Shown: piece by piece, positions 1 through 64,000 of the stretch
Layout: each line of letters opens with the position of its first letter
Position numbering within the stretch: position 1 is the stretch's first letter
Origin: a virus
Strand: one strand, 5' to 3'
DNA length: 64,000 bases
IMG/VR virus record: IMGVR_UViG_3300050120_000074
Span: 1-64,000 of that record
The notes under the pieces: generated by a model
Databases searched by the model: none
Seen by the model: only the letters and a program-made list of their open reading frames with translations
What the model was told of the DNA's origin: nothing
Made by a program: the position numbers and the translations under genes

Positions 1-68
1 TAATAATTTAACGCATGGTATAGTCGCTGCACACACACCAAACCGTACGTTTCCGAAGGACAGGGACC

Positions 69-545
69 ATGGAAGACAACCGAATCAAGCGACTGCGCCA
101 ATGGATCGGCGAATACAACGGATCTATCGCCGATTTCTGCCGCGCATACAGCCTGCCGCCATCCAAGGCCAGCTACCTATCGCAGGTTTTGGGCGGTCAT
201 CGGCCCCTGGGCGAGCGCGCAGCTCGAACCCTGGAAGCAGAATGTGGGCGCCCATCAAAATGGTTGGATATTGACGACAGTGAGACAAAAGGTTTGCGGT
301 ACGATGTGCACCGCTGCAACCAACTGGGTAAAGATGACCGAGATCTGATCGAAGGTTTTATAGAATTTGTGTTGAAGCGCTCAGAGAAACGCGCGGATGG
401 AAATCGTCTGAACATTGAAGAACGATTAGAACCGCTGGCCCCTGCAAAGGGCTCGCAGCGCAAGACCGTATCGAGAAAGTCGTCAGGCCACTCCAGCCTG
501 AATCTACAAACGAGGGCAGCACGCAAATCGAAGAGAGCTGCGTAG
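69..545 (+). CDS. CI/Cro-type HTH DNA-binding protein (phage repressor N-terminal-like)
   Basis: AAGGA about 8 nt upstream of the ATG. N-terminus RIKRLRQWIGEYNGSIADFCRAYSLPPSKASYLSQVLGGHRPLGERAARTLEAECG resembles a phage CI-type HTH. No S24 peptidase domain. Confidence 0.6.
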   Translation: MEDNRIKRLRQWIGEYNGSIADFCRAYSLPPSKASYLSQVLGGHRPLGERAARTLEAECGRPSKWLDIDDSETKGLRYDVHRCNQLGKDDRDLIEGFIEFVLKRSEKRADGNRLNIEERLEPLAPAKGSQRKTVSRKSSGHSSLNLQTRAARKSKRAA

Positions 546-551
546 CAGTCA

Positions 552-854
552 ATGGTTACCGAGGCCATAGTGAGAGCACGAAGCAATGTTTTACCGTTCA
601 CCCAAAACGGCCCCCTTTCCCCACGGCAAATTTTGGTGAAGCGACGGCTAAGGGATAGGGTAGATGGGGGGGTTGATGAGATCCCTGTCTCGTACGTCGC
701 TGTTCTCGCCATGCCAAATAACGAAGTCGAGCTGTCTGTCGCCGAGGTAGAACCCGATGAGGTGCCTGGGCTGCTGCGCGGACTGAGGGAGATTGCCGAC
801 CACCTTGAGCGCTACCTTGCAACCTCGCGGAGCCGTCGTTTAGCTCGGCTTTGA
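552..854 (+). CDS. Small hypothetical protein (start uncertain, alternative ATG at 711)
   Basis: ORF followed directly by an intrinsic terminator. No convincing RBS at either start. Confidence 0.3.
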   Translation: MVTEAIVRARSNVLPFTQNGPLSPRQILVKRRLRDRVDGGVDEIPVSYVAVLAMPNNEVELSVAEVEPDEVPGLLRGLREIADHLERYLATSRSRRLARL

Positions 855-874
855 TTCGCGGACATCCATAAATC

Positions 875-899
875 AGGCCTCAGAACGGGGCCTTTTTTT
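875..899 (+). terminator. Rho-independent terminator
   Basis: AGGCC-loop-GGCCT hairpin followed by T7 (aggcctcagaacggggccttttttt). Confidence 0.6.
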
Positions 900-906
900 C
901 GGTCTT

Positions 907-954
907 ATAAGTTACGTTTCGCTTGTATTTATCATAACTGCTTGCTAAGTTACG
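907..954 (+). promoter_or_regulatory. Direct repeats TAAGTTACG (x2) flanking an AT-rich putative promoter for the recombination operon
   Basis: taagttacg at about 908-916 and 946-954. TTGTAT-N17-TAAGTT spacing is possible. Located between the terminator and the next CDS. Confidence 0.35.
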
Positions 955-1014
955 CCCCGACAGACGCCGAGAATGCTTGGCATCAAACGATCAATGAAAC
1001 TGGAGCGCAATCGC

Positions 1015-2181
1015 ATGGCACGTAAGTCACCCGCTGAAAATCTCGCAAATGAATTGCCTGAAGGCGAGCATCAAGAAACGATCCCGCTGGGTCTCGAAGG
1101 CGTCACTGAGCAGTCCGAACTGGTGGTACAAAACCCGGCTACCGATATCGCTGAATATCAGCCGCATGAAGAGCAGATCGTGCGACTGGAGACGACCTAC
1201 GCGAAGCTCGTTGTCGATTGCTCGACGACTGAAGGCTACGAGAGCGCCAAGGAAGTGCGCGTCGATATCCGTGGCGTGCGTTATGCCCTGGCAAATACCA
1301 CCAAGACTGCGTTGGTGCCATACCAGCAGGCGGTTAAAGATGCTCAGGCCCGGGTCAATCAGGTCAAAGAGTTCGGCGAGGCGCTGAAGGCGCGCGTGCT
1401 GGTGCTCGAAGAGCCAATCGACGAAGCGATCAAGGCGGAAGAAAAGCACGTTGCTGACGCCAAGGCCGAGCGCGAGCGTATCGAGCGTGAGCGTATCGAC
1501 GCCATTCAAGCAAAAATCACTCGCTTCCGCAGCGTGGCAGCAGCCTACGCCAGTCGAAGCGCCGAAGACATCGCTACCGTCCTGGAAGGCGTCAAGGTCT
1601 CGGTGATCCTGTTCGAGGAATATGCCGAGTTCGAAGCCGATGGCACAATTGCCCGCGACAACGCCATCGAACAGTTGGAAACGTTGCACAAGGGCGCCGT
1701 CGAACGTGAGAATGCCGCCGCTCTGCTGGAGGCACAGCAGAAGGAACTCGAAGAGCTGCGCAAGAAGCAGCGTATTGCTGATGAGCAGGCTGAGACGGAT
1801 CGCAAGCACAGAGCCGCCGAAGACCAGAAGCGTCTCGACGATGCTCAAGCAGAACTCACTCGCCAGCGCGAGCAACTGCAACGTGATCAAGATGCCCAGC
1901 GTAAAAAGGACGAACAGTACCAGCGCGATCAGGAAGAGCTGGCTCGCCTGCGTGCTGCCGCTTCCGCACCCGCTCCGGTTGCCGCCATCGCTATCCAGGC
2001 TGCCGATCCTGTTGCAGTTGTGCCGGTTGAGGTCTCCGCTGTCGCCGCCCACTCGGCACCTGAAGCTGATGATGTAACTACCCTGGCGCCCCTAGTGGAC
2101 GATATCGTTGAAGCCGTCGCGCTGAGCTTCGACGTAGACCTCGAAACCTCCCGTGCGTGGCTGCGCGCTATGCAGTTCTAA
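1015..2181 (+). CDS. Coiled-coil phage protein, DUF1351-like, upstream of the annealase
   Basis: GGAG 9 nt before the ATG at 1015 (longer ORF from 973). Long E/K/R/Q coiled-coil centre. The position upstream of recT is typical of DUF1351 proteins (recollection). Confidence 0.55.
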   Translation: MARKSPAENLANELPEGEHQETIPLGLEGVTEQSELVVQNPATDIAEYQPHEEQIVRLETTYAKLVVDCSTTEGYESAKEVRVDIRGVRYALANTTKTALVPYQQAVKDAQARVNQVKEFGEALKARVLVLEEPIDEAIKAEEKHVADAKAERERIERERIDAIQAKITRFRSVAAAYASRSAEDIATVLEGVKVSVILFEEYAEFEADGTIARDNAIEQLETLHKGAVERENAAALLEAQQKELEELRKKQRIADEQAETDRKHRAAEDQKRLDDAQAELTRQREQLQRDQDAQRKKDEQYQRDQEELARLRAAASAPAPVAAIAIQAADPVAVVPVEVSAVAAHSAPEADDVTTLAPLVDDIVEAVALSFDVDLETSRAWLRAMQF

Positions 2182-2234
2182 ACACCAATTCCATCTGAGT
2201 GCCGACCTGCAAACGGTCGGACACGGAGAGCGCA

Positions 2235-3224
2235 ATGAGCGACACCGAAACCCAAGTTCAAAACAGTTTGGCAACCATCGACCCATCCCATAACGCAGCG
2301 GCGCTCATCCTCGACCAGGGGACGATGAAGTCGATGACTGAACTCGCCACGATGATGTCGAAGGGCGTAGCAAGCGTTCCTAAGCATCTGCGCGGGAATC
2401 AGGCCGACTGCATGGCGGTGGTTCTGCAAGCCATGCAATGGCAGATGAATCCCTTCGCCGTGGCTCAGAAAACCTTCATCATCAACGGTGGCGCATTGAG
2501 CTATGAGGCTCAGCTCGTCAATGCGGTGATCATCTCGAAGGCCCCGGTCAAGGGTCGCCTGAATTTCGAATGGTTCGGCAACTGGGAAAACGTCATCGGG
2601 AAGATGCGCGAAGTCACCAGCAAGACCAAGAAGGATGAGGATACCGGGGAGCCCAAGAAATACCGTGTTCCAGACTGGAGCTTTGAAGATGAGAAGGGCC
2701 TCGGGATCAAGGTCTGGGCAACCTTCAGAGGCGAGGATGAGCCTCGCATGCTGGAACTGTTGCTCACCCAGGTTCGCACGCGAAATTCGACGCTCTGGGC
2801 TGAAGACCCGAAACAGCAGATCGCGTATCTGGTGACAAAGAAGTGGGCTCGCCTCTTCTGCCCGGACGTTATCCTCGGTGTGTACACCCCCGACGAGTTC
2901 GAGGACTCCTATGGCAGCGAGCGCGATATCACCCCCGCCAAGCAGGCCGCGAACACCGCAGCCGTCGCCAGCGTTTCGTTCGGGCCTAAGTCGCCGTCGC
3001 CGGAGATCGATAGCGTATTCGCCGAGCTTCTGGCCGCAGCCAAGACTCAGAACATCGAAACCTATGCAGCCGCCTGGGCCAAGCTCGCGCGTAAGCAACG
3101 AGCCGCTATCGGCATCGAGTGTCATGAGGCCCTGAAGAACCTGGCAGCCACTGTAGACGCAGACTTCACGGAAATCCCGGATAAACGTGATGATCAGCCA
3201 GCCGCTGAAGGGGCCGAGCAGTAA
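2235..3224 (+). CDS. recT: RecT/Red-beta family single-strand annealing protein
   Basis: GGAGAG RBS. Motifs ADCMAVVLQAMQWQMNPF and STLWAEDPKQQIAYLVTKKWARLFCPDV parallel Red-beta/RecT. TAATG overlap with the exonuclease gene. Confidence 0.8.
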   Translation: MSDTETQVQNSLATIDPSHNAAALILDQGTMKSMTELATMMSKGVASVPKHLRGNQADCMAVVLQAMQWQMNPFAVAQKTFIINGGALSYEAQLVNAVIISKAPVKGRLNFEWFGNWENVIGKMREVTSKTKKDEDTGEPKKYRVPDWSFEDEKGLGIKVWATFRGEDEPRMLELLLTQVRTRNSTLWAEDPKQQIAYLVTKKWARLFCPDVILGVYTPDEFEDSYGSERDITPAKQAANTAAVASVSFGPKSPSPEIDSVFAELLAAAKTQNIETYAAAWAKLARKQRAAIGIECHEALKNLAATVDADFTEIPDKRDDQPAAEGAEQ

Positions 3225-3886
3225 TGGCCGAGCAGCTTCAAGGCACCGAAGCATGGCATGCCGACAGAAGTGGCCGACTGACCGCGAGTCGATTCAAAGA
3301 TGTTCTAGCGTGGGGAAAACCTGACAAGCACGGTAAGCGGGAGCCTCAAGGCGCTCGCACTACGTACATGCTTGAGCTGTGCTTTGAGCGGCTGGCAAAG
3401 CGCGCCAAGCACAGCGTCAGCAGCAAGTCGATGGCGTGGGGGCATGAGCAAGAAAAGCCCTCTCACGACGCGTACGAGATGCAGACTGGCAACGTCGTGA
3501 CTAAGTCCGGCTTCATCGTTCACCCGAAGTACGACTGGCTCGGATGCTCGCCTGATGGCCTGATCGACGTCGATGGCGGCATTGAATCGAAGAACCCATT
3601 CAGTGAGGCAGTTCATGTCCGCACCTGGCTCGAAGGCATGCCCGAGGAACACATGCCGCAGGTCCAGGGCTGCATGTTCGTCACGGGACGGAAATGGTGG
3701 GATTTCTTGTCGTTCGATTCGCGTCAAGATGAAGAATGTCAGTTGTACATCGAGACTATTCCGCGCGACGAAGCCTATATCGCCAACCTGCACCGTGAGC
3801 TTATTCAGTTCAATCTGGAACTGAACCGGATGGTTGACGAAGTTGCAGATAAGGCGCGGGCTCAAGCTCAGCGGCTCGGCGCGTAA
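3224..3886 (+). CDS. YqaJ / lambda-Exo-like recombination exonuclease
   Basis: N-terminus [23 protein letters not shown] is the YqaJ signature. Paired with the annealase. Confidence 0.85.
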
Positions 3887-3926
3887 ATTAATCACCGCTC
3901 TGGCGGAAATAAAAGAGGGACGAGCC

Positions 3927-4460
3927 ATGGCTCGCGGTATCAATAAAGTCATCCTTGTCGTGACAATTGGGCAAGATCCTGAAGTACGTTTTTTCCCTGA
4001 CGGTACTGCGGTCTGCAATCTCAGCGGAGCCACCAACGAATCGTGGACAGACAAACAGACCGGGCAGAAGGTCGAGCGCTCTGAATGGCATCGTATCTCC
4101 CTCATCGGCAAGATCGCCGAGATAGCTGGCGAGTACGTTCGCAAGGGTTCGCAAGTCTACTTTGAAGGGAAGCTCAGGACGCGCGAATACGAAAAAGATG
4201 GTGCGAAGCATTACACGACCGAAGTGCTCGTGGACATGAAGGGGACTATGCAGTTGCTCGGGGGCGCACCGAAGGATGGTGATCAGCGCCAGCAACACCC
4301 ACAGGCTGGTGCGGCGCGTCAGGCTGCCCCACGCCAGAACAATCAGCAGCAACGACCTCAGCAAGCTCGCCAGCAGAATCAAGGTGGCGCTCTTCCTGAC
4401 TTCGATTCTTTCGATGACGACATTCCGTTCTCTCCTATGCACCACTTGGTCGGGGCATGA
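3927..4460 (+). CDS. ssb: Single-stranded DNA-binding protein
   Basis: [31 protein letters not shown]-fold N-terminus, Q/P-rich linker, acidic tip [22 protein letters not shown]. Confidence 0.9.
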
Positions 4461-4463
4461 TCT

Positions 4464-4985
4464 ATGGAAGCGGTAGATCCCCCGGTAGAGCTACAGACCC
4501 ACTTCAAGGCTCACGTCGGTAACAAGCCAGAAGACCGCGCTATTACTCGCGAATGGCTAGCCCAGGCAATGGCCGGAACCTATATCGAAGTGGTTGAAGG
4601 CTTCAAGGCGATCAAGCCAAAAGACCCGCGAAAAGAACCCACGGAAGAGAAGAAAGCCAGCATGACATTACCGCAATCGACACCACGCAACCCCAATACC
4701 CTGCTGATGATTGACGTCCTGAAGGTCATCGGCAGCAATGCAAATCTGAGCGAAGCCATGGGCGCGCCGTGCGACTGGAAGATCATGGTTCCGGCTCGCA
4801 AGACTGCCCAGGTACGTGAGCTGATGCACTACTGGCCTCTGATCAAGAAGATCCGCAGCAATCACGATAACGGTCGCACCGTCGAGCACTTCGCCGAGAA
4901 GTACGGCTACGACATCGACTATGTCCAAGACCTTTGTGACAAGTTCAACGTTCTGAAGCATATCGAGGTGGCCCATGTGGTTTAA
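4464..4985 (+). CDS. Hypothetical early protein
   Basis: ORF tightly packed between ssb and rdgC. No recognised motif. Confidence 0.5.
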
Positions 4986-6177
4986 GAATTTGCAGGTGTA
5001 CCGGCTGACACAGCAGATCGACTTTGACGAAGCCGAGGTGGAAGCTGCGCTCGGCACGAAGCGTACGCGCCCGTGCGGCAGCCAGGAGATGTCCACGTAT
5101 GGGTTCATGCCGCCAGTGCTGAAGGGTGACGAAGCACCTCTTATGCACATCGTGGGCGGCTATATCCATATCATGACGAAGAAAATCGAGAAGATGATCC
5201 CGGGTTCGGTGATCAAGGATGCTGTGACGGAGAAGGTTGCCGAGATCGAGTTCCGCGAACAGCGCAAGGTCTACAAGAAAGAACGTGACCAGATCAAGGA
5301 CGAGATCATCCAGGCCGCGCTGCCGAGGGCTTTTACGAAGTTCAAGATCACGCACGCGCTGATCATGCCAAAGCAGCGCCTGATCATCGTTGACGCCAGC
5401 AGCCCAAGCCATGCCGAAGATCTGCTGAGCACGCTGCGCAAATGCCTTGGGACGCTGCCCGTGCGCCCGATGACTGTCAAGATCGCCCCGGCTGCTGTGA
5501 TGACCGAATGGGTCAGGAGTCAAGAATCAGCGCCCGACTTCTACATCCTCGACGAATGCATCCTGCGCGATATCCAGGAAGGCGGCGGATCGATCACAGC
5601 CAAGGCTCAAGATCTCACGTCCGACGAGATAAAACTGTGCATCGAGAGTGGCAAGCTGACCACTCAGCTCTCGCTGGCCTGGAAGGACAAGCTCTCGTTT
5701 GTGCTGAATGATCAGCTCCAGGTGCGGCGCCTGAAGTTCGATGACCTGTTGCAGGATCGGGCCGAACAGGATGGCGGTGACGACGCTCGTGGGCAGCTCG
5801 ATGCAGCCATGTTAATCATGGGCGGAACGTTCGCCGAATTCATCCCGGCGCTTGCTGAAGCAATGGGCGGCGAAGAGTTCCCCGAGGGCCTTGGTGCAGA
5901 TACGCTTCCAGAGTCAACCCTGACTGCCCTCGCCAATATCCCAGGCGTTGAGGTGATCTCCGCGCCCGAGCCATTCCATGGAGAAGCAGGCAATGACCCT
6001 CTTTATGCAGAAGCGGTCGGCCATGTGCGAGAAACCAAGCGCGCTTCGATTTCATCTGTCCAGCGCAAGCTGAAGATCGGCTACAACCGGGCGGCCCGCA
6101 TGATCGAACAGATGGAGATTGATGCCGTCATCACACCGATGAATACCAACGGAAACCGCGAAATTATCGCCCAATAA
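4975..6177 (+). CDS. rdgC: RdgC-like recombination-associated protein fused to a C-terminal FtsK-gamma winged-helix domain
   Basis: [11 protein letters not shown]...[12 protein letters not shown] matches the RdgC N-terminus. C-terminus [56 protein letters not shown] matches FtsK gamma. Confidence 0.85.
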
Positions 6178-6193
6178 CTCAAGGAATCACCGA

Positions 6194-6607
6194 ATGCCGC
6201 GTTACAGCGTATTGCTCGAAGCCACTGGCAAAGAGCTGCCCATGCTCCACAAACAACAAGCCGAAAACTACGTCATCTTCTTGCAGCAGGTGAACCCAGT
6301 CGGCAGCCACGGCACCGTCATCGAATCGCAGATGCCGGAACTCGAATTCATGCGCGGCCTGATCCAGACCTTGGCAGCAATGCTCGGCAAAGAGCAGAAC
6401 GATCACGAAAAACACATGGAGATGATGCGGCGCGACAGCTCTCTTCTCTATGGAGCAATCGATTTGCTCAAGAATCTCGGCAAGAAGCACCGCATCAATC
6501 AGAAGTGGAGAAATCGTGCGGAAACGATCATCGGCCTGCACGCGTCCACCCAGCAACAGCCACAGGAACAATCGGGAGAACAAGATGAAAAATCTGACGC
6601 AGAATGA
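6194..6607 (+). CDS. Hypothetical protein
   Basis: ORF in the operon. No motif recognised. Confidence 0.45.
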   Translation: MPRYSVLLEATGKELPMLHKQQAENYVIFLQQVNPVGSHGTVIESQMPELEFMRGLIQTLAAMLGKEQNDHEKHMEMMRRDSSLLYGAIDLLKNLGKKHRINQKWRNRAETIIGLHASTQQQPQEQSGEQDEKSDAE

Positions 6608-6740
6608 TCTGTCCGGGCTCGAAAAGGCCAAGGAAGCGCTTACCACTTCTGGCCGACCTGGCGCAGCTGCCGTGGTCGATGAAATGATTCGCCGGATCAC
6701 CAAGCAAGAACCGGCCAAGGCGCAAGGAGCAACACAGTGA
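6585..6740 (+). CDS. Small hypothetical protein (51 aa)
   Basis: Internal ATG with GGAGAACAAG upstream. The longer track ORF (6450) overlaps the previous gene. Confidence 0.35.
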   Translation: MKNLTQNDLSGLEKAKEALTTSGRPGAAAVVDEMIRRITKQEPAKAQGATQ

Positions 6741-7039
6741 TCGCCATCGTTATTGCTTTTGTCTTGGCCGCTGGACTGCTGTACCTGATGCATGGATCGA
6801 TCAAGTTAGGCGGACCAATCAATCGCCGAGCCGCTATCATCTTCGGCGTAGCAGCTGCAACCGTCCTGATCAGCGGAGCTCTCATGTACCCGGCCTGCAA
6901 CGTTTGGCAGGCTGGTCGCGCCGCTGACGCAAAGGTGCGGGCCGCAGAGGGTGAAGCTGACTCGATCAAGGTGCTTACCGGCGCACTGGGGGGAACCGAG
7001 AACTATCTGAACTACCTGAAGGCCCGGAGCGACAAATGA
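6737..7039 (+). CDS. Small membrane protein
   Basis: GTG start overlapping the previous stop. Two hydrophobic helices (IAIVIAFVLAAGLLYL, AAIIFGVAAATVLISGALM). Confidence 0.5.
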   Translation: MIAIVIAFVLAAGLLYLMHGSIKLGGPINRRAAIIFGVAAATVLISGALMYPACNVWQAGRAADAKVRAAEGEADSIKVLTGALGGTENYLNYLKARSDK

Positions 7040-7299
7040 GCGAAGCCACTCTCGTCGATAGGCTGGATAGCCTGATCAATGTGCTGCAAGCCAATAGCAT
7101 CCCGCTTGAATCCAGGTGGGTCGATGTAGACGGTATCGGCGCTATCCTGGGCTTCAGCCGGAACTATGTGCAGAACAAGATCACGGTTCGCCCCGACTTT
7201 CCTAGGCCAATGCGTCTCGGGGATAAAGGGCATCCCCGCTGGTCAGCCCAGGAAATTCAAGCCTGGGCCAAGCTTCAGCAGGATGCTCCAGCGCACTAA
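7036..7299 (+). CDS. xis: Excisionase / AlpA-like DNA-binding protein
   Basis: ATGA coupling. VDVDGIGAILGFSRNYVQNKITVRPDFPRPMRLG...RWSAQEIQAW fits the AlpA/Xis HTH pattern. Adjacent to int. Confidence 0.65.
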   Translation: MSEATLVDRLDSLINVLQANSIPLESRWVDVDGIGAILGFSRNYVQNKITVRPDFPRPMRLGDKGHPRWSAQEIQAWAKLQQDAPAH

Positions 7300-8285
7300 T
7301 CCAGACGGGCGGCGATAGTTGCCGCCTCTTCTCTGAAGTAAATCATAAGGCTCCTGGGATCGCGGTGGCCGATCATCTTGGCCAGTTCCAGAACATCCAG
7401 CTTGCGGGCCAGGCGCGTCAGTGCCGTCGCACGCAGATCGTGGAAGTGCAGGTTGCTCAGCTTGATCCGGTGCTTGGCCTTGCGGAACAGCGCATCAGCT
7501 GACGACTGAGAAACCTTGAATACCTTGTCGCCCCTTCCCCGCATCAGATCCAGAATCTCAATGGCTCGCTTCGACAGCGGCACCTCCCTTCGATCCAGAT
7601 TCTTCGTGGTGCCGTCCAGCAGCTCGATGTAACGCTTTCCCGCATGAACCCGAGCCCATTCCAAGCCGAACAGCTCACCGGCCCGCATAGCCGTCTCCAG
7701 GGCTAGCAGCATCGCCAGCGCAACGTCATGCTGCATCGTCTCCGGCCTACCTCCGAAATAGCCAAGCGCCTCGCAAAGCCGCTGGGTCTCGTCGTCGCTG
7801 ATAATACGGGTGCGCGGGCGCGCCTCGGGCGGCTTGCTGACGTCGTCCATCGGGTTGACCTTCAGCCAGCGCCACTCCTTGCGAGCGATCTCGAACACGG
7901 CTCGAAGCAGGTTCATGTCGCGGCGGACACTGGTGCCCTTCACCTGCTTGAGGCGCTGATCACGCCAATTGGCGATTTCCTCGGGCTGGATGTAGGCGAT
8001 GGGGCGCTCGACGAAGGGAAGCTCGCGCATGAAGCGCTTGAGGCGCACTTGCTCCCAGCGGTAGCCTCGGCGCCCTGGTGTAACGTTGGTGTAAAAACGA
8101 AGGAGCGCGGCGTGCATCGAGTTATTGTCGGCGGCGAAGATCGGTTGGCCGGTTTCGATTTCGGCCTCGCGCTGGTTTGCCCAGAAAATTGCTTCTGCTT
8201 TGGTCCGGAAAGTTTTTGTTGCGCGTATGCCACGCTTGAGGACCTGCGCGCGCCATTGATCGCCGCGCTTAGTGAAGGAAGCCAT
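7296..8285 (-). CDS. int: Tyrosine recombinase / phage integrase
   Basis: MASFTKRGDQWRAQV arm-binding-type N-terminus. C-terminal catalytic region HFHDLRATALTRLA...GHRDPRSLMIYF. Stop overlaps the xis stop convergently. Confidence 0.9.
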   Translation of the reverse strand: MASFTKRGDQWRAQVLKRGIRATKTFRTKAEAIFWANQREAEIETGQPIFAADNNSMHAALLRFYTNVTPGRRGYRWEQVRLKRFMRELPFVERPIAYIQPEEIANWRDQRLKQVKGTSVRRDMNLLRAVFEIARKEWRWLKVNPMDDVSKPPEARPRTRIISDDETQRLCEALGYFGGRPETMQHDVALAMLLALETAMRAGELFGLEWARVHAGKRYIELLDGTTKNLDRREVPLSKRAIEILDLMRGRGDKVFKVSQSSADALFRKAKHRIKLSNLHFHDLRATALTRLARKLDVLELAKMIGHRDPRSLMIYFREEAATIAARLD

Positions 8286-8342
8286 GCTGATTCCGTCCGT
8301 GGAATTGGTGTGATTCTTGGTGTAATGCACACCGGCTATAAG

Positions 8343-8365
8343 GTGGAAAACAGTGAATTTTCCAC
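8343..8365. repeat. Perfect 8-bp inverted repeat GTGGAAAA-N7-TTTTCCAC upstream of int
   Basis: Read directly. Lies about 60-80 nt upstream of the int start on the minus strand. Confidence 0.6.
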
Positions 8366-8568
8366 TCCATGGACGACTTCAAAACAGCCAACTTTCCCAA
8401 ACAAATCATATCCTTAGTGTAGCTTGTTGGTCATAGATGCGAATGAGAGCACTTCCTCTCTTGGGCACCATTGATTCAAGCTGGAAAAGGATTTGAGGTC
8501 TGCCTGGTGTGATTTTGGCGTTATCGAAATCATCCGGCCATGATCATAACCGCAGATCATCGAAAGAT

Positions 8569-8591
8569 GCCGCCCACGAGGCGGCTTTTTT
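8569..8591 (+). terminator. Orphan plus-strand intrinsic terminator
   Basis: GCCGCC-cacga-GGCGGC followed by T6. No plus-strand gene ends here. Confidence 0.6.
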
Positions 8592-8693
8592 CGCTTGCGC
8601 CAGGAACCAGTCTCGCTACCTCCCTAACACCCCGGATCACTCCCATCTATCAACACCCAACGTATGCCAAGAGCATGACCTAATGTAAAGCGA

Positions 8694-8713
8694 TCACACC
8701 AGTTTCACACCAG
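8694..8713. repeat. Tandem direct repeat TCACACCAG-tt-TCACACCAG
   Basis: Read directly in gatcacaccagtttcacaccagatc. Confidence 0.6.
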
Positions 8714-8722
8714 ATCCCAGGC

Positions 8723-8752
8723 ACAAAAAAACCGGCTCGAAAGCCGGTTTTT
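8723..8752 (-). terminator. Bidirectional intrinsic terminator ending the late/lysis operon
   Basis: A-run, ACCGGCT-cgaa-AGCCGGT, T-run. About 17 nt downstream of the last minus-strand CDS. Confidence 0.7.
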
Positions 8753-8768
8753 CAACCCTTCAGACCGA

Positions 8769-9176
8769 TCAGGCGCCAGTGGCTGGTGCAGCAGCTTCGG
8801 CAGCCGGAGCCTCAACAGCACCGACGACCGACTCGGCAGCTTGGGCGACGGCGGCGACTTCGGATGCCACGCCTTCGACGGCGGTGACAGCGGTAGCTGC
8901 TTCGCTGGTCGCAGCCTGCGCGGTGGCTTCGGCACCGGCCACGGCGGTGGTAGCCGATTGGGCGGCACTGTCAACAGCACTGGCAGCAGCAGCGCCAGCA
9001 ACGTCGGCGGCGAGCGACTTGGTACTGGCAACGACAGCCTGTGCGGCAGTCGCCAGGGGAACGTCTTCGCCGATGCCCAGCAGGCCGCGAACTTCGGAGA
9101 TGCCGGTTTTCAGGACTTCAGCGAAGCTGATGAAGTCTTTCAGATCGGCAATAGCGTTGGTGATATTCAGGGACAT
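8769..9176 (-). CDS. Alanine-rich low-complexity protein (terminal cargo gene)
   Basis: Amphipathic N-terminus MSLNITNAIADLKDFISFAEVLKTGISEV, then about 95 aa dominated by A/T/V/E/S. Last gene before the terminator. Confidence 0.5.
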   Translation of the reverse strand: MSLNITNAIADLKDFISFAEVLKTGISEVRGLLGIGEDVPLATAAQAVVASTKSLAADVAGAAAASAVDSAAQSATTAVAGAEATAQAATSEAATAVTAVEGVASEVAAVAQAAESVVGAVEAPAAEAAAPATGA

Positions 9177-9188
9177 GGTATTTCCTCT

Positions 9189-9695
9189 TCAGCAGGTAAC
9201 TGGCCATTGCGCATCGAGCGCGAGCTTTTTGGCGGTGGCCGAGGGTTGGGTAGTGCGGGTTACAAGTGCATATGCTCGCACCGCCGAGAACAGGACATCG
9301 CAGTCCTTTTCCGAAGCGCCAGCAGCTGCATAACAGTCCAGCATCCCCGCCAGGAAGCAGCGATCGCAGTCATCACGGGTCATGCTGAACGTTCCAGCGG
9401 TAGTTTCGTAGGTCAGGCTCTCGCAGAGGCCATCGTGCAGCACGGCGGCCTGACCATACCAGCTCCATGCCGTATAGATGTTGCGGAACACCCTCGGGAT
9501 GCTGGCGCCATCCGAGAGGAATCCCGGCTTGATATCCTTCCACGCCGATTTGTCGGCAGTCAGGTAGGCACGGAAGCCATTCACAATGCGCCAGACGTCA
9601 TACCCCAGCACCTTGGTGGCGACGGGGTCGTACTGGATGTTCAGCAATCGATCAAACGAAACCACGAATTTGTTTGGCGGTTGATTAGCGATCAT
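9189..9695 (-). CDS. DUF1353-like phage protein
   Basis: FLSDGASIPRVFRNIY...AAVLHDGLC resembles the DUF1353 core (recollection). ATGA coupling to the holin-like gene. Confidence 0.55.
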   Translation of the reverse strand: MIANQPPNKFVVSFDRLLNIQYDPVATKVLGYDVWRIVNGFRAYLTADKSAWKDIKPGFLSDGASIPRVFRNIYTAWSWYGQAAVLHDGLCESLTYETTAGTFSMTRDDCDRCFLAGMLDCYAAAGASEKDCDVLFSAVRAYALVTRTTQPSATAKKLALDAQWPVTC

Positions 9696-9988
9696 TCAGC
9701 GACCTTCGTGTCGTCGGTTGGCGTGATGGGCGCTGTCGTTGGCTTGCGCTCGATGGCCTTGCCGCCGAGATAGCCACCGGTCACTGCGGACACGGCTGTA
9801 AGCACCAGCGTTTGGATCAGGTCAGACAGGACGTGTGACATGTCCATGAGTCGATCTTCGGGAACTCTCATGGCGAGGACTACAAGCGCACTGACGAGCG
9901 CAGACGTCACAGCCCCCATCAGCACGCAGACGGTCAGGAAGAAGCTCAGGCGTTTTACGGATGGCGTGCCGCTCTGCCCATCGGACAT
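9692..9988 (-). CDS. Holin-like two-TM protein
   Basis: Start MSDGQSG chosen because the longer ORF overlaps the endolysin. TMs LSFFLTVCVLMGAVTSALVSALVVLA and LIQTLVLTAVSAVTGGYLGG. Charged C-tail. Confidence 0.5.
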   Translation of the reverse strand: MSDGQSGTPSVKRLSFFLTVCVLMGAVTSALVSALVVLAMRVPEDRLMDMSHVLSDLIQTLVLTAVSAVTGGYLGGKAIERKPTTAPITPTDDTKVAE

Positions 9989-10020
9989 TGCCCTACCAAG
10001 CCACGCGACAAGCACCAGAA

Positions 10021-10569
10021 TCACACCAGCACCCCGAGCAGCGCAGTGTAAAAGTCTCGGCGTGCTTGGAGACCGTTCGAACCGCCATTGATCAACGTAC
10101 TGACCCGGTCGATATTCCCGGCGTCGGCAGGCACAGACAGGTTTCGCCAACCCCAATACACGCACGCCGACTCGACCGCAGGTCCAGGCTGAATCAATTG
10201 CTCAGGATGGTTGATCAGATCGATGCCCATGGCGGTAGCCATCCGCGTGTAATTGGCGCGCCCGGTCAGCATGAAAAATCCACGGCCCTTGTACAGTGCG
10301 CCGTCACCTGGCTGCGTGTTGCCGAGCTGCTGCGCGATAGGGGCCGCGTCATACTTCGCCAGATAGGCAGCATTACCAAGCTCATAGAGGAACTGAAACT
10401 GCATCGTCTCTTGCAGAACTTGGGCGATGAAGGCGGCCAGCCGAAGCTTAGTGTCCAGTCCATATTGGGCCGCATACGTGTTGATCGGATCAACGTATTG
10501 CACACATGCGGTTTTTGCATACGAGGTCGTGCAAATGGATTGCAACTGGTCGGCAGTGATATTAGTCAT
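10021..10569 (-). CDS. Endolysin, glycoside hydrolase family 19 (chitinase-like lysozyme)
   Basis: RLAAFIAQVLQETMQF...YKGRGFFMLTGRANY...INGGSNGLQARRDFY are GH19 endolysin motifs. ATGA coupling upstream. Confidence 0.85.
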   Translation of the reverse strand: MTNITADQLQSICTTSYAKTACVQYVDPINTYAAQYGLDTKLRLAAFIAQVLQETMQFQFLYELGNAAYLAKYDAAPIAQQLGNTQPGDGALYKGRGFFMLTGRANYTRMATAMGIDLINHPEQLIQPGPAVESACVYWGWRNLSVPADAGNIDRVSTLINGGSNGLQARRDFYTALLGVLV

Positions 10570-11024
10570 TTTGAGGATATCTGGAGTTGAAGCGGCGGAA
10601 AACCCGAGAACTCGTCTCGACCGATGAGATTCGTTTGATACATGACGGTAGTGAAGTACGTGTATTTGCCCGGTGGCAAATCTGGCATCAGAAAGCCATA
10701 TCGAGTCGTATAGCAACCCTTGTCTTCCTGAATGATGATTCCAGGAAGCGGGAATACCACTCCGTATTCATTGCGCAGCGCGGGGCTGAACTTGACACCA
10801 ACTGACTTGCGCATGCACAGATCACGCTTAACCACCACGATCTCGCCGGGGGTGTATGCCATCTTCGGGCGCCCCCAGTAATCCGAAGATGCCACCGACT
10901 TGAATTCGAATACGGGCTCGCTACGCATGGTCACGAACCAGAACAGCGCCCAGGACGTCCACATGGCGATGATGATTAGGATGGCAATCGCCACATCTGT
11001 ACGGATATAAAGACGATTTCTCAT
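10566..11024 (-). CDS. N-terminally membrane-anchored beta-rich protein in the lysis cassette
   Basis: MRNRLYIRTDVAIAILIIIAMWTSWALFWFV TM, then a globular region. ATGA overlaps on both sides. Confidence 0.5.
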   Translation of the reverse strand: MRNRLYIRTDVAIAILIIIAMWTSWALFWFVTMRSEPVFEFKSVASSDYWGRPKMAYTPGEIVVVKRDLCMRKSVGVKFSPALRNEYGVVFPLPGIIIQEDKGCYTTRYGFLMPDLPPGKYTYFTTVMYQTNLIGRDEFSGFPPLQLQISSK

Positions 11025-11221
11025 TTGATATGGCCTGAGATGATGGCTGTGAGCGTAGCCGTTAAGATCAGTGAAACAGCCCCATATACGACCAGCCTGA
11101 TGGGGACGATTTCCGCCTTGGTTGCGAATTTTTTGCACTCTTCTTTGAGCTGCACGAGATCTTGGCGAACCAAAGCAACCGCCTTATCAAGCTCCCGGAA
11201 ATCTTTTTCACTAATCGACAT
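11021..11221 (-). CDS. Small coiled-coil protein with C-terminal TM (XhlA-like architecture)
   Basis: MSISEKDFRELDKAVALVRQDLVQLKEECKKF, then IRLVVYGAVSLILTATLTAIISG. The architecture recalls XhlA-type lysis accessory proteins. Confidence 0.4.
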   Translation of the reverse strand: MSISEKDFRELDKAVALVRQDLVQLKEECKKFATKAEIVPIRLVVYGAVSLILTATLTAIISGHIK

Positions 11222-11339
11222 ATGGGGTCTCGCTAAGCGTTTGGCACCTCGAAAAGGAGGAGTGCAAACCAATTAATTTGGTCTCTCTGGCTTCAGATTG
11301 TGAAGGCGTAGAGCCATCAGACTGGATTCACATTTCCGA

Positions 11340-11591
11340 TCATCCGCGCTTCGACATGATCTTAATCAGCGTTCCAAGGTTTTCGTTGATGGCATACATC
11401 GCTTTCAACTCGTTTTCCTTGCCCTTCTTATAGTTCTCGTAGGATTTGGACTTGAAGTGAGCTGTCGCATCAGACGCTGTAACGCGGCCTGCGACGTCCC
11501 ATTGCTGGCCGTCATACTTGATCAGATCCGTTTTGAGGTTCTGTAGAGACTCCAAGTATTGTGAGCGTGTCGTCTGAGATTGTGGCGTCAT
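11340..11591 (-). CDS. Small hypothetical protein (start uncertain, overlaps upstream gene out of frame)
   Basis: ORF is open from 11756. First ATG at 11591 has no clear RBS. Overlaps the end of 11512-12306 by 80 nt. Confidence 0.3.
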   Translation of the reverse strand: MTPQSQTTRSQYLESLQNLKTDLIKYDGQQWDVAGRVTASDATAHFKSKSYENYKKGKENELKAMYAINENLGTLIKIMSKRG

Positions 11592-12306
11592 GACGAAATC
11601 GGGCTGGCGACTGATCCAGCACCTCCGGGGCCGGATCGAAAGAGACGCCCCAGTCTTGGAACGACAAACGCAGCAGGTGATCCTGGGCCTTGAGCCCTCG
11701 CCAAAAAATATTAAACAGCGGATTGAAATCTGATTGGGCGATGGCCTTGAAGGCATTCACGCGGCGCAGGACATACTCTTCATACTGCGCCTCTGGCCAC
11801 GCTGTAGTGTCTTCATCAGCATCGCGCACCATCATGCATCCCATTGCACCCAGGAACCAACCGATACGCCCAGCGGTGATCTGTCCGCTGTCGATCAGTC
11901 GCTCGATACACTCTGCCCCGCGACCCAGTAACGGATGCAAAAACCAGTGGTCCCCCTGATACTCGCCAAGATCGATTACCCGAGCGTGGTCATCACGCCC
12001 ATCCAGAATGTAATCGCTGTATCTGTTTTTTTCGCCGATGGCGAAGTCCGGGTTGCCAACCTCGGCGGTGTGCGTCAGGTAATGAGCAATCACTGATGCC
12101 CGCTCTTGAGCAGTCCACAGAAGCGGGTCTACCGCGTCACCGATAATCGATGTGCTGCTTTCCGAAACGATCCTTCGCAGCGTTTCGGTTCGACAGAACT
12201 CCTCCCGACTGGTAGGCAAATTGCAGATATAGATGGCATCGTCGATAGTCAGCTCTTTGAGCTGTAATGTAAGGCGATGCGTGGTATAGCGAGAGAAGAT
12301 GATCAA
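11512..12306 (-). CDS. Hypothetical late protein
   Basis: 264-aa ORF in the late operon. No recognised motif. Confidence 0.55.
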   Translation of the reverse strand: MIIFSRYTTHRLTLQLKELTIDDAIYICNLPTSREEFCRTETLRRIVSESSTSIIGDAVDPLLWTAQERASVIAHYLTHTAEVGNPDFAIGEKNRYSDYILDGRDDHARVIDLGEYQGDHWFLHPLLGRGAECIERLIDSGQITAGRIGWFLGAMGCMMVRDADEDTTAWPEAQYEEYVLRRVNAFKAIAQSDFNPLFNIFWRGLKAQDHLLRLSFQDWGVSFDPAPEVLDQSPARFRHDATISDDTLTILGVSTEPQNGSDQV

Positions 12307-12379
12307 TTTGTCATGCCTGCGATAAATGAATGATCCATGCTATTCACCTGGACTTCATAGGGATGGCGCCTCTTTCCAA

Positions 12380-13054
12380 TTAAACCAAGCAGTTGCATGT
12401 ATCGAACTCTCGGAAGTTCAGCTCAATCTCTTGCAGACCGTCCTCCGAACGATTGTTCGTGTACTCGGCGCTCATCAATTGCATGATGTAATTATCGATG
12501 TAGGCGCCCCCAGCGTTATCCGCAGACATATTGATGAATCCATGAATCAGCGTAACCCTGAGCAGATAGGTAATCGGCAGCCCAAACGTTCCGTCACCTG
12601 GTGCCATAAGCTTTTTCAGGTTCTTCGCCCAACCTTTGATAGAGCCGCCCAGGTCATCAAATGTGGTTACGCGCATCTCGACCGGTGCCATGGCCCCAGG
12701 CTTTGAAAACGAAGCAGATCCGATATCGACAACCTCTCCCGCGAACGACAGCGGCGACGTGCTCACCGATTTGGCGAACATGTTCATTTCCGGGGCGATT
12801 CCGGTGCGAAGATTGTTGATGTTCAGGCACCACAGATTTGCCTTTGCGAGACTCATGCCAGACTGCTGCTTGTAGAGCTTCTTCGCCTCTGATAACGAAA
12901 TTCCGCCGATCAAAGCACGATCACCGGCCTTCACCTGCGATGCGAAGATGGTGCTAAAAGCGTCCCCTGCTATCTGCGTGATCAGCGAGGAGCCCGACAG
13001 ACTGCTGATAAATCCCTTCGACGAAGAGATCAGAGAGTTACTGAAAAGGCTCAT
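12380..13054 (-). CDS. Tail-associated protein (paralogous N-terminus to 14057-15007)
   Basis: Begins MSLFSNSLISSSKGFISSLSG, like MSLFDSALSSASSLTSSAVSG of the 316-aa protein. ATGA coupling. Confidence 0.5.
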   Translation of the reverse strand: MSLFSNSLISSSKGFISSLSGSSLITQIAGDAFSTIFASQVKAGDRALIGGISLSEAKKLYKQQSGMSLAKANLWCLNINNLRTGIAPEMNMFAKSVSTSPLSFAGEVVDIGSASFSKPGAMAPVEMRVTTFDDLGGSIKGWAKNLKKLMAPGDGTFGLPITYLLRVTLIHGFINMSADNAGGAYIDNYIMQLMSAEYTNNRSEDGLQEIELNFREFDTCNCLV

Positions 13055-13569
13055 ATGGTGTAGACCTCCTCGATAAACGCTTTACCTGGAATAGCACGCT
13101 CCTCCTCCAGGATATTGAGCTGTACTTCGCTTGGGTCTCGACCCCATGCTTCGAATCCATTCGCTCGCGAAGCAGCTATCGCCTGAGAGTTTTCTAACTC
13201 ACAATACAGATAGAAAAGCGGACTGATGATAGACAGCTCGCTAGGCGTCAGATCGAAATCCTGGTCGTCGTCAATGCTGTTATCCGCCGAAATCGGCGTA
13301 TGCACATCCTTCCCGGCTACCGCATCCAAGCGAATCTGCAACGCAATTGCGGCATCACCAAGCCGATAAGGCGCGCATGGCGGCAACAGCGATTCAGGAG
13401 GCAATGCAGCCAGCGCTATTTCTGCATCAGAGGGCGCATTCGTGAGCGTTGCATAGCCGCAATAAAAACGCACAGCCCGCTTCAGACTGCGCGTCACCTG
13501 GGACTCGTCGAGGACAATCCCCAGCGGCAGTACGTCGAAGTATGCCGCCACCACCGCCGAGAGCATCAT
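13051..13569 (-). CDS. Hypothetical tail-module protein
   Basis: 172-aa ORF coupled on both sides. Confidence 0.5.
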   Translation of the reverse strand: MMLSAVVAAYFDVLPLGIVLDESQVTRSLKRAVRFYCGYATLTNAPSDAEIALAALPPESLLPPCAPYRLGDAAIALQIRLDAVAGKDVHTPISADNSIDDDQDFDLTPSELSIISPLFYLYCELENSQAIAASRANGFEAWGRDPSEVQLNILEEERAIPGKAFIEEVYTI

Positions 13570-14045
13570 CAGTCCGCATAACCGAAGAAGTGGTAATTCA
13601 GGGTGCCGCTGAATGTCAGCACCTGCGAGCGGTTTTCCCAGTCACGATCCGGGCTTTCCATGACCATGAAGCACCCGAGCAGCGGAGCAGCACGAGTGTG
13701 GTTGTCGATAGTGCCCTGATACACCGTGGCACTGAAAACGCCACGATTTTTGAGGATGTCGATCAGCATATCGCCGACTGTGTTATTTACGGTTTCAAAG
13801 ATCGCAATCGGCGACTCAAACCAGGTTTTGGCTTGCTGCGGCTGAAGCATGTTGGTCCCCATCAAGCCGGGGATCTCTATAGATCCGGCTGGCGTGATGA
13901 TCGGCCATGGGAATTGCTTGATCAGCAGCGTGACATCTTCGTGGCCATCGATCACAAATTGGGCGTCAGAGCTGACCGCCTTGTCACCGAGCGCCCGAGT
14001 GGTGTTGAACGTCGTGTTCAGGAATTTAGCGGTAGAGACGGTCAT
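13569..14045 (-). CDS. Tail tube-like protein (tentative)
   Basis: 158-163 aa beta-rich protein downstream of the sheath. The call rests on size and position only. Confidence 0.4.
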   Translation of the reverse strand: MTVSTAKFLNTTFNTTRALGDKAVSSDAQFVIDGHEDVTLLIKQFPWPIITPAGSIEIPGLMGTNMLQPQQAKTWFESPIAIFETVNNTVGDMLIDILKNRGVFSATVYQGTIDNHTRAAPLLGCFMVMESPDRDWENRSQVLTFSGTLNYHFFGYAD

Positions 14046-14056
14046 CTCATCAAGCC

Positions 14057-15007
14057 TCACAGATACATATTGGGAATATCGTTGCGATCAAGCGCGGTCA
14101 GCGTCGAAAGCATCATTTGCACGGGCAGATACATGAAGTGCCCATCAGAGTCCATCGGCCCATCCAAAGGATGAGTGATTGTCTCGATAACCAGGGGAGC
14201 CCACAACTGCGATCCATAGCTAACTGCAACCATCAATGGCGCCCTTGAAGGAAACAGTGCTTTTACCATCGCACTGGCTCCAGAACTGGATGCCGCGATA
14301 ACGTTTGTCAAGGTTCCATCCTTTGCCAGGCTTTGAGGTAGAGCCCAGCTTAACAACGTTTTCAGAGGGGACATGACCTCTCTTTCCGCGTCCTGCATCG
14401 CTCGAAAATGCATCGTCATCGGGATTTTTATCGGCGGCATTCCAGAGAAAACCTGGCGACTATTCATCTTCGTTATGCCGGTTCTGCCTTGCAAATCCTT
14501 GGCAATGTTCTTCGCGGTTTCAGCGGCATTATTCGCTATCGTGTTGTTTTGAATGCTCGGGAAAGCCGCTTGCAGGGCATTCACCACAGTCGCGATTTGG
14601 CCCGACTGGAGAAGCGCCATAAGCGCAGGAGCTTTTGATTCAGGTCCGACGTTTTCGAACGGGGACTGCCAGTTAAAGCCGGCCTCGAAGTTGCAGTCAG
14701 TGATCGGCCCCATGACAGTAGCCAGTTCTGTGTCAAGCGGGAGACCGTCTGCATCGCACGCATAGATCTGCGCGATCATATAGTCGGATAGATTGCCCCA
14801 CGGCTTTTTGGCCGCGCTGGACGACGACAGAACGCCGCCCAGCAAGCCAGTAGCTACACCAGCTAATGGCCCCGTCGAACCCAAGGCACCGAGCGCCGTG
14901 CTAGCCAGGGATTTACCCGCGCCAGACGATGCAAAGTCCTTCACCCCGGATACCGCCGACGACGTCAAAGACGATGCCGACGATAGGGCTGAGTCAAAGA
15001 GGCTCAC
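14057..15007 (-). CDS. Tail-associated protein with Ser/Gly/Ala-rich N-terminus
   Basis: GTG start 3 nt after the upstream stop. 316 aa. N-terminal low-complexity region, then a globular domain. Confidence 0.5.
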   Translation of the reverse strand: MSLFDSALSSASSLTSSAVSGVKDFASSGAGKSLASTALGALGSTGPLAGVATGLLGGVLSSSSAAKKPWGNLSDYMIAQIYACDADGLPLDTELATVMGPITDCNFEAGFNWQSPFENVGPESKAPALMALLQSGQIATVVNALQAAFPSIQNNTIANNAAETAKNIAKDLQGRTGITKMNSRQVFSGMPPIKIPMTMHFRAMQDAEREVMSPLKTLLSWALPQSLAKDGTLTNVIAASSSGASAMVKALFPSRAPLMVAVSYGSQLWAPLVIETITHPLDGPMDSDGHFMYLPVQMMLSTLTALDRNDIPNMYL

Positions 15008-15010
15008 CGG

Positions 15011-15685
15011 TTATTTCCCGTGCGCGCGCTTGTGCATCGACCCAGCATGATGGGAGCGCTTGAAAGCCTTCTTCAGCGCGACCTTCTGCGGAGCCGACAG
15101 ACGAATCTTGCCGGTGATGTGCTTCTTGACGTGCTTCTTCTTGCCGCCTTTCTTGGCAGCGTCCAGTTTCACTTCGTCGCTGTCGCCGAAAGCGAAATCG
15201 TCGATGTGATCCTGGGCCTCTTCGGCATCGTCGGGGAGGCTCGCAGCGACGAGTTCCATTACGCGGTCGGTCGCTTCATCGTCGCCGTCTTCCAGCACTG
15301 CCGACAGGTCCTCATCGGAGGCGCCCATAGCCGAGACGTAGTCCCATACGCGATCCTGGAGGATCGCGACGGTAGCCGCCTCTTCCGGCGTGATGTCGCC
15401 GTCAATGTCTTCATTTACCGCGCCGCACAGCATCGCCGTCAACCGGTCGTTGTTGCTCTCGCCTGGGCCGAGGTCATCGGTCTCGGCCCACTCCTGAACG
15501 ATGGCGCCAGCCTTCAGCGCCAGATCGGTCATGGTGTAATCGGAGGCGACATTCTCAGGCTTCGATTCATCTTCAACGCCATCGAGCACGTTCTTGATAG
15601 GGCCCTTGGCCGGAGCGCTCTGTGCGATTTGTGCGAAGGCTTTCGGCACACCGCCGTGGGCCAGTTCGCGAATCAATTCACTCAT
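15011..15685 (-). CDS. Bipolar protein: long acidic N-region plus strongly basic C-tail
   Basis: D/E-rich for about 165 aa (e.g. DDAEEAQDHIDDFAFGDSDE), then KKGGKKKHVKKHITGKIRLSAPQKVALKKAFKRSHHAGSMHKRAHGK. Confidence 0.6.
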   Translation of the reverse strand: MSELIRELAHGGVPKAFAQIAQSAPAKGPIKNVLDGVEDESKPENVASDYTMTDLALKAGAIVQEWAETDDLGPGESNNDRLTAMLCGAVNEDIDGDITPEEAATVAILQDRVWDYVSAMGASDEDLSAVLEDGDDEATDRVMELVAASLPDDAEEAQDHIDDFAFGDSDEVKLDAAKKGGKKKHVKKHITGKIRLSAPQKVALKKAFKRSHHAGSMHKRAHGK

Positions 15686-15696
15686 TTTTCAATTCC

Positions 15697-17307
15697 TTAC
15701 GTGGTACGCACGATGTTTTGGGTGGAGAAGATTGCGCGTGTCGTCCCATCGTACGCTACCGAATATGTGTTCGTGAAAGCGTCAATCCGATCCGTGTTGC
15801 GCGTGCAGGTGAAAATGAACGAACGACCGCCAAGCTCGTTGGTGATGTTCGTCCAGCCAGCAGTTTCCGCTGCCGTGAGCAAGTTGCCCGCGAACTTGAC
15901 CATTTTCGGAATGGCTACGTTCAGCGGCAGCTGGATCACTTCGTTGCCGTATGCCGCCAACTGATCGTCGATAAACGTGGACATATCAACCACGGATTCC
16001 AGCTTGGTCAGGCCGGTGGTCTTAGCCAGGGTCAGCGAATCGGTGAAGACATAGCTGGACCCAGCCGAGTATTTCTTGAGAATGACCGGATTGACCTTCG
16101 CGTCTGCCAACTTCGACAGCTCGGAATCGGTCGGTGTGTATTGCTGAACTACGCCAGTGCGAGTAATCGGATACGAGCTGCCAGCAATCGGGTAGTTTTT
16201 CGGCGCCAGGCCATTGTCATCCATTTGCGCGTTACGGGCACATGCGTAGCCGACTTTGATGCCCGAGGTGCCGATGTAGTCCTTGCCGCCGTTGACCGGA
16301 TCAGTCGCGATCAGTGGAGCCCACTGAGCCATCGCGTACGTCGTGTCCTGGTTTAGCGTGCCCATCCATGCGATTACTTCAGTCGGCGTGAAACGGCCAG
16401 GTACGTCGAAACGCATCTTCCGGTTCGTCGCAAAACACATAGCGATCATCTGAGAGATGAAAGCCTGATTCTCAGTACCGCCGCTCAGCAGATAGTCCCA
16501 GTCGTACTCGGTATAGCGCAACTGATTCAGAGCGGTCTGATAGTCGCTAGAGATATAGGTAGTTGCACCTTCGGTGAAGTACGACAGGTTCGCGCTGACC
16601 GCCTTCGCATTACCATTTGCGTCTTCGCCGTAGCAATTGGCCGTAGTCGGAACGGAAACGGTAGCGCCGACAACCACCTGCACGGCATCAGTGGCAGCCG
16701 CGATAACGCTCGGGAGGAAATACGAGTTACCGTAATCGTCCTTCGCGTTCTCATCCAGCGAGCCCGTAAAGCTGTAGAGTTGCACGCCGGTAGAGACATC
16801 GAGCAAGCGCAAGCGGACGACATCAGTCGCGATAGCGGTGCCCGTGTTGTCAGTAACTTCAGGGGCATACAACTCCATCGTTACACCATCGTTGAAGCAT
16901 TCCAGGTGCGTGACTTGAAGCATGTACGAGGTTGGGGCCGTGGTAGCGACAGACCATGCCACGGTGCCAGTGGTCAGCACTGCGTACATCGGCGACAGCG
17001 CATACCCGGTAGCCGAAATCAGACGTGCGATGGTGCCAGACTGAGCGCCTAACGAGAAGGTCTCGTAGGCTTGCACATAGGCCTCATTCAGACGATTGAT
17101 CGTCGTCGAGGCTGTCGGGCCAAGGTAGCGCGCGAGCGTGTCGCTGGTGACTTGGAACGCCTTATCAATGCGGCCCCGAGTGAAGCGGCCAGCCAGCGCG
17201 AAAGCTTGGTCGGTGTTGTTCGAAACGAAGCCACCACTGGCATCGTTCGTCGGGTTCATCTGATAGCCAGGCTGGGAGCCAAGGCTACGGGTGAAAGTCG
17301 TGCTCAT
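15697..17307 (-). CDS. Tail sheath protein
   Basis: 536 aa. C-terminal half (GTSGIKVGYACARN...NPVILKKYSAGSSYVFTDSLTLAK...FTCTRNTD) has the sheath-family pattern and size. Confidence 0.7.
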   Translation of the reverse strand: MSTTFTRSLGSQPGYQMNPTNDASGGFVSNNTDQAFALAGRFTRGRIDKAFQVTSDTLARYLGPTASTTINRLNEAYVQAYETFSLGAQSGTIARLISATGYALSPMYAVLTTGTVAWSVATTAPTSYMLQVTHLECFNDGVTMELYAPEVTDNTGTAIATDVVRLRLLDVSTGVQLYSFTGSLDENAKDDYGNSYFLPSVIAAATDAVQVVVGATVSVPTTANCYGEDANGNAKAVSANLSYFTEGATTYISSDYQTALNQLRYTEYDWDYLLSGGTENQAFISQMIAMCFATNRKMRFDVPGRFTPTEVIAWMGTLNQDTTYAMAQWAPLIATDPVNGGKDYIGTSGIKVGYACARNAQMDDNGLAPKNYPIAGSSYPITRTGVVQQYTPTDSELSKLADAKVNPVILKKYSAGSSYVFTDSLTLAKTTGLTKLESVVDMSTFIDDQLAAYGNEVIQLPLNVAIPKMVKFAGNLLTAAETAGWTNITNELGGRSFIFTCTRNTDRIDAFTNTYSVAYDGTTRAIFSTQNIVRTT

Positions 17308-17717
17308 TGCGCATCTCCTGCGGCGGCGGGCGCTGTAACTTCTTTGACCGAAACAGGCACGGCCTGTGCAACCGGCTGGACCGGTGCTTGCTGAGTGGCT
17401 GCCTGTGCAACTGGCTGCACAACTGCTGCGACCTCAACGGAAGCGATGGCAATCGGATCGTCGCCCTGCACCGAAGCCATGAACGCCAGGTTTTGCAGGG
17501 TCTCGTAGAGATCGCTCGGGCGCTTGTACGTCAGCTCGCCGGTTTCGCCAGGTTTGAGGAAAACATGCGTGCGATTGCCGGTGACCAGCAGAGGGCGAAT
17601 TTCACGCCGACTCTTGAAGATCACTTTGATCGGGTACGCAGTGCCAGCGGCGATCAGCTTGTCGATCAACGCTTGGGCGTTATCCACATCGCCGTTGCCT
17701 ATTTGAATCGAATTCAT
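17304..17717 (-). CDS. Small beta-domain protein with Ala/Pro/Val/Gln-rich C-tail
   Basis: The globular N-domain resembles the C-domain of the next gene. ATGA coupling. Confidence 0.5.
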   Translation of the reverse strand: MNSIQIGNGDVDNAQALIDKLIAAGTAYPIKVIFKSRREIRPLLVTGNRTHVFLKPGETGELTYKRPSDLYETLQNLAFMASVQGDDPIAIASVEVAAVVQPVAQAATQQAPVQPVAQAVPVSVKEVTAPAAAGDAQ

Positions 17718-18259
17718 TCGGTCACCTCGACCTTGATAAGTTGGCCGTGCATAGCCATTTTTTCGTTTGCGAGAGTTACCAAGCTGAGGTGCGGGCCTTC
17801 GGCCATCTCGACAGTTTTGGATTCGCCCGGCATGAGGATCGAGTCGATCTGCGGCAACGATTGGCGCGATGCCGTCTCGTTGGTAACCGTTACCATCACC
17901 GGATAAGTGATCGATTCGTCAGCTTCAGATGCGGTTTCTGAATTGACCTGCGCCTCATCAGTTGGCGCCGACGCCGCTGCCGATGCAGCCGCTTTCGAGG
18001 CTTTGGTAGCCTTGACCGGTGCTGTCGGAGCAGGGGCTTCAGCTACTGGATCAGTCGCTTCAGTCACTGGAATATCGGTTGTGGCCGCAGTTTCTTCGGG
18101 CACAGCAGCAACATCGGTCGCCGTTGCGGATTCGGTTGCAGGTGCTGCCTCGGTAGTCCCGGAAGCATCAGCAACCTCGCTTGCGTCGGTGGCGGTAGCC
18201 GCAGCGGACGAATCCGCTGCAACCTCTTCCGCTGCCTTTTCAGTCGTGGTGGCAGCCAT
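17714..18259 (-). CDS. Protein with Ala/Thr/Glu-rich disordered N-region and small C-terminal beta domain (decoration-like)
   Basis: About 115 aa of low complexity, then ITYPVMVTVTNETASRQSLPQIDSILMPGESKTVEM. Immediately downstream of the putative capsid gene. Confidence 0.5.
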   Translation of the reverse strand: MAATTTEKAAEEVAADSSAAATATDASEVADASGTTEAAPATESATATDVAAVPEETAATTDIPVTEATDPVAEAPAPTAPVKATKASKAAASAAASAPTDEAQVNSETASEADESITYPVMVTVTNETASRQSLPQIDSILMPGESKTVEMAEGPHLSLVTLANEKMAMHGQLIKVEVTE

Positions 18260-18272
18260 TTACATCACCCCT

Positions 18273-19943
18273 TTACGAAGTCGGGAACAGGTTCGAAACG
18301 GTGATCATGGCCGCGCCCAGGGCCGAAGGCTGGTGCGGGTTCACTTGCGTGAAGTTACGGGCATACAGCGCGTTCTGCTCCTTCAGATCGCTGTTGAACG
18401 CCAGGCGCAGGACAGTCAGCGGCACCGCGTCACCGAAGACAATCGGGTTACGCGCAACCTGGGCCGACTTGCCGACGAGCAGCAGAGTGGCGCTGGTGGC
18501 GGTCTCGGTAACGACCTTCGGCGAGTAGTACACCTCATACATGCCGAACAGGCGCCCCAGGCGATAGATGGCTGGGCGAGCGGTCAGGCCGGACGGCACG
18601 AACAGCTCGGCAGGCAGGGATGGCAGCTGGGCGGCGACGTTCATCGGCACGTACAGGTGAGTACCGCCGTGGTCCATGGTGTCATTCGCCATCTGCTGCG
18701 AGCAGATGCCCAGGACGGTCGCGAAGTCCTGCCAGATCATGGCGCGGGTCTTCAGCGTCATCTGGGTGCTGTAGTTGAAGTTGAAGGTCTGCTGGTTGTT
18801 CACGGCGATGGACATCGCCTTGCGCAGAGCCAGGTAGTGACGTTCGTTCGCCGCTTGGTTGCGCATCGCGATCAACGATTCGGCGCCGAGATCAATGCCG
18901 ATTTCGTTGTTGTACTGGGTCTTCGTGTCCCAGGTCGTTGCGACCAGACCGCGCCATGCGCTGGCGTACAGCTTGTACGACTGCACTTCGGTGATCAGGT
19001 TCGGCGTCAGCGTCGGGTTGCCTTCCAGGTCGATGAAGCCTTCGGATTCGACGATGGTGCCGGTCGGCAGTGCAGGCGAGAACGCCAGGGCCAGGGCGCC
19101 GGTCGTGCGGGTGATCGTACCCGAGATGGTGTACGACACACCGGCGAGGGTCAGCGAGCCGGAGATCGGGCTGTTGGTAACCGATGCGGCTACATCGATG
19201 CTTTCCTTGGCAGCGAACAGGCCATTGATGAACACCATGGTACGACCGCGCAACAGTGGCGCAGGCGTAGAGCCGTCAGTTGTGAAGGTCGCGGTGCCGG
19301 TCGCCAGACCAGTAGCCAGGGTGACAGGAATGCGGCGCTCGGACGTCAGGTAGGCGTCACCGGAGTTGATACCGTCCAGCAGTTGGCCATTGGTATAAGC
19401 ACCGTAGGTGGAACCGGCCTGGTGGCTGACGATACCCAGCAGGGATTCGTTGGAGCCGATATCTGCGGGCAGATACACGGCCCACGGAGTGGCCTCGGCG
19501 ATGGCCTGGGTAATAGCCACGACGATGCGGTTTGGCTGCGAGGCGCCTTCGTCCGAGTGGACGGAGGTGCCGATGCCGTCGAGCAGTTCGCGGCCCGGTT
19601 TTGCAGCAGCGATACCTTGTGCAATGGCGGAATCCATGACGTCTGCGGTCGGCAGATGGCCGTGAGCGCTTTCGAATTCTTTCATGCCGCGCAGGACGGA
19701 GTCGAGGATGGTTACGTGCAGCTTTTCATCGACCCCTGCGAACAGAGACTCCAGTCGAGCCGGGATCTTCGTCGCTTCAGAGCTACCGCTTGCCGACACA
19801 CCGTCGAGCAGGTCCTTGTTGAAGTTGTGAGCTTTGGAAGTATCCAGGCTGCCGTTCGTGCCGCGCGAGGCATCGAAGGCATCATAGAAGAAGTCTTCCG
19901 TCTTATTCAGCCCGCTACCGGGGGTGTAGATTGCTTTCGGCAT
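18273..19943 (-). CDS. Putative major capsid protein
   Basis: 556 aa from MPKAIYTPGSG with a GAGAG RBS. Preceded by a terminator and 5-prime UTR, followed by decoration-like genes. Assignment by context only. Confidence 0.45.
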   Translation of the reverse strand: MPKAIYTPGSGLNKTEDFFYDAFDASRGTNGSLDTSKAHNFNKDLLDGVSASGSSEATKIPARLESLFAGVDEKLHVTILDSVLRGMKEFESAHGHLPTADVMDSAIAQGIAAAKPGRELLDGIGTSVHSDEGASQPNRIVVAITQAIAEATPWAVYLPADIGSNESLLGIVSHQAGSTYGAYTNGQLLDGINSGDAYLTSERRIPVTLATGLATGTATFTTDGSTPAPLLRGRTMVFINGLFAAKESIDVAASVTNSPISGSLTLAGVSYTISGTITRTTGALALAFSPALPTGTIVESEGFIDLEGNPTLTPNLITEVQSYKLYASAWRGLVATTWDTKTQYNNEIGIDLGAESLIAMRNQAANERHYLALRKAMSIAVNNQQTFNFNYSTQMTLKTRAMIWQDFATVLGICSQQMANDTMDHGGTHLYVPMNVAAQLPSLPAELFVPSGLTARPAIYRLGRLFGMYEVYYSPKVVTETATSATLLLVGKSAQVARNPIVFGDAVPLTVLRLAFNSDLKEQNALYARNFTQVNPHQPSALGAAMITVSNLFPTS

Positions 19944-20050
19944 TGATCTATCTCTCAAGTGAAGAACGCCCACAGCGGGCCTTGTATCTAGACCCATCCT
20001 AAATGCTTCCGAAGACCTCCCTTAGTTGTCCTTTCCGAAAGTTCGGCAGA

Positions 20051-20081
20051 CAAAAAAGCCAGCACTCGGCTGGCTTGTTTT
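20051..20081 (-). terminator. Intrinsic (bidirectional) terminator upstream of the capsid gene
   Basis: AAGCCAGC-actcg-GCTGGCTT flanked by an A6 run and a T-run. Confidence 0.6.
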
Positions 20082-20098
20082 GCGCAACAATATTGCTC

Positions 20099-20524
20099 TC
20101 AGGTAGCGCACTCTCCTAGGAGCGCCTTAACAGCCAAGTCGAGCGCAGGATCTTCGCTTCCGACCCACGAACTTTCCTGGACCAGTTCGACGATCTGCTG
20201 GGTCAGCTCGCCCCGCTCAAGGTCAGTGACCGGCCCCTTGAGTCGTTCAACTATCTCCGCGAGCACAGCGCACGGATCGGCACCTTCGACGGTGAAAACC
20301 GAATCCAAGACAGCGGCCTCTGGCCGGATTGGTGACAGCAGACCAAGAACGCTAGCCGCCTCCTTAGCCGCGCGAATACGCTCCATTGGCGGCATGGGGT
20401 TTCCGAGTGCAACCAGAGATTTCCCGAGAGTGCTGGCCAGCCGGATGCGATCCAGCGGTTGAAGGATAGTGCTGATCTGATCGGTCATTGCAGTTTGACT
20501 CATGAAGTAAAAATGATGACCCAT
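20099..20524 (-). CDS. Hypothetical 141-aa protein
   Basis: Start at MGHHFYF has a GGAAAGG RBS. The longer ORF would begin inside a hairpin. Confidence 0.45.
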   Translation of the reverse strand: MGHHFYFMSQTAMTDQISTILQPLDRIRLASTLGKSLVALGNPMPPMERIRAAKEAASVLGLLSPIRPEAAVLDSVFTVEGADPCAVLAEIVERLKGPVTDLERGELTQQIVELVQESSWVGSEDPALDLAVKALLGECAT

Positions 20525-20566
20525 GGTCACCTTTCCGAACGACTGCTCGGCCCAGCTATTTCCCAT

Positions 20567-20589
20567 GAAAAGGCCCACCGAGGTGGGCC
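20567..20589 (-). terminator. Strong hairpin with short T-run (weak terminator or attenuator)
   Basis: GGCCCACC-ga-GGTGGGCC, then TTTT on the minus strand. About 25 nt after the 506-aa gene stop. Confidence 0.35.
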
Positions 20590-20614
20590 GAGAAAGACGC
20601 TCTACCGTTCAGCT

Positions 20615-22135
20615 TTACCCTTGAGCAGCAGCCTTTGAAATCATGAAGTTGGCGTAAGCGACAGAAGCTGCCTCGATAAGCGCGAGCACTTCAGGGTCGG
20701 ACGAATAAGCATCGTTCACTACCTGCAAGCGAGCCTCAAGCCCTTCAGATAGGAAGTCGGCATTGGCGGACAGCAGTCCCTGGAGGAACGCCTTCGCTTC
20801 GGCCAGCGCGGAATCAGAGATAGATGCGCCAGGGTCGATAGCGACTTCGGCGACGATGTCGGCAACAATCTCGGCAGGAATATCAAGGGCGCCCACCACT
20901 TCAGCTACGGGCTCAGCGACCTCGGTCACTACTTCTCCAACTGGTAACGCGGCAGCAGTCAGCGGCTCTGCAACGATCTCGGCGCGCAGGCGCTCGATCT
21001 CAGCGTCGAGATCGGATAGAGCCTGCTCTTTGCCGGACACACCGGTCTTCAGCACGTCAAGCGCGACCAAGCGATCAGCCAGGTCTGCATTGACCCTCAA
21101 GAAGCGGGCGCTGTTGGATTCGGCCAGGCGCATCACACGCTCGGCAATCGTCTCGATTGCCAGGTTGTTTTCCGACTCCGCATCGACCAGGGCCGTGACG
21201 TCCTTCTTGTTGAGCATCCAGCACCATGCCAACAGCATGTCGCTATCGGAGCGACTGGAATCACACAGCCAGACGCTGATGGTCTGGCCGTCGCTCAGCT
21301 CAAAAACGGCGGCGATATTGATGGCGTCGCGCTGCAAGAATGGCTCACTGATCTGCATAGCGAGCACTTGCAAATCACCCGTGGCGTTCAGGGCGTCCTG
21401 AATATTCCGCATGCGCTCAGCCACATCAGCAGGCGCCACAGCCATCGAATCTAACAGTTCGCGGCTGTCGGCGGCCTCAAGAATGTCGGCGAGCGAAACG
21501 CTATCCAGCAGCAGCTGACCCTGGTCTTCGCGGCGCAGGGCATAGAGGATATTGGCGATTCCGGTGCCAATGGGCTTGGCACTCTTGTCCCAGGCGATAT
21601 TTTGCATTGACGTGTTTCCATCGGTAGAGAGTTGACTTGCGCGAAGCGGCCCGGACTTATCGCCCGCTTTCAGCCACTGCTTGAATTGGATCATGGTGCA
21701 TGGCACAAGGCTGCCCAGGCCATACCAGCCAGGACCGAAGGCGCTGAGATATGCGTTGCGCGCGTCGTGCTCGCTGGGAAATCCAAGCATGACCTTCCCT
21801 TCGTCGAATCTGCCATCCTCGAAAACCTGGTTGATAACGAAGACCTGCTGACTTTCCGGCTGTGGCCCAAGGTAGACATCCAGCTCATCGCCGTCAGCGC
21901 CCATGACGCCCTCAAAATACCCGTAGTCGTTGGCTTGAAAATTACTCCAGGCCTTTCCTTGCTGATCAATCCCTGTGCGATAGCTACCGCGCGGATTCTC
22001 GATAGCGATGGGCATGCCCTGGATCGTTGCGCGGCCTTTCTTGTACTTACCACTTTCCGCCTGCGCAGGCGTAGGCTCGCCCGTTTCATATGCGGTCGAG
22101 TGAGATGCCATTTGCTGCCGAATAAAATCGCTCAT
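20615..22135 (-). CDS. Inorganic-pyrophosphatase-fold N-domain fused to a long coiled-coil/Ala-rich protein
   Basis: MPIAIENPRGSYR...ANDYGYFEGVMGADGDELDVYLG...FDEGKVMLGF parallels PPase IEIP..KYE / NYGY..DGDPVDVLV / D.K..AV motifs. Confidence 0.65.
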   Translation of the reverse strand: MSDFIRQQMASHSTAYETGEPTPAQAESGKYKKGRATIQGMPIAIENPRGSYRTGIDQQGKAWSNFQANDYGYFEGVMGADGDELDVYLGPQPESQQVFVINQVFEDGRFDEGKVMLGFPSEHDARNAYLSAFGPGWYGLGSLVPCTMIQFKQWLKAGDKSGPLRASQLSTDGNTSMQNIAWDKSAKPIGTGIANILYALRREDQGQLLLDSVSLADILEAADSRELLDSMAVAPADVAERMRNIQDALNATGDLQVLAMQISEPFLQRDAINIAAVFELSDGQTISVWLCDSSRSDSDMLLAWCWMLNKKDVTALVDAESENNLAIETIAERVMRLAESNSARFLRVNADLADRLVALDVLKTGVSGKEQALSDLDAEIERLRAEIVAEPLTAAALPVGEVVTEVAEPVAEVVGALDIPAEIVADIVAEVAIDPGASISDSALAEAKAFLQGLLSANADFLSEGLEARLQVVNDAYSSDPEVLALIEAASVAYANFMISKAAAQG

Positions 22136-22144
22136 TCCGACAGA

Positions 22145-22456
22145 CTACCGGCGTTTCGCCGCATTGCTTTTCGCGCTTTCCGACACGCACATAAAGCCGC
22201 CATCGAGCACCCGACCAAGCTCTTCTGCCTCATCCTCCATCCCCTTCATGATGCGACTTATCGTCTCATCGATATCGCGAAGTCGGATGGCGAAAGGGGT
22301 ATTGAATTCGCTGATCAGCTTGAAGTGATCGCCGAGCCGGGAGATCCCGATCAGTGTCAGACGAACAAGCCAGCGCTTCGGTTTCGACAGGTCAGAAGGT
22401 TGCGTATTCCGGTACAGTGTCACCGGGCGTAAGCGACGAAACCGTACAGCAATCAC
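22145..22456 (-). CDS. Small hypothetical protein (GTG start)
   Basis: 103-aa ORF between the GHKL-like and PPase-like genes. Start uncertain. Confidence 0.35.
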   Translation of the reverse strand: MIAVRFRRLRPVTLYRNTQPSDLSKPKRWLVRLTLIGISRLGDHFKLISEFNTPFAIRLRDIDETISRIMKGMEDEAEELGRVLDGGFMCVSESAKSNAAKRR

Positions 22457-22492
22457 GACTTGTCATCCTCGAACATGATGCTAGCCATCGCG

Positions 22493-23611
22493 TCAGAATG
22501 GCACATCATCCGAAGCCCCGTCACATTTTTTGATCTGCTTATAGGGCTCCGATTTCCAGCAAGCTGCCTGTTCGAGAAGTTGCTTGAATCGGGTTTTAGG
22601 CAGCCTGGATAGATATCGCTTGTTCTTTTCAAACCACTCGTCCAGCACTTCCTGCGGGGTCTTCAGCTTCTCCATGTAGATGGTGCGCGAGGAGTAACCG
22701 CCCGCGCTGCTGACGTTCGAGTGGAAGGCCGACGACCCGGTGAACGCCACCGACTTGGCGCCTGCCGCTTTCAAGCGCTTGGCTTCTTCCTCGGAGCGAG
22801 CGATCAGGGCGCCCCCATGCTTTTTCTCGAACAGCTTGAAGCAGGTATCGCGCAGCGCTTGCGGCGCGCCGTAGTGCGAATATTCGAAGTCCGGCACCTC
22901 GGCCTCGGTCTCGCGCGCGATCAGCTCCCATTCCTGTGTCTCGAACCACATGTCCTTGGCCACGAGCTGGATGCTGAAGTTATCGACGGTCTGGCGGTCG
23001 CGTTCGAGATCCATGTATTCCGGCTTGACGCTGTACCCGTACTTGAGCTTCGTGTCGCACACGAACAGGCCGCCGACGTACAGCTTGCCGGGGCGGCTCG
23101 GGAGTATCAAACCCTTCGATGTCTGCTTGGCATCGAGAATCTGTTCCTGCATAAGCAGGCAGCTTTCCTTGATAGCCTGGATGTCGCCGGGGGTAAGGCC
23201 GCTGATCACGAATTGCAGGTCGGCGCCGTCCTCTTCGCCAAGCGTCTCGTCGATCCTCAGACACTCCTCCTCAAAGCTCTCGTGATAGGCGAAGGTCGGC
23301 GTCCAGATCAATGGGCCGTTGTTGCACCTCACGGTATAGCCATCACGCACAAGGACCAGCATAGCGAGCTTGAAGCCTTCGCCGAAGCTTCCAATGGCCT
23401 CGGCCACATCGGCCTTCGAAGTCGCCCCAAGTAGCAGATGGCGAGCCGACAGCGTGATTCCGCGACTGAGGATCGACAGTGACGACTGCGAGAACTGATA
23501 TTCAAAGGGTGCGGCACTATCAATAGCATTCTGGAGCAGTTCGCGAATCGCCTCTTTCATGCCCCAGCGGCGGACATAGGTACGGGCAAGTCCAAGGTCG
23601 TAGCTCTTCAT
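22493..23611 (-). CDS. GHKL (Hsp90/MutL/MORC-type) ATPase-like protein with degenerate G1 box
   Basis: N box IRELLQNAIDS. G2 box AIGSFGEGFKLAMLVLV, as in Hsp90 IGQFGVGFYS. The DxGxG position reads SRGITL. Confidence 0.65.
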   Translation of the reverse strand: MKSYDLGLARTYVRRWGMKEAIRELLQNAIDSAAPFEYQFSQSSLSILSRGITLSARHLLLGATSKADVAEAIGSFGEGFKLAMLVLVRDGYTVRCNNGPLIWTPTFAYHESFEEECLRIDETLGEEDGADLQFVISGLTPGDIQAIKESCLLMQEQILDAKQTSKGLILPSRPGKLYVGGLFVCDTKLKYGYSVKPEYMDLERDRQTVDNFSIQLVAKDMWFETQEWELIARETEAEVPDFEYSHYGAPQALRDTCFKLFEKKHGGALIARSEEEAKRLKAAGAKSVAFTGSSAFHSNVSSAGGYSSRTIYMEKLKTPQEVLDEWFEKNKRYLSRLPKTRFKQLLEQAACWKSEPYKQIKKCDGASDDVPF

Positions 23612-23886
23612 TGAGGGTTACCCTGTTGAATGGAGCGCAACGCTTCCGCGATTTGCAATTCAATTTCAGTCGCCTTGCGGTCGAGCCTGGCTGCCGACTC
23701 AATATCTTCGCGATAGGCCTGGCGGCTGTCGGCGTATTGAGCACTGTTCCGCTCGGACTTGGCCTGCTCCCGAAGGCTAGCTATTTTTGCGCGTGCTTCT
23801 TCGATCTCTACCTGCGTCATGCTTCTTACCCTTTCGGTTGGAATATGCGTGATTTCACGCCGCGTGCATTCGCTCATACTGAGCAC
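23608..23886 (-). CDS. Small coiled-coil protein coupled to the GHKL-like gene (start may be 23820)
   Basis: ATGA overlap with the downstream gene. MTQVEIEEARAKIASLREQAKSE coiled coil. AAGGG RBS before the 23820 start. Confidence 0.45.
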   Translation of the reverse strand: MLSMSECTRREITHIPTERVRSMTQVEIEEARAKIASLREQAKSERNSAQYADSRQAYREDIESAARLDRKATEIELQIAEALRSIQQGNPQ

Positions 23887-23955
23887 TGCTTACAACTATA
23901 CGCTAACAGATTACTAACTATTCGATAAGAATTGCAACCACAAGAGGGGCTGTCC

Positions 23956-24453
23956 GTGGAATTTTTTGTTTCGGTAAGCGGCTATGAGGGTCAGCCGGTA
24001 AGCGTGATCGGCGGCCTTGATGAGGCCACGAATGTGATGGGCATGGTTGGCAAGCTGAAGGATTTCGAAAAAAAGCGCCTCGAAAAAAGGCCGGATATCT
24101 CCATCGTGAGCAATCTCCCGCTAGGGGACCTGGACTTCCTTTTTCGCGAAGAGCATTTGCGCGAGGGGATCACGGCGTACTTGAATCGCAAGCTGCTGAA
24201 TACCATCAATCTAGCGCCAACCATCAAGCTATTTGATCCGGGCTCGGCAATTGAGAAAGATGATATCCGCGAGGGTCGGCAGACCTATAGCATTCTCGCG
24301 ACCATCACGAACGGTCAGATGGCTATCCTGATCGCCTGCGCCTTCTGCGAACAGCAGGCCAAGATCATGAGCAATCAAGTCTTCCTTGACGAGATGAATG
24401 ATCTGTACGAACAGGGCGGCGACAGCGACCTGTACGATATCTATACGATCTAA
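23956..24453 (+). CDS. Lone opposite-strand hypothetical protein (moron-like)
   Basis: GTG with AGAGGGG about 6 nt upstream (track ORF starts at TTG 23932). Only credible plus-strand gene in about 55 kb of minus-strand genes. Visibly lower GC. Confidence 0.55.
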   Translation: MEFFVSVSGYEGQPVSVIGGLDEATNVMGMVGKLKDFEKKRLEKRPDISIVSNLPLGDLDFLFREEHLREGITAYLNRKLLNTINLAPTIKLFDPGSAIEKDDIREGRQTYSILATITNGQMAILIACAFCEQQAKIMSNQVFLDEMNDLYEQGGDSDLYDIYTI

Positions 24454-25604
24454 GGGATCGTGTTGCGCAGTTGATTAGTATCGCCAGGACCGTCGCTACC
24501 GGTGCTCGGATTCGGCATCTCCGAGGCGCCAGCGTCCTTGTGTGGCTGCTCGACCGTATCATCAGTCGTCTGCCCTTCAGCAGGTTTCGGAACCGCGACA
24601 GGATCGACATCGTCCAGAACTTCGTTGGGCTTGTCGTCAGCCACGGTTACCGGCTTCACCATTCCGTTCGTGTCTATCTCGACCTGCAACGGATCGTCAC
24701 TCTCGGGAGATTTAGGCAGATCGACCGTTGATTTTGTGTCATCCACGATAGCGACTTTATCGATCTCTGCACCGGTCAGCCCTGGCGGCGCTTCCGTCGC
24801 ATCCATGATTTCCTTGGCGCCACTTACAGGGCTCTTGTCGCCAACCTCATCTACATCGAGGAAGCCCCCCTCGATCTCCAGAACGACGGCTTGCTCGGTC
24901 GCAACAACCTCAGCATTGGCTGAGGTATCAGCGGGGGCGATGGCGCCATCGGTCGTGATCGTTACCGGATTCGGTTCGTCACTGCCTGGCAGGCGTGGCA
25001 GGCTTACAACTGATTTGACATCATCCTTCTTGACGATAGCCAGGGACTCGTCAGCAGCAGTGGCAGCGGCCAGCGCCTCAGGGGTTGGAGAATCCTGGGT
25101 GATCACCGTCTTGACTTCGTCGAGCACTGGCTCGCCACGCAGCGCCTTGAGTTCGCCAAGGGCAGCTTGGCGTGCAGCGATCTCGCCATCCAGATATTCA
25201 GCGCGGCGCTCAAGGGCTTCGCACATTCCAGGGATCGACGTAGTGATCGACTTAGGCAGTTCGGCCTTGAGACGATCCTGATCCGCCTGGAACGTTTGCT
25301 CATTGGCTTCGGCGGCTTCGGCGATATTGCCGACCAATACTGCCAGGTCGTCGCTCATCTCGACCGGGATCGTATTGCCGTTAAGCAGGACCGCGCAGAG
25401 ATCACCAGATTTCGTAACGCGCAGCGTGACGGTCTGACCGCTGAGTAGCGAAAGCTCAGCCTCTCGAAAAGACACGTTGTTGCTGCGACGGAGCGCGCTC
25501 GCAAACTTTGTTTGGACGACTTGTTGACCGGCGCGGCCCATGATGGATGCTACGCGCTTGATGGCCTTGATCGCATCAGCCTGAGAATTGAAATCGAGTA
25601 GCAT
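24450..25604 (-). CDS. Coiled-coil protein with duplicated acidic C-terminal modules
   Basis: Shares the ELS..GQT(V/I)(T/S) motif and a following coiled coil with the 506-aa protein. Internal duplication KSVVSLPRLPGSDEPNPVTITTDGAIAP / KSTVDLPKSPESDDPLQVEIDTNGMVKP. Confidence 0.55.
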   Translation of the reverse strand: MLLDFNSQADAIKAIKRVASIMGRAGQQVVQTKFASALRRSNNVSFREAELSLLSGQTVTLRVTKSGDLCAVLLNGNTIPVEMSDDLAVLVGNIAEAAEANEQTFQADQDRLKAELPKSITTSIPGMCEALERRAEYLDGEIAARQAALGELKALRGEPVLDEVKTVITQDSPTPEALAAATAADESLAIVKKDDVKSVVSLPRLPGSDEPNPVTITTDGAIAPADTSANAEVVATEQAVVLEIEGGFLDVDEVGDKSPVSGAKEIMDATEAPPGLTGAEIDKVAIVDDTKSTVDLPKSPESDDPLQVEIDTNGMVKPVTVADDKPNEVLDDVDPVAVPKPAEGQTTDDTVEQPHKDAGASEMPNPSTGSDGPGDTNQLRNTIP

Positions 25605-25676
25605 TGGGAAGCACCTTTGATAGCTATGCATTGAGTTTGCATGAGCGCCAGCATGCGCCCGATACGTTATTTCCGG

Positions 25677-26228
25677 TTACCTGATCGGCGGGCTCGTCGG
25701 CGATCCTGGCGATGTACTCGTATGTTCGTGGTTCTGCTGACTGATGCCATCGCTCGTCAAGTCGCCACCGGTCTGAGTAACAGGACCTTGCAATGCGATT
25801 GCAGCGGCGATCTGAGTGATATTGCTCGCCGTCAGCGTTATGCTCGTACTGCCAACGGTCAGCGTTATTGACTCGGTTGCCGTAAGCGATATCGTCTGAC
25901 CTGTCTGATTCAATTGATCATCAGCGAGCAGCTCGATGTTCGTGTGCTCCCAGCGGCGATATCCGGCCTCATTACCAGCTTCAGGGGTCCTATAGCCAGT
26001 CACGACAGGGTATCGAACGTCGCCACATTGGAACTGGACCCAGCATAGATCGGCGGATAGGATTCGCTGCTCAGTGCGGGATGGGCGATCACCGACCGGG
26101 ACGCTTAGAACGGCCTCTGCCGAAGACGTTCCGGTGAGCCCAGGAATATTGACCAGGACTATGCGCGAATCGCCACCAAGGTACTGGGTGATCACTGCCG
26201 GATAGATGCCGCCATATGACCGGCTCAT
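25677..26228 (-). CDS. Baseplate spike / gpV-Mu gp45-like protein
   Basis: IYPAVITQYLGGDSRIVLVNIPGLTG OB-like N-terminus, and C-terminal ...QQNHEHTSTSPGSPTSPPI typical of gpV-type spikes. Confidence 0.55.
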   Translation of the reverse strand: MSRSYGGIYPAVITQYLGGDSRIVLVNIPGLTGTSSAEAVLSVPVGDRPSRTEQRILSADLCWVQFQCGDVRYPVVTGYRTPEAGNEAGYRRWEHTNIELLADDQLNQTGQTISLTATESITLTVGSTSITLTASNITQIAAAIALQGPVTQTGGDLTSDGISQQNHEHTSTSPGSPTSPPIR

Positions 26229-27121
26229 GACGAGAGCACTCCGCACCAAAACCTAGAATTGCTGTTGATCGCACCCTCTAGCGAGTGGTCGAAAAAGTGC
26301 GCCGCAGTCATCACCACCACGTTCTCGCCGTTGACGGTCAGGAGATCTCCAGCCGAGATCTCCTGTGCCAGTTGCGAATCGATGATGTGACGGCGCAGCA
26401 GGACGCGCCCCAGGTTGCGCAGGACGCGCTCAGTCTTGCGCGGGACGTAGATCGACCTGCGTGTAGGGTCGTTGCTCCCATTTACCGTAGAGCCGTCTGG
26501 AGCCGTACTGTAGAACGACGGGACCTGATGCTTTTCAAGGAAGTCGCTTTGCGTGTGTCCAGTGCTCGCGATCTGCCCGATATCGTCGATTGGCGCCTGC
26601 TTGAACAAGTCTGGCAAGCGTTTGACATAGAGCTGCTTATTCGTGAGGATCAGCGCTGCGCACTCTTCCTGACATGCCATGGCGATTGGATAGCTAGCTG
26701 CCTGCCCAGCTAGGCAACTGAACCGCTCGACAGCCATGTCAGCCGCCACGGCAACCTTAGCGCCGCTTGAGCGGTACATAGAGCCAATGGTCTGGTGCGT
26801 AGCGATGATCGGTGTCGTACGCGGCTTAGCTACCCCCGAGCAGCTTGCCAGGGCAGCGATGACACGGTACGTCTGAACAGATTTTCCGCCTTGCAGTTGG
26901 CCCGTAGGCGGATCGCGGCGCGACCAGAGGATCTCATACTCAAGATTCTCGCGCCCCGTCCAAACTGATTTTCCGACTGCAAGATCCGTCTCGATGCCAT
27001 CAATCAAACGCACGGTCATTTCAAGCGTTCTCGGGACCGGCGCAAGGTCACTGCGCAAAACCCAGCGCATGAGGAGGTCACCAGGGAGCTGCTTTCCATT
27101 CTCGATCAAATAGACGTTCAC
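26225..27121 (-). CDS. Baseplate hub / gpD-like protein (tentative)
   Basis: About 298 aa immediately upstream of the spike gene. GTGA coupling. Call by position and size. Confidence 0.4.
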   Translation of the reverse strand: MNVYLIENGKQLPGDLLMRWVLRSDLAPVPRTLEMTVRLIDGIETDLAVGKSVWTGRENLEYEILWSRRDPPTGQLQGGKSVQTYRVIAALASCSGVAKPRTTPIIATHQTIGSMYRSSGAKVAVAADMAVERFSCLAGQAASYPIAMACQEECAALILTNKQLYVKRLPDLFKQAPIDDIGQIASTGHTQSDFLEKHQVPSFYSTAPDGSTVNGSNDPTRRSIYVPRKTERVLRNLGRVLLRRHIIDSQLAQEISAGDLLTVNGENVVVMTAAHFFDHSLEGAINSNSRFWCGVLSS

Positions 27122-27882
27122 GACTGCCCATTCCAATTCGTTCCGCCAGGAGTTACAACCGATGTTGATCCTCCATGAAGCGGTGCTATCGTGGTGATCT
27201 GATTGAGCACTGGATAACCTGGCGGATTATTGGTCGTACCGTCGTTTGGCTCGCCCACGCCTGGAGCATCGAAGTACGGGATCGTCCCACGCAGATTCAA
27301 ATTGCAGGCAAGCACCGTAAGGTTTTTCAAATCGACCCTGACCTCCGAAAATTCGATATCCGGGGTCTCGATCATCCATGGCATTTCGAATGTGTACTGA
27401 CCGAAGGTGTGACTTGCTGTGAACCGACGATTCGGGATTGCACCCAGGTACAGCCCCAGTTGAGCTGCCAGGCTATTCGCACTCATTTCCTCGGCACCGA
27501 AGATGACGATTTGTGCGCGCTTGTCGGCCATAGCCTGCCGGTATCCGTAAGCTGAACCACCTTCTACGATACTGACAATCTGGCGCTCGACCTGCTTGCC
27601 ACCGGCTTCTCCAGGCGTTGGCGTGTATTCCTTGGCCAGCGCGATAAGCACCACCGGTAGCAGGGAGTTCGCACCTTTCTCGCCGTTGCTGTTCTTCTGG
27701 TAGAGCTTCAGCATTTCCTCGGCATAATCAACCATGCGACCTGGAGCCCAAAGCACAGATCGCTCATATCCACGCGCAGCGAATTCGATTACGCTCGGCG
27801 TGTCGCCATAAACGCCCGCATACCACGCACCGAGGTACGTTCCGAGTGCTTCTTTGAGGGGGTTGAGATCGCCGCTACTCAT
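27118..27882 (-). CDS. Hypothetical tail/baseplate protein
   Basis: 254-aa ORF in the baseplate block. Confidence 0.5.
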   Translation of the reverse strand: MSSGDLNPLKEALGTYLGAWYAGVYGDTPSVIEFAARGYERSVLWAPGRMVDYAEEMLKLYQKNSNGEKGANSLLPVVLIALAKEYTPTPGEAGGKQVERQIVSIVEGGSAYGYRQAMADKRAQIVIFGAEEMSANSLAAQLGLYLGAIPNRRFTASHTFGQYTFEMPWMIETPDIEFSEVRVDLKNLTVLACNLNLRGTIPYFDAPGVGEPNDGTTNNPPGYPVLNQITTIAPLHGGSTSVVTPGGTNWNGQS

Positions 27883-27954
27883 GGGGTCTTATTCCGATTT
27901 TTGTAGCATCTACCTTACCGCGTGAAGGGGGCGCCTTCCTTGGCTGCTTTCCGG

Positions 27955-28992
27955 TTACAGCTCCGCATCGATTCCGATGTACGAAGCAGTGCCCGACCCC
28001 TCCAGGATCGCTGCTTGGCCCGCTACACCACTTGCAATCGTTGCCGTTATGCCGAGGGCGGAACTGCCAACGCCAGTCACCGCAAGGGCTGAAGGAGAGA
28101 TGTTCGCCGTGGTCGCTGACCAAAATGTAAAAGTTGAGGCCGCCGATAAATATGTGGTCGGTGTCGCTCGCTTAGGCGACTGGAACGGAACCATGATATA
28201 TGCTCCGGTAGCTGAGTTGACACCACCCATCCCATAACCTGGATATGTACCACTGCATACCAAGCGCTCGTAATAGCGCATGCACAACGACAGCTCGACC
28301 TGTGCAGGACGATGCTCAAACGGCGTTGCCACCGGGCTTATTTCAAGCTGCACCTGAGCAATATCAAACGTGATCGACTGCTGACCGATTGAGCTAGAAC
28401 GAGATGCCATCGTCGATCCAGCATCAAGCCAGAAAAGGACCGACAAATAATGGTTATTGTTAGTGTCATCGACGGTCATGCCAGCAATGCTCGGAACCGC
28501 TATCGTGATGACGAATTTCTGCCAGGCAGCAGTAAGTGCAATGCTCTGCGCACCTATACCGGTGATTAGCGCAGATCCACTTGTCCCGAAATATTGGGCA
28601 AGCTCAATACCGATATTTTTAGCAGCATCGGCCTTCGCGTAAAAGCTCAGTGTTACGGTCTGTCCCGCAGCAGTGCGGACAGATTCTATACGTTGTTGCA
28701 GGTTGGCGAAGTTGCCGGTCCCTGCGACTGTCGTGACGGTCTGTCGAAGCCAATATTTTGGCTCGTAGGGTACAAGCGTCTGACCTGGCGTGAAGGTCTG
28801 CTGGGAGGCGGTGAAGGTGCTTCCGACACTTCCGCACATGTATCGATCAGCAAGAAAGGCGTTCCCGGCCATTGATGCAATCGATATGCCGCGCTGCCAA
28901 TGCCCAAAGTTTCCGTTAATAAGTTTGTTTCGAAATGACCAAGAGCTAAGCAACCCTTGTTCAATAGCTGCTAAATCCGCCGAGCGAGTCAC
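27955..28992 (-). CDS. Receptor-binding / tail-fibre-like protein
   Basis: N-terminus ...FRNKLINGNFGHWQRG is a motif I associate with phage fibre-tip proteins. GAGGA RBS with GTG start. Confidence 0.5.
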   Translation of the reverse strand: MTRSADLAAIEQGLLSSWSFRNKLINGNFGHWQRGISIASMAGNAFLADRYMCGSVGSTFTASQQTFTPGQTLVPYEPKYWLRQTVTTVAGTGNFANLQQRIESVRTAAGQTVTLSFYAKADAAKNIGIELAQYFGTSGSALITGIGAQSIALTAAWQKFVITIAVPSIAGMTVDDTNNNHYLSVLFWLDAGSTMASRSSSIGQQSITFDIAQVQLEISPVATPFEHRPAQVELSLCMRYYERLVCSGTYPGYGMGGVNSATGAYIMVPFQSPKRATPTTYLSAASTFTFWSATTANISPSALAVTGVGSSALGITATIASGVAGQAAILEGSGTASYIGIDAEL

Positions 28993-29011
28993 ATAGGAAT
29001 CCTCTGTAAGG

Positions 29012-30007
29012 TTACTGAGAAATTCGCCCTACGGAAACTTCCGCAAAGCTTGTAGCAGCATATTTGGACGCATAATAAGCGAGTGCAAGATCACTTATTC
29101 TTACATTGGTATTAGTCCCATCAGTCCACATTGGAGGAAGCTTGGGATCTACTGCCAAAGTATTACGGCCACTGAGATAGGCAAGCTCAGCTCTGATATT
29201 TGAGCAGTTAGCACCGAAAGCCAAAGCATATCCACCAACAAGACTAGCTTTGAATATCGATATATCAACATTAGAACAATTGCGGAAGTAGGCGCCATGA
29301 CTGCCAACCGTATCTGCCATCATCTGGGTTACAGAAATAGCTTGGCAGTTTTCAAAATAGAACCCGTACTGGATATCCATTCCTGCGTTACCTGCATTTC
29401 CGGTGACATCAACATAATCAAGCAATAGCCCTTGATTATTGAAGAAAACCCAGGCGGGAACGTTAGCAGATACAAGGCTGGCAGTATTCACATAATCCAC
29501 TGTACAGCGGCTAAGTGATATATAGGCTAATGCTTTTGTAAGATAAGATCCACGACCACGATGCAATCGAGCCTTCACGTCCTCAAGACGCAAATTTACG
29601 ATAATTCCTGCCGCAGAATTATCAGCGATAAGTCCGAGCGACCCCATAGTCTTTACATTTTTTATCGCTATCTCTTCAAGGCTGACAGTCGTGTCAAGCA
29701 TGAAGCTATAGCCGCCGGTGCTAGCAGTTTCATCTGTAGTTATGCCAGATACGGAAATTCCACTACCCTGGAATTTGAATAGCGAACTGGCGCCAGATTT
29801 ATTGATCTGATGCTTTCCTCCAATCGTCGAATTCCAGCCGGAGCCGGACTTCATGTTGATCGGGAATCCGCTAGTGGTAAACGTTGTCCCGGCTTCGACT
29901 ATCACGGACGACTGAACATTTACTGCTTCGTCGATAATATAGTTGCCGAAAGGCACATAGGTTACGCCGCCGATAGCTGAATTGATTGTTTGTGTAATAG
30001 CGCTCAA
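29012..30007 (-). CDS. Right-handed beta-helix tailspike/depolymerase-like protein
   Basis: Repetitive short beta-strand periodicity rich in N/G/S/V/I. Clearly lower GC than the surroundings. TTGA coupling. Confidence 0.45.
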   Translation of the reverse strand: MSAITQTINSAIGGVTYVPFGNYIIDEAVNVQSSVIVEAGTTFTTSGFPINMKSGSGWNSTIGGKHQINKSGASSLFKFQGSGISVSGITTDETASTGGYSFMLDTTVSLEEIAIKNVKTMGSLGLIADNSAAGIIVNLRLEDVKARLHRGRGSYLTKALAYISLSRCTVDYVNTASLVSANVPAWVFFNNQGLLLDYVDVTGNAGNAGMDIQYGFYFENCQAISVTQMMADTVGSHGAYFRNCSNVDISIFKASLVGGYALAFGANCSNIRAELAYLSGRNTLAVDPKLPPMWTDGTNTNVRISDLALAYYASKYAATSFAEVSVGRISQ

Positions 30008-30576
30008 ATTGGAGAACTCCAGCTTATGGCTTGAACGGAAGCAGCGTCAGTTAACGACGATATTTGTGCTTCGATAGTTATCTTGCGTTGAATGCATGAA
30101 GAAATTACCGACTTAGCATCCACACCGACCTTTTGAATCTGCGCAGCGGTGTGCATCCGGTAACTCCATACTCCTGATGGATCAGCACACCAGAATGGTG
30201 TGGACCAATCTGCCGCGATGCCTGGAATGAGCGATGCGAGTACGGATGAAGTCAGGTTCGCCTGATCCGTGATTTTCGAGGGATATGTGTAAATTACATT
30301 CGCATCGAGCGCAGAACTCGTAAAGCCAGAAGTTATCAATGCAGCGCAAGCTGCATCAATTTCCGCGAGCTTGCTTGCAATGGCGTCAACAAGTGTCAGA
30401 TCTTGTACAGAGGATGCTGGCTCGGTGAATACACCAGACTTAAAACTCCACCCCGGACCAGCGGTATCACTCTCTGCAATTTGATAGCCGTCAGGCGTGG
30501 GCCATTCCGTGAGATCTTCCAATTCGATGACGTTCTCTACGATTCCACTTTTAATATTAATCAGGGCGTAGCGCAT
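30004..30576 (-). CDS. Tail-fibre accessory protein (DUF4376-like, tentative)
   Basis: AAGGAGG RBS. MRYALINIKSGIVENVIELED... and KLAEIDAACAALITSGFTSSALD resemble fibre-associated accessory proteins. Confidence 0.45.
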   Translation of the reverse strand: MRYALINIKSGIVENVIELEDLTEWPTPDGYQIAESDTAGPGWSFKSGVFTEPASSVQDLTLVDAIASKLAEIDAACAALITSGFTSSALDANVIYTYPSKITDQANLTSSVLASLIPGIAADWSTPFWCADPSGVWSYRMHTAAQIQKVGVDAKSVISSCIQRKITIEAQISSLTDAASVQAISWSSPI

Positions 30577-30585
30577 GGCGCCTCC

Positions 30586-33462
30586 TTATTGGGTACAGTA
30601 TTCAATGATCACGATGTATCCTGGAGCGCCAGCCCCTCCAGCATTTGCGGTCGCGCTATTTGTTGCGGCACCAGCTCCGCCAGCGCCCTTATTGGATGCG
30701 TTACCACCGACTCCATTTGGCCCAGCTTGATAGCCGCCAGGACCGTAGATTGAACCGGCACCTTGACCGCTTAGACCTCCACTTGAGCCGCCCATTGATA
30801 GACCTGCAAACCCTGAAAAACCTTGAATGTTGATATCTCCACCAGCGGCAACACCCCCGGTATTGCCGCCTCCAGAAATATTGATCGGGGTTGAGGCAGA
30901 GGCTCCTGTGCCGCCCTGTCCGCCAGTACAGGTAATAATTGCTCCGAAGGTTGTAGTGCCGCCAGCGACACCAGCATTAGCCCCAGCGGCCCCCCCCGTA
31001 CCAGCAGCACCTATGGTCACAGTTTGTGAGGCGCCAATTGTTGCAGCAGTGAAAAGCTTTTTGGCATAAGCACCAGCACCGCCACCACCACCAGCAGCGC
31101 TGTTCGAAGCAGCGCCAGCTGCACCACCACCACCACCGCCGCCACCAAGAACCTCAACGTCACAGAAAACCATCCCCGTCGATGGGGTATAAGTACCGGA
31201 AACAGTGAATATCTGACGTTTAATGCTCTTAATCACACCGTTGCTGATCAGTGCTGCGGGAAGCTGCCCGAGCGTCATTGCGTGGTGACTCTGACTGGCG
31301 TCGGAGACTTGCAGAGATGACGCTTGGGAGCCCAAGAGTATCCAGGAGTTTTGACCGGTGGCCCACATGAAGGATGCTCGACCGCCTGACACCAACTCGC
31401 CAGTCTGCAATGCGAGACCCGCAAAGCCCTGAATAGCTTTAGCACCCAGCCCGTTCAAGTTGAGCGTAGATGACCCGGTGTTTCCATTGGAAATCTGCAC
31501 GCGGATTACCATGCCGTCCACTAACGCTGTAGGTGCCGGACTGAGGGTAGCCACATAAGCGTTACTGGCACCGGTATCGACTGCATAGGTTGCAGCGGCA
31601 GCTTGGGCCGCCTGCGCGACGCTGAGCGACGTGGCAGGCGAAACACCATCCGTACCCGATACCGCCTGGGCCTGCGAGGCTGGTGAAATCCCAACGCCGC
31701 CGACAATGTTCGTTCCGTCACAGTAGACCGTAACGGTCGCACCAGCCGGGACAACGACACCTGTGCCGGTCGGGCCGATCACTGTCAGCGCGAAGGCGCC
31801 AGTGCAGTTGTTCTTGATAGTCCAGCGCTTACCCGTCCAGAGGGTCAAGACGACATTGATGGCTGCCGTGAGAGTGCCCGCCAGACTGATGCTGTCCTTA
31901 GCTGCCTGGAGTGACGTAAGCGTTACGTTAGTGGCAGCCAAGCCGGTTACGGCAGTAAGTCCGAAATTGTTGGATGGGAACCAGCCGGTCAAGGAACCGT
32001 TCGTGACTTCCGGGCTAGCTGTGTTCGCCGCGACCGTGTTCACCCAGAAGCCTGAGTAGTTCGACGCCGGTATTGTTGCGCCAAGCGGATAGGCGCCAGC
32101 AAGGGTCGAATAAGGGATTCCAGGGAAGCCAGGTACAGCAGTGGCGCTCGTCAAGATCCAGCTCGAAAGAGCTGCCGAATATGTGACGGAGCAATAGCTG
32201 CTGACTTTGATCTCTGTACCTACCAGAACGGTGTTTGCGCTCGTCAGAATCGGGGCCGAAGCCAAGCCATTCGGCGTGAACGTGGAAGCGCCTGTGTTTG
32301 CGTTGGAAGCCTTGAAGCGCAGGACCATCCCATCGGCGAGCGCGGTAATCACTGGGCTATAAGTGCCAACATAGGCATTCACGGTCCCGGTGTCAGCGAT
32401 GTACCGATTGAGCAGGGCGTCGGTGTCGCTTTTCGAGTACGTGTTGGCTACGGTGAAGGTGCCGAACGCAAAGAACTCGATCTGATCCCCAGCCGCGCAT
32501 GCCGCTGCGAGAGTGACAGATGTACCCGAGTTAGCCGATGCGATATCAGCAGCAGAAAGTGTTCTCCCGTCCTTCGTGGTGATTAGTGCGCCAGGCGTGT
32601 AGTTGAACGTGAAAACGGTTTGACCAGCAGTTGCGGTGAACGCGTAAGGGGTGAAGGTTTGGCCGCCACCAACGCCACCCGTGATCTGGAACTCGGTGCC
32701 GTCATACACCAACTCATAAATACCGCCCGCGACGATATCGTTAGATGACAATGGCGACGTGCCGGACTTAGTAATCGACTTTACGCCAAGGCCAGCAACG
32801 TTCACCGTCACCGGCCCAGTGTTCGACGCACCAGCTTGAAACCGGAATGCCTGCCCAGCGACATAGGAGGTCAGAACGGACGCGCTTGGCAAAGTCAGAA
32901 GGACGGCATTCGCTGTCCCCCCAGCCGTTCCGCACCATGACAGAGGCGCCACAGACTGCGCCACGGTCGAGATAAGCTGATATTGCGGATGAGCATTGGC
33001 AGCAATCTCGTGAGCCGACAGAGCGGCCAATGCGGCGCTTGAGTCGGGGTTCACGGTCACGGTGATGCTGTTCGCCGGGATCTGGCCAAACGTGATGTCA
33101 CTGAACAACACGAAATCGGTGCCAGGAGTCTTATAGGCGAGTGGCGTGCCAGCGGATGTACTCCAGACAGCGAACAGCACGGAGCCAGCCCAAAGGCCGA
33201 TCTCCGTAATTGGTACTGTCAGGGTGTTATCAGACCAGACTGAGCTGATTCTGATCTGCGAGGCTGACACCGGGCCACCGCCCGCAATAGGCACGATTGC
33301 ATACTGGTTAGTCAGCGCAGTCTCTGCACCGGTCGGGTTATAAGTGCCACCACCGAACGAAATATTGGTGATGGCAACCTGTAGGCCGGTACTGCTAGCG
33401 TTGAACGCCGCCGCCTGTCCGGCTGTCGTCAGCGTAGGGGTGTAAGTGACCGGGGTTGTCAT
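30586..33462 (-). CDS. Major tail fibre with repeated modules and glycine-rich C-terminal domain
   Basis: The N-terminus resembles the P2 gpH/Mu fibre collar domain (ITEIGLWAGSVLFAVW). Three copies of an ADTG..NAYV..SP...L.DGM.(I/L)R(F/V) module. GGGGGGGAAG...GGGGGAGAY tail. Confidence 0.8.
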   Translation of the reverse strand: MTTPVTYTPTLTTAGQAAAFNASSTGLQVAITNISFGGGTYNPTGAETALTNQYAIVPIAGGGPVSASQIRISSVWSDNTLTVPITEIGLWAGSVLFAVWSTSAGTPLAYKTPGTDFVLFSDITFGQIPANSITVTVNPDSSAALAALSAHEIAANAHPQYQLISTVAQSVAPLSWCGTAGGTANAVLLTLPSASVLTSYVAGQAFRFQAGASNTGPVTVNVAGLGVKSITKSGTSPLSSNDIVAGGIYELVYDGTEFQITGGVGGGQTFTPYAFTATAGQTVFTFNYTPGALITTKDGRTLSAADIASANSGTSVTLAAACAAGDQIEFFAFGTFTVANTYSKSDTDALLNRYIADTGTVNAYVGTYSPVITALADGMVLRFKASNANTGASTFTPNGLASAPILTSANTVLVGTEIKVSSYCSVTYSAALSSWILTSATAVPGFPGIPYSTLAGAYPLGATIPASNYSGFWVNTVAANTASPEVTNGSLTGWFPSNNFGLTAVTGLAATNVTLTSLQAAKDSISLAGTLTAAINVVLTLWTGKRWTIKNNCTGAFALTVIGPTGTGVVVPAGATVTVYCDGTNIVGGVGISPASQAQAVSGTDGVSPATSLSVAQAAQAAAATYAVDTGASNAYVATLSPAPTALVDGMVIRVQISNGNTGSSTLNLNGLGAKAIQGFAGLALQTGELVSGGRASFMWATGQNSWILLGSQASSLQVSDASQSHHAMTLGQLPAALISNGVIKSIKRQIFTVSGTYTPSTGMVFCDVEVLGGGGGGGGAAGAASNSAAGGGGGAGAYAKKLFTAATIGASQTVTIGAAGTGGAAGANAGVAGGTTTFGAIITCTGGQGGTGASASTPINISGGGNTGGVAAGGDINIQGFSGFAGLSMGGSSGGLSGQGAGSIYGPGGYQAGPNGVGGNASNKGAGGAGAATNSATANAGGAGAPGYIVIIEYCTQ

Positions 33463-33527
33463 CAGTAGTCCTCAATTCTGGAGTCGCATTTTCGCCATTC
33501 TGGCCTGCGCCACATAGCGCTAACCGC

Positions 33528-35264
33528 TTAGCTTTCCGATGAAAGTGCAGCGATCTGGCTAGGTAAGGCGGTCTTGAAATACTGAACGCGCCGTATATAG
33601 CTGTTGATGAATGAAGTCGTTCCGCCAAAGTTGCCCAGACGCAAAGAGACAGGGTCTACAAAGACGAGCCGTGTGAATGGGCTATCCGTGAAAACAGTGC
33701 CATTGACGCCGAGGCTGACGTCAATTGAGTTTGTGTCATACGACCAGCAAGCTGCGATGCCCAGCGGAAGGCCAGCAGCTACTACAGATCCAGTAAGAAT
33801 GACCTGCACGATGCCTGCCGACGTAATGGTCAGCGAAACAAGCCCCGTTGCATCCTGGCTGATTGTGATTGAGTTGGTGCCATCGTCGAGTGACAGCAGG
33901 CATGCGCCGGGGGATGACGTCATGCTTCCGACCAAGGTGCCCTTGATCATGTCGTACCAGTTGAAGTACGACGTGGCGCTGGTAGCCGCCGAAGTCGTTG
34001 GCATGTAAGCGGTAGCCTGGGGAAAGCTTTCAAGCTGCGCGCCGAATAGGCCGATCGTCAAAGATGACGTGCCGTTATTGAGGATGGCCAATGATCCAAC
34101 TGCCGACGCAACGTTTGGCGTGGCCGTGATCGATATCCGTACCCAGCCGTTGAGCGGTGCTCCGATAGCGGCCTCATCGGTGGTAGACGTGACTGATAGA
34201 GCAGCAAGATCGAAGGTCGCGGTCCTGGGCGCCGTATAGGCTGCCCCCGACAGCTTCAACTGCACAAGGCCTGCCGAAGCCTTCACAAATACGGAAAACG
34301 TATAGGCGGAAAGCAAGGACGATAGCACTGGCGTTGCAACCGTCAGGCCGAAACCAGATGGCATCACGGCGCTCGATGCTAGGCCACTGGGACCAGGGAT
34401 AGATGCTGGCGACAGAGTTACGCCCGTGCCTGCCGTCCACCCAGTGAAATCATTGCTAGGTGCCAGAATATTCGAGCGCGTGAGCTTGAGATCGACTGGC
34501 ATCCCGACGACGTCAGCGGCGCGAGTCACAGCTGCGCTGATAGTTGGAATGAAACTCGTCATAGACGCGCCAATTTCTACCTGGACGCCCCATGCGTACA
34601 AACCATCACCGACGTTGGCCGCGAACGTCGGGCTTGCAGCATTGGCAGGAATAATACGGGGCCTGACGGGGCCTGATGCGACGGGAACAGCGGTCATTGA
34701 TACCCGGAACCAGCCGTTTGAGAGAGCCGTGATAGTGGCATTCGACACGGTGCCGATGACCGAAATCACCGTCCCGGTGCTCAAGTTGAACCATGATCCT
34801 GGAGTAGCCCCCCACGGCGTCGTGCTATCCGCAGAGTCGAAGGACAGGAGGCAGAAAGTCAGTTCAGCAGCCTTGACGAAGGCCGAATACGTTACCGCAA
34901 CACCTGTTGTTACCGCGACCGATCCAGAACTTTGCAAGCCCACGCTGTGTGTTACGGACGTGGCGACCGACGAAATCATCTTGTCGGCGGTGGTCGTGCC
35001 ATCGGGAGCCGAAGCGATATTCGCATTCACGGTCATGTTCGTGCCCGACCACGTAGCATCGTCGAGCGCGCTAGATGCCTTGATCAGGTTGGTGCGGGAT
35101 TCTTCGATCAGGATTCCCTGAAATGCATGGGTGACCGGGTCGAACGAGCGACGGAGGCGATTCGCAATGGCCTGTCGAAGAACGCCAGATTGATCAAAGT
35201 ACGCACCTGGAGATGCCCGATTGATAGTGAGCAGTTCGCTCGACTTGCGCTGGACCAACGGCAT
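33528..35264 (-). CDS. Fibre/baseplate-distal protein with two tandem lectin-like domains
   Basis: Two similar segments (ATWSGTNMTVNANIASAPDGTTTADK... and FTGWTAGTGVTLSPASIPGPSGLASS...). TGATG coupling. Confidence 0.5.
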   Translation of the reverse strand: MPLVQRKSSELLTINRASPGAYFDQSGVLRQAIANRLRRSFDPVTHAFQGILIEESRTNLIKASSALDDATWSGTNMTVNANIASAPDGTTTADKMISSVATSVTHSVGLQSSGSVAVTTGVAVTYSAFVKAAELTFCLLSFDSADSTTPWGATPGSWFNLSTGTVISVIGTVSNATITALSNGWFRVSMTAVPVASGPVRPRIIPANAASPTFAANVGDGLYAWGVQVEIGASMTSFIPTISAAVTRAADVVGMPVDLKLTRSNILAPSNDFTGWTAGTGVTLSPASIPGPSGLASSAVMPSGFGLTVATPVLSSLLSAYTFSVFVKASAGLVQLKLSGAAYTAPRTATFDLAALSVTSTTDEAAIGAPLNGWVRISITATPNVASAVGSLAILNNGTSSLTIGLFGAQLESFPQATAYMPTTSAATSATSYFNWYDMIKGTLVGSMTSSPGACLLSLDDGTNSITISQDATGLVSLTITSAGIVQVILTGSVVAAGLPLGIAACWSYDTNSIDVSLGVNGTVFTDSPFTRLVFVDPVSLRLGNFGGTTSFINSYIRRVQYFKTALPSQIAALSSES

Positions 35265-36058
35265 CAGTTGCCACTCCACGTCGTTGCCTGGAAGGCATAA
35301 TAGGTATCACTTGAGAAGTTCAGGTCGAGCGAATTTATTGTAAGGTCATCACCGACAGGTTGCGGCGATGCTTCTGAATACATCTGGGAAGACGCGCCGA
35401 AAAGCATTCCAGGCCCATCTGTCTGAGCCATCACATAGACGCGCGTGACGGGCTCTACAAGTGCGATGGAGCGAGTCACACCGACGCCATAGGTGATCAT
35501 CCCAGGACCAACCGTTAATTCGACCTGATTTGCGATCTGTACGATCAGGACAATGCGAGCGGCAACGGTAGATTTTAGCGCAGCCAATATCTGCGTCGGA
35601 ACGACACCGGTCGTAAGGCGTACTCGCACGCGGGACGTCAAGAAGTAGTTCGAGATGCTTTCACCAGCAGCAGCTATCTCGGATTCAGTAGCCGTATCTA
35701 TCGGGTATGTACCGGTCTTTAGCTGCCATAGCTGATCAACGGTGTACGCGCCGAATAGGACCTGAAGGTACGTTCGGAGAAAGTGCAGGCCACGACGTGG
35801 GTTTCGAAATTTCCATGCCTTGTGCAGGTAACGGATCGCATCCTCATCGGAACTCGCGAGGACAACCAAACCGTCAGCCGTAAGGTTCCGACGAACCAGA
35901 TCAATAGGGCCGATGTGCGGTGCGCCGTAGAAGTTGATCTCGTCAGCGATGTCTTTGCAAACTTGTTCATACAGCTCAAGGAAGAGCCCTTGCAGCTCCT
36001 CCTCTACCTCATTCTCGCTATAACTATTCTCCTCTGGGAGAAGGATACCGGTCGTCAT
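35264..36058 (-). CDS. Baseplate protein, gpI-like (tentative)
   Basis: Position after the J-like gene. ATGA coupling. Confidence 0.4.
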   Translation of the reverse strand: MTTGILLPEENSYSENEVEEELQGLFLELYEQVCKDIADEINFYGAPHIGPIDLVRRNLTADGLVVLASSDEDAIRYLHKAWKFRNPRRGLHFLRTYLQVLFGAYTVDQLWQLKTGTYPIDTATESEIAAAGESISNYFLTSRVRVRLTTGVVPTQILAALKSTVAARIVLIVQIANQVELTVGPGMITYGVGVTRSIALVEPVTRVYVMAQTDGPGMLFGASSQMYSEASPQPVGDDLTINSLDLNFSSDTYYAFQATTWSGN

Positions 36059-37467
36059 GAAGTCACCGCCTGCACATCAATGGCCAGGCTGATCGAGCTA
36101 ACATAGCGGAATTGCTCTGGCAGCGTCGGAGTAGTCGGCTCCGTTACGCTGATCAAGATATCGCTATTCTCGTCCTGAAGAGCAGTGATACCAGCGACCA
36201 GCAGCGCGGTAATAGTCTTTTGCTTGATATTGACTTGGCCGCGCGTTGCCCAAGCGGTATCGCGACCGTACTGCGCGAGAATGATCTCGCTTGCCGTTGA
36301 TTTAACCGAGGCGGGATCGTAGACGGATGCAATTTGCAACGTGATTGCTACCGGAATCTGTATCTCGACGACAGTCACATAGCTGATCTTCATGCTGTCG
36401 TCAGCATCACTGACGATAGTCGATATAGCCGTTTGCAGAGTCGTCTGATCAGTGCCGTCTTTAAGTGCTGCCACGAAAATCGTGTTCATGTTGTTAAGGT
36501 TGGCGCCCCTCACAGACTCCTCGGTCTGTTCATTCCAGACCGAGAGGAATGTGAGCGGAGCAACCGATGGCGACCGCCTGATCAGAAAATCAAAATTGTT
36601 GTTGTATACGGCGTTGCTGTCGTACAGCGACGGGTAAGAACAGATCTCGCGGATCGTCGCGATGTCGAGGGGGTCGGCCCCAGCCTGGAGGACTTCAGCC
36701 AATACGATAGTGCAACCGGCTTCATAGATCGATGCCGTATAGTCGAATGTGAAGGCAGACCCAGATGCAAGCGTTATCGCACCCTCGGTGGATACGACCG
36801 TAACCGTGAAAACCTCACCGGCTGCCGGTTGATATCCCCCGAAGCCGGTGGCTCCGAACTGAATGTACAGCACCTGATTTTCGTCAGTCTGCAAGTGAAA
36901 CATCAACTCGCCAAGTCCGACGTTGACGAAATCCGGGATGTAGGAATATGGGTTTCCATTGACGTCAGCCATACCAACGCTAACGACAGACCCCGTGGCC
37001 GGCTGATTAACCTGGATCTGATAAAACGCCTGACTTGTTGTAACGGTCGAGCTATACGAGGTATTTTCCTGCTGCACAGCAGTCACGGTCGCGCTTCCGC
37101 TTGCAGGTATTGTGGCGCCGACCGTCACCATATAGGCGCGACCTTGCGTATCGGTGAGGGTACGCCCTGTGAGCACAGGCCATGCAGTGGCCGTGGCATT
37201 GGTGACAGTGAGAGAGACGATTGTCGGGGTGCCGAATGGAAGTACGCCCTTTACCGCAGCGTCAGCAAGGACGGTTACATCTCGGGACTTTGTGAATGGC
37301 TCAGCTGCTGCGACATCGTTCTCGACGCTCGCTATTGACAGCATATTGGCAATGGAGTCAAGCCGGGCCAGGATCGTAGGGTCTTTGGCTTGATACAGCA
37401 GGGCCACCGTAGGATAGCTCGATAGGATCGAGACATACGCGGACTGCATCTCGGCAAGGGTCTTCAA
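36055..37467 (-). CDS. Baseplate wedge protein, gpJ-like
   Basis: 470 aa. Position between W-like and I-like genes. Overall pattern typical of Baseplate_J proteins. Confidence 0.5.
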   Translation of the reverse strand: MKTLAEMQSAYVSILSSYPTVALLYQAKDPTILARLDSIANMLSIASVENDVAAAEPFTKSRDVTVLADAAVKGVLPFGTPTIVSLTVTNATATAWPVLTGRTLTDTQGRAYMVTVGATIPASGSATVTAVQQENTSYSSTVTTSQAFYQIQVNQPATGSVVSVGMADVNGNPYSYIPDFVNVGLGELMFHLQTDENQVLYIQFGATGFGGYQPAAGEVFTVTVVSTEGAITLASGSAFTFDYTASIYEAGCTIVLAEVLQAGADPLDIATIREICSYPSLYDSNAVYNNNFDFLIRRSPSVAPLTFLSVWNEQTEESVRGANLNNMNTIFVAALKDGTDQTTLQTAISTIVSDADDSMKISYVTVVEIQIPVAITLQIASVYDPASVKSTASEIILAQYGRDTAWATRGQVNIKQKTITALLVAGITALQDENSDILISVTEPTTPTLPEQFRYVSSISLAIDVQAVTS

Positions 37468-37778
37468 CTAACGTTCCTCAGCTCGTCAACGGTCAGCGTT
37501 ACATCGCCCACCTGAATAATCAATTTTTTCGCATCATTCCGATCCGTTACATCTTGAAAGTAGATCGATACCGATCCGGCTGGCATGGCCGCTAGGATCG
37601 GCAAGTCCGCCTTCATTTTTGCAAGGAAAGCGTTCGCAAGCGCAGAGTTTCTAGGCTTCTGAATCAACTCTTCAACGGGTGCGCCGTAGGTCGATCCGAG
37701 ATAGCCATTCACGGGCGTATCAAGCCAATGCGCGATCATCTGCATGATCCTGCTCGCGTTGATAGTAGTGCTTGCCAT
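37464..37778 (-). CDS. Small baseplate protein (gpW-like, tentative)
   Basis: 104 aa immediately before the J-like gene. Confidence 0.35.
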   Translation of the reverse strand: MASTTINASRIMQMIAHWLDTPVNGYLGSTYGAPVEELIQKPRNSALANAFLAKMKADLPILAAMPAGSVSIYFQDVTDRNDAKKLIIQVGDVTLTVDELRNVS

Positions 37779-40433
37779 CTAGTACGTCCCGCCTTGATTT
37801 CCGATGCCGCCCGTAACCAAGGCCGCGATCTGCCGCTCCGAAACATCCTGGCCGACAGGCTGCTCCATACGCATTACGCCCACAGTTTTGCTCGCATCGG
37901 ATGCGATCTTTTCCGGTGGTGTTGCCGCAGTCGATGGCGCTTTGTTAGTCACGGTTGGCGCCGCGTTACTCGAAGCAACAGCCATGGGATTGTTTGCCGA
38001 CATCGGCTGCAACAGCGGCGGAACCGATAGCGCTGTCGATCCAGGAGCCCCTGGCGTTGCCCCGGTAACAAGAGGGCTAGGCGACGAATTTCCAGATGCG
38101 CCACCTACGACACTGGCATAGCGCGAATCCAGAGCCTTGGCGTTCTTCGTGATGTACTCGTCAGCCGTGGTCGAGCCGCTGCCATAGTTCAGTTTCACTG
38201 CGGCCTGGGTACTGGCCGATAGATCGCTGATTTTTTTGCCGTTCTTCTGTCCGAGAATCAGCTCTTCTGCCGAGGAAGGCCCGAGCTGGTGCATCATGTA
38301 AAGGTTGGCCGCAGTGACTGGCAGCCCCCGTGACTTCAGATACTGCTGATTTGTCAGCGCAAGCTTCATACCGCCCGCGATATTTTGATCCTCGTCAAAA
38401 CGGTTTGTGATGCCTACGCCCGTGGCTGTGCGCCCGGTGAACTGGTATGTGCCGATAGCGCCAGTTGAGGAGATTGCATTCGAATTGCCACCACTCTCCA
38501 TTGCAGCCATCGCCAGCATTTCTCGCGGATCAAGACCCCTCGCAATCGCTGCATCCGTGATCTTTTTCTGAGTAGCCGCCGACATGCCTCCCTTGACGTT
38601 TGCCGAGGTGTTATAGCCGCCCTGTTTGAGTTCACGGATTCGGCTGGCTTCGTCGTTGGTATAGCTGCCATAGGTGCCTAGAGCAGATCCACCGGCAATG
38701 CCGCCGAACGATTCTTTGTGTCGATAAGAGCTATCAAGAGAGCCGAGCAGGCGACCGCCCTGGACGACTGCTGCGTCTTTCGCCGAGCTGAAGCCGTCCG
38801 AAACTTTTGTTGCGGCGCTTGATACGGCTTCTTTGGCTGCCGTATAAGCACTTCCGGCCTTGTCGCCGACATAGCTTGCCGTGCTCTTTGCAGTGTCTAC
38901 AGCGCTCTTAGCGAGATCCTTGGCTCCTTCAACCATGCCGCCGAATTTATCGCCAAGCCAGTTTTTAACCGAGCTGTAGACGTCAGAAACCATGCTGCTG
39001 AGTTTTGATCCGGCATCGGAGATCGATTTGAATACCGCTGACGCGGCGTCAGAAGCCAGCTTACCGGCATCACTGAAAACATTGACGACGTTGTCCCAGG
39101 CACCGGATATTTTTTCGCCGATCTTCGACCAATCGAGTGTAGCCAGCCAGTCGCCGACCATGCCCCCCACCTTCTCCCCAAGCATACCGCCGAGGACGGT
39201 GCCAATAGGGCCAAGGAGCGATCCAAGGGCGCCCCCTGCTAGAGCGCCAACCGCACTGCCTCCACCATGGAACTTCTCTTCCTTCGTCGCGTTGGGATCA
39301 AGGATGGAAGCCATCCCCGTGACAGCCGTGATCAAGTTGCCGAGCATCGGAATACGTTTTAATAATCCGCCCCCAAGCTTGGCTACTTTGCTTAGCCCAG
39401 AATATTTACCGACCTTGCCGAGGAAATTTCCTACTTTGCTGCCAAGGCGACCAATGCGTCCCCATCGGCCACCCTTGGCCGCTGCCCCCGCCTCAGAGCC
39501 AGCAGCATTGCGACCGAACAGGCGCCCAACAAGGTTCTTGGCGCGCCTAGCGATACTGCCGATCAGGCTTCCGCCACGGCGCATGACGCCACCGACAAAG
39601 CCCGCGCCAGGGATATGCTTCAGTAAGCCGGACAGCTTGCCGCCAAGGAGCGAAGGAAGAGCAGCGAGCGCGCCCATCAGAGCGCCCATTAGGCCGCCGC
39701 CTCCTCCACCATTCTTCTTATTGCCCTCGCGCAGCTCGCTCCAGATGCGGCGATACCACGGCACTGAGACTTTGCGCTCAGCCTTCTCTTCGTCGGTGGC
39801 GCCTCCACGAGAGAACATTCCGCCGAGCAGTGACTTGACAGGCTTCATCAAGGGCGACAAGGCATCCTTAATTTCCTTGCCTGCGGCAATTGTCGGATCG
39901 ATTCGCTCACTGCCAGATGTAATACCTGACAGGCCACCCTTCATGCTTTCGACAGCAGAAGCTAGTCGTCCAGCACTATGCCTAGGCGCCCTTCTGTTAT
40001 CTACATCATCCCCATCGTCATCTTTCGGCGATTTCTTTTTGTCAGGCGATCCGCCTTTCGACTTAAATCTTCCGTTCGCTCCACGCTCTGTAAGCGCCTC
40101 ACGGCTCTTACGCGGCACAGCTGGTGCGGAAGGCTGTCTTTTCGAATCAGGCGATCCCTGCGTGATGTCGGACGGCCTGGATAACGAATTGCGAGACGCC
40201 CCGATACCTGCCTCGTTAGAAGCTGGTACAGGCACCCCGCTACCTCGCGAGCGGCGCGGATCTGCCGGAGATACCCCGGAGGATGCCTTGTTTTGAATAT
40301 CCAGCTTGCGGTCGATAGACTCGATACCGGCGTTGATAGCGCGCAGGACTTCGAGCTGGCGACCATAGGCGGCAACGCTCTGCGAGTTGCCCAGGCCCTG
40401 GAGAAAGCCCTGATCATCTGACTGAAAGGCCAT
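37779..40433 (-). CDS. Tape-measure-like protein with Gly-rich hydrophobic region and lytic transglycosylase (SLT) domain
   Basis: LAMAAMESGGNSNAISSTGAIGTYQF is the SLT catalytic motif. Long G/A/L-rich segments and coiled regions. 884 aa. Confidence 0.7.
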   Translation of the reverse strand: MAFQSDDQGFLQGLGNSQSVAAYGRQLEVLRAINAGIESIDRKLDIQNKASSGVSPADPRRSRGSGVPVPASNEAGIGASRNSLSRPSDITQGSPDSKRQPSAPAVPRKSREALTERGANGRFKSKGGSPDKKKSPKDDDGDDVDNRRAPRHSAGRLASAVESMKGGLSGITSGSERIDPTIAAGKEIKDALSPLMKPVKSLLGGMFSRGGATDEEKAERKVSVPWYRRIWSELREGNKKNGGGGGGLMGALMGALAALPSLLGGKLSGLLKHIPGAGFVGGVMRRGGSLIGSIARRAKNLVGRLFGRNAAGSEAGAAAKGGRWGRIGRLGSKVGNFLGKVGKYSGLSKVAKLGGGLLKRIPMLGNLITAVTGMASILDPNATKEEKFHGGGSAVGALAGGALGSLLGPIGTVLGGMLGEKVGGMVGDWLATLDWSKIGEKISGAWDNVVNVFSDAGKLASDAASAVFKSISDAGSKLSSMVSDVYSSVKNWLGDKFGGMVEGAKDLAKSAVDTAKSTASYVGDKAGSAYTAAKEAVSSAATKVSDGFSSAKDAAVVQGGRLLGSLDSSYRHKESFGGIAGGSALGTYGSYTNDEASRIRELKQGGYNTSANVKGGMSAATQKKITDAAIARGLDPREMLAMAAMESGGNSNAISSTGAIGTYQFTGRTATGVGITNRFDEDQNIAGGMKLALTNQQYLKSRGLPVTAANLYMMHQLGPSSAEELILGQKNGKKISDLSASTQAAVKLNYGSGSTTADEYITKNAKALDSRYASVVGGASGNSSPSPLVTGATPGAPGSTALSVPPLLQPMSANNPMAVASSNAAPTVTNKAPSTAATPPEKIASDASKTVGVMRMEQPVGQDVSERQIAALVTGGIGNQGGTY

Positions 40434-40435
40434 GA

Positions 40436-41272
40436 TTAACGCAGGCGCTCAAAGAAGGCATCAGCTTGGGGGGTAGGGACGGGCTCCTCGCGAGGCCGCT
40501 GGATTCGCGGCAGGTCTACAGTGAGAAAGTCATGCGCGTTATCGAACAGCGCCGAGTTGCCGTGAATCGGCAGGCGCCCCACATCGAGGACGCCGTCGAG
40601 AATTGCTTCAGTCTTGCCAGTTTTCTTCGACAGCATACTGATCAGCTCGGTATTCTCAGCCGTCAGGCTCTCAAGGATCGCCTTCATACTGTCGATTTCC
40701 CTCTGCTTAACGTCCAGCATCTCGTTGACGGTCTCGAACAATGCATCGCGGTCGGCGACCTCGTCGAGGATCGCGATATCTTCGCCGCTCACGCTATCGA
40801 GCACATAACCGCGATTCGTGTTGTAGTTCGGCTCTTTGACCAGATCAAAGCCGAAAAAGTCGGTGGCAAGGTCGCGACCATTAACCGCACGCGCGCGAAT
40901 CGCCGACGAGAACCCATAGGCTTTGCTGCCGTAGACGCGAGCTGCAATACGGCCAGACGAGGTGTCGAGAAATTCGATTTCATGCTCGATATCACCATTA
41001 GGGTGCGCCTTGATCGATGTCGTGCGTATGGCGGGCTCAAGCGAAAACTGTTTGCCGTTGAGAATGCCGCCCTCCGCAGGATCGAGCCCAAACTTCTCGC
41101 GAGGCCAGTGGCCGAAGTAGCCGAACATGTCGCCGCTCTTGACCCGCTCCTGCACGGAGCGCCCGTTGATCACACGCATGACCGAAGGAATATCGAAGCT
41201 GCGATCCTGGCCTCGGAACATCCGGTCGCGCTCAGCAACGTTGAATCTGATCAGGCCGGTGGTCTTACGCAT
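40436..41272 (-). CDS. Putative head maturation protease/scaffold-like protein
   Basis: Immediately follows the portal gene with an 8-nt overlap. C-terminal half is coiled coil. Assignment mainly positional. Confidence 0.35.
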   Translation of the reverse strand: MRKTTGLIRFNVAERDRMFRGQDRSFDIPSVMRVINGRSVQERVKSGDMFGYFGHWPREKFGLDPAEGGILNGKQFSLEPAIRTTSIKAHPNGDIEHEIEFLDTSSGRIAARVYGSKAYGFSSAIRARAVNGRDLATDFFGFDLVKEPNYNTNRGYVLDSVSGEDIAILDEVADRDALFETVNEMLDVKQREIDSMKAILESLTAENTELISMLSKKTGKTEAILDGVLDVGRLPIHGNSALFDNAHDFLTVDLPRIQRPREEPVPTPQADAFFERLR

Positions 41273-42851
41273 TACTCGCTTCCTCTTCATTCACCTGCTT
41301 GGAGACAGGCGACGTACTGAAACTATCGTCACCAAAGCCACCACCCATCATTGACTGGGGCGGCTTCGCCTCCTTGATGCCTCGGGCGATCTTCTTCGCG
41401 TCTTCCTCATCGAAGCCCATCTCGGAAGACAGCAGGCTGACCATGGTGTCCTCTGGCAGCCCGAGATTTCGCATCGAATCCAGAACAGTCATCAGCACTG
41501 CACTGCCATTGATCTTCCGCTCGTGAGTCTCGGTATTCTCAGCTTCCAGGGCGCTGATCGAGCCGTAGAAATTGATCTCGTATGGGCGGTCGCCGTCCTC
41601 CCACACAAATCCCCACTTCGACCATGTGTGTAGGTCAATCAGATAGTGGAAGAATGAGGACAGCGCGGTCCGGATCATTCGGCTGCGCTCGGCTGCCTGA
41701 GCGGATACACGGAAGAAGCCACCATCCCCGAGCCCACCCGACAACTGATCAGAGAAGCCAAGCAGGGCCAAGTCGATGCCGAGTGCGCCCGCCAGCAGCT
41801 TGGCTTGGAGCATCACGTCGTCGATGGTCATGCCGTTGGTTGCCGTGGCGCCTTGGAAGCTAGAGATGCTGGTGACCTGCTTCTGGCCGCTGACCGGGAG
41901 AACGTGATACTGACGCGTCGTGACCGGCTTGTTTTCGCGCACCGCCTTCTCGGCGACTTCCTTCGACTTGGTCAGCATCTTGTTGATGCTGGCCATGAAT
42001 GTCTTGCGCTGCTGGAGCGACATGCCTTCGGTCTCGACAGTGATCAGGTTCTCGTCGATGGTGCCGAGGATGCGCTGGCCTACCAGGCCAAGCAGCGAGG
42101 CGCGAAGACGCTCATATGGCTCCTCGGCCTCGTACAGAAACGATCCGCCGACCATGGCTGGCATGGCTGGAAGATTCTGGATGTCGTCCTCTTCGAGGTG
42201 GTAGCGGTAGGCTTTCTCGATAGCCTTCATCTGCGGAATCCACAGAAGGCGAGGCATTTTCATACGTGCCATCTGGGTTGGCAGCAGGCGCACCTGCTGC
42301 TTCTCACCGCTAGAAACTACATAGCCCACGGTGGCGTTGCCCTTCTCATATGGCTGCACCATGGGCGGGTACACCATCTCGTTGCAGCTGATATCGATCA
42401 GGCCCTCGCCGTCCTTCAGGTACACCCTGGCGTAGGAATCTCCGAAGCCAGCCGCGTTGAACGAAACACCATGCGCCTCGCGATTGAAAATAGGCGCGCA
42501 GTTAAGCTTGAGATCATTCACATACTTCGCGTATTTCTCACTACCAGGCTTCACCTCGATGAAGACGGTATCCCCGGTGGTCTCATGGCCTCCGAGCGCC
42601 TGAGTGACGTGCAAACGCAATGCAGTTGCAATGATGGGGTCTTCCATCATGCGCGCGAACTTCTCATAGATCATTACGCGGGAGCGGGCAACGCGGTCGC
42701 CAGAACCCAGCAGCATCGACACGCTGACCGTGTCATAGCCCATCATCGTATCGGCAGAATCAACCTGGGCAATGGCCCGGTCACCATCCACCAGCGCCTG
42801 CGCCAGTTTCTTGGCCCGCGCCCACATGCCACTTTCAGTCGAGTCAGCCAT
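41265..42851 (-). CDS. Putative portal protein
   Basis: 528 aa. Position downstream of TerL and upstream of the scaffold-like gene. Acidic C-terminus. Confidence 0.55.
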   Translation of the reverse strand: MADSTESGMWARAKKLAQALVDGDRAIAQVDSADTMMGYDTVSVSMLLGSGDRVARSRVMIYEKFARMMEDPIIATALRLHVTQALGGHETTGDTVFIEVKPGSEKYAKYVNDLKLNCAPIFNREAHGVSFNAAGFGDSYARVYLKDGEGLIDISCNEMVYPPMVQPYEKGNATVGYVVSSGEKQQVRLLPTQMARMKMPRLLWIPQMKAIEKAYRYHLEEDDIQNLPAMPAMVGGSFLYEAEEPYERLRASLLGLVGQRILGTIDENLITVETEGMSLQQRKTFMASINKMLTKSKEVAEKAVRENKPVTTRQYHVLPVSGQKQVTSISSFQGATATNGMTIDDVMLQAKLLAGALGIDLALLGFSDQLSGGLGDGGFFRVSAQAAERSRMIRTALSSFFHYLIDLHTWSKWGFVWEDGDRPYEINFYGSISALEAENTETHERKINGSAVLMTVLDSMRNLGLPEDTMVSLLSSEMGFDEEDAKKIARGIKEAKPPQSMMGGGFGDDSFSTSPVSKQVNEEEASNA

Positions 42852-42930
42852 AAAATTCCAAGCGCAAAATACGGATTCGTTTGGACCATCTTAGGGACTG
42901 GCCGACCATTGTTGCGTTAGCGCTTTCCGA

Positions 42931-43425
42931 TCAGATACCCACCAGCAAGTCTTCCCGTGGGTTGAGCAATAACAGGCGCGTATATGGCGGGATGTTGCCC
43001 TTCGAAGTGACACCCACAACCTCGTAAGGGATGATGATTCCAGCGCCAGGCGTGGCAATGACGAGGTCATGCTTGTCGGCGAAGAAATAGGCCGAGTTGG
43101 TAGGATCAACAACGCATTCGACCTGGGCCTGGATCATCCCTTCTGCATAGATCGGGACGCTGTCGTCGTCTGACATGTTGCCGATATCCGGCGTATAGAT
43201 GTCGGCGAACAGGATGCTTGCGGCACCAAGGTCCGAGTAAGTGAAGTCAGCCTCGTCTTCACTGTCCAGAACCCCGGCCCCCCCAAGAGTCGGCAGGCCA
43301 CCCTCGGACGTGCCAGCAGTACGATTGACAGTCTTCCTCTGCACAGTGCAAGGCATCGCGTTAGGATGACGTAGCACTATCTGCCGCGTGATCCGGTTCA
43401 CTTGTATCGGTACGTTGTTCAGCAT
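42931..43425 (-). CDS. Hypothetical head-module protein
   Basis: 164-aa ORF upstream of the portal gene. Confidence 0.45.
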   Translation of the reverse strand: MLNNVPIQVNRITRQIVLRHPNAMPCTVQRKTVNRTAGTSEGGLPTLGGAGVLDSEDEADFTYSDLGAASILFADIYTPDIGNMSDDDSVPIYAEGMIQAQVECVVDPTNSAYFFADKHDLVIATPGAGIIIPYEVVGVTSKGNIPPYTRLLLLNPREDLLVGI

Positions 43426-43432
43426 GTCAGTC

Positions 43433-44518
43433 TCACTTGCTCATTCTGTCGATGTCGGCTTGGCGGTCGGCGATCTCGGCGCGCAACATCAAGCGGATGG
43501 CCTCGCTTGTACGCGGGTTATCCATGAGCGACTGCGCTGACTTGATGGCCTTCTTGGTGTCGCTGATGGCTTTGCGCTTGTCTTTGACCTCGGCCTTCCT
43601 GGCCTGCTCGGCAGCTGCCTTTTTGACGTCAGCAACCGAAGCCTTCATGGCCTGAGTTTGTTTCCAGCGTTCGCGCTCGGCTTTCTTGTCATCCGATGAG
43701 ACCACTCGACGCTGACGGTAGGACTCCTTAGCCAGCTTGTCGGCATATTCCTTCATGGCCTTGACTGTGTTGTTCGACTTGACACGCTCAACAGCAGTTC
43801 GCGCATCAGTGATCATTTTTATCGCGTAGCTTTTGAACGTCGGCGAACCGAGGATAGAGGTCATCACTCGCAGTGCGTGCTTGCACCCGCAACCGTGAAG
43901 GAGCGGGTTGGTAATTTTTGGGTATGCCGATTCAAACCATGGCCCAGCTTCCCACCCTCCGATAGTTGCGATGTAACGTAATCGGTATCGCCAATCCTCG
44001 CAGTTGCAGTCGATCTTCAGCTTTCCCTTGAGCATTTTCGTCACGGCGCTCTTGGGCTCGGCTGGATTAACTACACAGTTCTCGAACTCTAAAAACACTA
44101 TGCGAACCATGTGCCGTCTATGGATCGACTTAGGGCCAGCGTTCGTCTGAAATGTGACCGTGCCACCTCTGGCCTGGATCGGGATAGCGGTATGGATCTC
44201 TTTGTGCGCTCGCTCGCGCGGACCTGGCATCGACGTATCGAGCATTCGCTGCGCAGTGATACCGCCAATCGCCTTCTTTCCGAGAAGCCTTGCAGTTGCA
44301 GCGAATGCCTCTATATCGCTTGGGGTTATAGGCCTATGGCCATTTCCACCAAGCGTTGTCAGAAGGTTGCGTTGGAGATCATAGGCGCCTGCGATCTCAT
44401 CGGGTGAGATCAGAATATCTGAAACACTTCGATCAGAGACACCAGACTTGTGCCTAGCGACGGCTTCTTTCAGCGCCTTGTTGACGGCAATTAGATGGCC
44501 TGGGTCAGCCTTTGCCAT
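43433..44518 (-). CDS. SWIM-zinc-finger-like protein with long Lys/Ala-rich coiled-coil tail
   Basis: KIDCNCEDWRYR...GCGCKHALRV fits CxC...CxH. C-terminal 110 aa is K/A/E/R coiled coil. Confidence 0.5.
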   Translation of the reverse strand: MAKADPGHLIAVNKALKEAVARHKSGVSDRSVSDILISPDEIAGAYDLQRNLLTTLGGNGHRPITPSDIEAFAATARLLGKKAIGGITAQRMLDTSMPGPRERAHKEIHTAIPIQARGGTVTFQTNAGPKSIHRRHMVRIVFLEFENCVVNPAEPKSAVTKMLKGKLKIDCNCEDWRYRLRYIATIGGWEAGPWFESAYPKITNPLLHGCGCKHALRVMTSILGSPTFKSYAIKMITDARTAVERVKSNNTVKAMKEYADKLAKESYRQRRVVSSDDKKAERERWKQTQAMKASVADVKKAAAEQARKAEVKDKRKAISDTKKAIKSAQSLMDNPRTSEAIRLMLRAEIADRQADIDRMSK

Positions 44519-44519
44519 A

Positions 44520-44819
44520 TCAGCGCACCGACGTCATGACAGTGGCGATCCCGAGGGCGGACTTCATCGCAGACAGCTTCGCCGAGGTCGGGAGCACCAG
44601 CTCGCGCTCGGTAAGCTTTTGTGTTGTGATGCGGTCGATGCCTGCCGCTGCGATGATCACGAGGTATTCGTCAGGCGTACCGTAGACGCGCCGAGAAATC
44701 AGCGTGGGGTCGAAGTATTCATCGGGCTTAGTGAAGTACGTCTGACGGTCGCCCGACCAAACTGGCTCGGTGAGCGCGAACGTACGAACCATGCGATACA
44801 GTCGGGAAGTCTCAATCAT
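44520..44819 (-). CDS. Small LysM/gpX-like protein (tentative)
   Basis: ISRRVYGTPDEYLVIIAAAGIDRITTQKLTERELVLPT resembles tail protein X/LysM-like motifs. Confidence 0.35.
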   Translation of the reverse strand: MIETSRLYRMVRTFALTEPVWSGDRQTYFTKPDEYFDPTLISRRVYGTPDEYLVIIAAAGIDRITTQKLTERELVLPTSAKLSAMKSALGIATVMTSVR

Positions 44820-44887
44820 GCCCCGATTGTGAATGGGGCGATGGCGCTACCGGCGCGGCGGTTTCCGATGACCTCCGCGCCTTCCGG

Positions 44888-45364
44888 TCAGTTGCTGGCC
44901 GTCATGTCCGCGCAATTGAAACCACGATCACCACGCGGCGGCGTATCAGTGTTTGCAGTAGCGCAGAACAGGGCCTTCACATCCATCTTGGTCGCCACAC
45001 GGATCGACTGCAAAGGGATCTGGGAGCCATTGCCAAGAGTGATCATCACGCCATCATCGTACTTCTGCATCGTCCCCATCTGCGGATGCCCTTCGTACGT
45101 GTAGGTGATGTTGACGGTTCCGCGATTGATATCGTAGGAATCGATCTTCAGATTTCGGAATGGTACGCCGTCACCCACCATGACGCGAAAGGTGATGGTG
45201 TCGTAGGCCATGCGCACGAGGCCCTCGTGACCAGGGATGACATAGACCCCGGTGAAACTTCCAGATACCCAGTTGGCGCCGAGCGGGTCGGCATTGGCAT
45301 CTAATTCAGCGTGGGCCACGCCGACGCACAGGGTCAATGCAATTGAAGCGATAATCTTTTTCAT
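44888..45364 (-). CDS. Secreted/periplasmic protein (cargo gene)
   Basis: Classical signal peptide MKKIIASIALTLCVGVAHA-ELD. Flanked by intergenic gaps, unlike the coupled neighbours. Confidence 0.6.
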   Translation of the reverse strand: MKKIIASIALTLCVGVAHAELDANADPLGANWVSGSFTGVYVIPGHEGLVRMAYDTITFRVMVGDGVPFRNLKIDSYDINRGTVNITYTYEGHPQMGTMQKYDDGVMITLGNGSQIPLQSIRVATKMDVKALFCATANTDTPPRGDRGFNCADMTASN

Positions 45365-45401
45365 GGTGCTCTCCGGTTCGTGTGGTTTCTGATTGGGTGA
45401 T

Positions 45402-45791
45402 TCAGTCGATGCGGCCTGCGAGGTCCAGCAGGCGCTTCATTATCCGGCGCCGAGATCCACCTTGCCTGACGATCTGTATCGCCAGCAGTGCGGTTGTCCG
45501 GGTGCCACGGTCGTAATTTCCTGATGACAGATCGGCCATGCGCCGTGCATAGCGCGAGATCCCCATCACCGCATCCACCGGCTTACGATCATCATGGCCT
45601 GCGATGGCGTGCATGGTGCTGATCGTAGCGTTCGCCGTGAATAACTGAGTGTCGCGGATTGCCAGCAGCGTCTTCAACTCCAGCACGCGGTTGCGCAATA
45701 CGCCCGCGCAGCTATGAGCACGAATGTCATCAATCGCCTGTGTATGCTCGCAGACCGCGCAAATTCTGACGTCGGCTCTCATGGCTCTCAC
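45402..45791 (-). CDS. Hypothetical protein
   Basis: 129-aa ORF ATGA-coupled to the upstream 81-aa ORF. Confidence 0.4.
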   Translation of the reverse strand: MRAMRADVRICAVCEHTQAIDDIRAHSCAGVLRNRVLELKTLLAIRDTQLFTANATISTMHAIAGHDDRKPVDAVMGISRYARRMADLSSGNYDRGTRTTALLAIQIVRQGGSRRRIMKRLLDLAGRID

Positions 45792-46033
45792 GACTCCTCA
45801 ACCTCACAGGTCATTTTCCAGTTCTGATCAGGGCCTTTACCCAGGACCTTGGAATAGAACGCCGTGGCGTTGTCGCACTGCTCGCGAGATTCGATGTGTG
45901 CCACCAGGATGATCGGCCCACGCTTTTGGTCTGGGGCGCAGGTTTCCAGGGTCGATTGGGTCATGCAGAGGGTCAGCATCAGTGCCATCATTTTCGCGTT
46001 GTCCTGTAACGGCGTTGAGAATGGCTCAAACAT
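45788..46033 (-). CDS. Small hypothetical protein with hydrophobic N-region
   Basis: MMALMLTLCMTQS hydrophobic stretch (non-canonical lipobox). Start uncertain. Confidence 0.35.
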   Translation of the reverse strand: MFEPFSTPLQDNAKMMALMLTLCMTQSTLETCAPDQKRGPIILVAHIESREQCDNATAFYSKVLGKGPDQNWKMTCEVEES

Positions 46034-46065
46034 AACAACACGCTAATGCATTTGCAACCACTAAG

Positions 46066-47589
46066 TTATGCAAGCTCAACACCTGCCAGGGCGTCCGCGA
46101 TACGCCCTACTGCCTCTCCGACCTCGCTGTCACCCGGTATCGAATCGCACTGGATATAGCTGACATTCTCAAGAAAAGCCATGCAAACAGTATCGAAAAG
46201 GTCGGGGGAAGGTATGCCGTCTTTCGCCATGTCATCTTTCCCAGCAATCCTCCATCGGCCATGATCGTCCATGCCGAACGGTATCCGGCTGCCCTGATCC
46301 AGCAGGTCAGCCTGATACTGGTCTGTCAGAGTAACGCGACCATCCTCAATGGCCTCTTTGGCGTGGATCGCGCACTGTGCCCGCTTATTGAAGAAACGAT
46401 CCTTGTAGCGCTTCGAAAAGTTTTTGGTGCCCCAGTAGGCTTTGATGACGTGCTCGACACCGAACTCTTCAAGGCGCTTGGCGAACTGCACGCCCATGCC
46501 GTGGGCATCGACAACTACGGTGCAGTTGGACAGCCTGGCGACATAGTCGGCGATGATGCGCGCCGAGGGGGTCCAGTCCAGGCCGTTTGTGAATAGTGGG
46601 ATACCGACCGCGTCCATACGCCGGGGATCTGGTTCCATCCGGTCGCCCGTACCGATAACCTTGCAGTGGAAGGCTACGGTTTTGTCTCGGTGTGCGGCTG
46701 CCGCGACGTCCACGACTACGAGATGGCCGTAGAACTCCCCCGCCTTGATCACCGCAGGCGCGCCGATGCACTTCTCGATAGTGCTGCGCCCGAGCATGTA
46801 CTTATCGCTGTTCGTGGGGAAGATACCCAGAACCTTGACCTGGTATTCTGCCGAGTCCTTGCCGCCGTACTCCAGGCGCTTGTCGAGGATGAATTGCACC
46901 GAGACGATAGGCGACATCTCAGAGTTGAACGTCAGCGCGTTCCACCGGCCTTTGTTGCGCGTCGAAAACTTGTGGTGCGTCTCGTAGAAGAATCCGCTCG
47001 GGCGCGTTGGCTGGCTGGCTATGGCAAATCGGTTGCGGTGGTCAGACAGCGCACCTGTGATCACGTTGAAGTTGGCAGTCGGGATGCCTGATGCCTCATC
47101 TGCGAGCCACAGCAGGTACTGGTTGTGCGTACCGGCCAGGGCCTCCGGGCGACCCTGAGGCGCCGTGCGGCATGATACGAACCACTGCGACTTATAACCC
47201 TTGATGTAGACCTTCTCGGCCTCGATCACGATGTAATCGAAGATCCAAGCGTGCGGGCCTTTGAGAATGCCATCCTTGCGGTTACCGATCTCTTGCCACA
47301 CACCTTCCTGAAGGGTCTTCAGCTTCGGCGCCGTCAGGTAGGTGTTGGACTTGGCGTAGCAGGTCAAGTGCCAAAGGCAGAGCACACCGAAGCTGGCAGT
47401 TTTTCCCGTCCCGTGACCAGACGACACCGATGTACGCGAACCGAAGGGAGATACGCTATTCAGGAGGTCGCGCTGCTGCCAGGTCGGCTCCATCGAGCAG
47501 ACTTCGATGGCGAACCGATAGGCGTTGAAGGCATAGCGCTCGACGAAAGCAGGCCAGCGCGGATCACTCATAAGCGATAGAGCGGCCAA
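46066..47589 (-). CDS. terL: Terminase large subunit
   Basis: Walker A SSGHGTGKT, Walker B LLWLADEASG, C-terminal nuclease-like region with VVVDVAAA...DAHGMG. Confidence 0.9.
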   Translation of the reverse strand: MAALSLMSDPRWPAFVERYAFNAYRFAIEVCSMEPTWQQRDLLNSVSPFGSRTSVSSGHGTGKTASFGVLCLWHLTCYAKSNTYLTAPKLKTLQEGVWQEIGNRKDGILKGPHAWIFDYIVIEAEKVYIKGYKSQWFVSCRTAPQGRPEALAGTHNQYLLWLADEASGIPTANFNVITGALSDHRNRFAIASQPTRPSGFFYETHHKFSTRNKGRWNALTFNSEMSPIVSVQFILDKRLEYGGKDSAEYQVKVLGIFPTNSDKYMLGRSTIEKCIGAPAVIKAGEFYGHLVVVDVAAAAHRDKTVAFHCKVIGTGDRMEPDPRRMDAVGIPLFTNGLDWTPSARIIADYVARLSNCTVVVDAHGMGVQFAKRLEEFGVEHVIKAYWGTKNFSKRYKDRFFNKRAQCAIHAKEAIEDGRVTLTDQYQADLLDQGSRIPFGMDDHGRWRIAGKDDMAKDGIPSPDLFDTVCMAFLENVSYIQCDSIPGDSEVGEAVGRIADALAGVELA

Positions 47590-47719
47590 TTACCTCAACC
47601 CCGCCGACTCTGTCGATTCGTTACTGCATTCAAATTGCGCTGCCATGCGTGTGCCCTACTATGAACCATTAGGGCAAGTTACAGCTCGGCCAAGCCCCTC
47701 TCGCAAAGGGCTTTCCGAT

Positions 47720-48076
47720 TCAGGCAGTAGCAGCGTTTCGCTCAGCGATGAGTGCGCGCAAGGAGTGGATCTTGCGGCGAGAGATGACCAGCGGCTCCGC
47801 TACTCCCTGCACGTCAACCTCATAGGTATTGGATACCGCGACGTGCCGGACAGCGATCAGCAATGAGGATCGAACCAGGTACGAGCGATGCACGACGATA
47901 AAGTCCGGCGCGAATTCCACCTCAAGATCCTTGAGCCTCCCGCGCATGATCAGTTCACCGCCAGGCCAGTTCACCGAAACATACTTGTGGTCAGCCATGA
48001 AGTGCGTGACGTCGCAAGCGTCCACGGACTTGGTGATCTTGTTCCCCGTATTCTGATGCAGCGTTGCGCGCTTCAT
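47720..48076 (-). CDS. LytTR-domain-only DNA-binding protein (candidate late-gene regulator)
   Basis: VTHFMADHKYVSVNWPGGELIMRGRLKDLEVEFAPDFIVVHRSYLVR...PLVISRRK matches the LytTR pattern (..HRSy.VN..., ..vSRr). Confidence 0.75.
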   Translation of the reverse strand: MKRATLHQNTGNKITKSVDACDVTHFMADHKYVSVNWPGGELIMRGRLKDLEVEFAPDFIVVHRSYLVRSSLLIAVRHVAVSNTYEVDVQGVAEPLVISRRKIHSLRALIAERNAATA

Positions 48077-48861
48077 GGCTTGACACCATTCAGATGCGAG
48101 ATCTCGGACAGGATCGATTCTGCCAAAGCACCGGCTCCGAGAGAATTAGAGCCATCGACCTTACGGATGATTTGCGCCAGGACATCTACATCAGGGAGTC
48201 CCGACGATACTGGCTGATCATCATCAAGTGCCAGCAAGCGGCTCTTCTCTTCAGGCGCCATCCCCGTGACAACGGAGGTTATCTCAATAGCCTTCGACCA
48301 TGGCACCCGGCGACAGTGCGCGACTACCCAAGAGTCGATCAGCTTTGACGCAAGAATCTCAGCGGGCACAGCCTGCTCTTCCCGAGGATCGCGCAAGAAT
48401 GCACACACATCGGACACCCACTCGTTACGCATGTACTCGGGCGGCATCCAGGCCGACTCATCTGCCGCCTTTTTGATCGCCTTCCAATCAACATCGTCAA
48501 GGTCGCTAACCAGCGCGGGCTGCTCGGCGTAGAGCGGTTCGACTGTGAGTGCCGAGTAGTATTCCAGCTCGTTAGCCCTGAATGTTCCGTTCGCAGCTAG
48601 CGCCTTTCGCTCAAGAAGTACGGCGCCATGAGCTAGCGTTGTCGGCTCCCAGGGCTTTTCGCTCTCCCACGCTGCATGACCTTCCTTGTAGCGATACGCC
48701 ATCGGATCGCCCTGGGGCTGGGCTTTCGCGAGCGCAGAAAATGCGTCTGCCGCTTCAATGATCAGCGTTTTGAAACGTTCCGACATTGGATTGACATGAT
48801 GTCGGTTCTTCAAATATTCGCGCAGGCGAGTTGCTATCGTTTTCATATCATTGCTGGTCAT
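48073..48861 (-). CDS. Hypothetical early protein
   Basis: ORF coupled to neighbours. Start at MTSNDMK, 2 nt after the upstream stop. Confidence 0.45.
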   Translation of the reverse strand: MTSNDMKTIATRLREYLKNRHHVNPMSERFKTLIIEAADAFSALAKAQPQGDPMAYRYKEGHAAWESEKPWEPTTLAHGAVLLERKALAANGTFRANELEYYSALTVEPLYAEQPALVSDLDDVDWKAIKKAADESAWMPPEYMRNEWVSDVCAFLRDPREEQAVPAEILASKLIDSWVVAHCRRVPWSKAIEITSVVTGMAPEEKSRLLALDDDQPVSSGLPDVDVLAQIIRKVDGSNSLGAGALAESILSEISHLNGVKP

Positions 48862-48863
48862 AG

Positions 48864-49508
48864 TCAAACATCCCGCCCGGTGGTTTTGGCGTACTGCCGA
48901 GCCGAGTACATTTCTGATTCGGTTGCCTTTCGACTGGATACCCATTGGCCGTCAGGATGACGTTTGAACGTCCAACCGAAGTGGCCGTTTTCAGGGTCGA
49001 TCATGATAGCGTATTCACTGCCAGCAGCCTCGATCATGCCCTTGATGTGTTGCCGCTCAATCTGAGACTGGGCGCCGACGTGCTCCAGAAGCATGGCCAT
49101 TTCTCCCTGCCATGCCGCCAAGCGATCATCTCCTGAGCCCTTCAGCATCCGCTCCAGGAAACTCACTGCGGTATGCTCGCCCTGTGGCTTGGCGGCTGAC
49201 GCGTATTCGGCAGGAAGGGACAGGAGCTGCAACGGTGAAAGAAGCCGGTCATTCAGCGCCCGTGCCAAGTCATGGCATTGAAGGCTGGTAAGCACTGGCT
49301 TTCCGCGAACATCGTCAAGCGCATTAACGATGTGCGCCATTTCAATTTTCTTGAATTCTGCTCGCGGCGCAGGCGCATCCAGCAGGGCGCGCAGTTTCCT
49401 AACCCACAACTGCACTTTACCGCTGGCCGATCCTTCCATGTAGCTGGCGCAGTTCTCCAGCAGCTCACGCGATACCAGCACGCCATCAATCGTTTGGTTG
49501 TTGGTCAT
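48864..49508 (-). CDS. Hypothetical early protein
   Basis: 214-aa ORF. Confidence 0.45.
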   Translation of the reverse strand: MTNNQTIDGVLVSRELLENCASYMEGSASGKVQLWVRKLRALLDAPAPRAEFKKIEMAHIVNALDDVRGKPVLTSLQCHDLARALNDRLLSPLQLLSLPAEYASAAKPQGEHTAVSFLERMLKGSGDDRLAAWQGEMAMLLEHVGAQSQIERQHIKGMIEAAGSEYAIMIDPENGHFGWTFKRHPDGQWVSSRKATESEMYSARQYAKTTGRDV

Positions 49509-49510
49509 GG

Positions 49511-49807
49511 CTATTCCGTCCCATTGAGATAGGTTGGCTCTGTTGCTTCTGCCAGCCAGTCACGAAGGCATCCGACTTCAGGGTGCGGCGGGTCTTCGTC
49601 AACCCACTGCATATCGAGCGTTTTATCGCTGGTTAGCTCGACATCCCAATCTTCGTAGCTGGAAACGTCATCCCCGTTCATTTCGGCAAGGATTCGACGC
49701 GCCTCGTCCTCACTCGTGGCAGCAACGTAATCATGGTCCCCAACGCTGTAGCAGCGAAGAGCTGGGCGCGCTGGAGTTGATCCGTCAAGTTTGAATTCTT
49801 CACTCAT
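49511..49807 (-). CDS. Small acidic hypothetical protein
   Basis: 98-aa ORF. Confidence 0.45.
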   Translation of the reverse strand: MSEEFKLDGSTPARPALRCYSVGDHDYVAATSEDEARRILAEMNGDDVSSYEDWDVELTSDKTLDMQWVDEDPPHPEVGCLRDWLAEATEPTYLNGTE

Positions 49808-49830
49808 AAATCACCTGATCAAATCAGTTG

Positions 49831-49854
49831 TGCCAGTGCCAGCAGGCACTGGCA
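49831..49854. other. Perfect 10-bp stem hairpin TGCCAGTGCC-agca-GGCACTGGCA
   Basis: Read directly in the 67-nt gap between the DUF1643 gene and the next gene. No adjacent T-run. Confidence 0.5.
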
Positions 49855-49874
49855 GTAGGCGGGGAGTTGGGCTT

Positions 49875-50396
49875 TCACACGCTAACCAGAGGGATTAGCG
49901 GTGTCGTGTACGGCAGGAACAGTGGATGTTTCGGATCACCCCCATCGGTCGTGCCGAAGTGCAGCACCGGTTTGCCGCTTCGGTGCAGCCACGCGAGCAG
50001 CAGGTCGAGCTGTTCACGCAGGTGCTTTGGCACTTTGTCGCGACCACCCCAGCAAGGCACCAGCACGTCGGCCTCGGCGATGATCTGATCCAAGTGCATG
50101 AAGTGCTGCGGACCTTGAGGGAACGGCACTTTGCCAACCAGTTTCACGTCGGTGGCGCGGTAGCTGAACACGTTTCCGACAATGAAATGGTCACCGCCGT
50201 TGCGCTCAGTGAATCCGCGCCATTTTCGAACGGTGGCGTCGTCAAGATCAGCGTCAGCTGTAGAGGGATTGATTCCGAAGTAAGCGAAAGTCGGCGCCTT
50301 CAAGACCTCTGCCGGAGCCAGCCTTAACATAGGCTCGCATTCTCGGTCCAAGCGATACCGGTATTGGCCGCACGGGCTGATCACTGCGCTATTCAT
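49875..50396 (-). CDS. DUF1643-family protein
   Basis: AVISPCGQYRYRLDRE...FGINPSTADADLDDATVRKWRGF...GNVFSYRATD matches the DUF1643 pattern as I recall it. Confidence 0.65.
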   Translation of the reverse strand: MNSAVISPCGQYRYRLDRECEPMLRLAPAEVLKAPTFAYFGINPSTADADLDDATVRKWRGFTERNGGDHFIVGNVFSYRATDVKLVGKVPFPQGPQHFMHLDQIIAEADVLVPCWGGRDKVPKHLREQLDLLLAWLHRSGKPVLHFGTTDGGDPKHPLFLPYTTPLIPLVSV

Positions 50397-51264
50397 GACC
50401 ATCTCCACCCTTGTCTGCCTGACCATAATTCATCAGCCATGAGTTGCGCCCGTCATGATGCTCTGGAAGCTGACGGATCAGCCCTTCCGCCCAGCGCACC
50501 CGGTCATGACCTGATTGCAGCTCGGCTGGGGTCAGGGCGATGTATCCGCCAGCCAGGGCATCGACGACAGCCTTAACGACCAGCACGCCAGCATCGCCAG
50601 TCGGATCGCCTGAGAACGCTTCCAGGGCCTCGTGAACGGCAGGAAGGTCAGCAACCTGCTCGCACCCATCCCAGTCTTTTACGCAGTCTCGGGCAGATTC
50701 TGCGGCGAGCAGTTCTTCCAGGCGAGTGTCGATGCAGGTCAGGCAGACATACCCATCCATGCCGTCAACGCGCAACGGCGTGTGCTTGTACTTGCCGCAC
50801 CCGGCGCAGTTGGTAGCCTGGGTCGAACTGTAGGTGAATGGCTTGCCCATCTTATCGGTGGTCAGCTTCTTGCTCAGCAGTTCGCGTAGCTGGGCAGCTG
50901 GGATCACCACCGGGCACGTCAGGCTCTCCAGAAAGTCTTCACCGTCATGCTGCCAGTGCCACACGGTGCTGTTTTCGTACAGGCATATCTGATTGAGTTC
51001 CGCCCGCAGCAAGGCGATGTCTCGCTCTTGCCGCTTGCTGTGTTCCACCAGCGTGTCGAACTTGAACTTCGCTACCGTGTCAATGTGCTGACCGTGCGGC
51101 TGCATGGTCGCGATGAACTCGGACAGCGCGCAAGCGAAGTCGGCGGCCAGGCGCTCCTTGATGTAGGTGCGGAAGTCATGGCGCTTTAGCTGCGTCTCGA
51201 ACAGGTGGGCGATGTACCCGCGACCGCCCTCGGAGGTCCGAAGATCAAACTTCTTGTCAGTCAT
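50389..51264 (-). CDS. Hypothetical protein with CxxC...CxxC element and an Ea22-like C-terminal motif
   Basis: NCAGCGKYKHTPLRVDGMDGYVCLTC. C-terminus RVRWAEGLIRQLPEHHDGRNSWLMNYG resembles ead/Ea22-like tails (recollection). Confidence 0.45.
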   Translation of the reverse strand: MTDKKFDLRTSEGGRGYIAHLFETQLKRHDFRTYIKERLAADFACALSEFIATMQPHGQHIDTVAKFKFDTLVEHSKRQERDIALLRAELNQICLYENSTVWHWQHDGEDFLESLTCPVVIPAAQLRELLSKKLTTDKMGKPFTYSSTQATNCAGCGKYKHTPLRVDGMDGYVCLTCIDTRLEELLAAESARDCVKDWDGCEQVADLPAVHEALEAFSGDPTGDAGVLVVKAVVDALAGGYIALTPAELQSGHDRVRWAEGLIRQLPEHHDGRNSWLMNYGQADKGGDGHE

Positions 51265-51472
51265 GCTTGCGGTCCTCATTGGCCCGGTTACGCTCTGCGC
51301 GGCGGGCTCGCTTTTCTTGAGCAGCTGTGATAGCTGCGGTTTGTGCCTGTTCGCTTGGAGATGAAACATGCTTTCGCTTGGCTTTCTTGGCTGGACCGAA
51401 TTTATCGAGGCTGCTAAAGCCGACCATGCTGCCGAGCGCGGCCAGCACCCCCCAGATACCAGACTTACGCAT
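51257..51472 (-). CDS. Small TM protein with basic tail
   Basis: MRKSGIWGVLAALGSMVGFSSL, then a K/R-rich tail. Confidence 0.35.
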   Translation of the reverse strand: MRKSGIWGVLAALGSMVGFSSLDKFGPAKKAKRKHVSSPSEQAQTAAITAAQEKRARRAERNRANEDRKHD

Positions 51473-52466
51473 GCTCAGATTCCTCCTCGGCATTGCGCGC
51501 GCGCCACTCCGCTGCGGCCTTCTTTGAGGCCTTGTCGGCCTGATCCTGGCGTACGCGGTCGATCTCGTCCTGAAGGGCCAGCAGGCGGTTCAGGCTACGG
51601 ATGTCGATGGTCACCTGGACGTTGTCGTCGCCATCGCGGAAGGACTGGACGGCCTGCTTGGTTTCAGGCGGAAGGCTGTCGCGCAATTGCATTGCCACGG
51701 TGCTCAGATCGTCAGCCAGGGCACGAGGGATCGGACGCCCCTGAACCGTGGCCTTGGTAGCGGCCTTCTTGCCCTGACTCTTGGCCGTGGCTACCGCAGT
51801 CTTGATCACGGCGCTGGCATCATCACCATGAGCGCGGATCAGATCATCGGCGAGACCGGCAGCGATGTCGCCATTGAGGACGGCTTCTTTCACGTCTTCC
51901 GGGGCGTCTGCCACCTTGAGCAACTGCTCGACGTACTGGCGCTTGAAGTTGGTCAGAACGGCGATCTGAGTGGTGGTCAGCGGCTTGCCGTCGATGAAAT
52001 ATTGAGGATCATCGCGCAGGTCTTTGAAGTCAGCCGCACGCTCATAGGGGGTCTTGTGCAGCTGCGAGTCCGAATTGATTGTGTATGCCTTGGCCTCGGC
52101 CAGGGTTCCCGTAAATGGCTCGATGCCGATCCATTCGACCGGGGCGCCTTCCTCGGCAGCCAGATCGTACGAGTTCAGGCGGCAATGACCATCGCACGCC
52201 CACACACCACCATCCTCGCGCACCATCACGTACAGCTTGGGGATGCGCGTCTCTTTGGCGCCGCTCTCCACTTCCGCTTTGATGGTATCGGCCATGCTGC
52301 GGATATGATCGGTCAGCTCTTGCCGTGGGAAACGACGATTGAAGTCTCCCCGGACATGGATGTTCTTGCGGCGGATAAACAGACCCGAGTCGGTGCGCTT
52401 GATAGTGGGCTCGACGCCGGTCTTCGAGTCGCCGTCGCGGGTCATATCGCGGAATGATTTGGCCAT
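51465..52466 (-). CDS. ParB/sulfiredoxin-fold (ParB-like nuclease domain) protein
   Basis: LYVMVREDGGVWACDGHCRLNSYDLA fits the ParB N-domain core (v..dG.y.l.dGhhRl.a). Confidence 0.55.
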   Translation of the reverse strand: MAKSFRDMTRDGDSKTGVEPTIKRTDSGLFIRRKNIHVRGDFNRRFPRQELTDHIRSMADTIKAEVESGAKETRIPKLYVMVREDGGVWACDGHCRLNSYDLAAEEGAPVEWIGIEPFTGTLAEAKAYTINSDSQLHKTPYERAADFKDLRDDPQYFIDGKPLTTTQIAVLTNFKRQYVEQLLKVADAPEDVKEAVLNGDIAAGLADDLIRAHGDDASAVIKTAVATAKSQGKKAATKATVQGRPIPRALADDLSTVAMQLRDSLPPETKQAVQSFRDGDDNVQVTIDIRSLNRLLALQDEIDRVRQDQADKASKKAAAEWRARNAEEESEHA

Positions 52467-52496
52467 GCTGGTGATCCTTTGGTTCTGAGATTGGAT

Positions 52497-52703
52497 TTAG
52501 TGCAGCTTGTTCTGTGGCAGGGCGTCGAAGGCCAGTGCGGCGCGGGCACCCAACTCAGCCAGAATGTTGCGCATGGTGTCGAATGCCCCGGTGTTGATGG
52601 CGAACCGCTGAGCGAGAACAAGCTCGTTCACAGTGGCATCGCACATCGGCTTGATGACGAGGATCGAACCGTTTGACGGGTAGTAGATCTGGGTGATCGC
52701 CAT
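52497..52703 (-). CDS. Small hypothetical protein
   Basis: 68-aa ORF. Confidence 0.35.
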   Translation of the reverse strand: MAITQIYYPSNGSILVIKPMCDATVNELVLAQRFAINTGAFDTMRNILAELGARAALAFDALPQNKLH

Positions 52704-52770
52704 GCTGACTTTCTCCTGCTGGTGGTACGTCCAAAGCCCCAGTTAAGGGGCTTGTGGTGGGCGGGGTTGG

Positions 52771-53019
52771 TTAGGCGGTCAGCAGCACGCGGCAGTCACC
52801 GCCCTGCAAGTGGATCGAATGGATTTCATCGGAGAGTTGTTCGACAGCCCCCTCGTCACCCGAATTACCGCACTTGACTACCATTTCGAACATTTCGTGA
52901 TCCGCCGGGAAATCGGTTGCGTAGTTGGATACCAAGCCAATGCGAACGCCGCCATGGTCGAGCATCGCTACAAAGTAGTCGACGCCCTTGAAAAGAAAGT
53001 TGGTGGTATGTGCGGTCAT
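52771..53019 (-). CDS. Small hypothetical protein (82 aa)
   Basis: GGAG 9 nt upstream of the ATG at 53019. First gene after the predicted promoter. Confidence 0.45.
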   Translation of the reverse strand: MTAHTTNFLFKGVDYFVAMLDHGGVRIGLVSNYATDFPADHEMFEMVVKCGNSGDEGAVEQLSDEIHSIHLQGGDCRVLLTA

Positions 53020-53053
53020 CTCGTCTTGCTCCGTTGTTCGTTTCGATGAGCCA

Positions 53054-53082
53054 AATCTACAGGCGTAGCAATTCAATTGCAA
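53054..53082 (-). promoter_or_regulatory. Near-consensus sigma70-type promoter TTGCAA-N17-TAGATT with overlapping palindrome
   Basis: On the minus strand: GCTTGCAATTGAATTGCTACGCCTGTAGATTTGG. The -35 lies within TGCAAcgcaatgcTTGCA. Confidence 0.5.
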
Positions 53083-53497
53083 GCATTGCGTTGCATATTT
53101 CTTATGTTTTTGTAATGCGGATTGTACGGTCGTTCAGGCGGGTCGTGCAGATCGCTTGTGGCGTACTGCACGATGTATGGCGGGGAGTGTATGGATGTTC
53201 TGACTATCGCCGCGCTGAGCGCCTCCTGGGGACCTGCTTGAACAGGTCTAGCTGCTCTTCGTGGGTTCCGACCGGATTCACATACGGCCTGTCTTCGAGA
53301 GGGTCGCGGGGTTTAAGCCAGTGGCTTGTGCTGGCCTTGGGTCTTTTTTCCATAGCTGTCTGCCATGCGTTGATTTGCTCTAAAGCCTATCGCGGGATGG
53401 CCCCGCGACGGCCATTTGTTTCCGGCATACCTGCGTCAGCCAGGTTATCGCTTCGGACCTTTGTAGACGAAAACATAGGTGAACCAGATGATGGCGA

Positions 53498-53890
53498 TCA
53501 TGCCATCACCAGTTCGTCAGGGACTTCGAAGAACTGAAGGCGCCCCTTAATAGGGGTGAACGGAAGCGGCTTGGGATCGCGCAGGACGAATCCTTTCTGC
53601 CCCATGTACCAGGGTGAGTCGCTGTGATCGAGGCTATCCACCAGCTCGACCGATCCGATGATTCCACCACGTTGCAGGTCGTGGAACATTGGGAAGGCCC
53701 GCATGACATCGATATCACCAATATGCAACACCAGATCCAGGGCATCGCAGTATTCCTGTCGAGTCATTCCCTTTGATGCATGCACCAGGAAGCGGCCACG
53801 GTGTTTCGTGTGCCATGTCCGGTTTTCAAGGTCCTTGCCGCCGTGGATGATGAGCCACGCCCAAGGCTGTTTGATTGACAGCGCCTTCAT
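53498..53890 (-). CDS. ASCH-domain protein
   Basis: MKALSIKQPWAWLIIHGGKDLENRTW is the ASCH N-terminal signature. Confidence 0.8.
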   Translation of the reverse strand: MKALSIKQPWAWLIIHGGKDLENRTWHTKHRGRFLVHASKGMTRQEYCDALDLVLHIGDIDVMRAFPMFHDLQRGGIIGSVELVDSLDHSDSPWYMGQKGFVLRDPKPLPFTPIKGRLQFFEVPDELVMA

Positions 53891-54348
53891 CACGCCATCT
53901 CCGCGCCGTTGTAGCCGGTGACGCTCGCTTGATCAACTTCTTGCACGACGGCAACGCTCTCCGCGAAGCTGCGAGTGCCGATGTGATCAGGATCGCCATT
54001 GGCCTGGCTCATATCGACGACAGGATCATGGCTGATCACCTGCTTGGGCAGATAGCGCACAGGCGCCATCAGAATGGCATAGATGTCGGCCTCGGTCGGC
54101 TTCGATCCGTCCTCTCGATACGGGATGACGCATCGAAATACGTTGCGTGTGAACGGCACGACACCGGCCTGGGCATCAGCCTTATCCAGGTACACGCCGA
54201 TATTCACCTCTACCTGATAGCCGTCAACGTGGCGAACCCACATCAGGCTATCGATCTGATGGAAGGTTGCCGTTACCGTCTTTTGCTCGATTCCGGTCCC
54301 GGAATACGGGGTACTGATCGCGATGATCTGATCTTGCTTCATGCCCAT
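53890..54348 (-). CDS. Hypothetical protein downstream of fibre-like genes
   Basis: 152-aa ORF. TGATG coupling to the ASCH gene. Confidence 0.45.
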   Translation of the reverse strand: MGMKQDQIIAISTPYSGTGIEQKTVTATFHQIDSLMWVRHVDGYQVEVNIGVYLDKADAQAGVVPFTRNVFRCVIPYREDGSKPTEADIYAILMAPVRYLPKQVISHDPVVDMSQANGDPDHIGTRSFAESVAVVQEVDQASVTGYNGAEMA

Positions 54349-54360
54349 GAGTGATTCCTC

Positions 54361-55530
54361 TTATTGAACTGCCGACCAGTAGTGCGTCGTGCCGCCGTTG
54401 AAGTTTTTTAGCAATTGAAATGCTCGTGTCGTGTTTGCTGCCGCCGTGGTGAGCGACGTGAAACTACCCGCTGCGTTTGGAATGCTGGCCGTGATCGTAG
54501 TGATCGCGTTGCGGAAAAACACCTTGAAGATTCCGCCATCCGGGAACAGGGCGGCATCCGGGAAAACGATGGTGAAGGCGGCAATCGTGGCTGTATGGAG
54601 CAGGTGCAGCGTGTCGTAACCTGCGGCCATTGTGAAGCTGCCGCCAGTGACCGGAGACGTGAACGTGTACGATGAGCTGGCGATCAGGCTGAGCGTGATG
54701 ATCGGCGCGTTGAAGTCTTGACCGTGCACGGTCTTCTTCGTAGTTATTGTCGAAGGCAATGCGTTCATGCGGAATGCGGCGTAATCGGTGAGCGTGCCGG
54801 TCATCGACGGAACTTCAGCCAGGAACCCGTGGCCGAGCGTTATGACACCTGGGCTCGTCACGTTTGTCTCAGAGCGAACGCCTGCCGCTTCTGTCATCGT
54901 TCCGGTGGCACAGTTCAACAAACCAAGGACAGCCTTAGCGCTTGTAGTTACGCCAGCCTGGCCGTGATCAACACGTCCTTCCGTACCGATCAGCATTGCC
55001 AGCGTTCCGGTATTATTGAGAACCCCCCATCCCATCGCGCCGCAGAGATGACCGCCGCCTGTGAGGCTATAGGGTGAAGTCCATACAGCCTGGCCAAATG
55101 TACCGAAGAAGATCCCCTGGCTGTTCGCTGCTGGTGCGACTGTAAAGACAGAGCTAACCGGGCTCAGAAGATCAGTCGTCGTCGATGTCGAAGACGGCGT
55201 GAACTGGGCACCCGTCAGCAACGTCCCAGTGACCTTTGCGTCAAGACCTGCCTGCTGCAAAGTCGAGATCGGCTTGCTGGCGTCGGCAGTGTTGTTGACG
55301 TTCGACAGGCCAACATCAGTTGACGTCAGGACAACCGCGCCAGTTCGGCCAGAAACGGTGGTCACCGCGTTCACCTGGGCGCCTGCGGCTATACCGGCGA
55401 GCTTGGTCTTATCAGCGGTCACATAATCGTTGCTGGACAAGCCCATACCAACAGCGGTATTGACCTTGCCATTGGTGAGGCTCTTGATGTCAGCGCCAAT
55501 GGCCTGTACCAGGGACGTGAGCGTAGTCAT
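54361..55530 (-). CDS. Tail-fibre-like protein
   Basis: LSSNDYVTADKTKLAGIAAGAQVN and VSGRTGAVVLTSTDVGLSNVNNTADASKPIS are classic fibre repeat motifs. Confidence 0.65.
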   Translation of the reverse strand: MTTLTSLVQAIGADIKSLTNGKVNTAVGMGLSSNDYVTADKTKLAGIAAGAQVNAVTTVSGRTGAVVLTSTDVGLSNVNNTADASKPISTLQQAGLDAKVTGTLLTGAQFTPSSTSTTTDLLSPVSSVFTVAPAANSQGIFFGTFGQAVWTSPYSLTGGGHLCGAMGWGVLNNTGTLAMLIGTEGRVDHGQAGVTTSAKAVLGLLNCATGTMTEAAGVRSETNVTSPGVITLGHGFLAEVPSMTGTLTDYAAFRMNALPSTITTKKTVHGQDFNAPIITLSLIASSSYTFTSPVTGGSFTMAAGYDTLHLLHTATIAAFTIVFPDAALFPDGGIFKVFFRNAITTITASIPNAAGSFTSLTTAAANTTRAFQLLKNFNGGTTHYWSAVQ

Positions 55531-55542
55531 GAGCCCCATGGA

Positions 55543-56040
55543 TCAAGACTTCGCAGTGGTGTAGGCGCCAACCAGGTCGGTCGTAGGATCACCGATACCC
55601 AGGTTCGTGCAAGCCGTAAGCTGCTGCGGCGCCGTCAGTGACTGAGACATGGAGAAATCCAGCTTGTTGCTCAGACTGGTGGCCAGGGTCGCAGCGAAGG
55701 ACTCATCGCTAGTGATGATGTCCTGCAACTCTTTGAAGGTATCCATCGCAGAGCTTGCGCCACCGACCAGCGTGGCCTGAAGGGTCGAAATCGCGGAGGC
55801 GATATACGAGACCGATTTTGAAGCAGACCAGGTCACCGTGGTGGCGCCAGCGCCAGCCGAGTCATTGATCGAAACACCAGCCGAGCTGAGCAGCCCGAAC
55901 AATTCATTGACCGCAGCAACCAGGCTCGTCTTGGCCGTGGTGGAAAGCGCAGTCACGTCGCCGACACTGGCCTTCACCGCTTTTACATCAGCGCCCATAG
56001 CTTGCGCGAGAGCGATGATTTGTTGGTTTAGCGTAGTCAC
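55543..56040 (-). CDS. Tail-fibre-like protein (short)
   Basis: N-terminus homologous to the next gene (MTTLNQQIIALAQAMGADVKAV). TWSASKSVSYIASAI...MDTFKELQDIITSDESFAATL is a fibre/collar motif. Confidence 0.6.
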   Translation of the reverse strand: MTTLNQQIIALAQAMGADVKAVKASVGDVTALSTTAKTSLVAAVNELFGLLSSAGVSINDSAGAGATTVTWSASKSVSYIASAISTLQATLVGGASSAMDTFKELQDIITSDESFAATLATSLSNKLDFSMSQSLTAPQQLTACTNLGIGDPTTDLVGAYTTAKS

Positions 56041-56042
56041 GG

Positions 56043-56270
56043 TCAGCTCCTGGCCAGAATGTAATAGGCCGTTGGGTCAATGGGTAAGGCGGTCGATACG
56101 AAGAGCTTGTTGTCGCTGCCGAGATCCAAGTCATTGCCTGCATCAGTGCTGACTTGGGCAGTTCCGGTTAGCGCCTGGACGATGGCCAGTGGCGCATCTG
56201 CCGGTGTCGTTACGGTAAGCTCAAGGTTCGGAGAAACTGGCTGAAAATCAAGCGTGATGATGTCACTCAT
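56043..56270 (-). CDS. Small hypothetical protein
   Basis: 75-aa ORF coupled on both sides. Confidence 0.4.
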   Translation of the reverse strand: MSDIITLDFQPVSPNLELTVTTPADAPLAIVQALTGTAQVSTDAGNDLDLGSDNKLFVSTALPIDPTAYYILARS

Positions 56271-56584
56271 GATCTCGTCACGTCCCTGATAATTGCAAAG
56301 GATTGCGTGCTGCTACTGACCGTATAGCCGTCCGATGTGCGCATGAACTGGACATCAAACTCAGCGGTCCCGGATGGCCAAAGAGTTGTATCGGCGACCT
56401 TGAGCTGGAGCACGCGAGTAACGGTCGCGTCAGACCACGAGCAAACGACGTCGGCGATGAAGTCACCGTTCGGTTTTCTGATCTGACACGTCACTGCGAA
56501 TCCAACAAAGTACCCATCGGCCAACGCGGTCGGGATATTCGCCATCAGCAGGAACGTGTCGCCACGTTTTAATTTGAAATCCAT
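56267..56584 (-). CDS. Small Ig-like/beta-sandwich phage protein
   Basis: MDFKLKRGDTFLL... is an N-terminus I associate with small beta-sandwich proteins preceding fibre genes (low certainty). Confidence 0.4.
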   Translation of the reverse strand: MDFKLKRGDTFLLMANIPTALADGYFVGFAVTCQIRKPNGDFIADVVCSWSDATVTRVLQLKVADTTLWPSGTAEFDVQFMRTSDGYTVSSSTQSFAIIRDVTRS

Positions 56585-56723
56585 CGTGCGGTTCTCCCCT
56601 ATTCCCGAATTCTGGCATCATCGCACGACTATCTTTTGATCAGGATTCCGACGCGATTCTGAAGGTCGCATAAAGGTAAATAGATGACGTCAAACTGTTG
56701 GCTTTTGCAGTATGCAGATGGCC

Positions 56724-57317
56724 TTAATCAATCGAAAGTCCAAGGCTTTCTGCTCGGCGCCGCGCCTTGTTTCCATTGCCGCCACCGAATGAATCGAAGA
56801 TGGCGTCTTCTGCCTGTGTGGCGCCCTTGGCGGCCTTTGCATGGCCAACGCAGACCTTGGTGGGCTCGCCGTGCTCGTCCGTCTCGGCATGGCACATGAA
56901 CCCCCTGGCATCGTGCGCCATGAAGTCGGCGTCGTCGGTGGTGATTGGTGATTGGTTCGCAATCGAGCCAAGGCGATAGGCGCATCCATGGCAGAGCCCA
57001 TCCTGATCATCGATACGGCTGGCGATCATAACGCCGTGGCACGCACCGATGATAGTCGGTAGATTGACGCTGTCGAACTTGTCCGGGTGTACGCCGCACT
57101 CCTCGATCAGAACCTGGTCGGACATCTCGCGGCAGTTCGCGACGACCGAGTTGGCCATGCTAATGAACTGGGCGAATAGCCTGATAAAATCTTCCTGCCC
57201 GTGTACTTCCGCGTAGGCCCTGAGCACGCTAGCGCGCACGATGGAATCCATCTGCGCTAAGCCTGCGATATCAGAGGCCTGCTCCGGTGTCATGATGTAA
57301 TCGGTTTTTGCTGTCAT
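56724..57317 (-). CDS. Cys/His-rich hypothetical protein
   Basis: GACHGVMIASRIDDQDGLCHGCAYRLG...FMCHAETDEHGEPTKVCVGH. Confidence 0.45.
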   Translation of the reverse strand: MTAKTDYIMTPEQASDIAGLAQMDSIVRASVLRAYAEVHGQEDFIRLFAQFISMANSVVANCREMSDQVLIEECGVHPDKFDSVNLPTIIGACHGVMIASRIDDQDGLCHGCAYRLGSIANQSPITTDDADFMAHDARGFMCHAETDEHGEPTKVCVGHAKAAKGATQAEDAIFDSFGGGNGNKARRRAESLGLSID

Positions 57318-57952
57318 GGCCTGTTGTCCGCGCCACAGTGGTGGCAGTCGCTGAAGTACCGGCCATTGCCAGAGATGAATCTCCCACAGCCGCCGCAGTT
57401 GTACACGTCACGCATACGTTTTTGCTTCGGCAGCTTGGCCAGCTTGATACCAGCCTTGGCGATTGCCTGCGGGTGCACGTTGATGATCGGGCAGACCTTT
57501 CGAGCTTTCGTGTTGATATAGCTCAACGGCCAGATTATGCGTGGAGCACCATCGGTATCGCGCACCACATCCTCGGCCTGGGCGAGCGATGTCTTCCAGG
57601 CGGCATCATAGTTGTAGGTCGTGACGCTGCCCCAGCCGCTGAATAGGATGTCGTTGCCGTTCCACTGCTTCCCGATCTGGATGACGCACATGCACCCGCT
57701 GACCAATAGAGGGGCCGCTTCTTCCTGGCTCAGGTACTGGTGATCGACCGAGACCTCGGCGCTGCTGTCGATGTACGTCACCGGCCAGGGTATGTCGGTC
57801 TCACGTCTCCGGTTGCGCTGCTGAGCGTCCTCAAAGCTGTACTTCTCGGCCTCACCCAGATTGCTGGTATAGCCCTTGCCATCGATAGCCCACCACATCA
57901 TTCGGTCGCCGACGCAAGATCGGCTATCTTGCAGGTAGAAGAGTTCAGACAT
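57314..57952 (-). CDS. Hypothetical protein with C-terminal zinc ribbon (start 57952 or 57964)
   Basis: YNCGGCGRFISGNGRYFSDCHHCGADN. ATGA coupling downstream. Confidence 0.45.
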   Translation of the reverse strand: MSELFYLQDSRSCVGDRMMWWAIDGKGYTSNLGEAEKYSFEDAQQRNRRRETDIPWPVTYIDSSAEVSVDHQYLSQEEAAPLLVSGCMCVIQIGKQWNGNDILFSGWGSVTTYNYDAAWKTSLAQAEDVVRDTDGAPRIIWPLSYINTKARKVCPIINVHPQAIAKAGIKLAKLPKQKRMRDVYNCGGCGRFISGNGRYFSDCHHCGADNRP

Positions 57953-58787
57953 CGGCGCCACCACTGCGCAGGACTGCGCTCATCGGCACAACACGATAGA
58001 ACTTGGTCCAGTACACATCCTGGCCCTCGCCGGATTCGTAGACAATGACCGAGGTGCAGCCTTCCTCCGGCAGATTGAGGCTCTCGATCTCTTCGGCGAT
58101 TGCATCGCGGATCAGGCCGTAGTCGTCCTCACCAAACCACGAGTTATTGAACATCTGCGAGATGCGTACGTCATACTCGCCTTCGGTGATATCGCAGCCG
58201 CGCTCGGTGTCGATGACAACCTCAAACAGGCGTTGATAACCCTTACGATCCTTCAGGCCGGAGAAGTCGTAGCTATCGTGTTCCAGCAACTCGCGGGCGC
58301 CGGAGAAGTCGAAGCTTGTTTTTTCCGGCCAGCCCATCTCATCGCCAATGGACAAGATCTCGCGCAACTGCACGCGTAATTCACGGATCAAAGATGCCTG
58401 CTTATAGTTCACTTCTGCGCGGCCTTGCTCGACAGCCTTGAAACTATCGCGCTGTGCGGCCAGGCGTCTGATGGCAGCCTCTACTTCTCCGCTAGCCGTG
58501 GCACCCTCACCCAGCATCGCGATACCTGCATCGGTTAGAGCGCCAACAATCTCGGCGCTGAGGCGGTCGCGGTCTTCGATAACACGGATGCAGGTGCGTT
58601 GCTGGCTGTCGCGATCCTCGCGTAACTGGCTGACCTCGTCAAACAGCCCCAGCACCACGCAGACGTTGCTGACCTCATCAACGTAGATGGATTGAGCTTC
58701 TTCGTAAAGGTCACGGTCTTCGCTGTCGATCAGATTGGCATAGCGATCAGCGATCACTTTCAGTTCGGCATTGGTGATCATTGGCAT
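57945..58787 (-). CDS. Acidic hypothetical protein
   Basis: 280-aa ORF. Overlaps both neighbours. Confidence 0.45.
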   Translation of the reverse strand: MPMITNAELKVIADRYANLIDSEDRDLYEEAQSIYVDEVSNVCVVLGLFDEVSQLREDRDSQQRTCIRVIEDRDRLSAEIVGALTDAGIAMLGEGATASGEVEAAIRRLAAQRDSFKAVEQGRAEVNYKQASLIRELRVQLREILSIGDEMGWPEKTSFDFSGARELLEHDSYDFSGLKDRKGYQRLFEVVIDTERGCDITEGEYDVRISQMFNNSWFGEDDYGLIRDAIAEEIESLNLPEEGCTSVIVYESGEGQDVYWTKFYRVVPMSAVLRSGGADV

Positions 58788-59488
58788 TAGTCGCGCTCCA
58801 GCTTCTTGGTATCGGCGTACTCCAGGCCAATGGGCGATTCTTTCGAGATCGCATCCAAACCTAGCCGCGTAATGGTATTCGTGGCATAGGCGTTGACCTC
58901 GATCTTCGCCTTCTCCACGGTACGCTCCATGTGCTTATCGAACTGGTCAGCCACAAACTTGGAGCTACTGCCGATCTCGCACTCAATGCGGTTGAGGCGG
59001 CTCAGGATGGCCTTCGTAGTCTTCGCCGGAATCTTGGCATCTCCCAGCTCTGATCGCAGCGCATGGATCTCCTCCAGAGCCTGCTTCATATTTTCGCCAA
59101 GCTCGCCAGCGAACTGCGCAGAGCGATCAACCGGAGCAGGAAGGCCTGGAACCATTTTCCTGTTATGCCGCTGAAGTGTGCATTGCGTGCCGCTGCCGAC
59201 GTTCATCGAGCTGACGAAGGCCGCCCACTGCGCCTCACTCAGTGCGACCTCAATGTACTCTTCATCACCATGCGCCCAGTCTTTCGACAGATGACGACGG
59301 AGGGTGCTATTGCAGATGGATACCGTCACGTAGTGCTGGTGAATGAAGTCCGATCCGTACAGCACGGCATTACCACTTACTCGGCTGGCACGGATCTGCG
59401 CATAGGCCGGGTGCGTGACTGTGATCGAGTCACCGCCAGGCGTGAACGGATCAGGAGTTTCTACCGGGTTTTCGACGAGACGACTCAA
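58787..59488 (-). CDS. Hypothetical protein
   Basis: 233-aa ORF. ATGA coupling to the clamp-like gene. Confidence 0.45.
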   Translation of the reverse strand: MSRLVENPVETPDPFTPGGDSITVTHPAYAQIRASRVSGNAVLYGSDFIHQHYVTVSICNSTLRRHLSKDWAHGDEEYIEVALSEAQWAAFVSSMNVGSGTQCTLQRHNRKMVPGLPAPVDRSAQFAGELGENMKQALEEIHALRSELGDAKIPAKTTKAILSRLNRIECEIGSSSKFVADQFDKHMERTVEKAKIEVNAYATNTITRLGLDAISKESPIGLEYADTKKLERD

Positions 59489-60213
59489 TTCGGTTCACCT
59501 TTTTCGTATCGCTGAACCAAAAACCCTACGAAGTCAGGCAGGCGGGTATTAGGCTGAATATCCTTGGCTGGCATAATGACCCCCATGAATCGATCAATGA
59601 GCTTGTCCGATGGCGTTCTAGCAAGCTTTTCGAAGCGAACAATGACCTGGCCGTGCTCGCCATTGGTGATGAACTGGAAAGCACCTGGCCACTTTTTGTC
59701 GTTCTTGCCGAGGATCGATGCGGCCTTGGTGAATCTGTCGATCAGCGCCACGTTCATGAAAGGCAAAGTCTTTTCATCGGATGGCTTATACATCGCAATC
59801 ACGCGCACAATGTCGGGGAACTTGCCATCAACGAGCTCAGACTTCACGGTCGCCAAGACATCGCATCCAAACAGCTCGGGAGGCGCTGAGTTTCCAGAAT
59901 AGGTGACCACCGAGCAGCGCTCGGAGATCCATGTCTTCGACTCGCGACTACCCGTATAGGGCTTCATATCCCTCGCTTTCAAGGCCTTCAGAAAATCGCC
60001 GTCTGGCGATCTGAGGATGATCGGAGCATTCGCGAAACCATCAGGATCATGCATCAAGCCCATACAGTGACCATCAGTTGCAACGATCAATACGCCACCT
60101 TGCGGGTGAGGTGCGATATAGACGCCTTCGAGGTAGAATCTGACATCATTCTTTGCCGCGAAGCAGGTGATGGCAGCCAGGTAAGTCGAGTTGACGCGTG
60201 CGATGAATTCCAT
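59485..60213 (-). CDS. Truncated (about two-domain) DnaN / beta-sliding-clamp-like protein
   Basis: VRFYLEGVYIAPHPQGGVLIVATDGHCMG parallels the DnaN motif RYYLNGMLFE....VATDGHRLA. Only 242 aa. Confidence 0.55.
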   Translation of the reverse strand: MEFIARVNSTYLAAITCFAAKNDVRFYLEGVYIAPHPQGGVLIVATDGHCMGLMHDPDGFANAPIILRSPDGDFLKALKARDMKPYTGSRESKTWISERCSVVTYSGNSAPPELFGCDVLATVKSELVDGKFPDIVRVIAMYKPSDEKTLPFMNVALIDRFTKAASILGKNDKKWPGAFQFITNGEHGQVIVRFEKLARTPSDKLIDRFMGVIMPAKDIQPNTRLPDFVGFLVQRYEKGEPN

Positions 60214-60266
60214 GCAGTGATGCTCTCTGCTGAATGGGCGCGTTCAGGCGCCCGGTGACGAGATGG

Positions 60267-60671
60267 TTACTGACGCTTACCGGCTTCGAGAATAGGCAGG
60301 GAAGCCTCGGTAGGGATGTAGATCACCTGATTCTTCGTACTCTCCAGGGCCTGGATCTTCAGGTACTCCAGATAGCCTTCTGGTCCGCCCAAGCCATCGG
60401 CAATGATCTGGTTTGCCTGTGCTGCACCCTTGGCCCGGGTTATCTCAGCCTCAGCCAAGAAGATCGCCGATTCCGACTTGGCCTTCGCCTCAGCCGTGGC
60501 GATCTGGCGGGTGTAGTTGGCCTGTGCCAGCTCAGCCTCGCCAGACTTCTGGGCTCGCCACATGTTCCACATCGGCAGCCCGAACATCAGAGCGCTGATG
60601 ACTGCGGCGACAAGGATAACGACGACAATGAGTCCCGCTACATCAGAGCTACCACGTTGGTTGCTTTTCAT
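60267..60671 (-). CDS. Single-TM protein with SPFH/prohibitin C-terminal-like coiled region
   Basis: TM GLIVVVILVAAVISALMFGL. AEAEITRAKGAAQANQIIADGLGGPEGYLEYLKIQALE resembles HflC/prohibitin C-terminal segments. Confidence 0.5.
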   Translation of the reverse strand: MKSNQRGSSDVAGLIVVVILVAAVISALMFGLPMWNMWRAQKSGEAELAQANYTRQIATAEAKAKSESAIFLAEAEITRAKGAAQANQIIADGLGGPEGYLEYLKIQALESTKNQVIYIPTEASLPILEAGKRQ

Positions 60672-60725
60672 GCTGTTGATACCTTCTGCTATGGGATTGG
60701 TGGTTTGTTATGCGCGAAGCTTGAC

Positions 60726-61595
60726 TCAGATTGGCTCGCCACTACGGAGGCGATCCACCTCGGCCTGCGCTTTAGAAAGAGCAGCCTCTGCACTCCTCAG
60801 AGCCACCTGCTCCTTTTCAGCCTTGATGCCAGCCAGAAGGTTCTTAGCATCCTGCGGAACATCGGCGCCGATCTTGATGGCGCACTTAATGGCGTCTTCA
60901 ATCAGGCTATCTCGGTGTTTCTCGGACATCACTTTCACAAATCGAGCGGCCATCGCCAGCTTGGCGAATTCAAATGCCTCATCGAGAGACTTGAACAGAC
61001 GGATCTCGACATGGCCCCCGTAATGGTTGCTGTACTTGTGGACTCCCCATTGGAGATCACCACCGGTCTTCCCATAGAGGGCCAGCAGTTTGACGTCTCG
61101 ACTGTAGGAGCTTTCACGGTCATCGTCGGCTACCCGTAGCGCTGCCTCAATCGTCATGACCGATACGCTGTAATCAGTCAGCGTGACAGCGTGCGTCATG
61201 CGTTTCTCGATGATGTCTTCGAGATACTGGAGCGCTTCATAGCGGGACAGGCGCGCCATGAGCTGTTTCTCGGTTTCCTTTTGCTGCGTCAGCTCGTGCT
61301 TTTCAAGGCGCAGCTCGTTGACCGCTTTCTGATGAGCCTGAATTTCTTCATTGAGGCTTGCAACCTGCTTGCGCTTTGATTGGATCGCAGTGTCGAAGCG
61401 TGGCTCTGGCGCTGTCGCGAAGACCTGTTGCTCAAACTGAGGAGCCGAAAACTCCTCGTAGGGCTCTCCTTCTTCGTCATCGTGCACGTCATACAGCTTT
61501 TCGACGATGAAGCCGCCAGGGGCTTCGGAGATGAACCGGCACTGATGCCCGTCCAGAAGACAGACCGTTTGGCCTTGGGTGAAGGTGGTGGTCAT
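60726..61595 (-). CDS. Hypothetical protein with central coiled coil
   Basis: 289-aa ORF. First gene after the AT-rich gap at 61596-61717. Confidence 0.45.
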   Translation of the reverse strand: MTTTFTQGQTVCLLDGHQCRFISEAPGGFIVEKLYDVHDDEEGEPYEEFSAPQFEQQVFATAPEPRFDTAIQSKRKQVASLNEEIQAHQKAVNELRLEKHELTQQKETEKQLMARLSRYEALQYLEDIIEKRMTHAVTLTDYSVSVMTIEAALRVADDDRESSYSRDVKLLALYGKTGGDLQWGVHKYSNHYGGHVEIRLFKSLDEAFEFAKLAMAARFVKVMSEKHRDSLIEDAIKCAIKIGADVPQDAKNLLAGIKAEKEQVALRSAEAALSKAQAEVDRLRSGEPI

Positions 61596-61717
61596 GCGTA
61601 GGTTGCTCCCGTTCGATACCTGTCAGCCACGATACCGAACGGGGAAACCAAATACAACTACATGCTAATATTTATTTTACTATTCTATAACTACTCCGAA
61701 GACAGATCGGCGCTGCC

Positions 61718-62539
61718 TTAGTCCTTGTGGTAGCCAGCGTCGATCATGTCCTCCACCGTAGCCGCGACGATGTTTCCACGGACAAGGTCATTGGGGAAGT
61801 GACGCCCCGCATGAATCGTCGAAAGCGCATTGCGGATCTGGTGAAGACGTTCGTCCGCAGCAATCTGCTCCGGCGTACGGATTGGACGGAAGCATCCGTA
61901 CATGCCCTGCGCCACACATGCTACGCCGCGATTAGGGTTACCTGGGTTGAAGGTGAATGCAGCGATATCGCTTTCTCCATCCTTGAAGTGGGCAATGATC
62001 GTTACCTGGGCGCCTTCCTTCAGATCCTTGTCAGATGGATCGTACGAGCACGGCGTGTATCCAACGAACTCGCACAGTGTGCCGACAGGCGGAAGCTCTT
62101 TTGCGCCCCATGCAGGCTTCTCATAGAACATAGATCGGCCTTCCTCAGTTGATTTTTCTGGGCTTGGCAGGAGCGCTACCTCTGGCGGATATAGCGCGAG
62201 GAATGTCACACCCTCTCGCAACTTGTCCCGCAACGTGCCGTCACGGCCTTGGTATAGGTCTCCGTGATCGCAGTACCAATCTCCCTCTTCCCCGTGCGTG
62301 TTGCAGATCCAAATAGGGAAGCCATACGGCGGGATAATGTTGGGGCGCTTCGGTTTTCGCCACACCTTGAAGGCCCAGCCTTCGTGCATCTTCGGCACCT
62401 CGACGCCGTCGATACCCTGGAAGTGCTCGGCAAACTCGGTGTACCAGCCGGTTACAGGCACATGGTTGCCATGGCGCAGATCTTCGAGCCATACAGGAAA
62501 TGCAGCGAGCTGTTCTTTCCAGTTCGGGCGCCCGCTCAT
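61718..62539 (-). CDS. Trp-rich hypothetical protein sharing a C-terminal module with the upstream gene
   Basis: ATGA coupling. ...GCFRPIRTPEQIAADERL parallels ...VDFLPRRTPEQIASEARI of 62536-63876. Confidence 0.45.
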   Translation of the reverse strand: MSGRPNWKEQLAAFPVWLEDLRHGNHVPVTGWYTEFAEHFQGIDGVEVPKMHEGWAFKVWRKPKRPNIIPPYGFPIWICNTHGEEGDWYCDHGDLYQGRDGTLRDKLREGVTFLALYPPEVALLPSPEKSTEEGRSMFYEKPAWGAKELPPVGTLCEFVGYTPCSYDPSDKDLKEGAQVTIIAHFKDGESDIAAFTFNPGNPNRGVACVAQGMYGCFRPIRTPEQIAADERLHQIRNALSTIHAGRHFPNDLVRGNIVAATVEDMIDAGYHKD

Positions 62540-63876
62540 GGCTTCACCTTCTTGCTGGCCTCGGCCTCCATCAGGATGTCTTCGCACTTGTCGGCAGCCG
62601 CCTTACCGTACTTCTCTTCGACGTCCTTGAGCCATACCTGCGCGGCTGCGATGCGCGCTTCGGATGCTATCTGCTCGGGTGTGCGGCGCGGCAAGAAGTC
62701 CACCTTGTCGATCCTCGATATGACGGAGCCACGCTCAGCGCTTATCAGCCACACCAGTTCGCCGTGGTATCCGGCAACGTCACAGACGTAATCGCTCACG
62801 TCAGGGAACCCCCATTGAGAGTTATGCGGCCTGACGATGCAGTCGGTTCCGATAGGAGGATTTCCCTCGCCATTCCAGACCGTCACACGCTCACCGACAA
62901 CCTGCCAGAATTGCGGCAACAGGGCTCCGGGGCCAGGCGCTCCATCCAGCCGCGCAAACTTGGCACCCTTGTCGAATCCAGCAGCCCAAGCGTACATGTT
63001 TGGATGTTCGTTATGCACCAGGAACAAGGTCGCCCACTCTGGCGCAGCGGTCCAGCTGATCTCCGCAAGCTTTTTGGCTGGACCGTAGTCGCGTACTTCG
63101 CCGCTGAAATCGAACGGCACGAACTCAACGGCAGGGCGCTGGACGTATTTGCCCAGGCCAGCTGGCATGCCGATAAGCTCCCACGCGCCCCGGTGCCACA
63201 TAAATACATCGCCACCGACAACCTTCCGCCACGGTGCCTCGCACTTGTCGCGAGTGTGGTGCGTAGCGTCGTCCGGCGCGGTCGCCCATTCAGGCGAGAA
63301 CTGTGCAGGCTCGGCCACAGGGCGTGCGATCAGCGTGGGCACTCGACCCCTCTGCATCGACCCATATGGTCTCCAGAACCAATCGTTCTCCCAGTTCGCG
63401 TACATGAAGGAACCGCCTTCGTCCTTGAGCCAGCGCGGCGGATAGTAGAAGGCTTTCAGTGTGATGGCTGGAGCGTGGTGCGTCGTTCCTTCCGGCGCAG
63501 CGGCCCAGTCCGGCGCTACAGCCGGTCGCTCGACCAGGGTCAGGCCGCAGCCATGGTGAACGTCATCCAGGCGGAAGATGTATTCGTCGTCGCGACCGAT
63601 GAGGCGCATCTTGACGCCATCAGCCACGTACCAACCCGGCTCGACGCTGGGTTGGCTGCTATGAACGTAGTGGGTCGCACGCGGTGGCGCATCGCTCCAG
63701 TCCGGCGCCTGGGTCGCGGGGATGGCCTCGCTAATGGGCGGCAGACACTTCACCAGCACCCAGCCACCATGCCACAGGCAGACCGACTGCCCTACCTGAT
63801 ACCAAAGCAGATTTGGGCCACCGGCCAGATAGTGTGTTGCACCCTCGGGCGCCTTGCTGCAATCAACCTTGGCCAT
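62536..63876 (-). CDS. Internal-repeat protein (about 5 copies of an AP(D/E)W..AP..ATH-type module)
   Basis: KAPEGATHY, APDWSDAPPRATHY, APDWAAAPEGTTHH, SPEWATAPDDATHH and AAPEWATLF are each followed by Trp-containing beta-like segments. Confidence 0.6.
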   Translation of the reverse strand: MAKVDCSKAPEGATHYLAGGPNLLWYQVGQSVCLWHGGWVLVKCLPPISEAIPATQAPDWSDAPPRATHYVHSSQPSVEPGWYVADGVKMRLIGRDDEYIFRLDDVHHGCGLTLVERPAVAPDWAAAPEGTTHHAPAITLKAFYYPPRWLKDEGGSFMYANWENDWFWRPYGSMQRGRVPTLIARPVAEPAQFSPEWATAPDDATHHTRDKCEAPWRKVVGGDVFMWHRGAWELIGMPAGLGKYVQRPAVEFVPFDFSGEVRDYGPAKKLAEISWTAAPEWATLFLVHNEHPNMYAWAAGFDKGAKFARLDGAPGPGALLPQFWQVVGERVTVWNGEGNPPIGTDCIVRPHNSQWGFPDVSDYVCDVAGYHGELVWLISAERGSVISRIDKVDFLPRRTPEQIASEARIAAAQVWLKDVEEKYGKAAADKCEDILMEAEASKKVKP

Positions 63877-64000
63877 CACTTCGCCTCCTTGTGGGCGTGC
63901 GGATCTGATACGTGCTTCTTGAGCGCCTTCATGGTGCGACGGCCAAAGCGCGCTGTATGGGCTACAACGTAGACCGTCAACAGGGTTATGGACAGCTGGT
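63876..64000 (-). CDS. 3-prime end of an upstream gene (partial, continues beyond the window)
   Basis: The minus frame reads ...ARFGRRTMKALKKHVSDPHAHKEAK-stop. The stop overlaps the next ATG (TGATG). Confidence 0.4.
   Translation of the reverse strand, partial: QLSITLLTVYVVAHTARFGRRTMKALKKHVSDPHAHKEAK

Follow-up and report, generated by a model that had tools for sequence, protein, structure and literature searches.

Following work by Piya et al. in 2017, protection of phage P1 from EcoB and EcoK is said to require DarB and Ulx. The inner surface of the P1 capsid carries 55 DarA-Hdf pairs, which contact the DNA, exit with it and are gone from empty heads. When either Hdf or DarA is missing, heads shift to the small form and the other Dar proteins are no longer packaged; both proteins are needed against the type I systems EcoA and StySA, and the DarA N-terminus is cleaved by Pro (PMC12810830). 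A second described group is that of the phage polyvalent proteins, to which the InPase domain is specific according to Iyer et al. (2017), who also noted InPase fusions to portals and judged the phage-type polyvalent proteins, InPase among their domains, to be injected (PMC5512222).

We compared with these systems a block of seven open reading frames (ORFs) in a 64,000-nucleotide stretch of viral DNA (IMG/VR record IMGVR_UViG_3300050120_000074, positions 1 to 64,000; hereafter the window). A preliminary description had presented this block as a non-structural island, an uncharacterised set of seven packaged effectors with no recognisable morphogenetic role. All seven ORFs lie where it had placed them (Table 1), the ATGA overlap between the 92-aa stop and the 372-aa start is seen in the sequence, and the block is indeed closed by an intrinsic terminator, a hairpin at 20056-20076(-) (-17.7 kcal/mol, z = -3.2) followed by a T run. 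Another, terminator-like hairpin (-17.1 kcal/mol, z = -2.6), which separates the 506-aa ORF from the 141-aa ORF, was missing from that description.

Table 1. Features of the locus and of its surroundings, with positions in the window
Feature	Position	Strand	Remarks
Baseplate spike, left boundary	25677-26249	(-)	190 aa; TIGR01644 phage_P2_V 1.7e-8, below cut-off
hdf-like gene	24450-25631	(-)	393 aa; Hdf-like internal head protein
Lone opposite-strand gene	23932-24453	(+)	173 aa; PHROG 4179
AT-rich divergent intergenic region, putative promoter	23884-23945	.	low GC and motif
92-aa ORF, doubtful gene	23608-23886	(-)	ATGA overlap with GHKL start codon
GHKL (Bergerat-fold) ATPase	22493-23611	(-)	372 aa; PHROG 6077
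103-aa ORF, doubtful gene	22145-22456	(-)	basic, pI 10.3
darA-like gene	20615-22135	(-)	506 aa; DarA-like internal head protein and InPase
Terminator-like hairpin after darA-like gene	20572-20589	(-)	GGCCCACC-TCGG-TGGGCC then TTTTC
141-aa ORF	20099-20524	(-)	acidic; between two hairpins; 159 aa from upstream GTG
Closing intrinsic terminator, upstream of capsid gene	20050-20076	(-)	AAGCCAGC-CGAGT-GCTGGCTT then TTTTTG
Major capsid protein, right boundary	18273-19997	(-)	574 aa; P1 gp23 homologue
P1 Pro prohead protease homologue	40436-41290	(-)	tblastn with phage JL22 Pro

The flanking genes are also as previously described. In all relatives, the spike gene lies in synteny with baseplate genes (its product matches Pfam DUF2345 weakly, and a PAAR-like ORF, below the Pfam cut-off, follows its homologue in L007). 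The capsid product matches PHROG 1014 (1e-118) and, in tblastn, the major capsid protein of Xanthomonas phage Rb1 (45% identity) and P1 gp23 (22% identity over 82% of its length). Besides gp23, the window contains homologues of P1 portal, Pro, BplA, Sit, Tub, PmgB, PmgG and BplB, plus a sheath. Pro of the P1-like phage JL22 is 26% identical to its counterpart over 274 aa (tblastn, 2e-18), and this gene is located directly downstream of the portal gene and overlaps its 3' end, as in P1. Judging from these homologies, the phage is remotely related to P1, and we consider it temperate because it carries an integrase at 7296-8330 and there are relatives that are integrated prophages.

We regard the block as the probable locus for Dar-type internal head proteins in this temperate, distantly P1-like myophage, interrupted by inserted mobile cargo. 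Rather than a single uniform island, it consists of a core gene (hdf-like), a relocated core gene (darA-like) and inserted cargo. Homology with the P1 Dar type, which the preliminary description suggested for the whole set but could not demonstrate, is now established for two of the seven, namely the 393-aa (Hdf-like) and 506-aa (DarA-like) proteins. As in P1, hdf precedes darA on the same strand.

The Hdf-like protein matches PHROG 1620 'Hdf-like antirestriction' (4.3e-24), P1 Hdf (BLASTP, 29% identity over 94 aa, 1e-9), the solved P1 Hdf (PDB chain 9ukm_H, 1.7e-7) and Pfam DarA_N (1.2e-8; 35.2 bits, above the cut-off of 27 bits). Its likely start is M10 (position 25604, hence 384 aa), preferred because it better fits both a Shine-Dalgarno-like AAAGGTG and the alignment of homologues. 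A DarA_N domain (residues ~20-120) leads into a helical segment (~120-170), and the tail (166-393) is acidic (net charge -33) and contains an internal repeat (score 98 versus 42.7 +/- 7.2 for shuffles). The DarA_N motif 'D ... NX+' has lost its aspartate and its basic residue, with S64 and NGN there instead. A short homologue sits directly between the spike and capsid genes in the loci of eight relatives among those examined; the hdf-like gene is thus a conserved core gene and not cargo.

In the DarA-like protein, a linker separates an InPase domain (residues 24-156) from a DarA_N domain (228-342); then come a long helix (327-389) and, after an acidic linker, a helical bundle at the C-terminus (439-504). 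Both domains are recognised by Pfam (InPase 7.8e-50, DarA_N 7.2e-20), and P1 DarA is matched by BLASTP (35% identity over 107 aa, 1e-14) and among PDB sequences (9ukm_I, 5e-10). The latter search also retrieves the C-terminus of the Pa193 portal (9b41_L, 9e-32); the same InPase domain is fused there and so is present in virions. In the structure searches that the preliminary description had proposed, the AF2 model of the DarA-like protein (pLDDT 82.6) retrieves P1 DarA, a head protein, first in Foldseek (9vz0_I and 9ukm_I) and then family-I pyrophosphatases; the 372-aa product leads to GHKL ATPases. The earlier labels 'pyrophosphatase fold' and 'GHKL-like' were therefore right. Ten InPase residues are invariant among 33 family members (Y31, E46, R53, Y71, D81, D83, D86, D111, E112, and K114), the family-I pyrophosphatase signature DGDELDV lies at residue 81, and the domain is intact and looks active. 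Similarity to P1 DarA is confined to ~110 residues, and the score against the NCBIfam equivalog for P1 DarA is 36 bits, far below the cut-off of 350 bits. No counterpart of P1 DarA's penton-binding part could be detected in this protein, and its N-terminus is an intact InPase domain where P1 DarA has a propeptide removed by Pro. InPase–DarA_N proteins occur in at least 159 viral contigs and are already named DarA-related by NCBI.

As P1 Hdf and DarA line the inner capsid and set head size (PMC12810830), the terms 'non-structural' and 'no recognisable morphogenetic role' do not hold for these two products, of 393 and 506 aa. Both could even be head-assembly factors (auxiliary scaffold or size determinants) without any counter-defence role, the InPase serving assembly or packaging. 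In most relatives the hdf-like gene adjoins that of the capsid protein, other relatives have the darA-like gene within their portal/head-morphogenesis module, P1 hdf and darA mutants yield mostly small heads (PMC12810830), conserved DarA_N residues are lost in the Hdf-like protein, and no homologues of DarB, Ulx, DdrA or DdrB were found in the window, DarB and Ulx being the ones that count here; the last two points also weigh against the Dar-type reading. We nevertheless regard this reading as unlikely: the P1 proteins also protect against EcoA and StySA and exit the head with DNA (PMC12810830), a conserved and apparently active hydrolase is hard to account for if only assembly is served, InPase is typical of the polyvalent proteins judged injected (PMC5512222), and assembly and counter-defence roles are compatible.

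The Dar-type reading with inserted cargo also fits the relatives. The darA-like gene is found in every long relative checked, at varying positions, and the survey of cargo at the same site, suggested earlier, revealed different contents between the hdf-like and darA-like genes in the window, in L003/L004, in L026 and in L028. In the window, the interval contains the 173-aa and GHKL genes, which would form an independently regulated cassette. The 173-aa product is acidic (pI 4.5) and matches PHROG 4179, of unknown function (4.3e-19), with zero Pfam, NCBIfam or PADLOC matches, and tblastn against the phage collection gave none either. Its gene has a strong coding score (0.35), is transcribed away from the GHKL gene and has a homologue (64% identity) at the same place and in the same orientation in L003 and L004. 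The region between the two is AT-rich (GC 0.32 over 50 nt versus 0.564 for the window, among the lowest 0.05% of 50-nt windows) and contains the motif TTAGCGTATAGTTGT, also kept in L003. An exact second copy of the motif's 12 specified bases stands at 61654-61668(-), upstream of an operon that includes a RusA-like gene; 37 of 61 bases agree between both sites, and these two exact copies suggest a putative promoter region driving the 173-aa gene one way and the 92-aa/GHKL genes the other.

The 372-aa protein is a genuine ATPase of the GHKL fold and belongs to a phage family, so far uncharacterised (PHROG 6077, 4.9e-94), that is similar to the rIIA N-terminal domain; its own N-terminal part is of sacsin-like/rIIA-like type (NCBIfam sacsin N-terminal domain, 2.9e-5, below cut-off). 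Its 344 homologues share invariant E24, N28, D31, G74, F76, G77, G79, and K81, as well as a conserved LERDRQTV at 202-209 (all invariant except Q207). With the AF2 model (pLDDT 87), Foldseek retrieves TRAP1/Hsp90, topoisomerase VI-B, GyrB, and sacsin from the PDB and, from BFVD, phage proteins of ~300-440 aa (TM 0.73-0.77 for the top three), followed by numerous rIIA proteins at ~1e-8. Elsewhere, unrelated phages and prophages have its homologues in their early-gene arrays, which, together with the AT-rich divergent region here, argues against the packaging formerly proposed for the GHKL protein; most likely, the cassette is expressed in the cell rather than packaged.

GHKL/MORC-type ATPases are found in bacterial conflict systems. 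The insert might accordingly be a prophage-expressed moron shielding the lysogen (through defence or superinfection exclusion) instead of acting for the phage, and an opposite-strand gene with its own AT-rich promoter-like region in the late block of a temperate phage is the classical moron layout. We find this improbable, as PADLOC defence models match none of the seven products except the 506-aa protein (PtuA, coiled-coil-type), the GHKL family is common in virulent-looking phages (Ackermannviridae-type and large Vibrio phages), and, among named proteins, those closest to it in structure are of the rIIA type and work on the phage's behalf (PMC7824862).

The three small ORFs have zero family matches. 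The 92-aa and 103-aa ORFs are present as described, with codon-usage support of 0.03 and 0.07 bits per codon (versus 0.28-0.35 for solid genes) and no homologues; the former scores slightly under one antisense frame and is absent from L003 and L004, where there are only 187 bp. Both may not be real genes. The 141-aa ORF (coding score 0.15) finds no relative but itself among 1.84 billion representative proteins. Its product resembles the N-terminus of a 627-aa ORF that comes after the darA-like gene in L025 (30% identity over 91 aa, 8e-6), and it is possibly a remnant of that larger gene.

It is highly improbable that the seven ORFs together encode a single set of late-transcribed, packaged and injected counter-defence effectors: although six of the seven ORFs lie on the late-gene strand, between late genes and with a terminator at the end, P1 Hdf and DarA draw further proteins into the head (PMC12810830), and polyvalent-type proteins (LPD1 in L026, PBECR1 in phage Rb1), which are large, adjoin the darA-like gene in relatives, this reading is at odds with the core status of the hdf-like gene, the early-gene setting of GHKL homologues, the cassette's own divergent region, the opposite-strand gene and the weak coding signal of the 92-aa and 103-aa ORFs. 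Our search for P1-type late promoters yielded none, so that co-regulation of the locus with late genes is unproven.

For the Dar-type locus with inserted cargo, homology, domain architecture, catalytic-residue conservation, synteny and cargo variability are observed; we infer packaging, ejection, anti-restriction activity, InPase substrate and timing of cassette expression. By analogy with P1, the Hdf-like and DarA-like products would pair via their helical segments and bind the inner capsid face near vertices during prohead assembly, where they would contribute to setting head geometry and touch the packaged DNA; the Pro homologue is a candidate processor of the DarA-like protein (PMC12810830). 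At infection, both would exit the capsid together with the DNA. As the InPase is carried by a presumably capsid-bound protein, each capsid would deliver some tens of enzyme copies to the cell, acting on a substrate that is likely pyrophosphate or a nucleotide-derived phosphoanhydride, and the DarA_N parts would shield the incoming DNA. The locus is thus a further representative of a known system; here, relatives of P1 Hdf and DarA are split by an unrelated accessory cassette.

The interval between the baseplate spike gene and the major capsid gene holds seven ORFs (see the table below). The ORF listing bears out the preliminary description on their number, on the ATGA overlap, in which the stop of the 92-aa ORF falls within the start codon of the 372-aa ORF, and on the terminator that closes the block; a further hairpin 3' of the 506-aa gene was absent from that description. 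Codon-usage scores are strong (0.28-0.35) for the 393-, 173-, 372-, and 506-aa ORFs, moderate (0.15) for the 141-aa ORF, and weak for the 92-aa (0.03) and 103-aa (0.07) ORFs, neither of which has a family match; an antisense frame slightly outscores the 92-aa ORF. The 393-aa ORF probably starts at its second ATG, yielding a predicted 384-aa product, because this codon is preceded by a Shine-Dalgarno-like AAAGGTG and homologues align from there.

Features of the window discussed in the text
Feature	Coordinates	Strand	Remarks
Locus (seven ORFs)	20099-25631		ORF listing; six ORFs share the minus strand with the surrounding late genes, and one is on the plus strand
Hdf-like gene (393 or 384 aa)	24450-25631	-
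173-aa gene	23932-24453	+
92-aa ORF	23608-23886	-
GHKL gene (372 aa)	22493-23611	-
103-aa ORF	22145-22456	-
DarA-like gene (506 aa)	20615-22135	-
141-aa ORF	20099-20524	-
Intrinsic terminator (hairpin and T run)	20056-20076		-17.7 kcal/mol, z = -3.2
Second hairpin, 3' of the 506-aa gene	20572-20589		-17.1 kcal/mol
AT-rich element of ~60 nt	23885-23945 and 61647-61707	-	core TTAT(C/A)GAATAGT ... TTAGCNNNTAGTTGT; 37/61 bases shared
Weaker copies of the AT-rich element	46032-46046 and 934-948
YCGGAAR after a stop codon	25670-25676, 27948-27954, 42924-42930, 11333-11339, and 44881-44887	-
Tyrosine integrase gene	7296-8330
Recombination exonuclease gene(s)	3224-6177

Two of the seven products are related to the internal head proteins Hdf and DarA of phage P1. 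The 384-aa product (Hdf-like protein) matches Pfam DarA_N at 35.2 bits (cut-off 27), PHROG 1620 ("Hdf-like antirestriction") at 4.3e-24 over profile positions 17-162 of 200, P1 Hdf itself in BLASTP (29% identity over 94 aa, 1e-9), and the solved P1 Hdf chain 9ukm_H (1.7e-7). As in an Hdf-type protein, DarA_N is its sole globular domain and is followed by a putative capsid-binding helix. The 506-aa product (DarA-like protein) matches DarA_N at 7.2e-20 and resembles residues 132-246 of P1 DarA (35% identity, 1e-14), its residues 274-384 matching the same segment of the solved DarA chain 9ukm_I (5e-10). The Dar homology that the preliminary description had guessed at, and declared itself unable to show, is thus demonstrated by these Pfam, BLASTP, and solved-chain matches. 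Foldseek was also run, as it had suggested, on AF2 models of the 372-aa protein, which finds GHKL folds (see below), and of the DarA-like protein. In the model of the latter, built from 33 homologues (pLDDT 82.6), an InPase barrel comes first and an alpha+beta DarA_N domain next; a ~60-residue helix (residues 327-389) then leads, through an acidic linker of low confidence, to a helical bundle at the C-terminus. P1 DarA tops the PDB matches of this model, with chains 9vz0_I and 9ukm_I ahead of many family-I pyrophosphatases (probability 1.0). On the NCBIfam equivalog for P1 DarA (NF052326), the protein scores 36.4 bits against a cut-off of 350 and aligns over residues 274-382 only. By its sequence, then, it is a domain-level homologue of P1 DarA and not an equivalog.

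In P1, cryo-EM reveals 55 pairs of DarA and Hdf that line the capsid at penton-hexon junctions; alpha-helix domains anchor them to its inner surface, where they contact DNA, and heads that have released their DNA lack them (PMC12810830). The DarA N-terminus is cut by the Pro protease, and the pair protects against EcoA and StySA (PMC12810830). The DarA-Hdf pair thus combines structural, morphogenetic, and anti-restriction roles, and because of this the "non-structural" label initially given to the whole block fails for two of its genes. The Dar-type interpretation proposed at the same time was right in kind for these two, through their Hdf and DarA homology, and is unsupported for the other five. 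Clear homology to head assembly factors had been named as grounds for abandoning a counter-defence role; such homology is present in the Hdf-like and DarA-like proteins, and the counter-defence reading survives for both.

Conserved DarA_N residues include an aspartate and an N-x-basic motif (PMC5512222). The DarA-like protein keeps both (D282 and N309-K310), and they are invariant or nearly so in its family. The Hdf-like protein carries S64 and N-G-N at these sites, as does its closest relative (locus L003), whereas P1 Hdf and the remaining relatives keep the aspartate, and all of these but Xanthomonas phage Rb1 keep N-G-K/R. The conserved aspartate and basic residue thus appear, from the alignment, to be lost in the clade of the window. 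The Hdf-like protein is also extended by an acidic tail of ~230 residues (residues 166-393, encoded at 24450-25135; net charge -33), rich in D, V, P, A, and T, which consists of two copies of a unit of ~100 residues (alignment score 98, versus 42.7 +/- 7.2 for shuffles). This tail is missing in the Hdf-like proteins of ~160 aa found in most relatives and is shorter in that of L003 (304 aa).

The N-terminal part of the DarA-like protein is a full-length InPase domain (PF18823, model positions 2-135 of 135, 7.8e-50, 168.7 bits for a cut-off of 26.8). The phage clade of this domain is distinguished by having no beta-hairpin insert between its first two strands. Ten of its residues (Y31, E46, R53, Y71, D81, D83, D86, D111, E112, and K114) are invariant across 33 homologues, including the conserved acidic metal-binding residues of the active site (D81, D83, D86, D111, and E112). 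In addition, its DGDELDV motif fits the classical pyrophosphatase signature (PROSITE). Because the catalytic residues are invariant in all 33 members and the signature is present, the InPase domain is probably active. It has been described as restricted to phage-type polyvalent proteins, with portal fusions noted, and two roles have been proposed, namely pyrophosphate removal or attack on nucleotide-derived molecules (Iyer et al., PMC5512222). In the literature searched, we found no experimental work on the InPase domain or on InPase-DarA_N proteins.

The InPase-DarA_N architecture is shared by at least 60 database proteins, at ~40-45% identity over ~75% of the length, with Burkholderia, Paraburkholderia, Collimonas, Nitrosomonas, and Ideonella among the sources; in NCBI or UniRef, they go by the name "defense against restriction DarA-related protein". 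An alignment-based scan found the architecture encoded on at least 159 viral contigs, mostly of 60-100 kb and including every long contig among the capsid relatives (a scan of viral contigs with the single 506-aa sequence gave no match). Compared with this family, the window protein has the same architecture and conserved catalytic and DarA_N residues, but is among the shortest: most members have 590-885 aa and the closest relative 1111 aa, and its variable middle part has shrunk to the acidic linker. The same InPase subfamily occurs C-terminally in the portal protein gp19 of Pseudomonas phage Pa193 (PDB 9B41; chain 9b41_L matches residues 35-164 at 9e-32), although the paper describing this structure does not discuss the domain, and the BcepF1 portal is another with a C-terminal InPase (PMC5512222). 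The carrier is a portal in Pa193 and a DarA-type capsid-lining protein in the window; as the portal fusion indicates, attachment to a head component brings InPase into capsids. In the DarA-like protein, it occupies the position of the propeptide that Pro cleaves off in P1 DarA, and the window encodes a Pro homologue, whose cleavage would release the InPase.

The virion genes show that the window is a distant relative of P1. Its head module is of P1 type, with a Pro protease and a gp23-like capsid protein of 574 aa (22% identity with P1 gp23 over 82% of the length; 45% with the major capsid protein of Xanthomonas phage Rb1). With proteins of the P1-like phage JL22, tblastn detects the portal (1.5e-47) and Pro (2e-18), as well as BplA, Sit, Tub, PmgB, PmgG, and BplB; PHROGs add sheath, tube, baseplate, and tail fibres, and the 190-aa protein at the left border of the locus resembles the P2 gpV spike. 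Between the capsid and sheath genes lie two genes without any family match (17714-18259 and 17304-17717). The first encodes a 181-aa product (pI 4.1) with a long low-complexity N-terminal half in which A, T, and E abound; a function in decoration or head completion is possible for it.

A nucleotide search of the phage collection with positions 18000-27000 gave no match, and there is no close sequenced relative. The nearest genomic relatives, which all have ~45% capsid identity, are prophages integrated in Undibacterium, Pigmentiphaga, Collimonas, Methylococcaceae, and others. As the window carries integrase and recombination exonuclease genes (table), no P1-type RepA or ParAB was seen in the part of it examined, and the relatives are chromosomally integrated, this P1-like group seems to be integrative and not plasmid-borne.

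We compared the gene order in 13 viral contigs whose capsid genes are related. Eight of these have, in succession, baseplate, spike, short (~160 aa) Hdf-like gene, capsid, and sheath, with nothing substantial between the Hdf-like and capsid genes. Since it adjoins the capsid gene in those eight contigs, the Hdf-like gene is a core gene. The position of the darA-like gene is variable. In six loci (L033, L042, L043, L056, L072, and L078, compared with window positions 41265-44518), the InPase-DarA_N gene lies in the portal module, 3' of homologues of the window genes at 43433-44518 and 42931-43425, and in L072 it precedes the portal gene as well; the window has its portal gene immediately after these two genes, with no darA-like gene there. 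By contrast, the darA-like gene is 2.3-9 kb downstream of the Hdf-like gene in L026, L028, L003/L004, and the window. Over the history of this group, the gene has therefore relocated between two places, the portal module and the hdf/capsid site.

The survey of cargo in related phages recommended in the preliminary description was carried out on these loci, and the contents between the hdf-like and darA-like genes differ in each case. In the window they are the 173-aa gene, the 92-aa ORF, the GHKL gene, and the 103-aa ORF; in L003/L004, the first of these genes (165 aa there), the GHKL gene, and ~14 small genes including one for an S24 peptidase; in L026 and L028, unrelated ORFs. Large proteins are encoded 3' of the darA-like gene in relatives, one of which (L026, 8458-11151) has the polyvalent-protein domain LPD1 (5e-19). 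In the window, the 141-aa ORF alone follows. This ORF resembles the N-terminus of a 627-aa ORF that occupies the corresponding place in L025 (30% identity, 8e-6), matches itself only in an exhaustive HMMER search of 1.84 billion representative proteins, and looks like a remnant. As ddrA lies 3' of darA in P1, DdrA was considered for both the 141-aa and the 103-aa ORFs and rejected, with no similarity at E <= 1. Upstream of the capsid gene of Xanthomonas phage Rb1 (L001, PQ569993, 3482-5764), a protein labelled "capsid assembly protein" has a C-terminal PBECR1 nuclease domain (7.9e-7). In another relative, L007, the spike homologue is followed by a 100-aa ORF with a PAAR-like match below the cut-off (7528-7830; 3.7e-4) and then, before the Hdf-like gene, by a 422-aa ORF without known family; this interval is one more small site of cargo.

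The 372-aa protein belongs to a widespread phage family (PHROG 6077, 4.9e-94; 344 database homologues). Matches occur in 115 phage records, including Pseudomonas siphophages, Luteibacter phage Pluto, many Vibrio phages, and Ackermannviridae-type phages; a few of these records label it histidine kinase, HATPase, or RIIA (the last in one record). Pfam gave no match even at E = 5, with no GHKL model at threshold, a PDB sequence search returned noise only, and the NCBIfam sacsin N-terminal domain matched below threshold. The fold was obtained from an AF2 model (pLDDT 87), which together with Foldseek indicates a Bergerat fold: PDB matches are TRAP1, Hsp90 N-domains, topoisomerase VI-B, GyrB, and sacsin (probability 0.85-1.0). 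Across 43 sequences, the N box (E24, N28, D31; E-x3-N-x2-D) and the G2 box (G74-x-F76-G77-x-G79) are invariant, as is a downstream LERDRQTV motif except for Q207. The G1 box D-x-G-x-G, whose aspartate binds adenine, is not evident by eye between the N and G2 boxes, where S49, L59, L61, G62, and K66 are nearly invariant.

Among viral models, the closest Foldseek matches are uncharacterised phage proteins of ~300-440 aa (TM 0.73-0.77 for the best three), followed by dozens of rIIA N-terminal domains (~1e-8, TM ~0.4 on the query). With hhalign, the family aligns to T4 rIIA at E = 0.0017, though with only 15% probability, along SKA[DE]xxxxIGxFGxGxK around the G2 box. In T4, rIIA protects against Rex exclusion by lambda lysogens. 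It combines an N-terminal GHKL domain and a variable C-terminal domain and has been placed in a "poorly understood counter-defense system" (PMC7824862). Compared with rIIA, the 372-aa protein is half the length (725 aa for rIIA) and has a different C-terminal helical domain, and its gene has no rIIB-like neighbour, being flanked by the 92- and 103-aa ORFs without family. In the neighbourhoods examined (a Pseudomonas prophage, three metagenomic phage contigs, and phage Pluto), the homologous genes lie among small early genes or near replication and recombination genes, never near Dar genes.

Directly before the GHKL gene cassette stands the region's most AT-rich 50-nt stretch (GC 0.32, among the lowest 0.05% in the window). 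This stretch, shared divergently with the 173-aa gene, contains TTAGCGTATAGTTGT; an exact second copy of its 12 specified bases occurs at 61654-61668, ahead of an operon that includes a RusA-like gene. The surrounding ~60-nt element (table), whose core is conserved upstream of the GHKL gene in L003 (9815-9915), may represent a class of phage promoter or operator. A sigma-70 scan gave no more promoters than shuffled sequence, and P1-type late promoters (-22 box plus -10) were sought across the window and none was found. The 173-aa protein finds itself only in the database homologue search and nothing by tblastn in the phage collection; the comparison of loci revealed a 64% identical homologue in L003 and L004, missed by the database search. 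We infer that the GHKL and 173-aa genes form an independently transcribed accessory module rather than virion cargo.

A separate short motif, YCGGAAR, directly follows the stop codon of five minus-strand genes (TAA-CCGGAAA twice, TGA-TCGGAAA twice, and TGA-CCGGAAG once), i.e., 5 of ~55 gene ends at that exact position (binomial P ~2e-10). As a general promoter motif it was rejected, its total count (42, 33.8 +/- 6.5 expected) being not above chance; after stops, it may signal processing, reinitiation, or a termination context.

The likeness to the P1 Dar system is thus partial. In both phages, the two proteins carry DarA_N followed by a long helix, hdf precedes darA on the late strand, and the backbone is P1-like, Pro included; the P1 Hdf and DarA chains are the best solved-structure matches of the two window proteins. 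Identity is nevertheless only ~29-35% over ~100 residues, the N-terminus of the DarA-like protein is InPase instead of a propeptide, no penton-binding region is detectable in it, and the Hdf-like protein bears the acidic repeat tail and is without the conserved D and NX+. Moreover, whereas the P1 operon reads lydA-lydB-hdf-darA-ddrA-ddrB, the window has no upstream holin genes, 2.3 kb of foreign cargo separate its two genes, and the locus lies between the spike and capsid genes. No DdrA, DdrB, DarB, or Ulx was detected by tblastn with JL22 proteins (E <= 1) in the 64-kb window of this 82-kb contig, the single Ulx match (E = 0.6) being at chance level. Judging from these comparisons, the locus is best regarded as the site at which a remote P1-like phage encodes its Hdf/DarA internal head proteins, with an InPase-bearing DarA homologue and accessory cargo between the two genes.

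Two further readings may be considered. First, the capsid-delivered InPase may destroy a nucleotide-derived immune signal rather than plain pyrophosphate. Second, the gap between the hdf-like and darA-like genes could be a cargo hot spot and its present occupant a new counter-defence module, which we regard as unlikely. Such a module would consist of a short rIIA-like or sacsin-like GHKL ATPase and its divergent 173-aa partner, and would act against abortive infection like rIIA or be a client loaded into the capsid by Hdf and DarA. The idea that the locus is a prophage defence system was dropped: PADLOC, run on the seven products, matched no defence model apart from one hit of coiled-coil type, and nothing meaningful.

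An Hdf/DarA head protein locus outside the P1 group leaves current concepts unchanged, as a 2017 study (PMC5512222) predicted this domain architecture together with its likely role, and the family has already been named by NCBI. A side product of the analysis is a widespread and unstudied family of short phage GHKL ATPases, and both the role of this rIIA-like family and the substrate of the capsid-borne InPase are worth an experiment. The locus offers a simple system to ask what the InPase of polyvalent proteins does, and whether the head-size and anti-restriction roles of Dar proteins can be separated. The capsid-lining Hdf-DarA pair, so far solved in P1 only, is conserved at a great distance from the P1 group of enterobacteria, among prophages carried by Burkholderiales, Methylococcaceae, and related bacteria, and in the lineage of the window it would routinely bring an apparently active pyrophosphatase into the capsid.

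What the first reader, a model, noticed from the sequence alone, without database searches (positions are those of the whole stretch)
22145..23886. Three-ORF cassette centred on a GHKL ATPase-like protein with a substituted nucleotide-binding aspartate
The 372-aa protein keeps the Bergerat N box (IRELLQNAIDS). It also keeps the Hsp90-like G2 box (AIGSFGEGFKLAMLVLV versus IGQFGVGFYSAFIV).

At the DxGxG G1 position the sequence reads S-R-G-I-T-L, so the adenine-contacting Asp is replaced.

It is translationally coupled (ATGA) to an upstream small coiled-coil ORF and is followed by a 103-aa ORF.

GHKL/MORC-type modules occur in bacterial conflict systems. I do not recognise a degenerate one embedded in a late phage operon as a described system.
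Basis: partly seen in the sequence, partly recalled or inferred. Interest (0 to 1): 0.65.

Follow-up and report, generated by a model that had tools for sequence, protein, structure and literature searches.

The report
Widespread uncharacterised phage GHKL-type ATPase gene
The 372-residue protein is a real member of a very large family of phage proteins with the ATP-binding fold of Hsp90, gyrase B and MutL but no known function; the "missing" aspartate is normal for this family, and the two small flanking ORFs are not conserved partners.

Summary
The sequence observation is correct. The three minus-strand ORFs, the ATGA overlap, the N box, the G2 box and Ser at the G1 aspartate position are all present. 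An AlphaFold2 model (pLDDT 85.7) matches Hsp90, TRAP1, Topo VI-B and GyrB.

The interpretation needs revising in four ways.
- **Known cluster.** The protein belongs to PHROG 6077 (unknown function). The family has more than 3,600 clusters at 50% identity and occurs in over 100 sequenced phages.
- **Not a decayed site.** At position 49, 260 relatives have S 205, N 38, T 12, Q 3 and D 2. The catalytic Glu24, Mg-binding Asn28, lid Lys66, the G2 glycines and an R-D-R loop are essentially invariant. Sacsin's Hsp90-like domains carry Asn at the same position. A working nucleotide-driven enzyme is therefore more likely than a dead one.
- **No three-ORF cassette.** Both small ORFs match only themselves among 5.8 billion proteins and are absent from 85 homologous loci.
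- **Context varies.** Here the gene appears co-transcribed with a DarA-like protein in a distant P1-like phage. Elsewhere it lies among replication and recombination genes.

Function remains unknown. I score interest as modest.

The parts
22493..23611 (-). 372-aa GHKL (Bergerat-fold) protein, a member of PHROG 6077. Residues about 1-140 form the nucleotide-binding domain. Residues about 150-210 are beta-rich and include the R-D-R loop. Residues about 210-350 are helical.
   Evidence: PHROG 6077 E 4.9e-94. AF2 pLDDT 85.7. Foldseek matches to Hsp90, TRAP1, Topo VI-B and GyrB at E 1e-6 to 1e-3. 344 word-index homologues. 3,645 representative clusters.
23516..23548 (-). N box IRELLQNAIDS (residues 22-32): catalytic Glu24, Mg-binding Asn28 and Asp31.
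   Evidence: E24 260/260, N28 260/260, D31 259/260.
23450..23467 (-). G1 position, SRGITL (residues 49-54). Ser49 replaces the adenine-contacting Asp, and the DxGxG glycines are not conserved.
   Evidence: S 205, N 38, T 12, Q 3 and D 2 of 260 relatives. In the model this residue sits at the end of strand 44-49.
23348..23431 (-). Lid and G2 box: LGATSKA (Gly62, Ser65, Lys66), a short lid of low model confidence, then AIGSFGEGFKLAMLVLV (Gly74, Gly77, Glu78, Gly79, Lys81).
   Evidence: pLDDT is below 50 for residues 65-76.
22994..23005 (-). E-R-D-R loop (residues 203-206). This is a candidate counterpart of the catalytic Arg/Lys loop of Hsp90 (Arg380), sacsin (Arg474), GyrB and MutL. That assignment is an inference.
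   Evidence: R204, D205 and R206 are each 259/260. The motif is also conserved in relatives with a canonical Asp. It lies in a loop of lower confidence.
23608..23820 (-). Orphan 70-aa helical ORF (92 aa if started at GTG 23886). Its stop overlaps the GHKL start (ATGA).
   Evidence: It matches only itself in the protein database, has no homologue in 85 GHKL loci and has a weak coding score of 0.14.
22145..22456 (-). Orphan 103-aa ORF (GTG start, with GAGGA 9 nt upstream). It ends 9 nt before the DarA-like gene.
   Evidence: It matches only itself, has no homologue in 85 GHKL loci and has a weak coding score of 0.07.
20615..22135 (-). 506-aa InPase + DarA_N protein, of the type found in phage polyvalent and capsid-internal proteins. 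It is the last gene of the same apparent transcription unit.
   Evidence: Pfam InPase E 7.8e-50 and DarA_N E 7.2e-20. No minus-strand terminator-like site lies between 23935 and 20589.
20572..20589 (-). Terminator-like hairpin GGCCCACC-TCGG-TGGGCC followed by TTTT, 26 nt after the DarA-like stop.
23891..23923 (-). 33-bp operator- or promoter-like element in the divergent intergenic region upstream of the unit. It contains two 14-bp direct half-sites (TTAnCGnATAGTTn) spaced 22 bp apart.
   Evidence: A second copy lies at 61653-61685, with 0 expected by chance. Half-sites are shown. The element is conserved upstream of the GHKL gene in relatives L005 and L006.
23932..24453 (+). Divergent 173-aa gene (PHROG 4179, unknown function). 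It is the only neighbour consistently kept next to the GHKL gene in P1-like relatives.
   Evidence: Homologues lie adjacent and divergent in L005, L006, L043 and L056.
24450..25631 (-). 393-aa Hdf-like DarA_N protein upstream of the block.
   Evidence: Pfam DarA_N E 1.2e-8. PHROG 1620, Hdf-like antirestriction, E 4.3e-24.

Best explanation
**What it is.** The 372-aa ORF is a stand-alone accessory gene from a very large phage family of GHKL (Bergerat-fold) proteins with no known function, PHROG 6077.

**The substituted aspartate.** A small polar residue at the adenine-contacting Asp position is the family's normal, selected state: Ser here, and Ser, Asn, Thr or Gln across the family. The catalytic Glu, the Mg-binding Asn, the lid Lys, the G2 glycines and an invariant R-D-R loop in the following domain are all retained. 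The same kind of substitution (Asn) occurs in the Hsp90-like domains of sacsin.

**Most likely mechanism (inferred).** It is a working nucleotide-binding and -hydrolysing module. It would close a short lid over the nucleotide and use an arginine from the R-D-R loop to complete the active site. Like other GHKL proteins, it would couple this cycle to clamping or remodelling of a partner, which could be DNA or protein.

**Context.** In this distant P1-like phage it is apparently transcribed from its own regulated promoter together with a DarA-like protein, next to the capsid gene. In most other phages it lies among early replication and recombination genes. This points to a role early in infection, on phage DNA transactions or against host defence.

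**Shown versus inferred.** Fold, family membership, residue conservation, lack of conserved partners and genomic contexts are shown. Catalytic activity, ligand, oligomeric state and biological role are inferred.
For: **Family and fold**
- PHROG 6077 at E 4.9e-94 over the full length.
- 3,645 representative clusters, 1,374 of them at E below 1e-30.
- 113 phage records carry a homologue.
- AF2 model pLDDT 85.7. Top PDB matches are Hsp90, TRAP1, Topo VI-B and GyrB.

**Link to canonical GHKL domains**
- The triple-module relative P0232 scores E 6.5e-75 against the family profile.
- P0232 passes Pfam HATPase_c_3 (50.1 bits against a cut-off of 25) and HATPase_c.
- Its DxGxG Asp aligns with Ser49.

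**Conservation in 260 relatives**
- E24, N28, G62, G74 and G79 are 260/260.
- D31, E78, R204, D205 and R206 are each 259/260. K66 is 258/260.
- Position 49 is S 205, N 38, T 12, Q 3 and D 2.

**Sacsin precedent**
- Hsp90 Asp79 corresponds to sacsin Asn160. Sacsin has a shorter lid, a Ser-Lys pair in the lid and a catalytic Arg474 in the next domain (bioRxiv 10.1101/2022.10.18.512535).
- NCBIfam "sacsin N-terminal ATP-binding-like" domain hits at E 2.9e-5, below its cut-off.

**Stand-alone gene**
- Both small ORFs are orphans.
- Upstream small ORFs in other phages are unrelated to each other.

**Contexts**
- VPMS1: between a helicase and DenV on one side and an ssDNA-binding protein and DNA polymerase I on the other.
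- PaMx11: between a ligase and an exonuclease.
- About 27 IMG/VR loci: immediately upstream of a 247-aa protein and Sipho_Gp157.
- Moorella and Exiguobacterium phages: near helicases, dUTPase and ligase.
- P1-like relatives: between Hdf-like and DarA-like genes.
Against: - No biochemical or genetic data exist for any family member that I could find.
- In Hsp90, to my knowledge, replacing this Asp abolishes ATP binding. Loss of ATP binding therefore cannot be excluded from sequence alone.
- The window protein itself reaches no Pfam threshold. A profile of 27 members finds no solved GHKL structure by sequence.
- The C-terminal half has no significant structural match. The best are Hsc82 and the Hsp90 middle domain at E 0.025-0.2. 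The proposed catalytic-loop role of R-D-R is therefore untested, and I had no access to model coordinates.
- The genomic contexts are heterogeneous and give no single conserved partner, so the biological role is weakly constrained.
Confidence: 0.6

Rival explanations
1. Pseudoenzyme. Loss of the adenine-binding Asp and the G1 glycines has abolished nucleotide binding. The protein would act as a non-catalytic scaffold or decoy that keeps the GHKL shape.
For: - Ser49 and the absence of DxGxG.
- No Pfam HATPase model reaches its threshold.
- From my own knowledge, the equivalent Asp-to-Asn change in Hsp90 abolishes ATP binding.
Against: - Pseudoenzymes usually lose their catalytic residues. Here the general-base Glu24, the Mg-binding Asn28, Lys66, all the G2 glycines and the R-D-R loop are invariant or nearly so across 260 diverse relatives.
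- Position 49 is restricted to hydrogen-bonding residues (S, N, T, Q) rather than drifting freely.
- Sacsin carries Asn at this site, and the cited analysis argues it is an active ATPase.
Confidence: 0.25
2. Component of a Dar-type, capsid-internal anti-restriction system. The protein would be packaged into the head with the Hdf-like and DarA-like proteins and injected with the DNA, as in phage P1.
For: - The gene lies between an Hdf-like DarA_N gene and an InPase-DarA_N gene, just upstream of the gp23-like capsid gene, and appears co-transcribed with the latter Dar-like gene.
- The same order is kept in four P1-like lineages.
- Distant relatives (P0232, P0238) have three modules plus a C-terminal HExxH motif. 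This resembles the polyvalent injected proteins described in PMC5512222.
Against: - The protein has no DarA_N domain or other known capsid-targeting domain.
- P1 is not among the phage records listed with a homologue.
- In about 80 of 85 loci, and in all the lytic phages examined, the gene is in early or replication regions far from head genes.
- This locus is an accessory-gene hotspot. P1 carries its plasmid replicon there. The closest relative has a 7.5-kb block that includes an S24-peptidase (LexA/CI-type repressor-like) gene between the GHKL and DarA-like genes.
Confidence: 0.15
3. A compact relative of T4 RIIA. Like RIIA, it would be a GHKL-headed protein that protects the phage against prophage-encoded exclusion.
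For: - After the family's own members, the next-best viral structural matches are RIIA proteins (Foldseek E 1e-8 to 1e-6).
- Two phage records annotate homologues as "RIIA lysis inhibitor".
- The lid and G2 stretch is similar: SSSKAESNDFIGGFGLGSK against ATSKADxxxAIGSFGEGYK.
Against: - Profile comparison with T4 RIIA is weak: probability 17%, covering only the lid, the G2 box and following strands.
- T4 RIIA has a canonical DFGPG G1 box, is 725 aa long and has a large additional C-terminal region.
- No RIIB-like partner was identified next to the gene. Flanking genes were annotated in the window but only partly in other loci.
Confidence: 0.1

Closest known systems
PHROG 6077 (phage protein cluster, function unknown). 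Examples: Pseudomonas phage PaMx11 gp71, Ab18 ORF34, Vibrio phage VPMS1 MS_040 ('HATPase'), Luteibacter phage Pluto PLUTO_00440 ('histidine kinase').
   Same: - Full-length homology (E 4.9e-94 to the PHROG profile; 41-45% identity to the Pseudomonas and Luteibacter phage proteins).
- Same length.
- Same Ser at the G1 position.
- Same invariant motifs.
   Different: - No difference in the protein itself.
- The genomic placement differs. Here it lies in a Dar-like block beside the capsid gene of a P1-like phage. There it lies in early or replication regions.
Sacsin Hsp90-like repeat domain (SR1; PDB 5V44-5V47).
   Same: - Bergerat fold.
- ELxQNAxD N box.
- A neutral polar residue (Asn160 in sacsin) in place of the adenine-contacting Asp.
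- No DxGxG glycines.
- A short lid containing Ser-Lys.
- A GxFGxG G2 box.
- A proposed catalytic Arg supplied by the following domain.
   Different: - Sequence relationship is not demonstrated. NCBIfam scores 24.4 bits against a cut-off of 50. Pfam SACS scores at most 14.8 bits against 32.8. hhalign probability is 4.8%.
- Sacsin is a 4,579-aa eukaryotic protein with three such modules plus DnaJ and HEPN domains.
- Ser, not Asn, predominates in the phage family.
Hsp90 / TRAP1 N-terminal and middle domains.
   Same: - Best structural matches, at E 9e-7 to 1e-5, with alignments that run on into the middle domain.
- Catalytic Glu, Mg-binding Asn and G2 glycines are present.
   Different: - Asp79 is replaced.
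- The lid is much shorter.
- The C-terminal half alone gives only non-significant Hsp90 middle-domain matches.
- There is no C-terminal dimerisation domain and no MEEVD motif.
T4 RIIA (N-terminal GHKL domain plus a variable C-terminal region; described in PMC7824862 as a poorly understood counter-defence protein).
   Same: - Phage-encoded GHKL-headed protein of unknown mechanism.
- Structural similarity.
- Similar lid and G2 sequence.
   Different: - RIIA keeps the canonical Asp (DFGPG).
- It is twice as long.
- Profile similarity is weak.
Relatives with a canonical G1 box: the triple-module proteins P0232 and P0238 (about 1,100 aa) and Moorella phage MTATph1 CDS0173 (447 aa).
   Same: - Same module, including the GEG-K G2 box, the Y/W N-terminal motif and the RDR loop.
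- P0232 scores E 6.5e-75 and P0238 E 2.2e-74 against the family profile.
   Different: - They keep DxGxG (DKGTGL, DFGTGI, DDGPGI).
- They carry a C-terminal HExxH...E zincin-like motif that the window protein lacks.

Membership tests
GHKL / Bergerat-fold ATPase superfamily | Bergerat alpha/beta sandwich fold | tested here: met
   AF2 model pLDDT 85.7 and pTM 0.74. Foldseek probability 1.00 to Hsp90, TRAP1, Topo VI-B and GyrB, at E 9e-7 to 1e-3.
GHKL / Bergerat-fold ATPase superfamily | Motif I (N box): catalytic Glu and Mg-binding Asn, ExxxNxxD | tested here: met
   E24, N28 and D31 lie in IRELLQNAIDS. They are 260/260, 260/260 and 259/260 in relatives.
GHKL / Bergerat-fold ATPase superfamily | Motif II (G1 box): DxGxG with the adenine-contacting Asp | tested here: not met
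   The sequence is S49-R-G-I-T-L. Among 260 relatives the position is S 205, N 38, T 12, Q 3 and D 2.
GHKL / Bergerat-fold ATPase superfamily | Motif III (G2 box): GxxGxG | tested here: met
   G74-S-F-G77-E-G79. G74 and G79 are 260/260 and G77 is 255/260.
GHKL / Bergerat-fold ATPase superfamily | Curated profile score (Pfam HATPase_c or HATPase_c_3) | tested here: not met
   The window protein has no hit. Faint sub-threshold hits occur in 6 of 27 homologues. The link is transitive only, through P0232, which scores 50.1 bits against a cut-off of 25.
GHKL / Bergerat-fold ATPase superfamily | ATP binding and hydrolysis | not testable with these tools
   Needs biochemistry.
Sacsin-type Hsp90-like domain | Neutral polar residue in place of Hsp90 Asp79, a short lid with Ser-Lys, and GxFGxG | tested here: met
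   S49 (Asn in 38/260), T64-S65-K66 and GSFGEG. Sacsin residues are taken from bioRxiv 10.1101/2022.10.18.512535 and the 5V44 sequence.
Sacsin-type Hsp90-like domain | Curated profile score (NCBIfam NF047352; Pfam PF25794 SACS) | tested here: not met
   NF047352 scores 24.4 bits against a cut-off of 50. SACS scores at most 14.8 bits against 32.8 among close family members (A1), in 4 of 27 of them.
Sacsin-type Hsp90-like domain | Direct profile similarity to human sacsin SR1 | tested here: inconclusive
   hhalign gives E 0.0084 and probability 4.8%. The alignment is colinear from the N box to the G2 box but poorly aligned around G1.
T4 RIIA family | About 700-aa protein with an N-terminal GHKL domain that has a canonical G1 box, plus a large C-terminal region | tested here: not met
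   The window protein is 372 aa with Ser49. T4 RIIA is 725 aa with DFGPG. hhalign probability is 17%.
P1 Dar (defence against restriction) system | DarA_N domain, or homology to DarA, Hdf, DdrA, DdrB, DarB or Ulx | tested here: not met
   The GHKL protein has no Pfam hit. Only the flanking genes carry DarA_N. P1 is not among the phage records listed with a homologue.
P1 Dar (defence against restriction) system | Packaged in the capsid and ejected with the DNA | not testable with these tools
   Needs virion proteomics.
MORC / MutL / GyrB-type GHKL plus S5-fold transducer | S5-fold second domain supplying a conserved Lys to the active site | tested here: inconclusive
   A model of the C-terminal half (pLDDT 86.9) has no significant PDB match. 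MORC2 and MORC3 appear only at E above 1.

The most novel reading that the evidence does not exclude
The Ser/Asn/Thr/Gln-for-Asp change marks a GHKL clade that has switched ligand. It might bind a non-adenine nucleotide or a nucleotide-derived signalling molecule. In P1-like phages it would work together with the DarA/Hdf capsid-internal proteins, either delivered with the DNA or made immediately after entry. It would then protect incoming phage DNA or disable a host defence. That would make it a new enzymatic class of phage counter-defence factor, present in thousands of phages.
Probability: 0.12. Interest if true: 0.7.

Novelty: new variant of a known kind. Interest (0 to 1): 0.35.

Why it matters
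- **Scale.** This is one of the larger phage protein families still without a function. It has more than 3,600 clusters at 50% identity.
- **Tractable hosts.** It occurs in cultured phages of Pseudomonas aeruginosa, Vibrio, Klebsiella, E. coli, Pectobacterium and others.
- **Testable biochemistry.** It has a recognisable enzymatic fold and a clear peculiarity: Ser or Asn where every classical GHKL enzyme has the adenine-binding Asp.
- **Wider relevance.** Learning what it binds and does would add a function to many phage annotations. It could also inform how sacsin-type modules handle nucleotides.
- **For this window.** The practical result is corrective. There is no three-gene system here. 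There is one conserved accessory gene flanked by two lineage-specific ORFs.

Tried and rejected
- **Sequence search against solved structures.** The single protein and a 27-sequence profile both found no GHKL chain.
- **Defence and naming libraries.** PADLOC gave only a 10.5-bit TmtA hit. NCBIfam gave only the sub-threshold sacsin domain.
- **Conserved partner genes.** I clustered neighbours in 85 loci. Only clade-specific neighbours appeared: Sipho_Gp157, a 247-aa protein and small ORFs. Nothing was universal.
- **A recurrent small upstream ORF.** Small ORFs do precede the gene in PaMx11, phiXF1 and Pluto, but they are unrelated to each other and to the 70-aa ORF here.
- **Fold of the C-terminal half.** I modelled it separately and found no significant match.
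- **Shared late-promoter motif with P1.** The P1 -22 boxes (AAGTGACTT and AAATGACTA) are not present upstream of this unit. A different repeated element was found instead.
- **Identity of the second gene carrying that element.** The 289-aa ORF at 60726-61595 has no Pfam or phage match.
- **Megablast of 24 kb of the window against phages.** No match.
- **RIIA membership and sacsin membership.** Both were considered, and neither is established.
Full report
**1. What is in the sequence**

- 23608-23886, 92 aa from GTG;
- 22493-23611, 372 aa from ATG;
- 22145-22456, 103 aa from GTG.

The plus strand reads TCAT at 23608-23611, so the stop of the upstream ORF overlaps the ATG of the 372-aa ORF as ATGA. 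The quoted peptides are at residues 22-32 (IRELLQNAIDS), 49-54 (SRGITL) and 72-88 (AIGSFGEGFKLAMLVLV).

The upstream ORF more probably starts at ATG 23820, giving 70 aa:
- That codon is preceded by GAAAGGG.
- The gene call on an identical metagenomic contig is 70 aa.
- The GTG at 23886 lies inside a repeated regulatory-looking element and has no ribosome-binding site.

**2. The fold**

No Pfam model reaches threshold on the 372-aa protein. Neither the protein nor a 27-sequence profile finds a solved GHKL structure by sequence.

An AlphaFold2 model built on 27 homologues is confident (mean pLDDT 85.7, pTM 0.74). The only low-confidence stretches are residues 65-76, which form the lid, and the C-terminal tail. 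Foldseek against the PDB returns Hsc82, TRAP1, Hsp90 N-domains, Topo VI-B and GyrB. E-values run from 9e-7 to about 1e-3, at probability 1.00. The secondary-structure order is:
- the N-box helix (residues 18-31);
- two strands, the second ending at Ser49;
- a short helix and the disordered lid;
- the post-G2 helix, followed by a four-stranded sheet.

This is the Bergerat arrangement.

Homology to canonical GHKL domains can also be traced by sequence. The 1,099-aa relative P0232 matches the family profile at E 6.5e-75. It passes Pfam HATPase_c_3 (50.1 bits, cut-off 25) and HATPase_c. It contains three tandem copies of the module with intact DKGTGL, DFGTGI and DKGLGI boxes. Their Asp aligns with Ser49.

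**3. The substitution is the family norm**

The protein matches PHROG 6077 (unknown function) end to end at E 4.9e-94.
- The word-index search found 344 homologues.
- The exhaustive profile search found 3,645 representative clusters at E up to 1e-3, and 1,374 at E up to 1e-30.
- tblastn finds homologues in 113 phage records. Hosts include Vibrio, Pseudomonas, Pectobacterium, Escherichia, Erwinia, Klebsiella and Cronobacter, with distant hits in Moorella and Exiguobacterium phages. Annotations vary: hypothetical, "HATPase", "histidine kinase-like ATPase", "RIIA lysis inhibitor" or "sacsin-beta sandwich".

I aligned 260 relatives to the family HMM.

| Residue(s) | Conservation |
|---|---|
| Glu24, Asn28, Gly62, Gly74, Gly79, Trp16, Tyr193 | 260/260 |
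| Asp31, Glu78, Arg204, Asp205, Arg206 | 259/260 each |
| Lys66 | 258/260 |
| Position 49 | Ser 205, Asn 38, Thr 12, Gln 3, Asp 2 |

The two Asp cases are the triple-module proteins. The general base, the metal ligand, the phosphate-binding glycines and a basic loop in the next domain are thus frozen. The base-contacting position is held to small hydrogen-bonding residues. This is the signature of a site under selection, not of decay.

**4. Precedent in sacsin**

A structural analysis of sacsin's Hsp90-like domains equates Hsp90 Asp79 with sacsin Asn160 and Gly83 with Val163. It notes a lid about 12 residues shorter and a Ser179-Lys180 pair in the lid. It assigns a catalytic Arg474 to the following domain and argues that sacsin is an active ATPase (bioRxiv 10.1101/2022.10.18.512535). 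The 5V44 sequence shows YVYNNAVF...[20 protein letters not shown]. The phage family reads I-T-S-R-x-x-L...LGATSKADxxxAIGSFGEGYK.

The resemblance in pattern is close, but membership is not shown:
- NCBIfam's sacsin N-terminal ATP-binding-like domain scores 24.4 bits against a cut-off of 50.
- Pfam SACS scores at most 14.8 bits against 32.8 in close family members.
- hhalign to 5V44 gives a probability of 4.8%.

**5. No three-ORF cassette**

The 70-aa and 103-aa ORFs each match only themselves among 5.8 billion proteins. tblastn finds neither in any of 85 loci that encode a GHKL homologue, apart from the identical contig. The closest homologue is 56% identical and sits on 87-95 kb P1-like contigs. 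It has a 187-bp untranslated leader in place of the 70-aa ORF. An opposite-strand gene replaces the 103-aa ORF.

Small ORFs do precede the gene in PaMx11, phiXF1 and Pluto. They are mutually unrelated, and one is a membrane peptide.

A codon-usage score puts both small ORFs in their best frame, but weakly:

| ORF | Coding score |
|---|---|
| 70-aa ORF | 0.14 |
| 103-aa ORF | 0.07 |
| Established genes | 0.36-0.50 |
| Divergent 173-aa gene | 0.44 |

The 173-aa gene was not in the reference set used to build the score. The two small ORFs may be translated, but they are lineage-specific.

**6. The transcription unit and the phage**

The window is a distant P1-like myophage. The evidence is as follows:
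- The 574-aa ORF at 18273-19997 matches P1 gp23, the major capsid protein, and at 45% identity the capsid protein of Xanthomonas phage Rb1.
- It is followed, as in P1, by sheath, gp21-like and PmgG-like genes.
- Baseplate, tail fibre, portal and terminase genes lie upstream.

The block upstream of the capsid gene holds these genes:
- an Hdf-like DarA_N protein (24450-25631);
- a divergent 173-aa gene;
- the 70-aa ORF, the GHKL gene and the 103-aa ORF;
- an InPase + DarA_N protein (20615-22135).

In P1, DarA and Hdf line the inside of the capsid and are needed to package the other Dar proteins (PMC12810830). InPase and DarA_N are domains of phage polyvalent proteins that are predicted to be packaged in the virion (PMC5512222).

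No minus-strand terminator-like site lies between 23935 and a strong hairpin at 20572-20589. The GHKL gene therefore appears to be co-transcribed with the DarA-like gene.

The divergent intergenic region carries a 33-bp element with two 14-bp half-sites 22 bp apart. It recurs once more in the window, at 61653-61685, with none expected by chance. It is also conserved upstream of the GHKL gene in the closest relative. This looks like a regulator-controlled promoter. It differs from the P1 late-promoter boxes, so "late operon" is not established even here.

**7. Context elsewhere**

The order Hdf-like, divergent 173-aa gene, GHKL, DarA-like recurs in four P1-like lineages: the window, L005/L006, L043 and L056. 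This position is an accessory hotspot:
- P1 carries repA/parAB there.
- L005 has a 7.5-kb block that includes an S24-peptidase gene between the GHKL and DarA-like genes.

In the remaining roughly 80 loci and in cultured phages, the gene lies in early or replication regions:
- Pluto: among small early genes.
- PaMx11: between a ligase and an exonuclease, downstream of the primase.
- VPMS1: between a helicase and DenV on one side and an Enc34-like ssDNA-binding protein and DNA polymerase I on the other.
- About 27 IMG/VR loci: immediately upstream of a 247-aa protein and Sipho_Gp157.
- Moorella and Exiguobacterium phages: near helicases, dUTPase, ligase and dNMP-kinase-type genes.

The last two homologues, and the triple-module proteins, also carry a C-terminal HExxH...E motif of zincin type. 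This is the peptidase theme of polyvalent proteins (PMC5512222).

**8. Mechanism**

The best-supported reading is an active, sacsin-like or Hsp90-like nucleotide-driven module, with these proposed elements:
- Glu24 activates water and Asn28 holds Mg.
- The G2 glycines and Lys66 bind the phosphates under a short lid.
- An Arg of the invariant R-D-R loop (203-206) completes the site, by analogy with Hsp90 Arg380 and sacsin Arg474.

The last point is an inference. The loop has lower model confidence. The C-terminal half modelled alone (pLDDT 86.9) has only non-significant matches to Hsc82 and the Hsp90 middle domain, at E 0.025-0.2.

What Ser49 does to base recognition cannot be decided computationally. 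The biological role is constrained only by context, which suggests an early-acting accessory function linked to DNA transactions or counter-defence.

The rivals are a non-catalytic scaffold, a packaged Dar component and a compact RIIA. RIIA is structurally the next-closest viral family. However, it keeps a canonical DFGPG box, is 725 aa long and gives only 17% hhalign probability.

**9. Verdict**

The cassette is not a system. The degenerate site is a conserved family trait with a sacsin precedent. The remaining interest is that a very widespread phage GHKL family with an unusual nucleotide pocket has no known function. Literature searches found no characterisation. I rate it as a new variant of a known kind, with modest interest.

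Noticed in passing
window 23891-23923 (-) and 61653-61685 (-); L005 about 7840-7880: A 33-bp element, GAATAGTTAGTAATCTGTTAGCGTATAGTTGTA, with two 14-bp direct half-sites 22 bp apart. It occurs upstream of the GHKL unit and again upstream of an unannotatable 289-aa ORF (60726-61595), with 0 expected by chance. It is conserved upstream of the GHKL gene in the closest relative. It is probably an operator or promoter for a phage regulator.
   Followed up: partly
window 11500-47600: The window is a distant P1-like myophage. It has a gp23-like capsid protein (18273-19997), sheath (15697-17307), PmgG-like and PmgB-like proteins, baseplate, tail fibres, portal (41265-42851) and terminase (46066-47589). 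The Dar/GHKL block sits where P1 carries its repA/parAB plasmid replicon. The nearest cultured relative by capsid protein is Xanthomonas phage Rb1, at 45% identity.
   Followed up: partly
P0232 and P0238 (L093 817-4116); L094 3486-4826; L095 3474-4787: Distant relatives keep a canonical or near-canonical G1 box and add a C-terminal HExxH...E zincin-like motif. P0232 and P0238 have three tandem GHKL modules before it, and P0232 lies next to DUF932 and HU genes. Their architecture resembles that of polyvalent proteins. The Moorella phage homologue has Glu in place of the Mg-binding Asn.
   Followed up: partly
window 23932-24453 (+): A divergent 173-aa gene (PHROG 4179, unknown function) is the only neighbour kept next to the GHKL gene across P1-like relatives (64% identical in L005/L006, about 30% in L043/L056). 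It could be a functional partner or the regulator acting on the shared intergenic element.
   Followed up: no
window 24450-25631 (-) and 20615-22135 (-): Two DarA_N-domain proteins flank the block. One is Hdf-like, with a long acidic, Ala/Pro/Thr/Val-rich C-terminal tail. The other is an InPase + DarA_N fusion, which is 1,111 aa long in the relative L005. This suggests a P1-style capsid-internal anti-restriction set in a non-enterobacterial phage.
   Followed up: partly
window 51465-52466 (-) and 59485-60213 (-): Weak, sub-threshold Pfam hits to the ParB HTH domain and to the DNA polymerase III beta central domain. The ParB hit would fit a P1-like plasmid-prophage lifestyle. Most ORFs between 50 and 64 kb have no family match at all.
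   Followed up: no
homologues P0030, P0080, P0090 and others: Several homologues carry a precomputed weak hit to Pfam PF25856 (MPN635_N, named after a Mycoplasma protein). This hit did not reappear in my own Pfam scans at E up to 1.
   Followed up: partly
window 20099-20578 (-): A 159-aa ORF lies between the DarA-like gene's terminator and the capsid gene. It has no family match, and terminator-like hairpins bracket it at 20572-20589 and 20056-20076.
   Followed up: no
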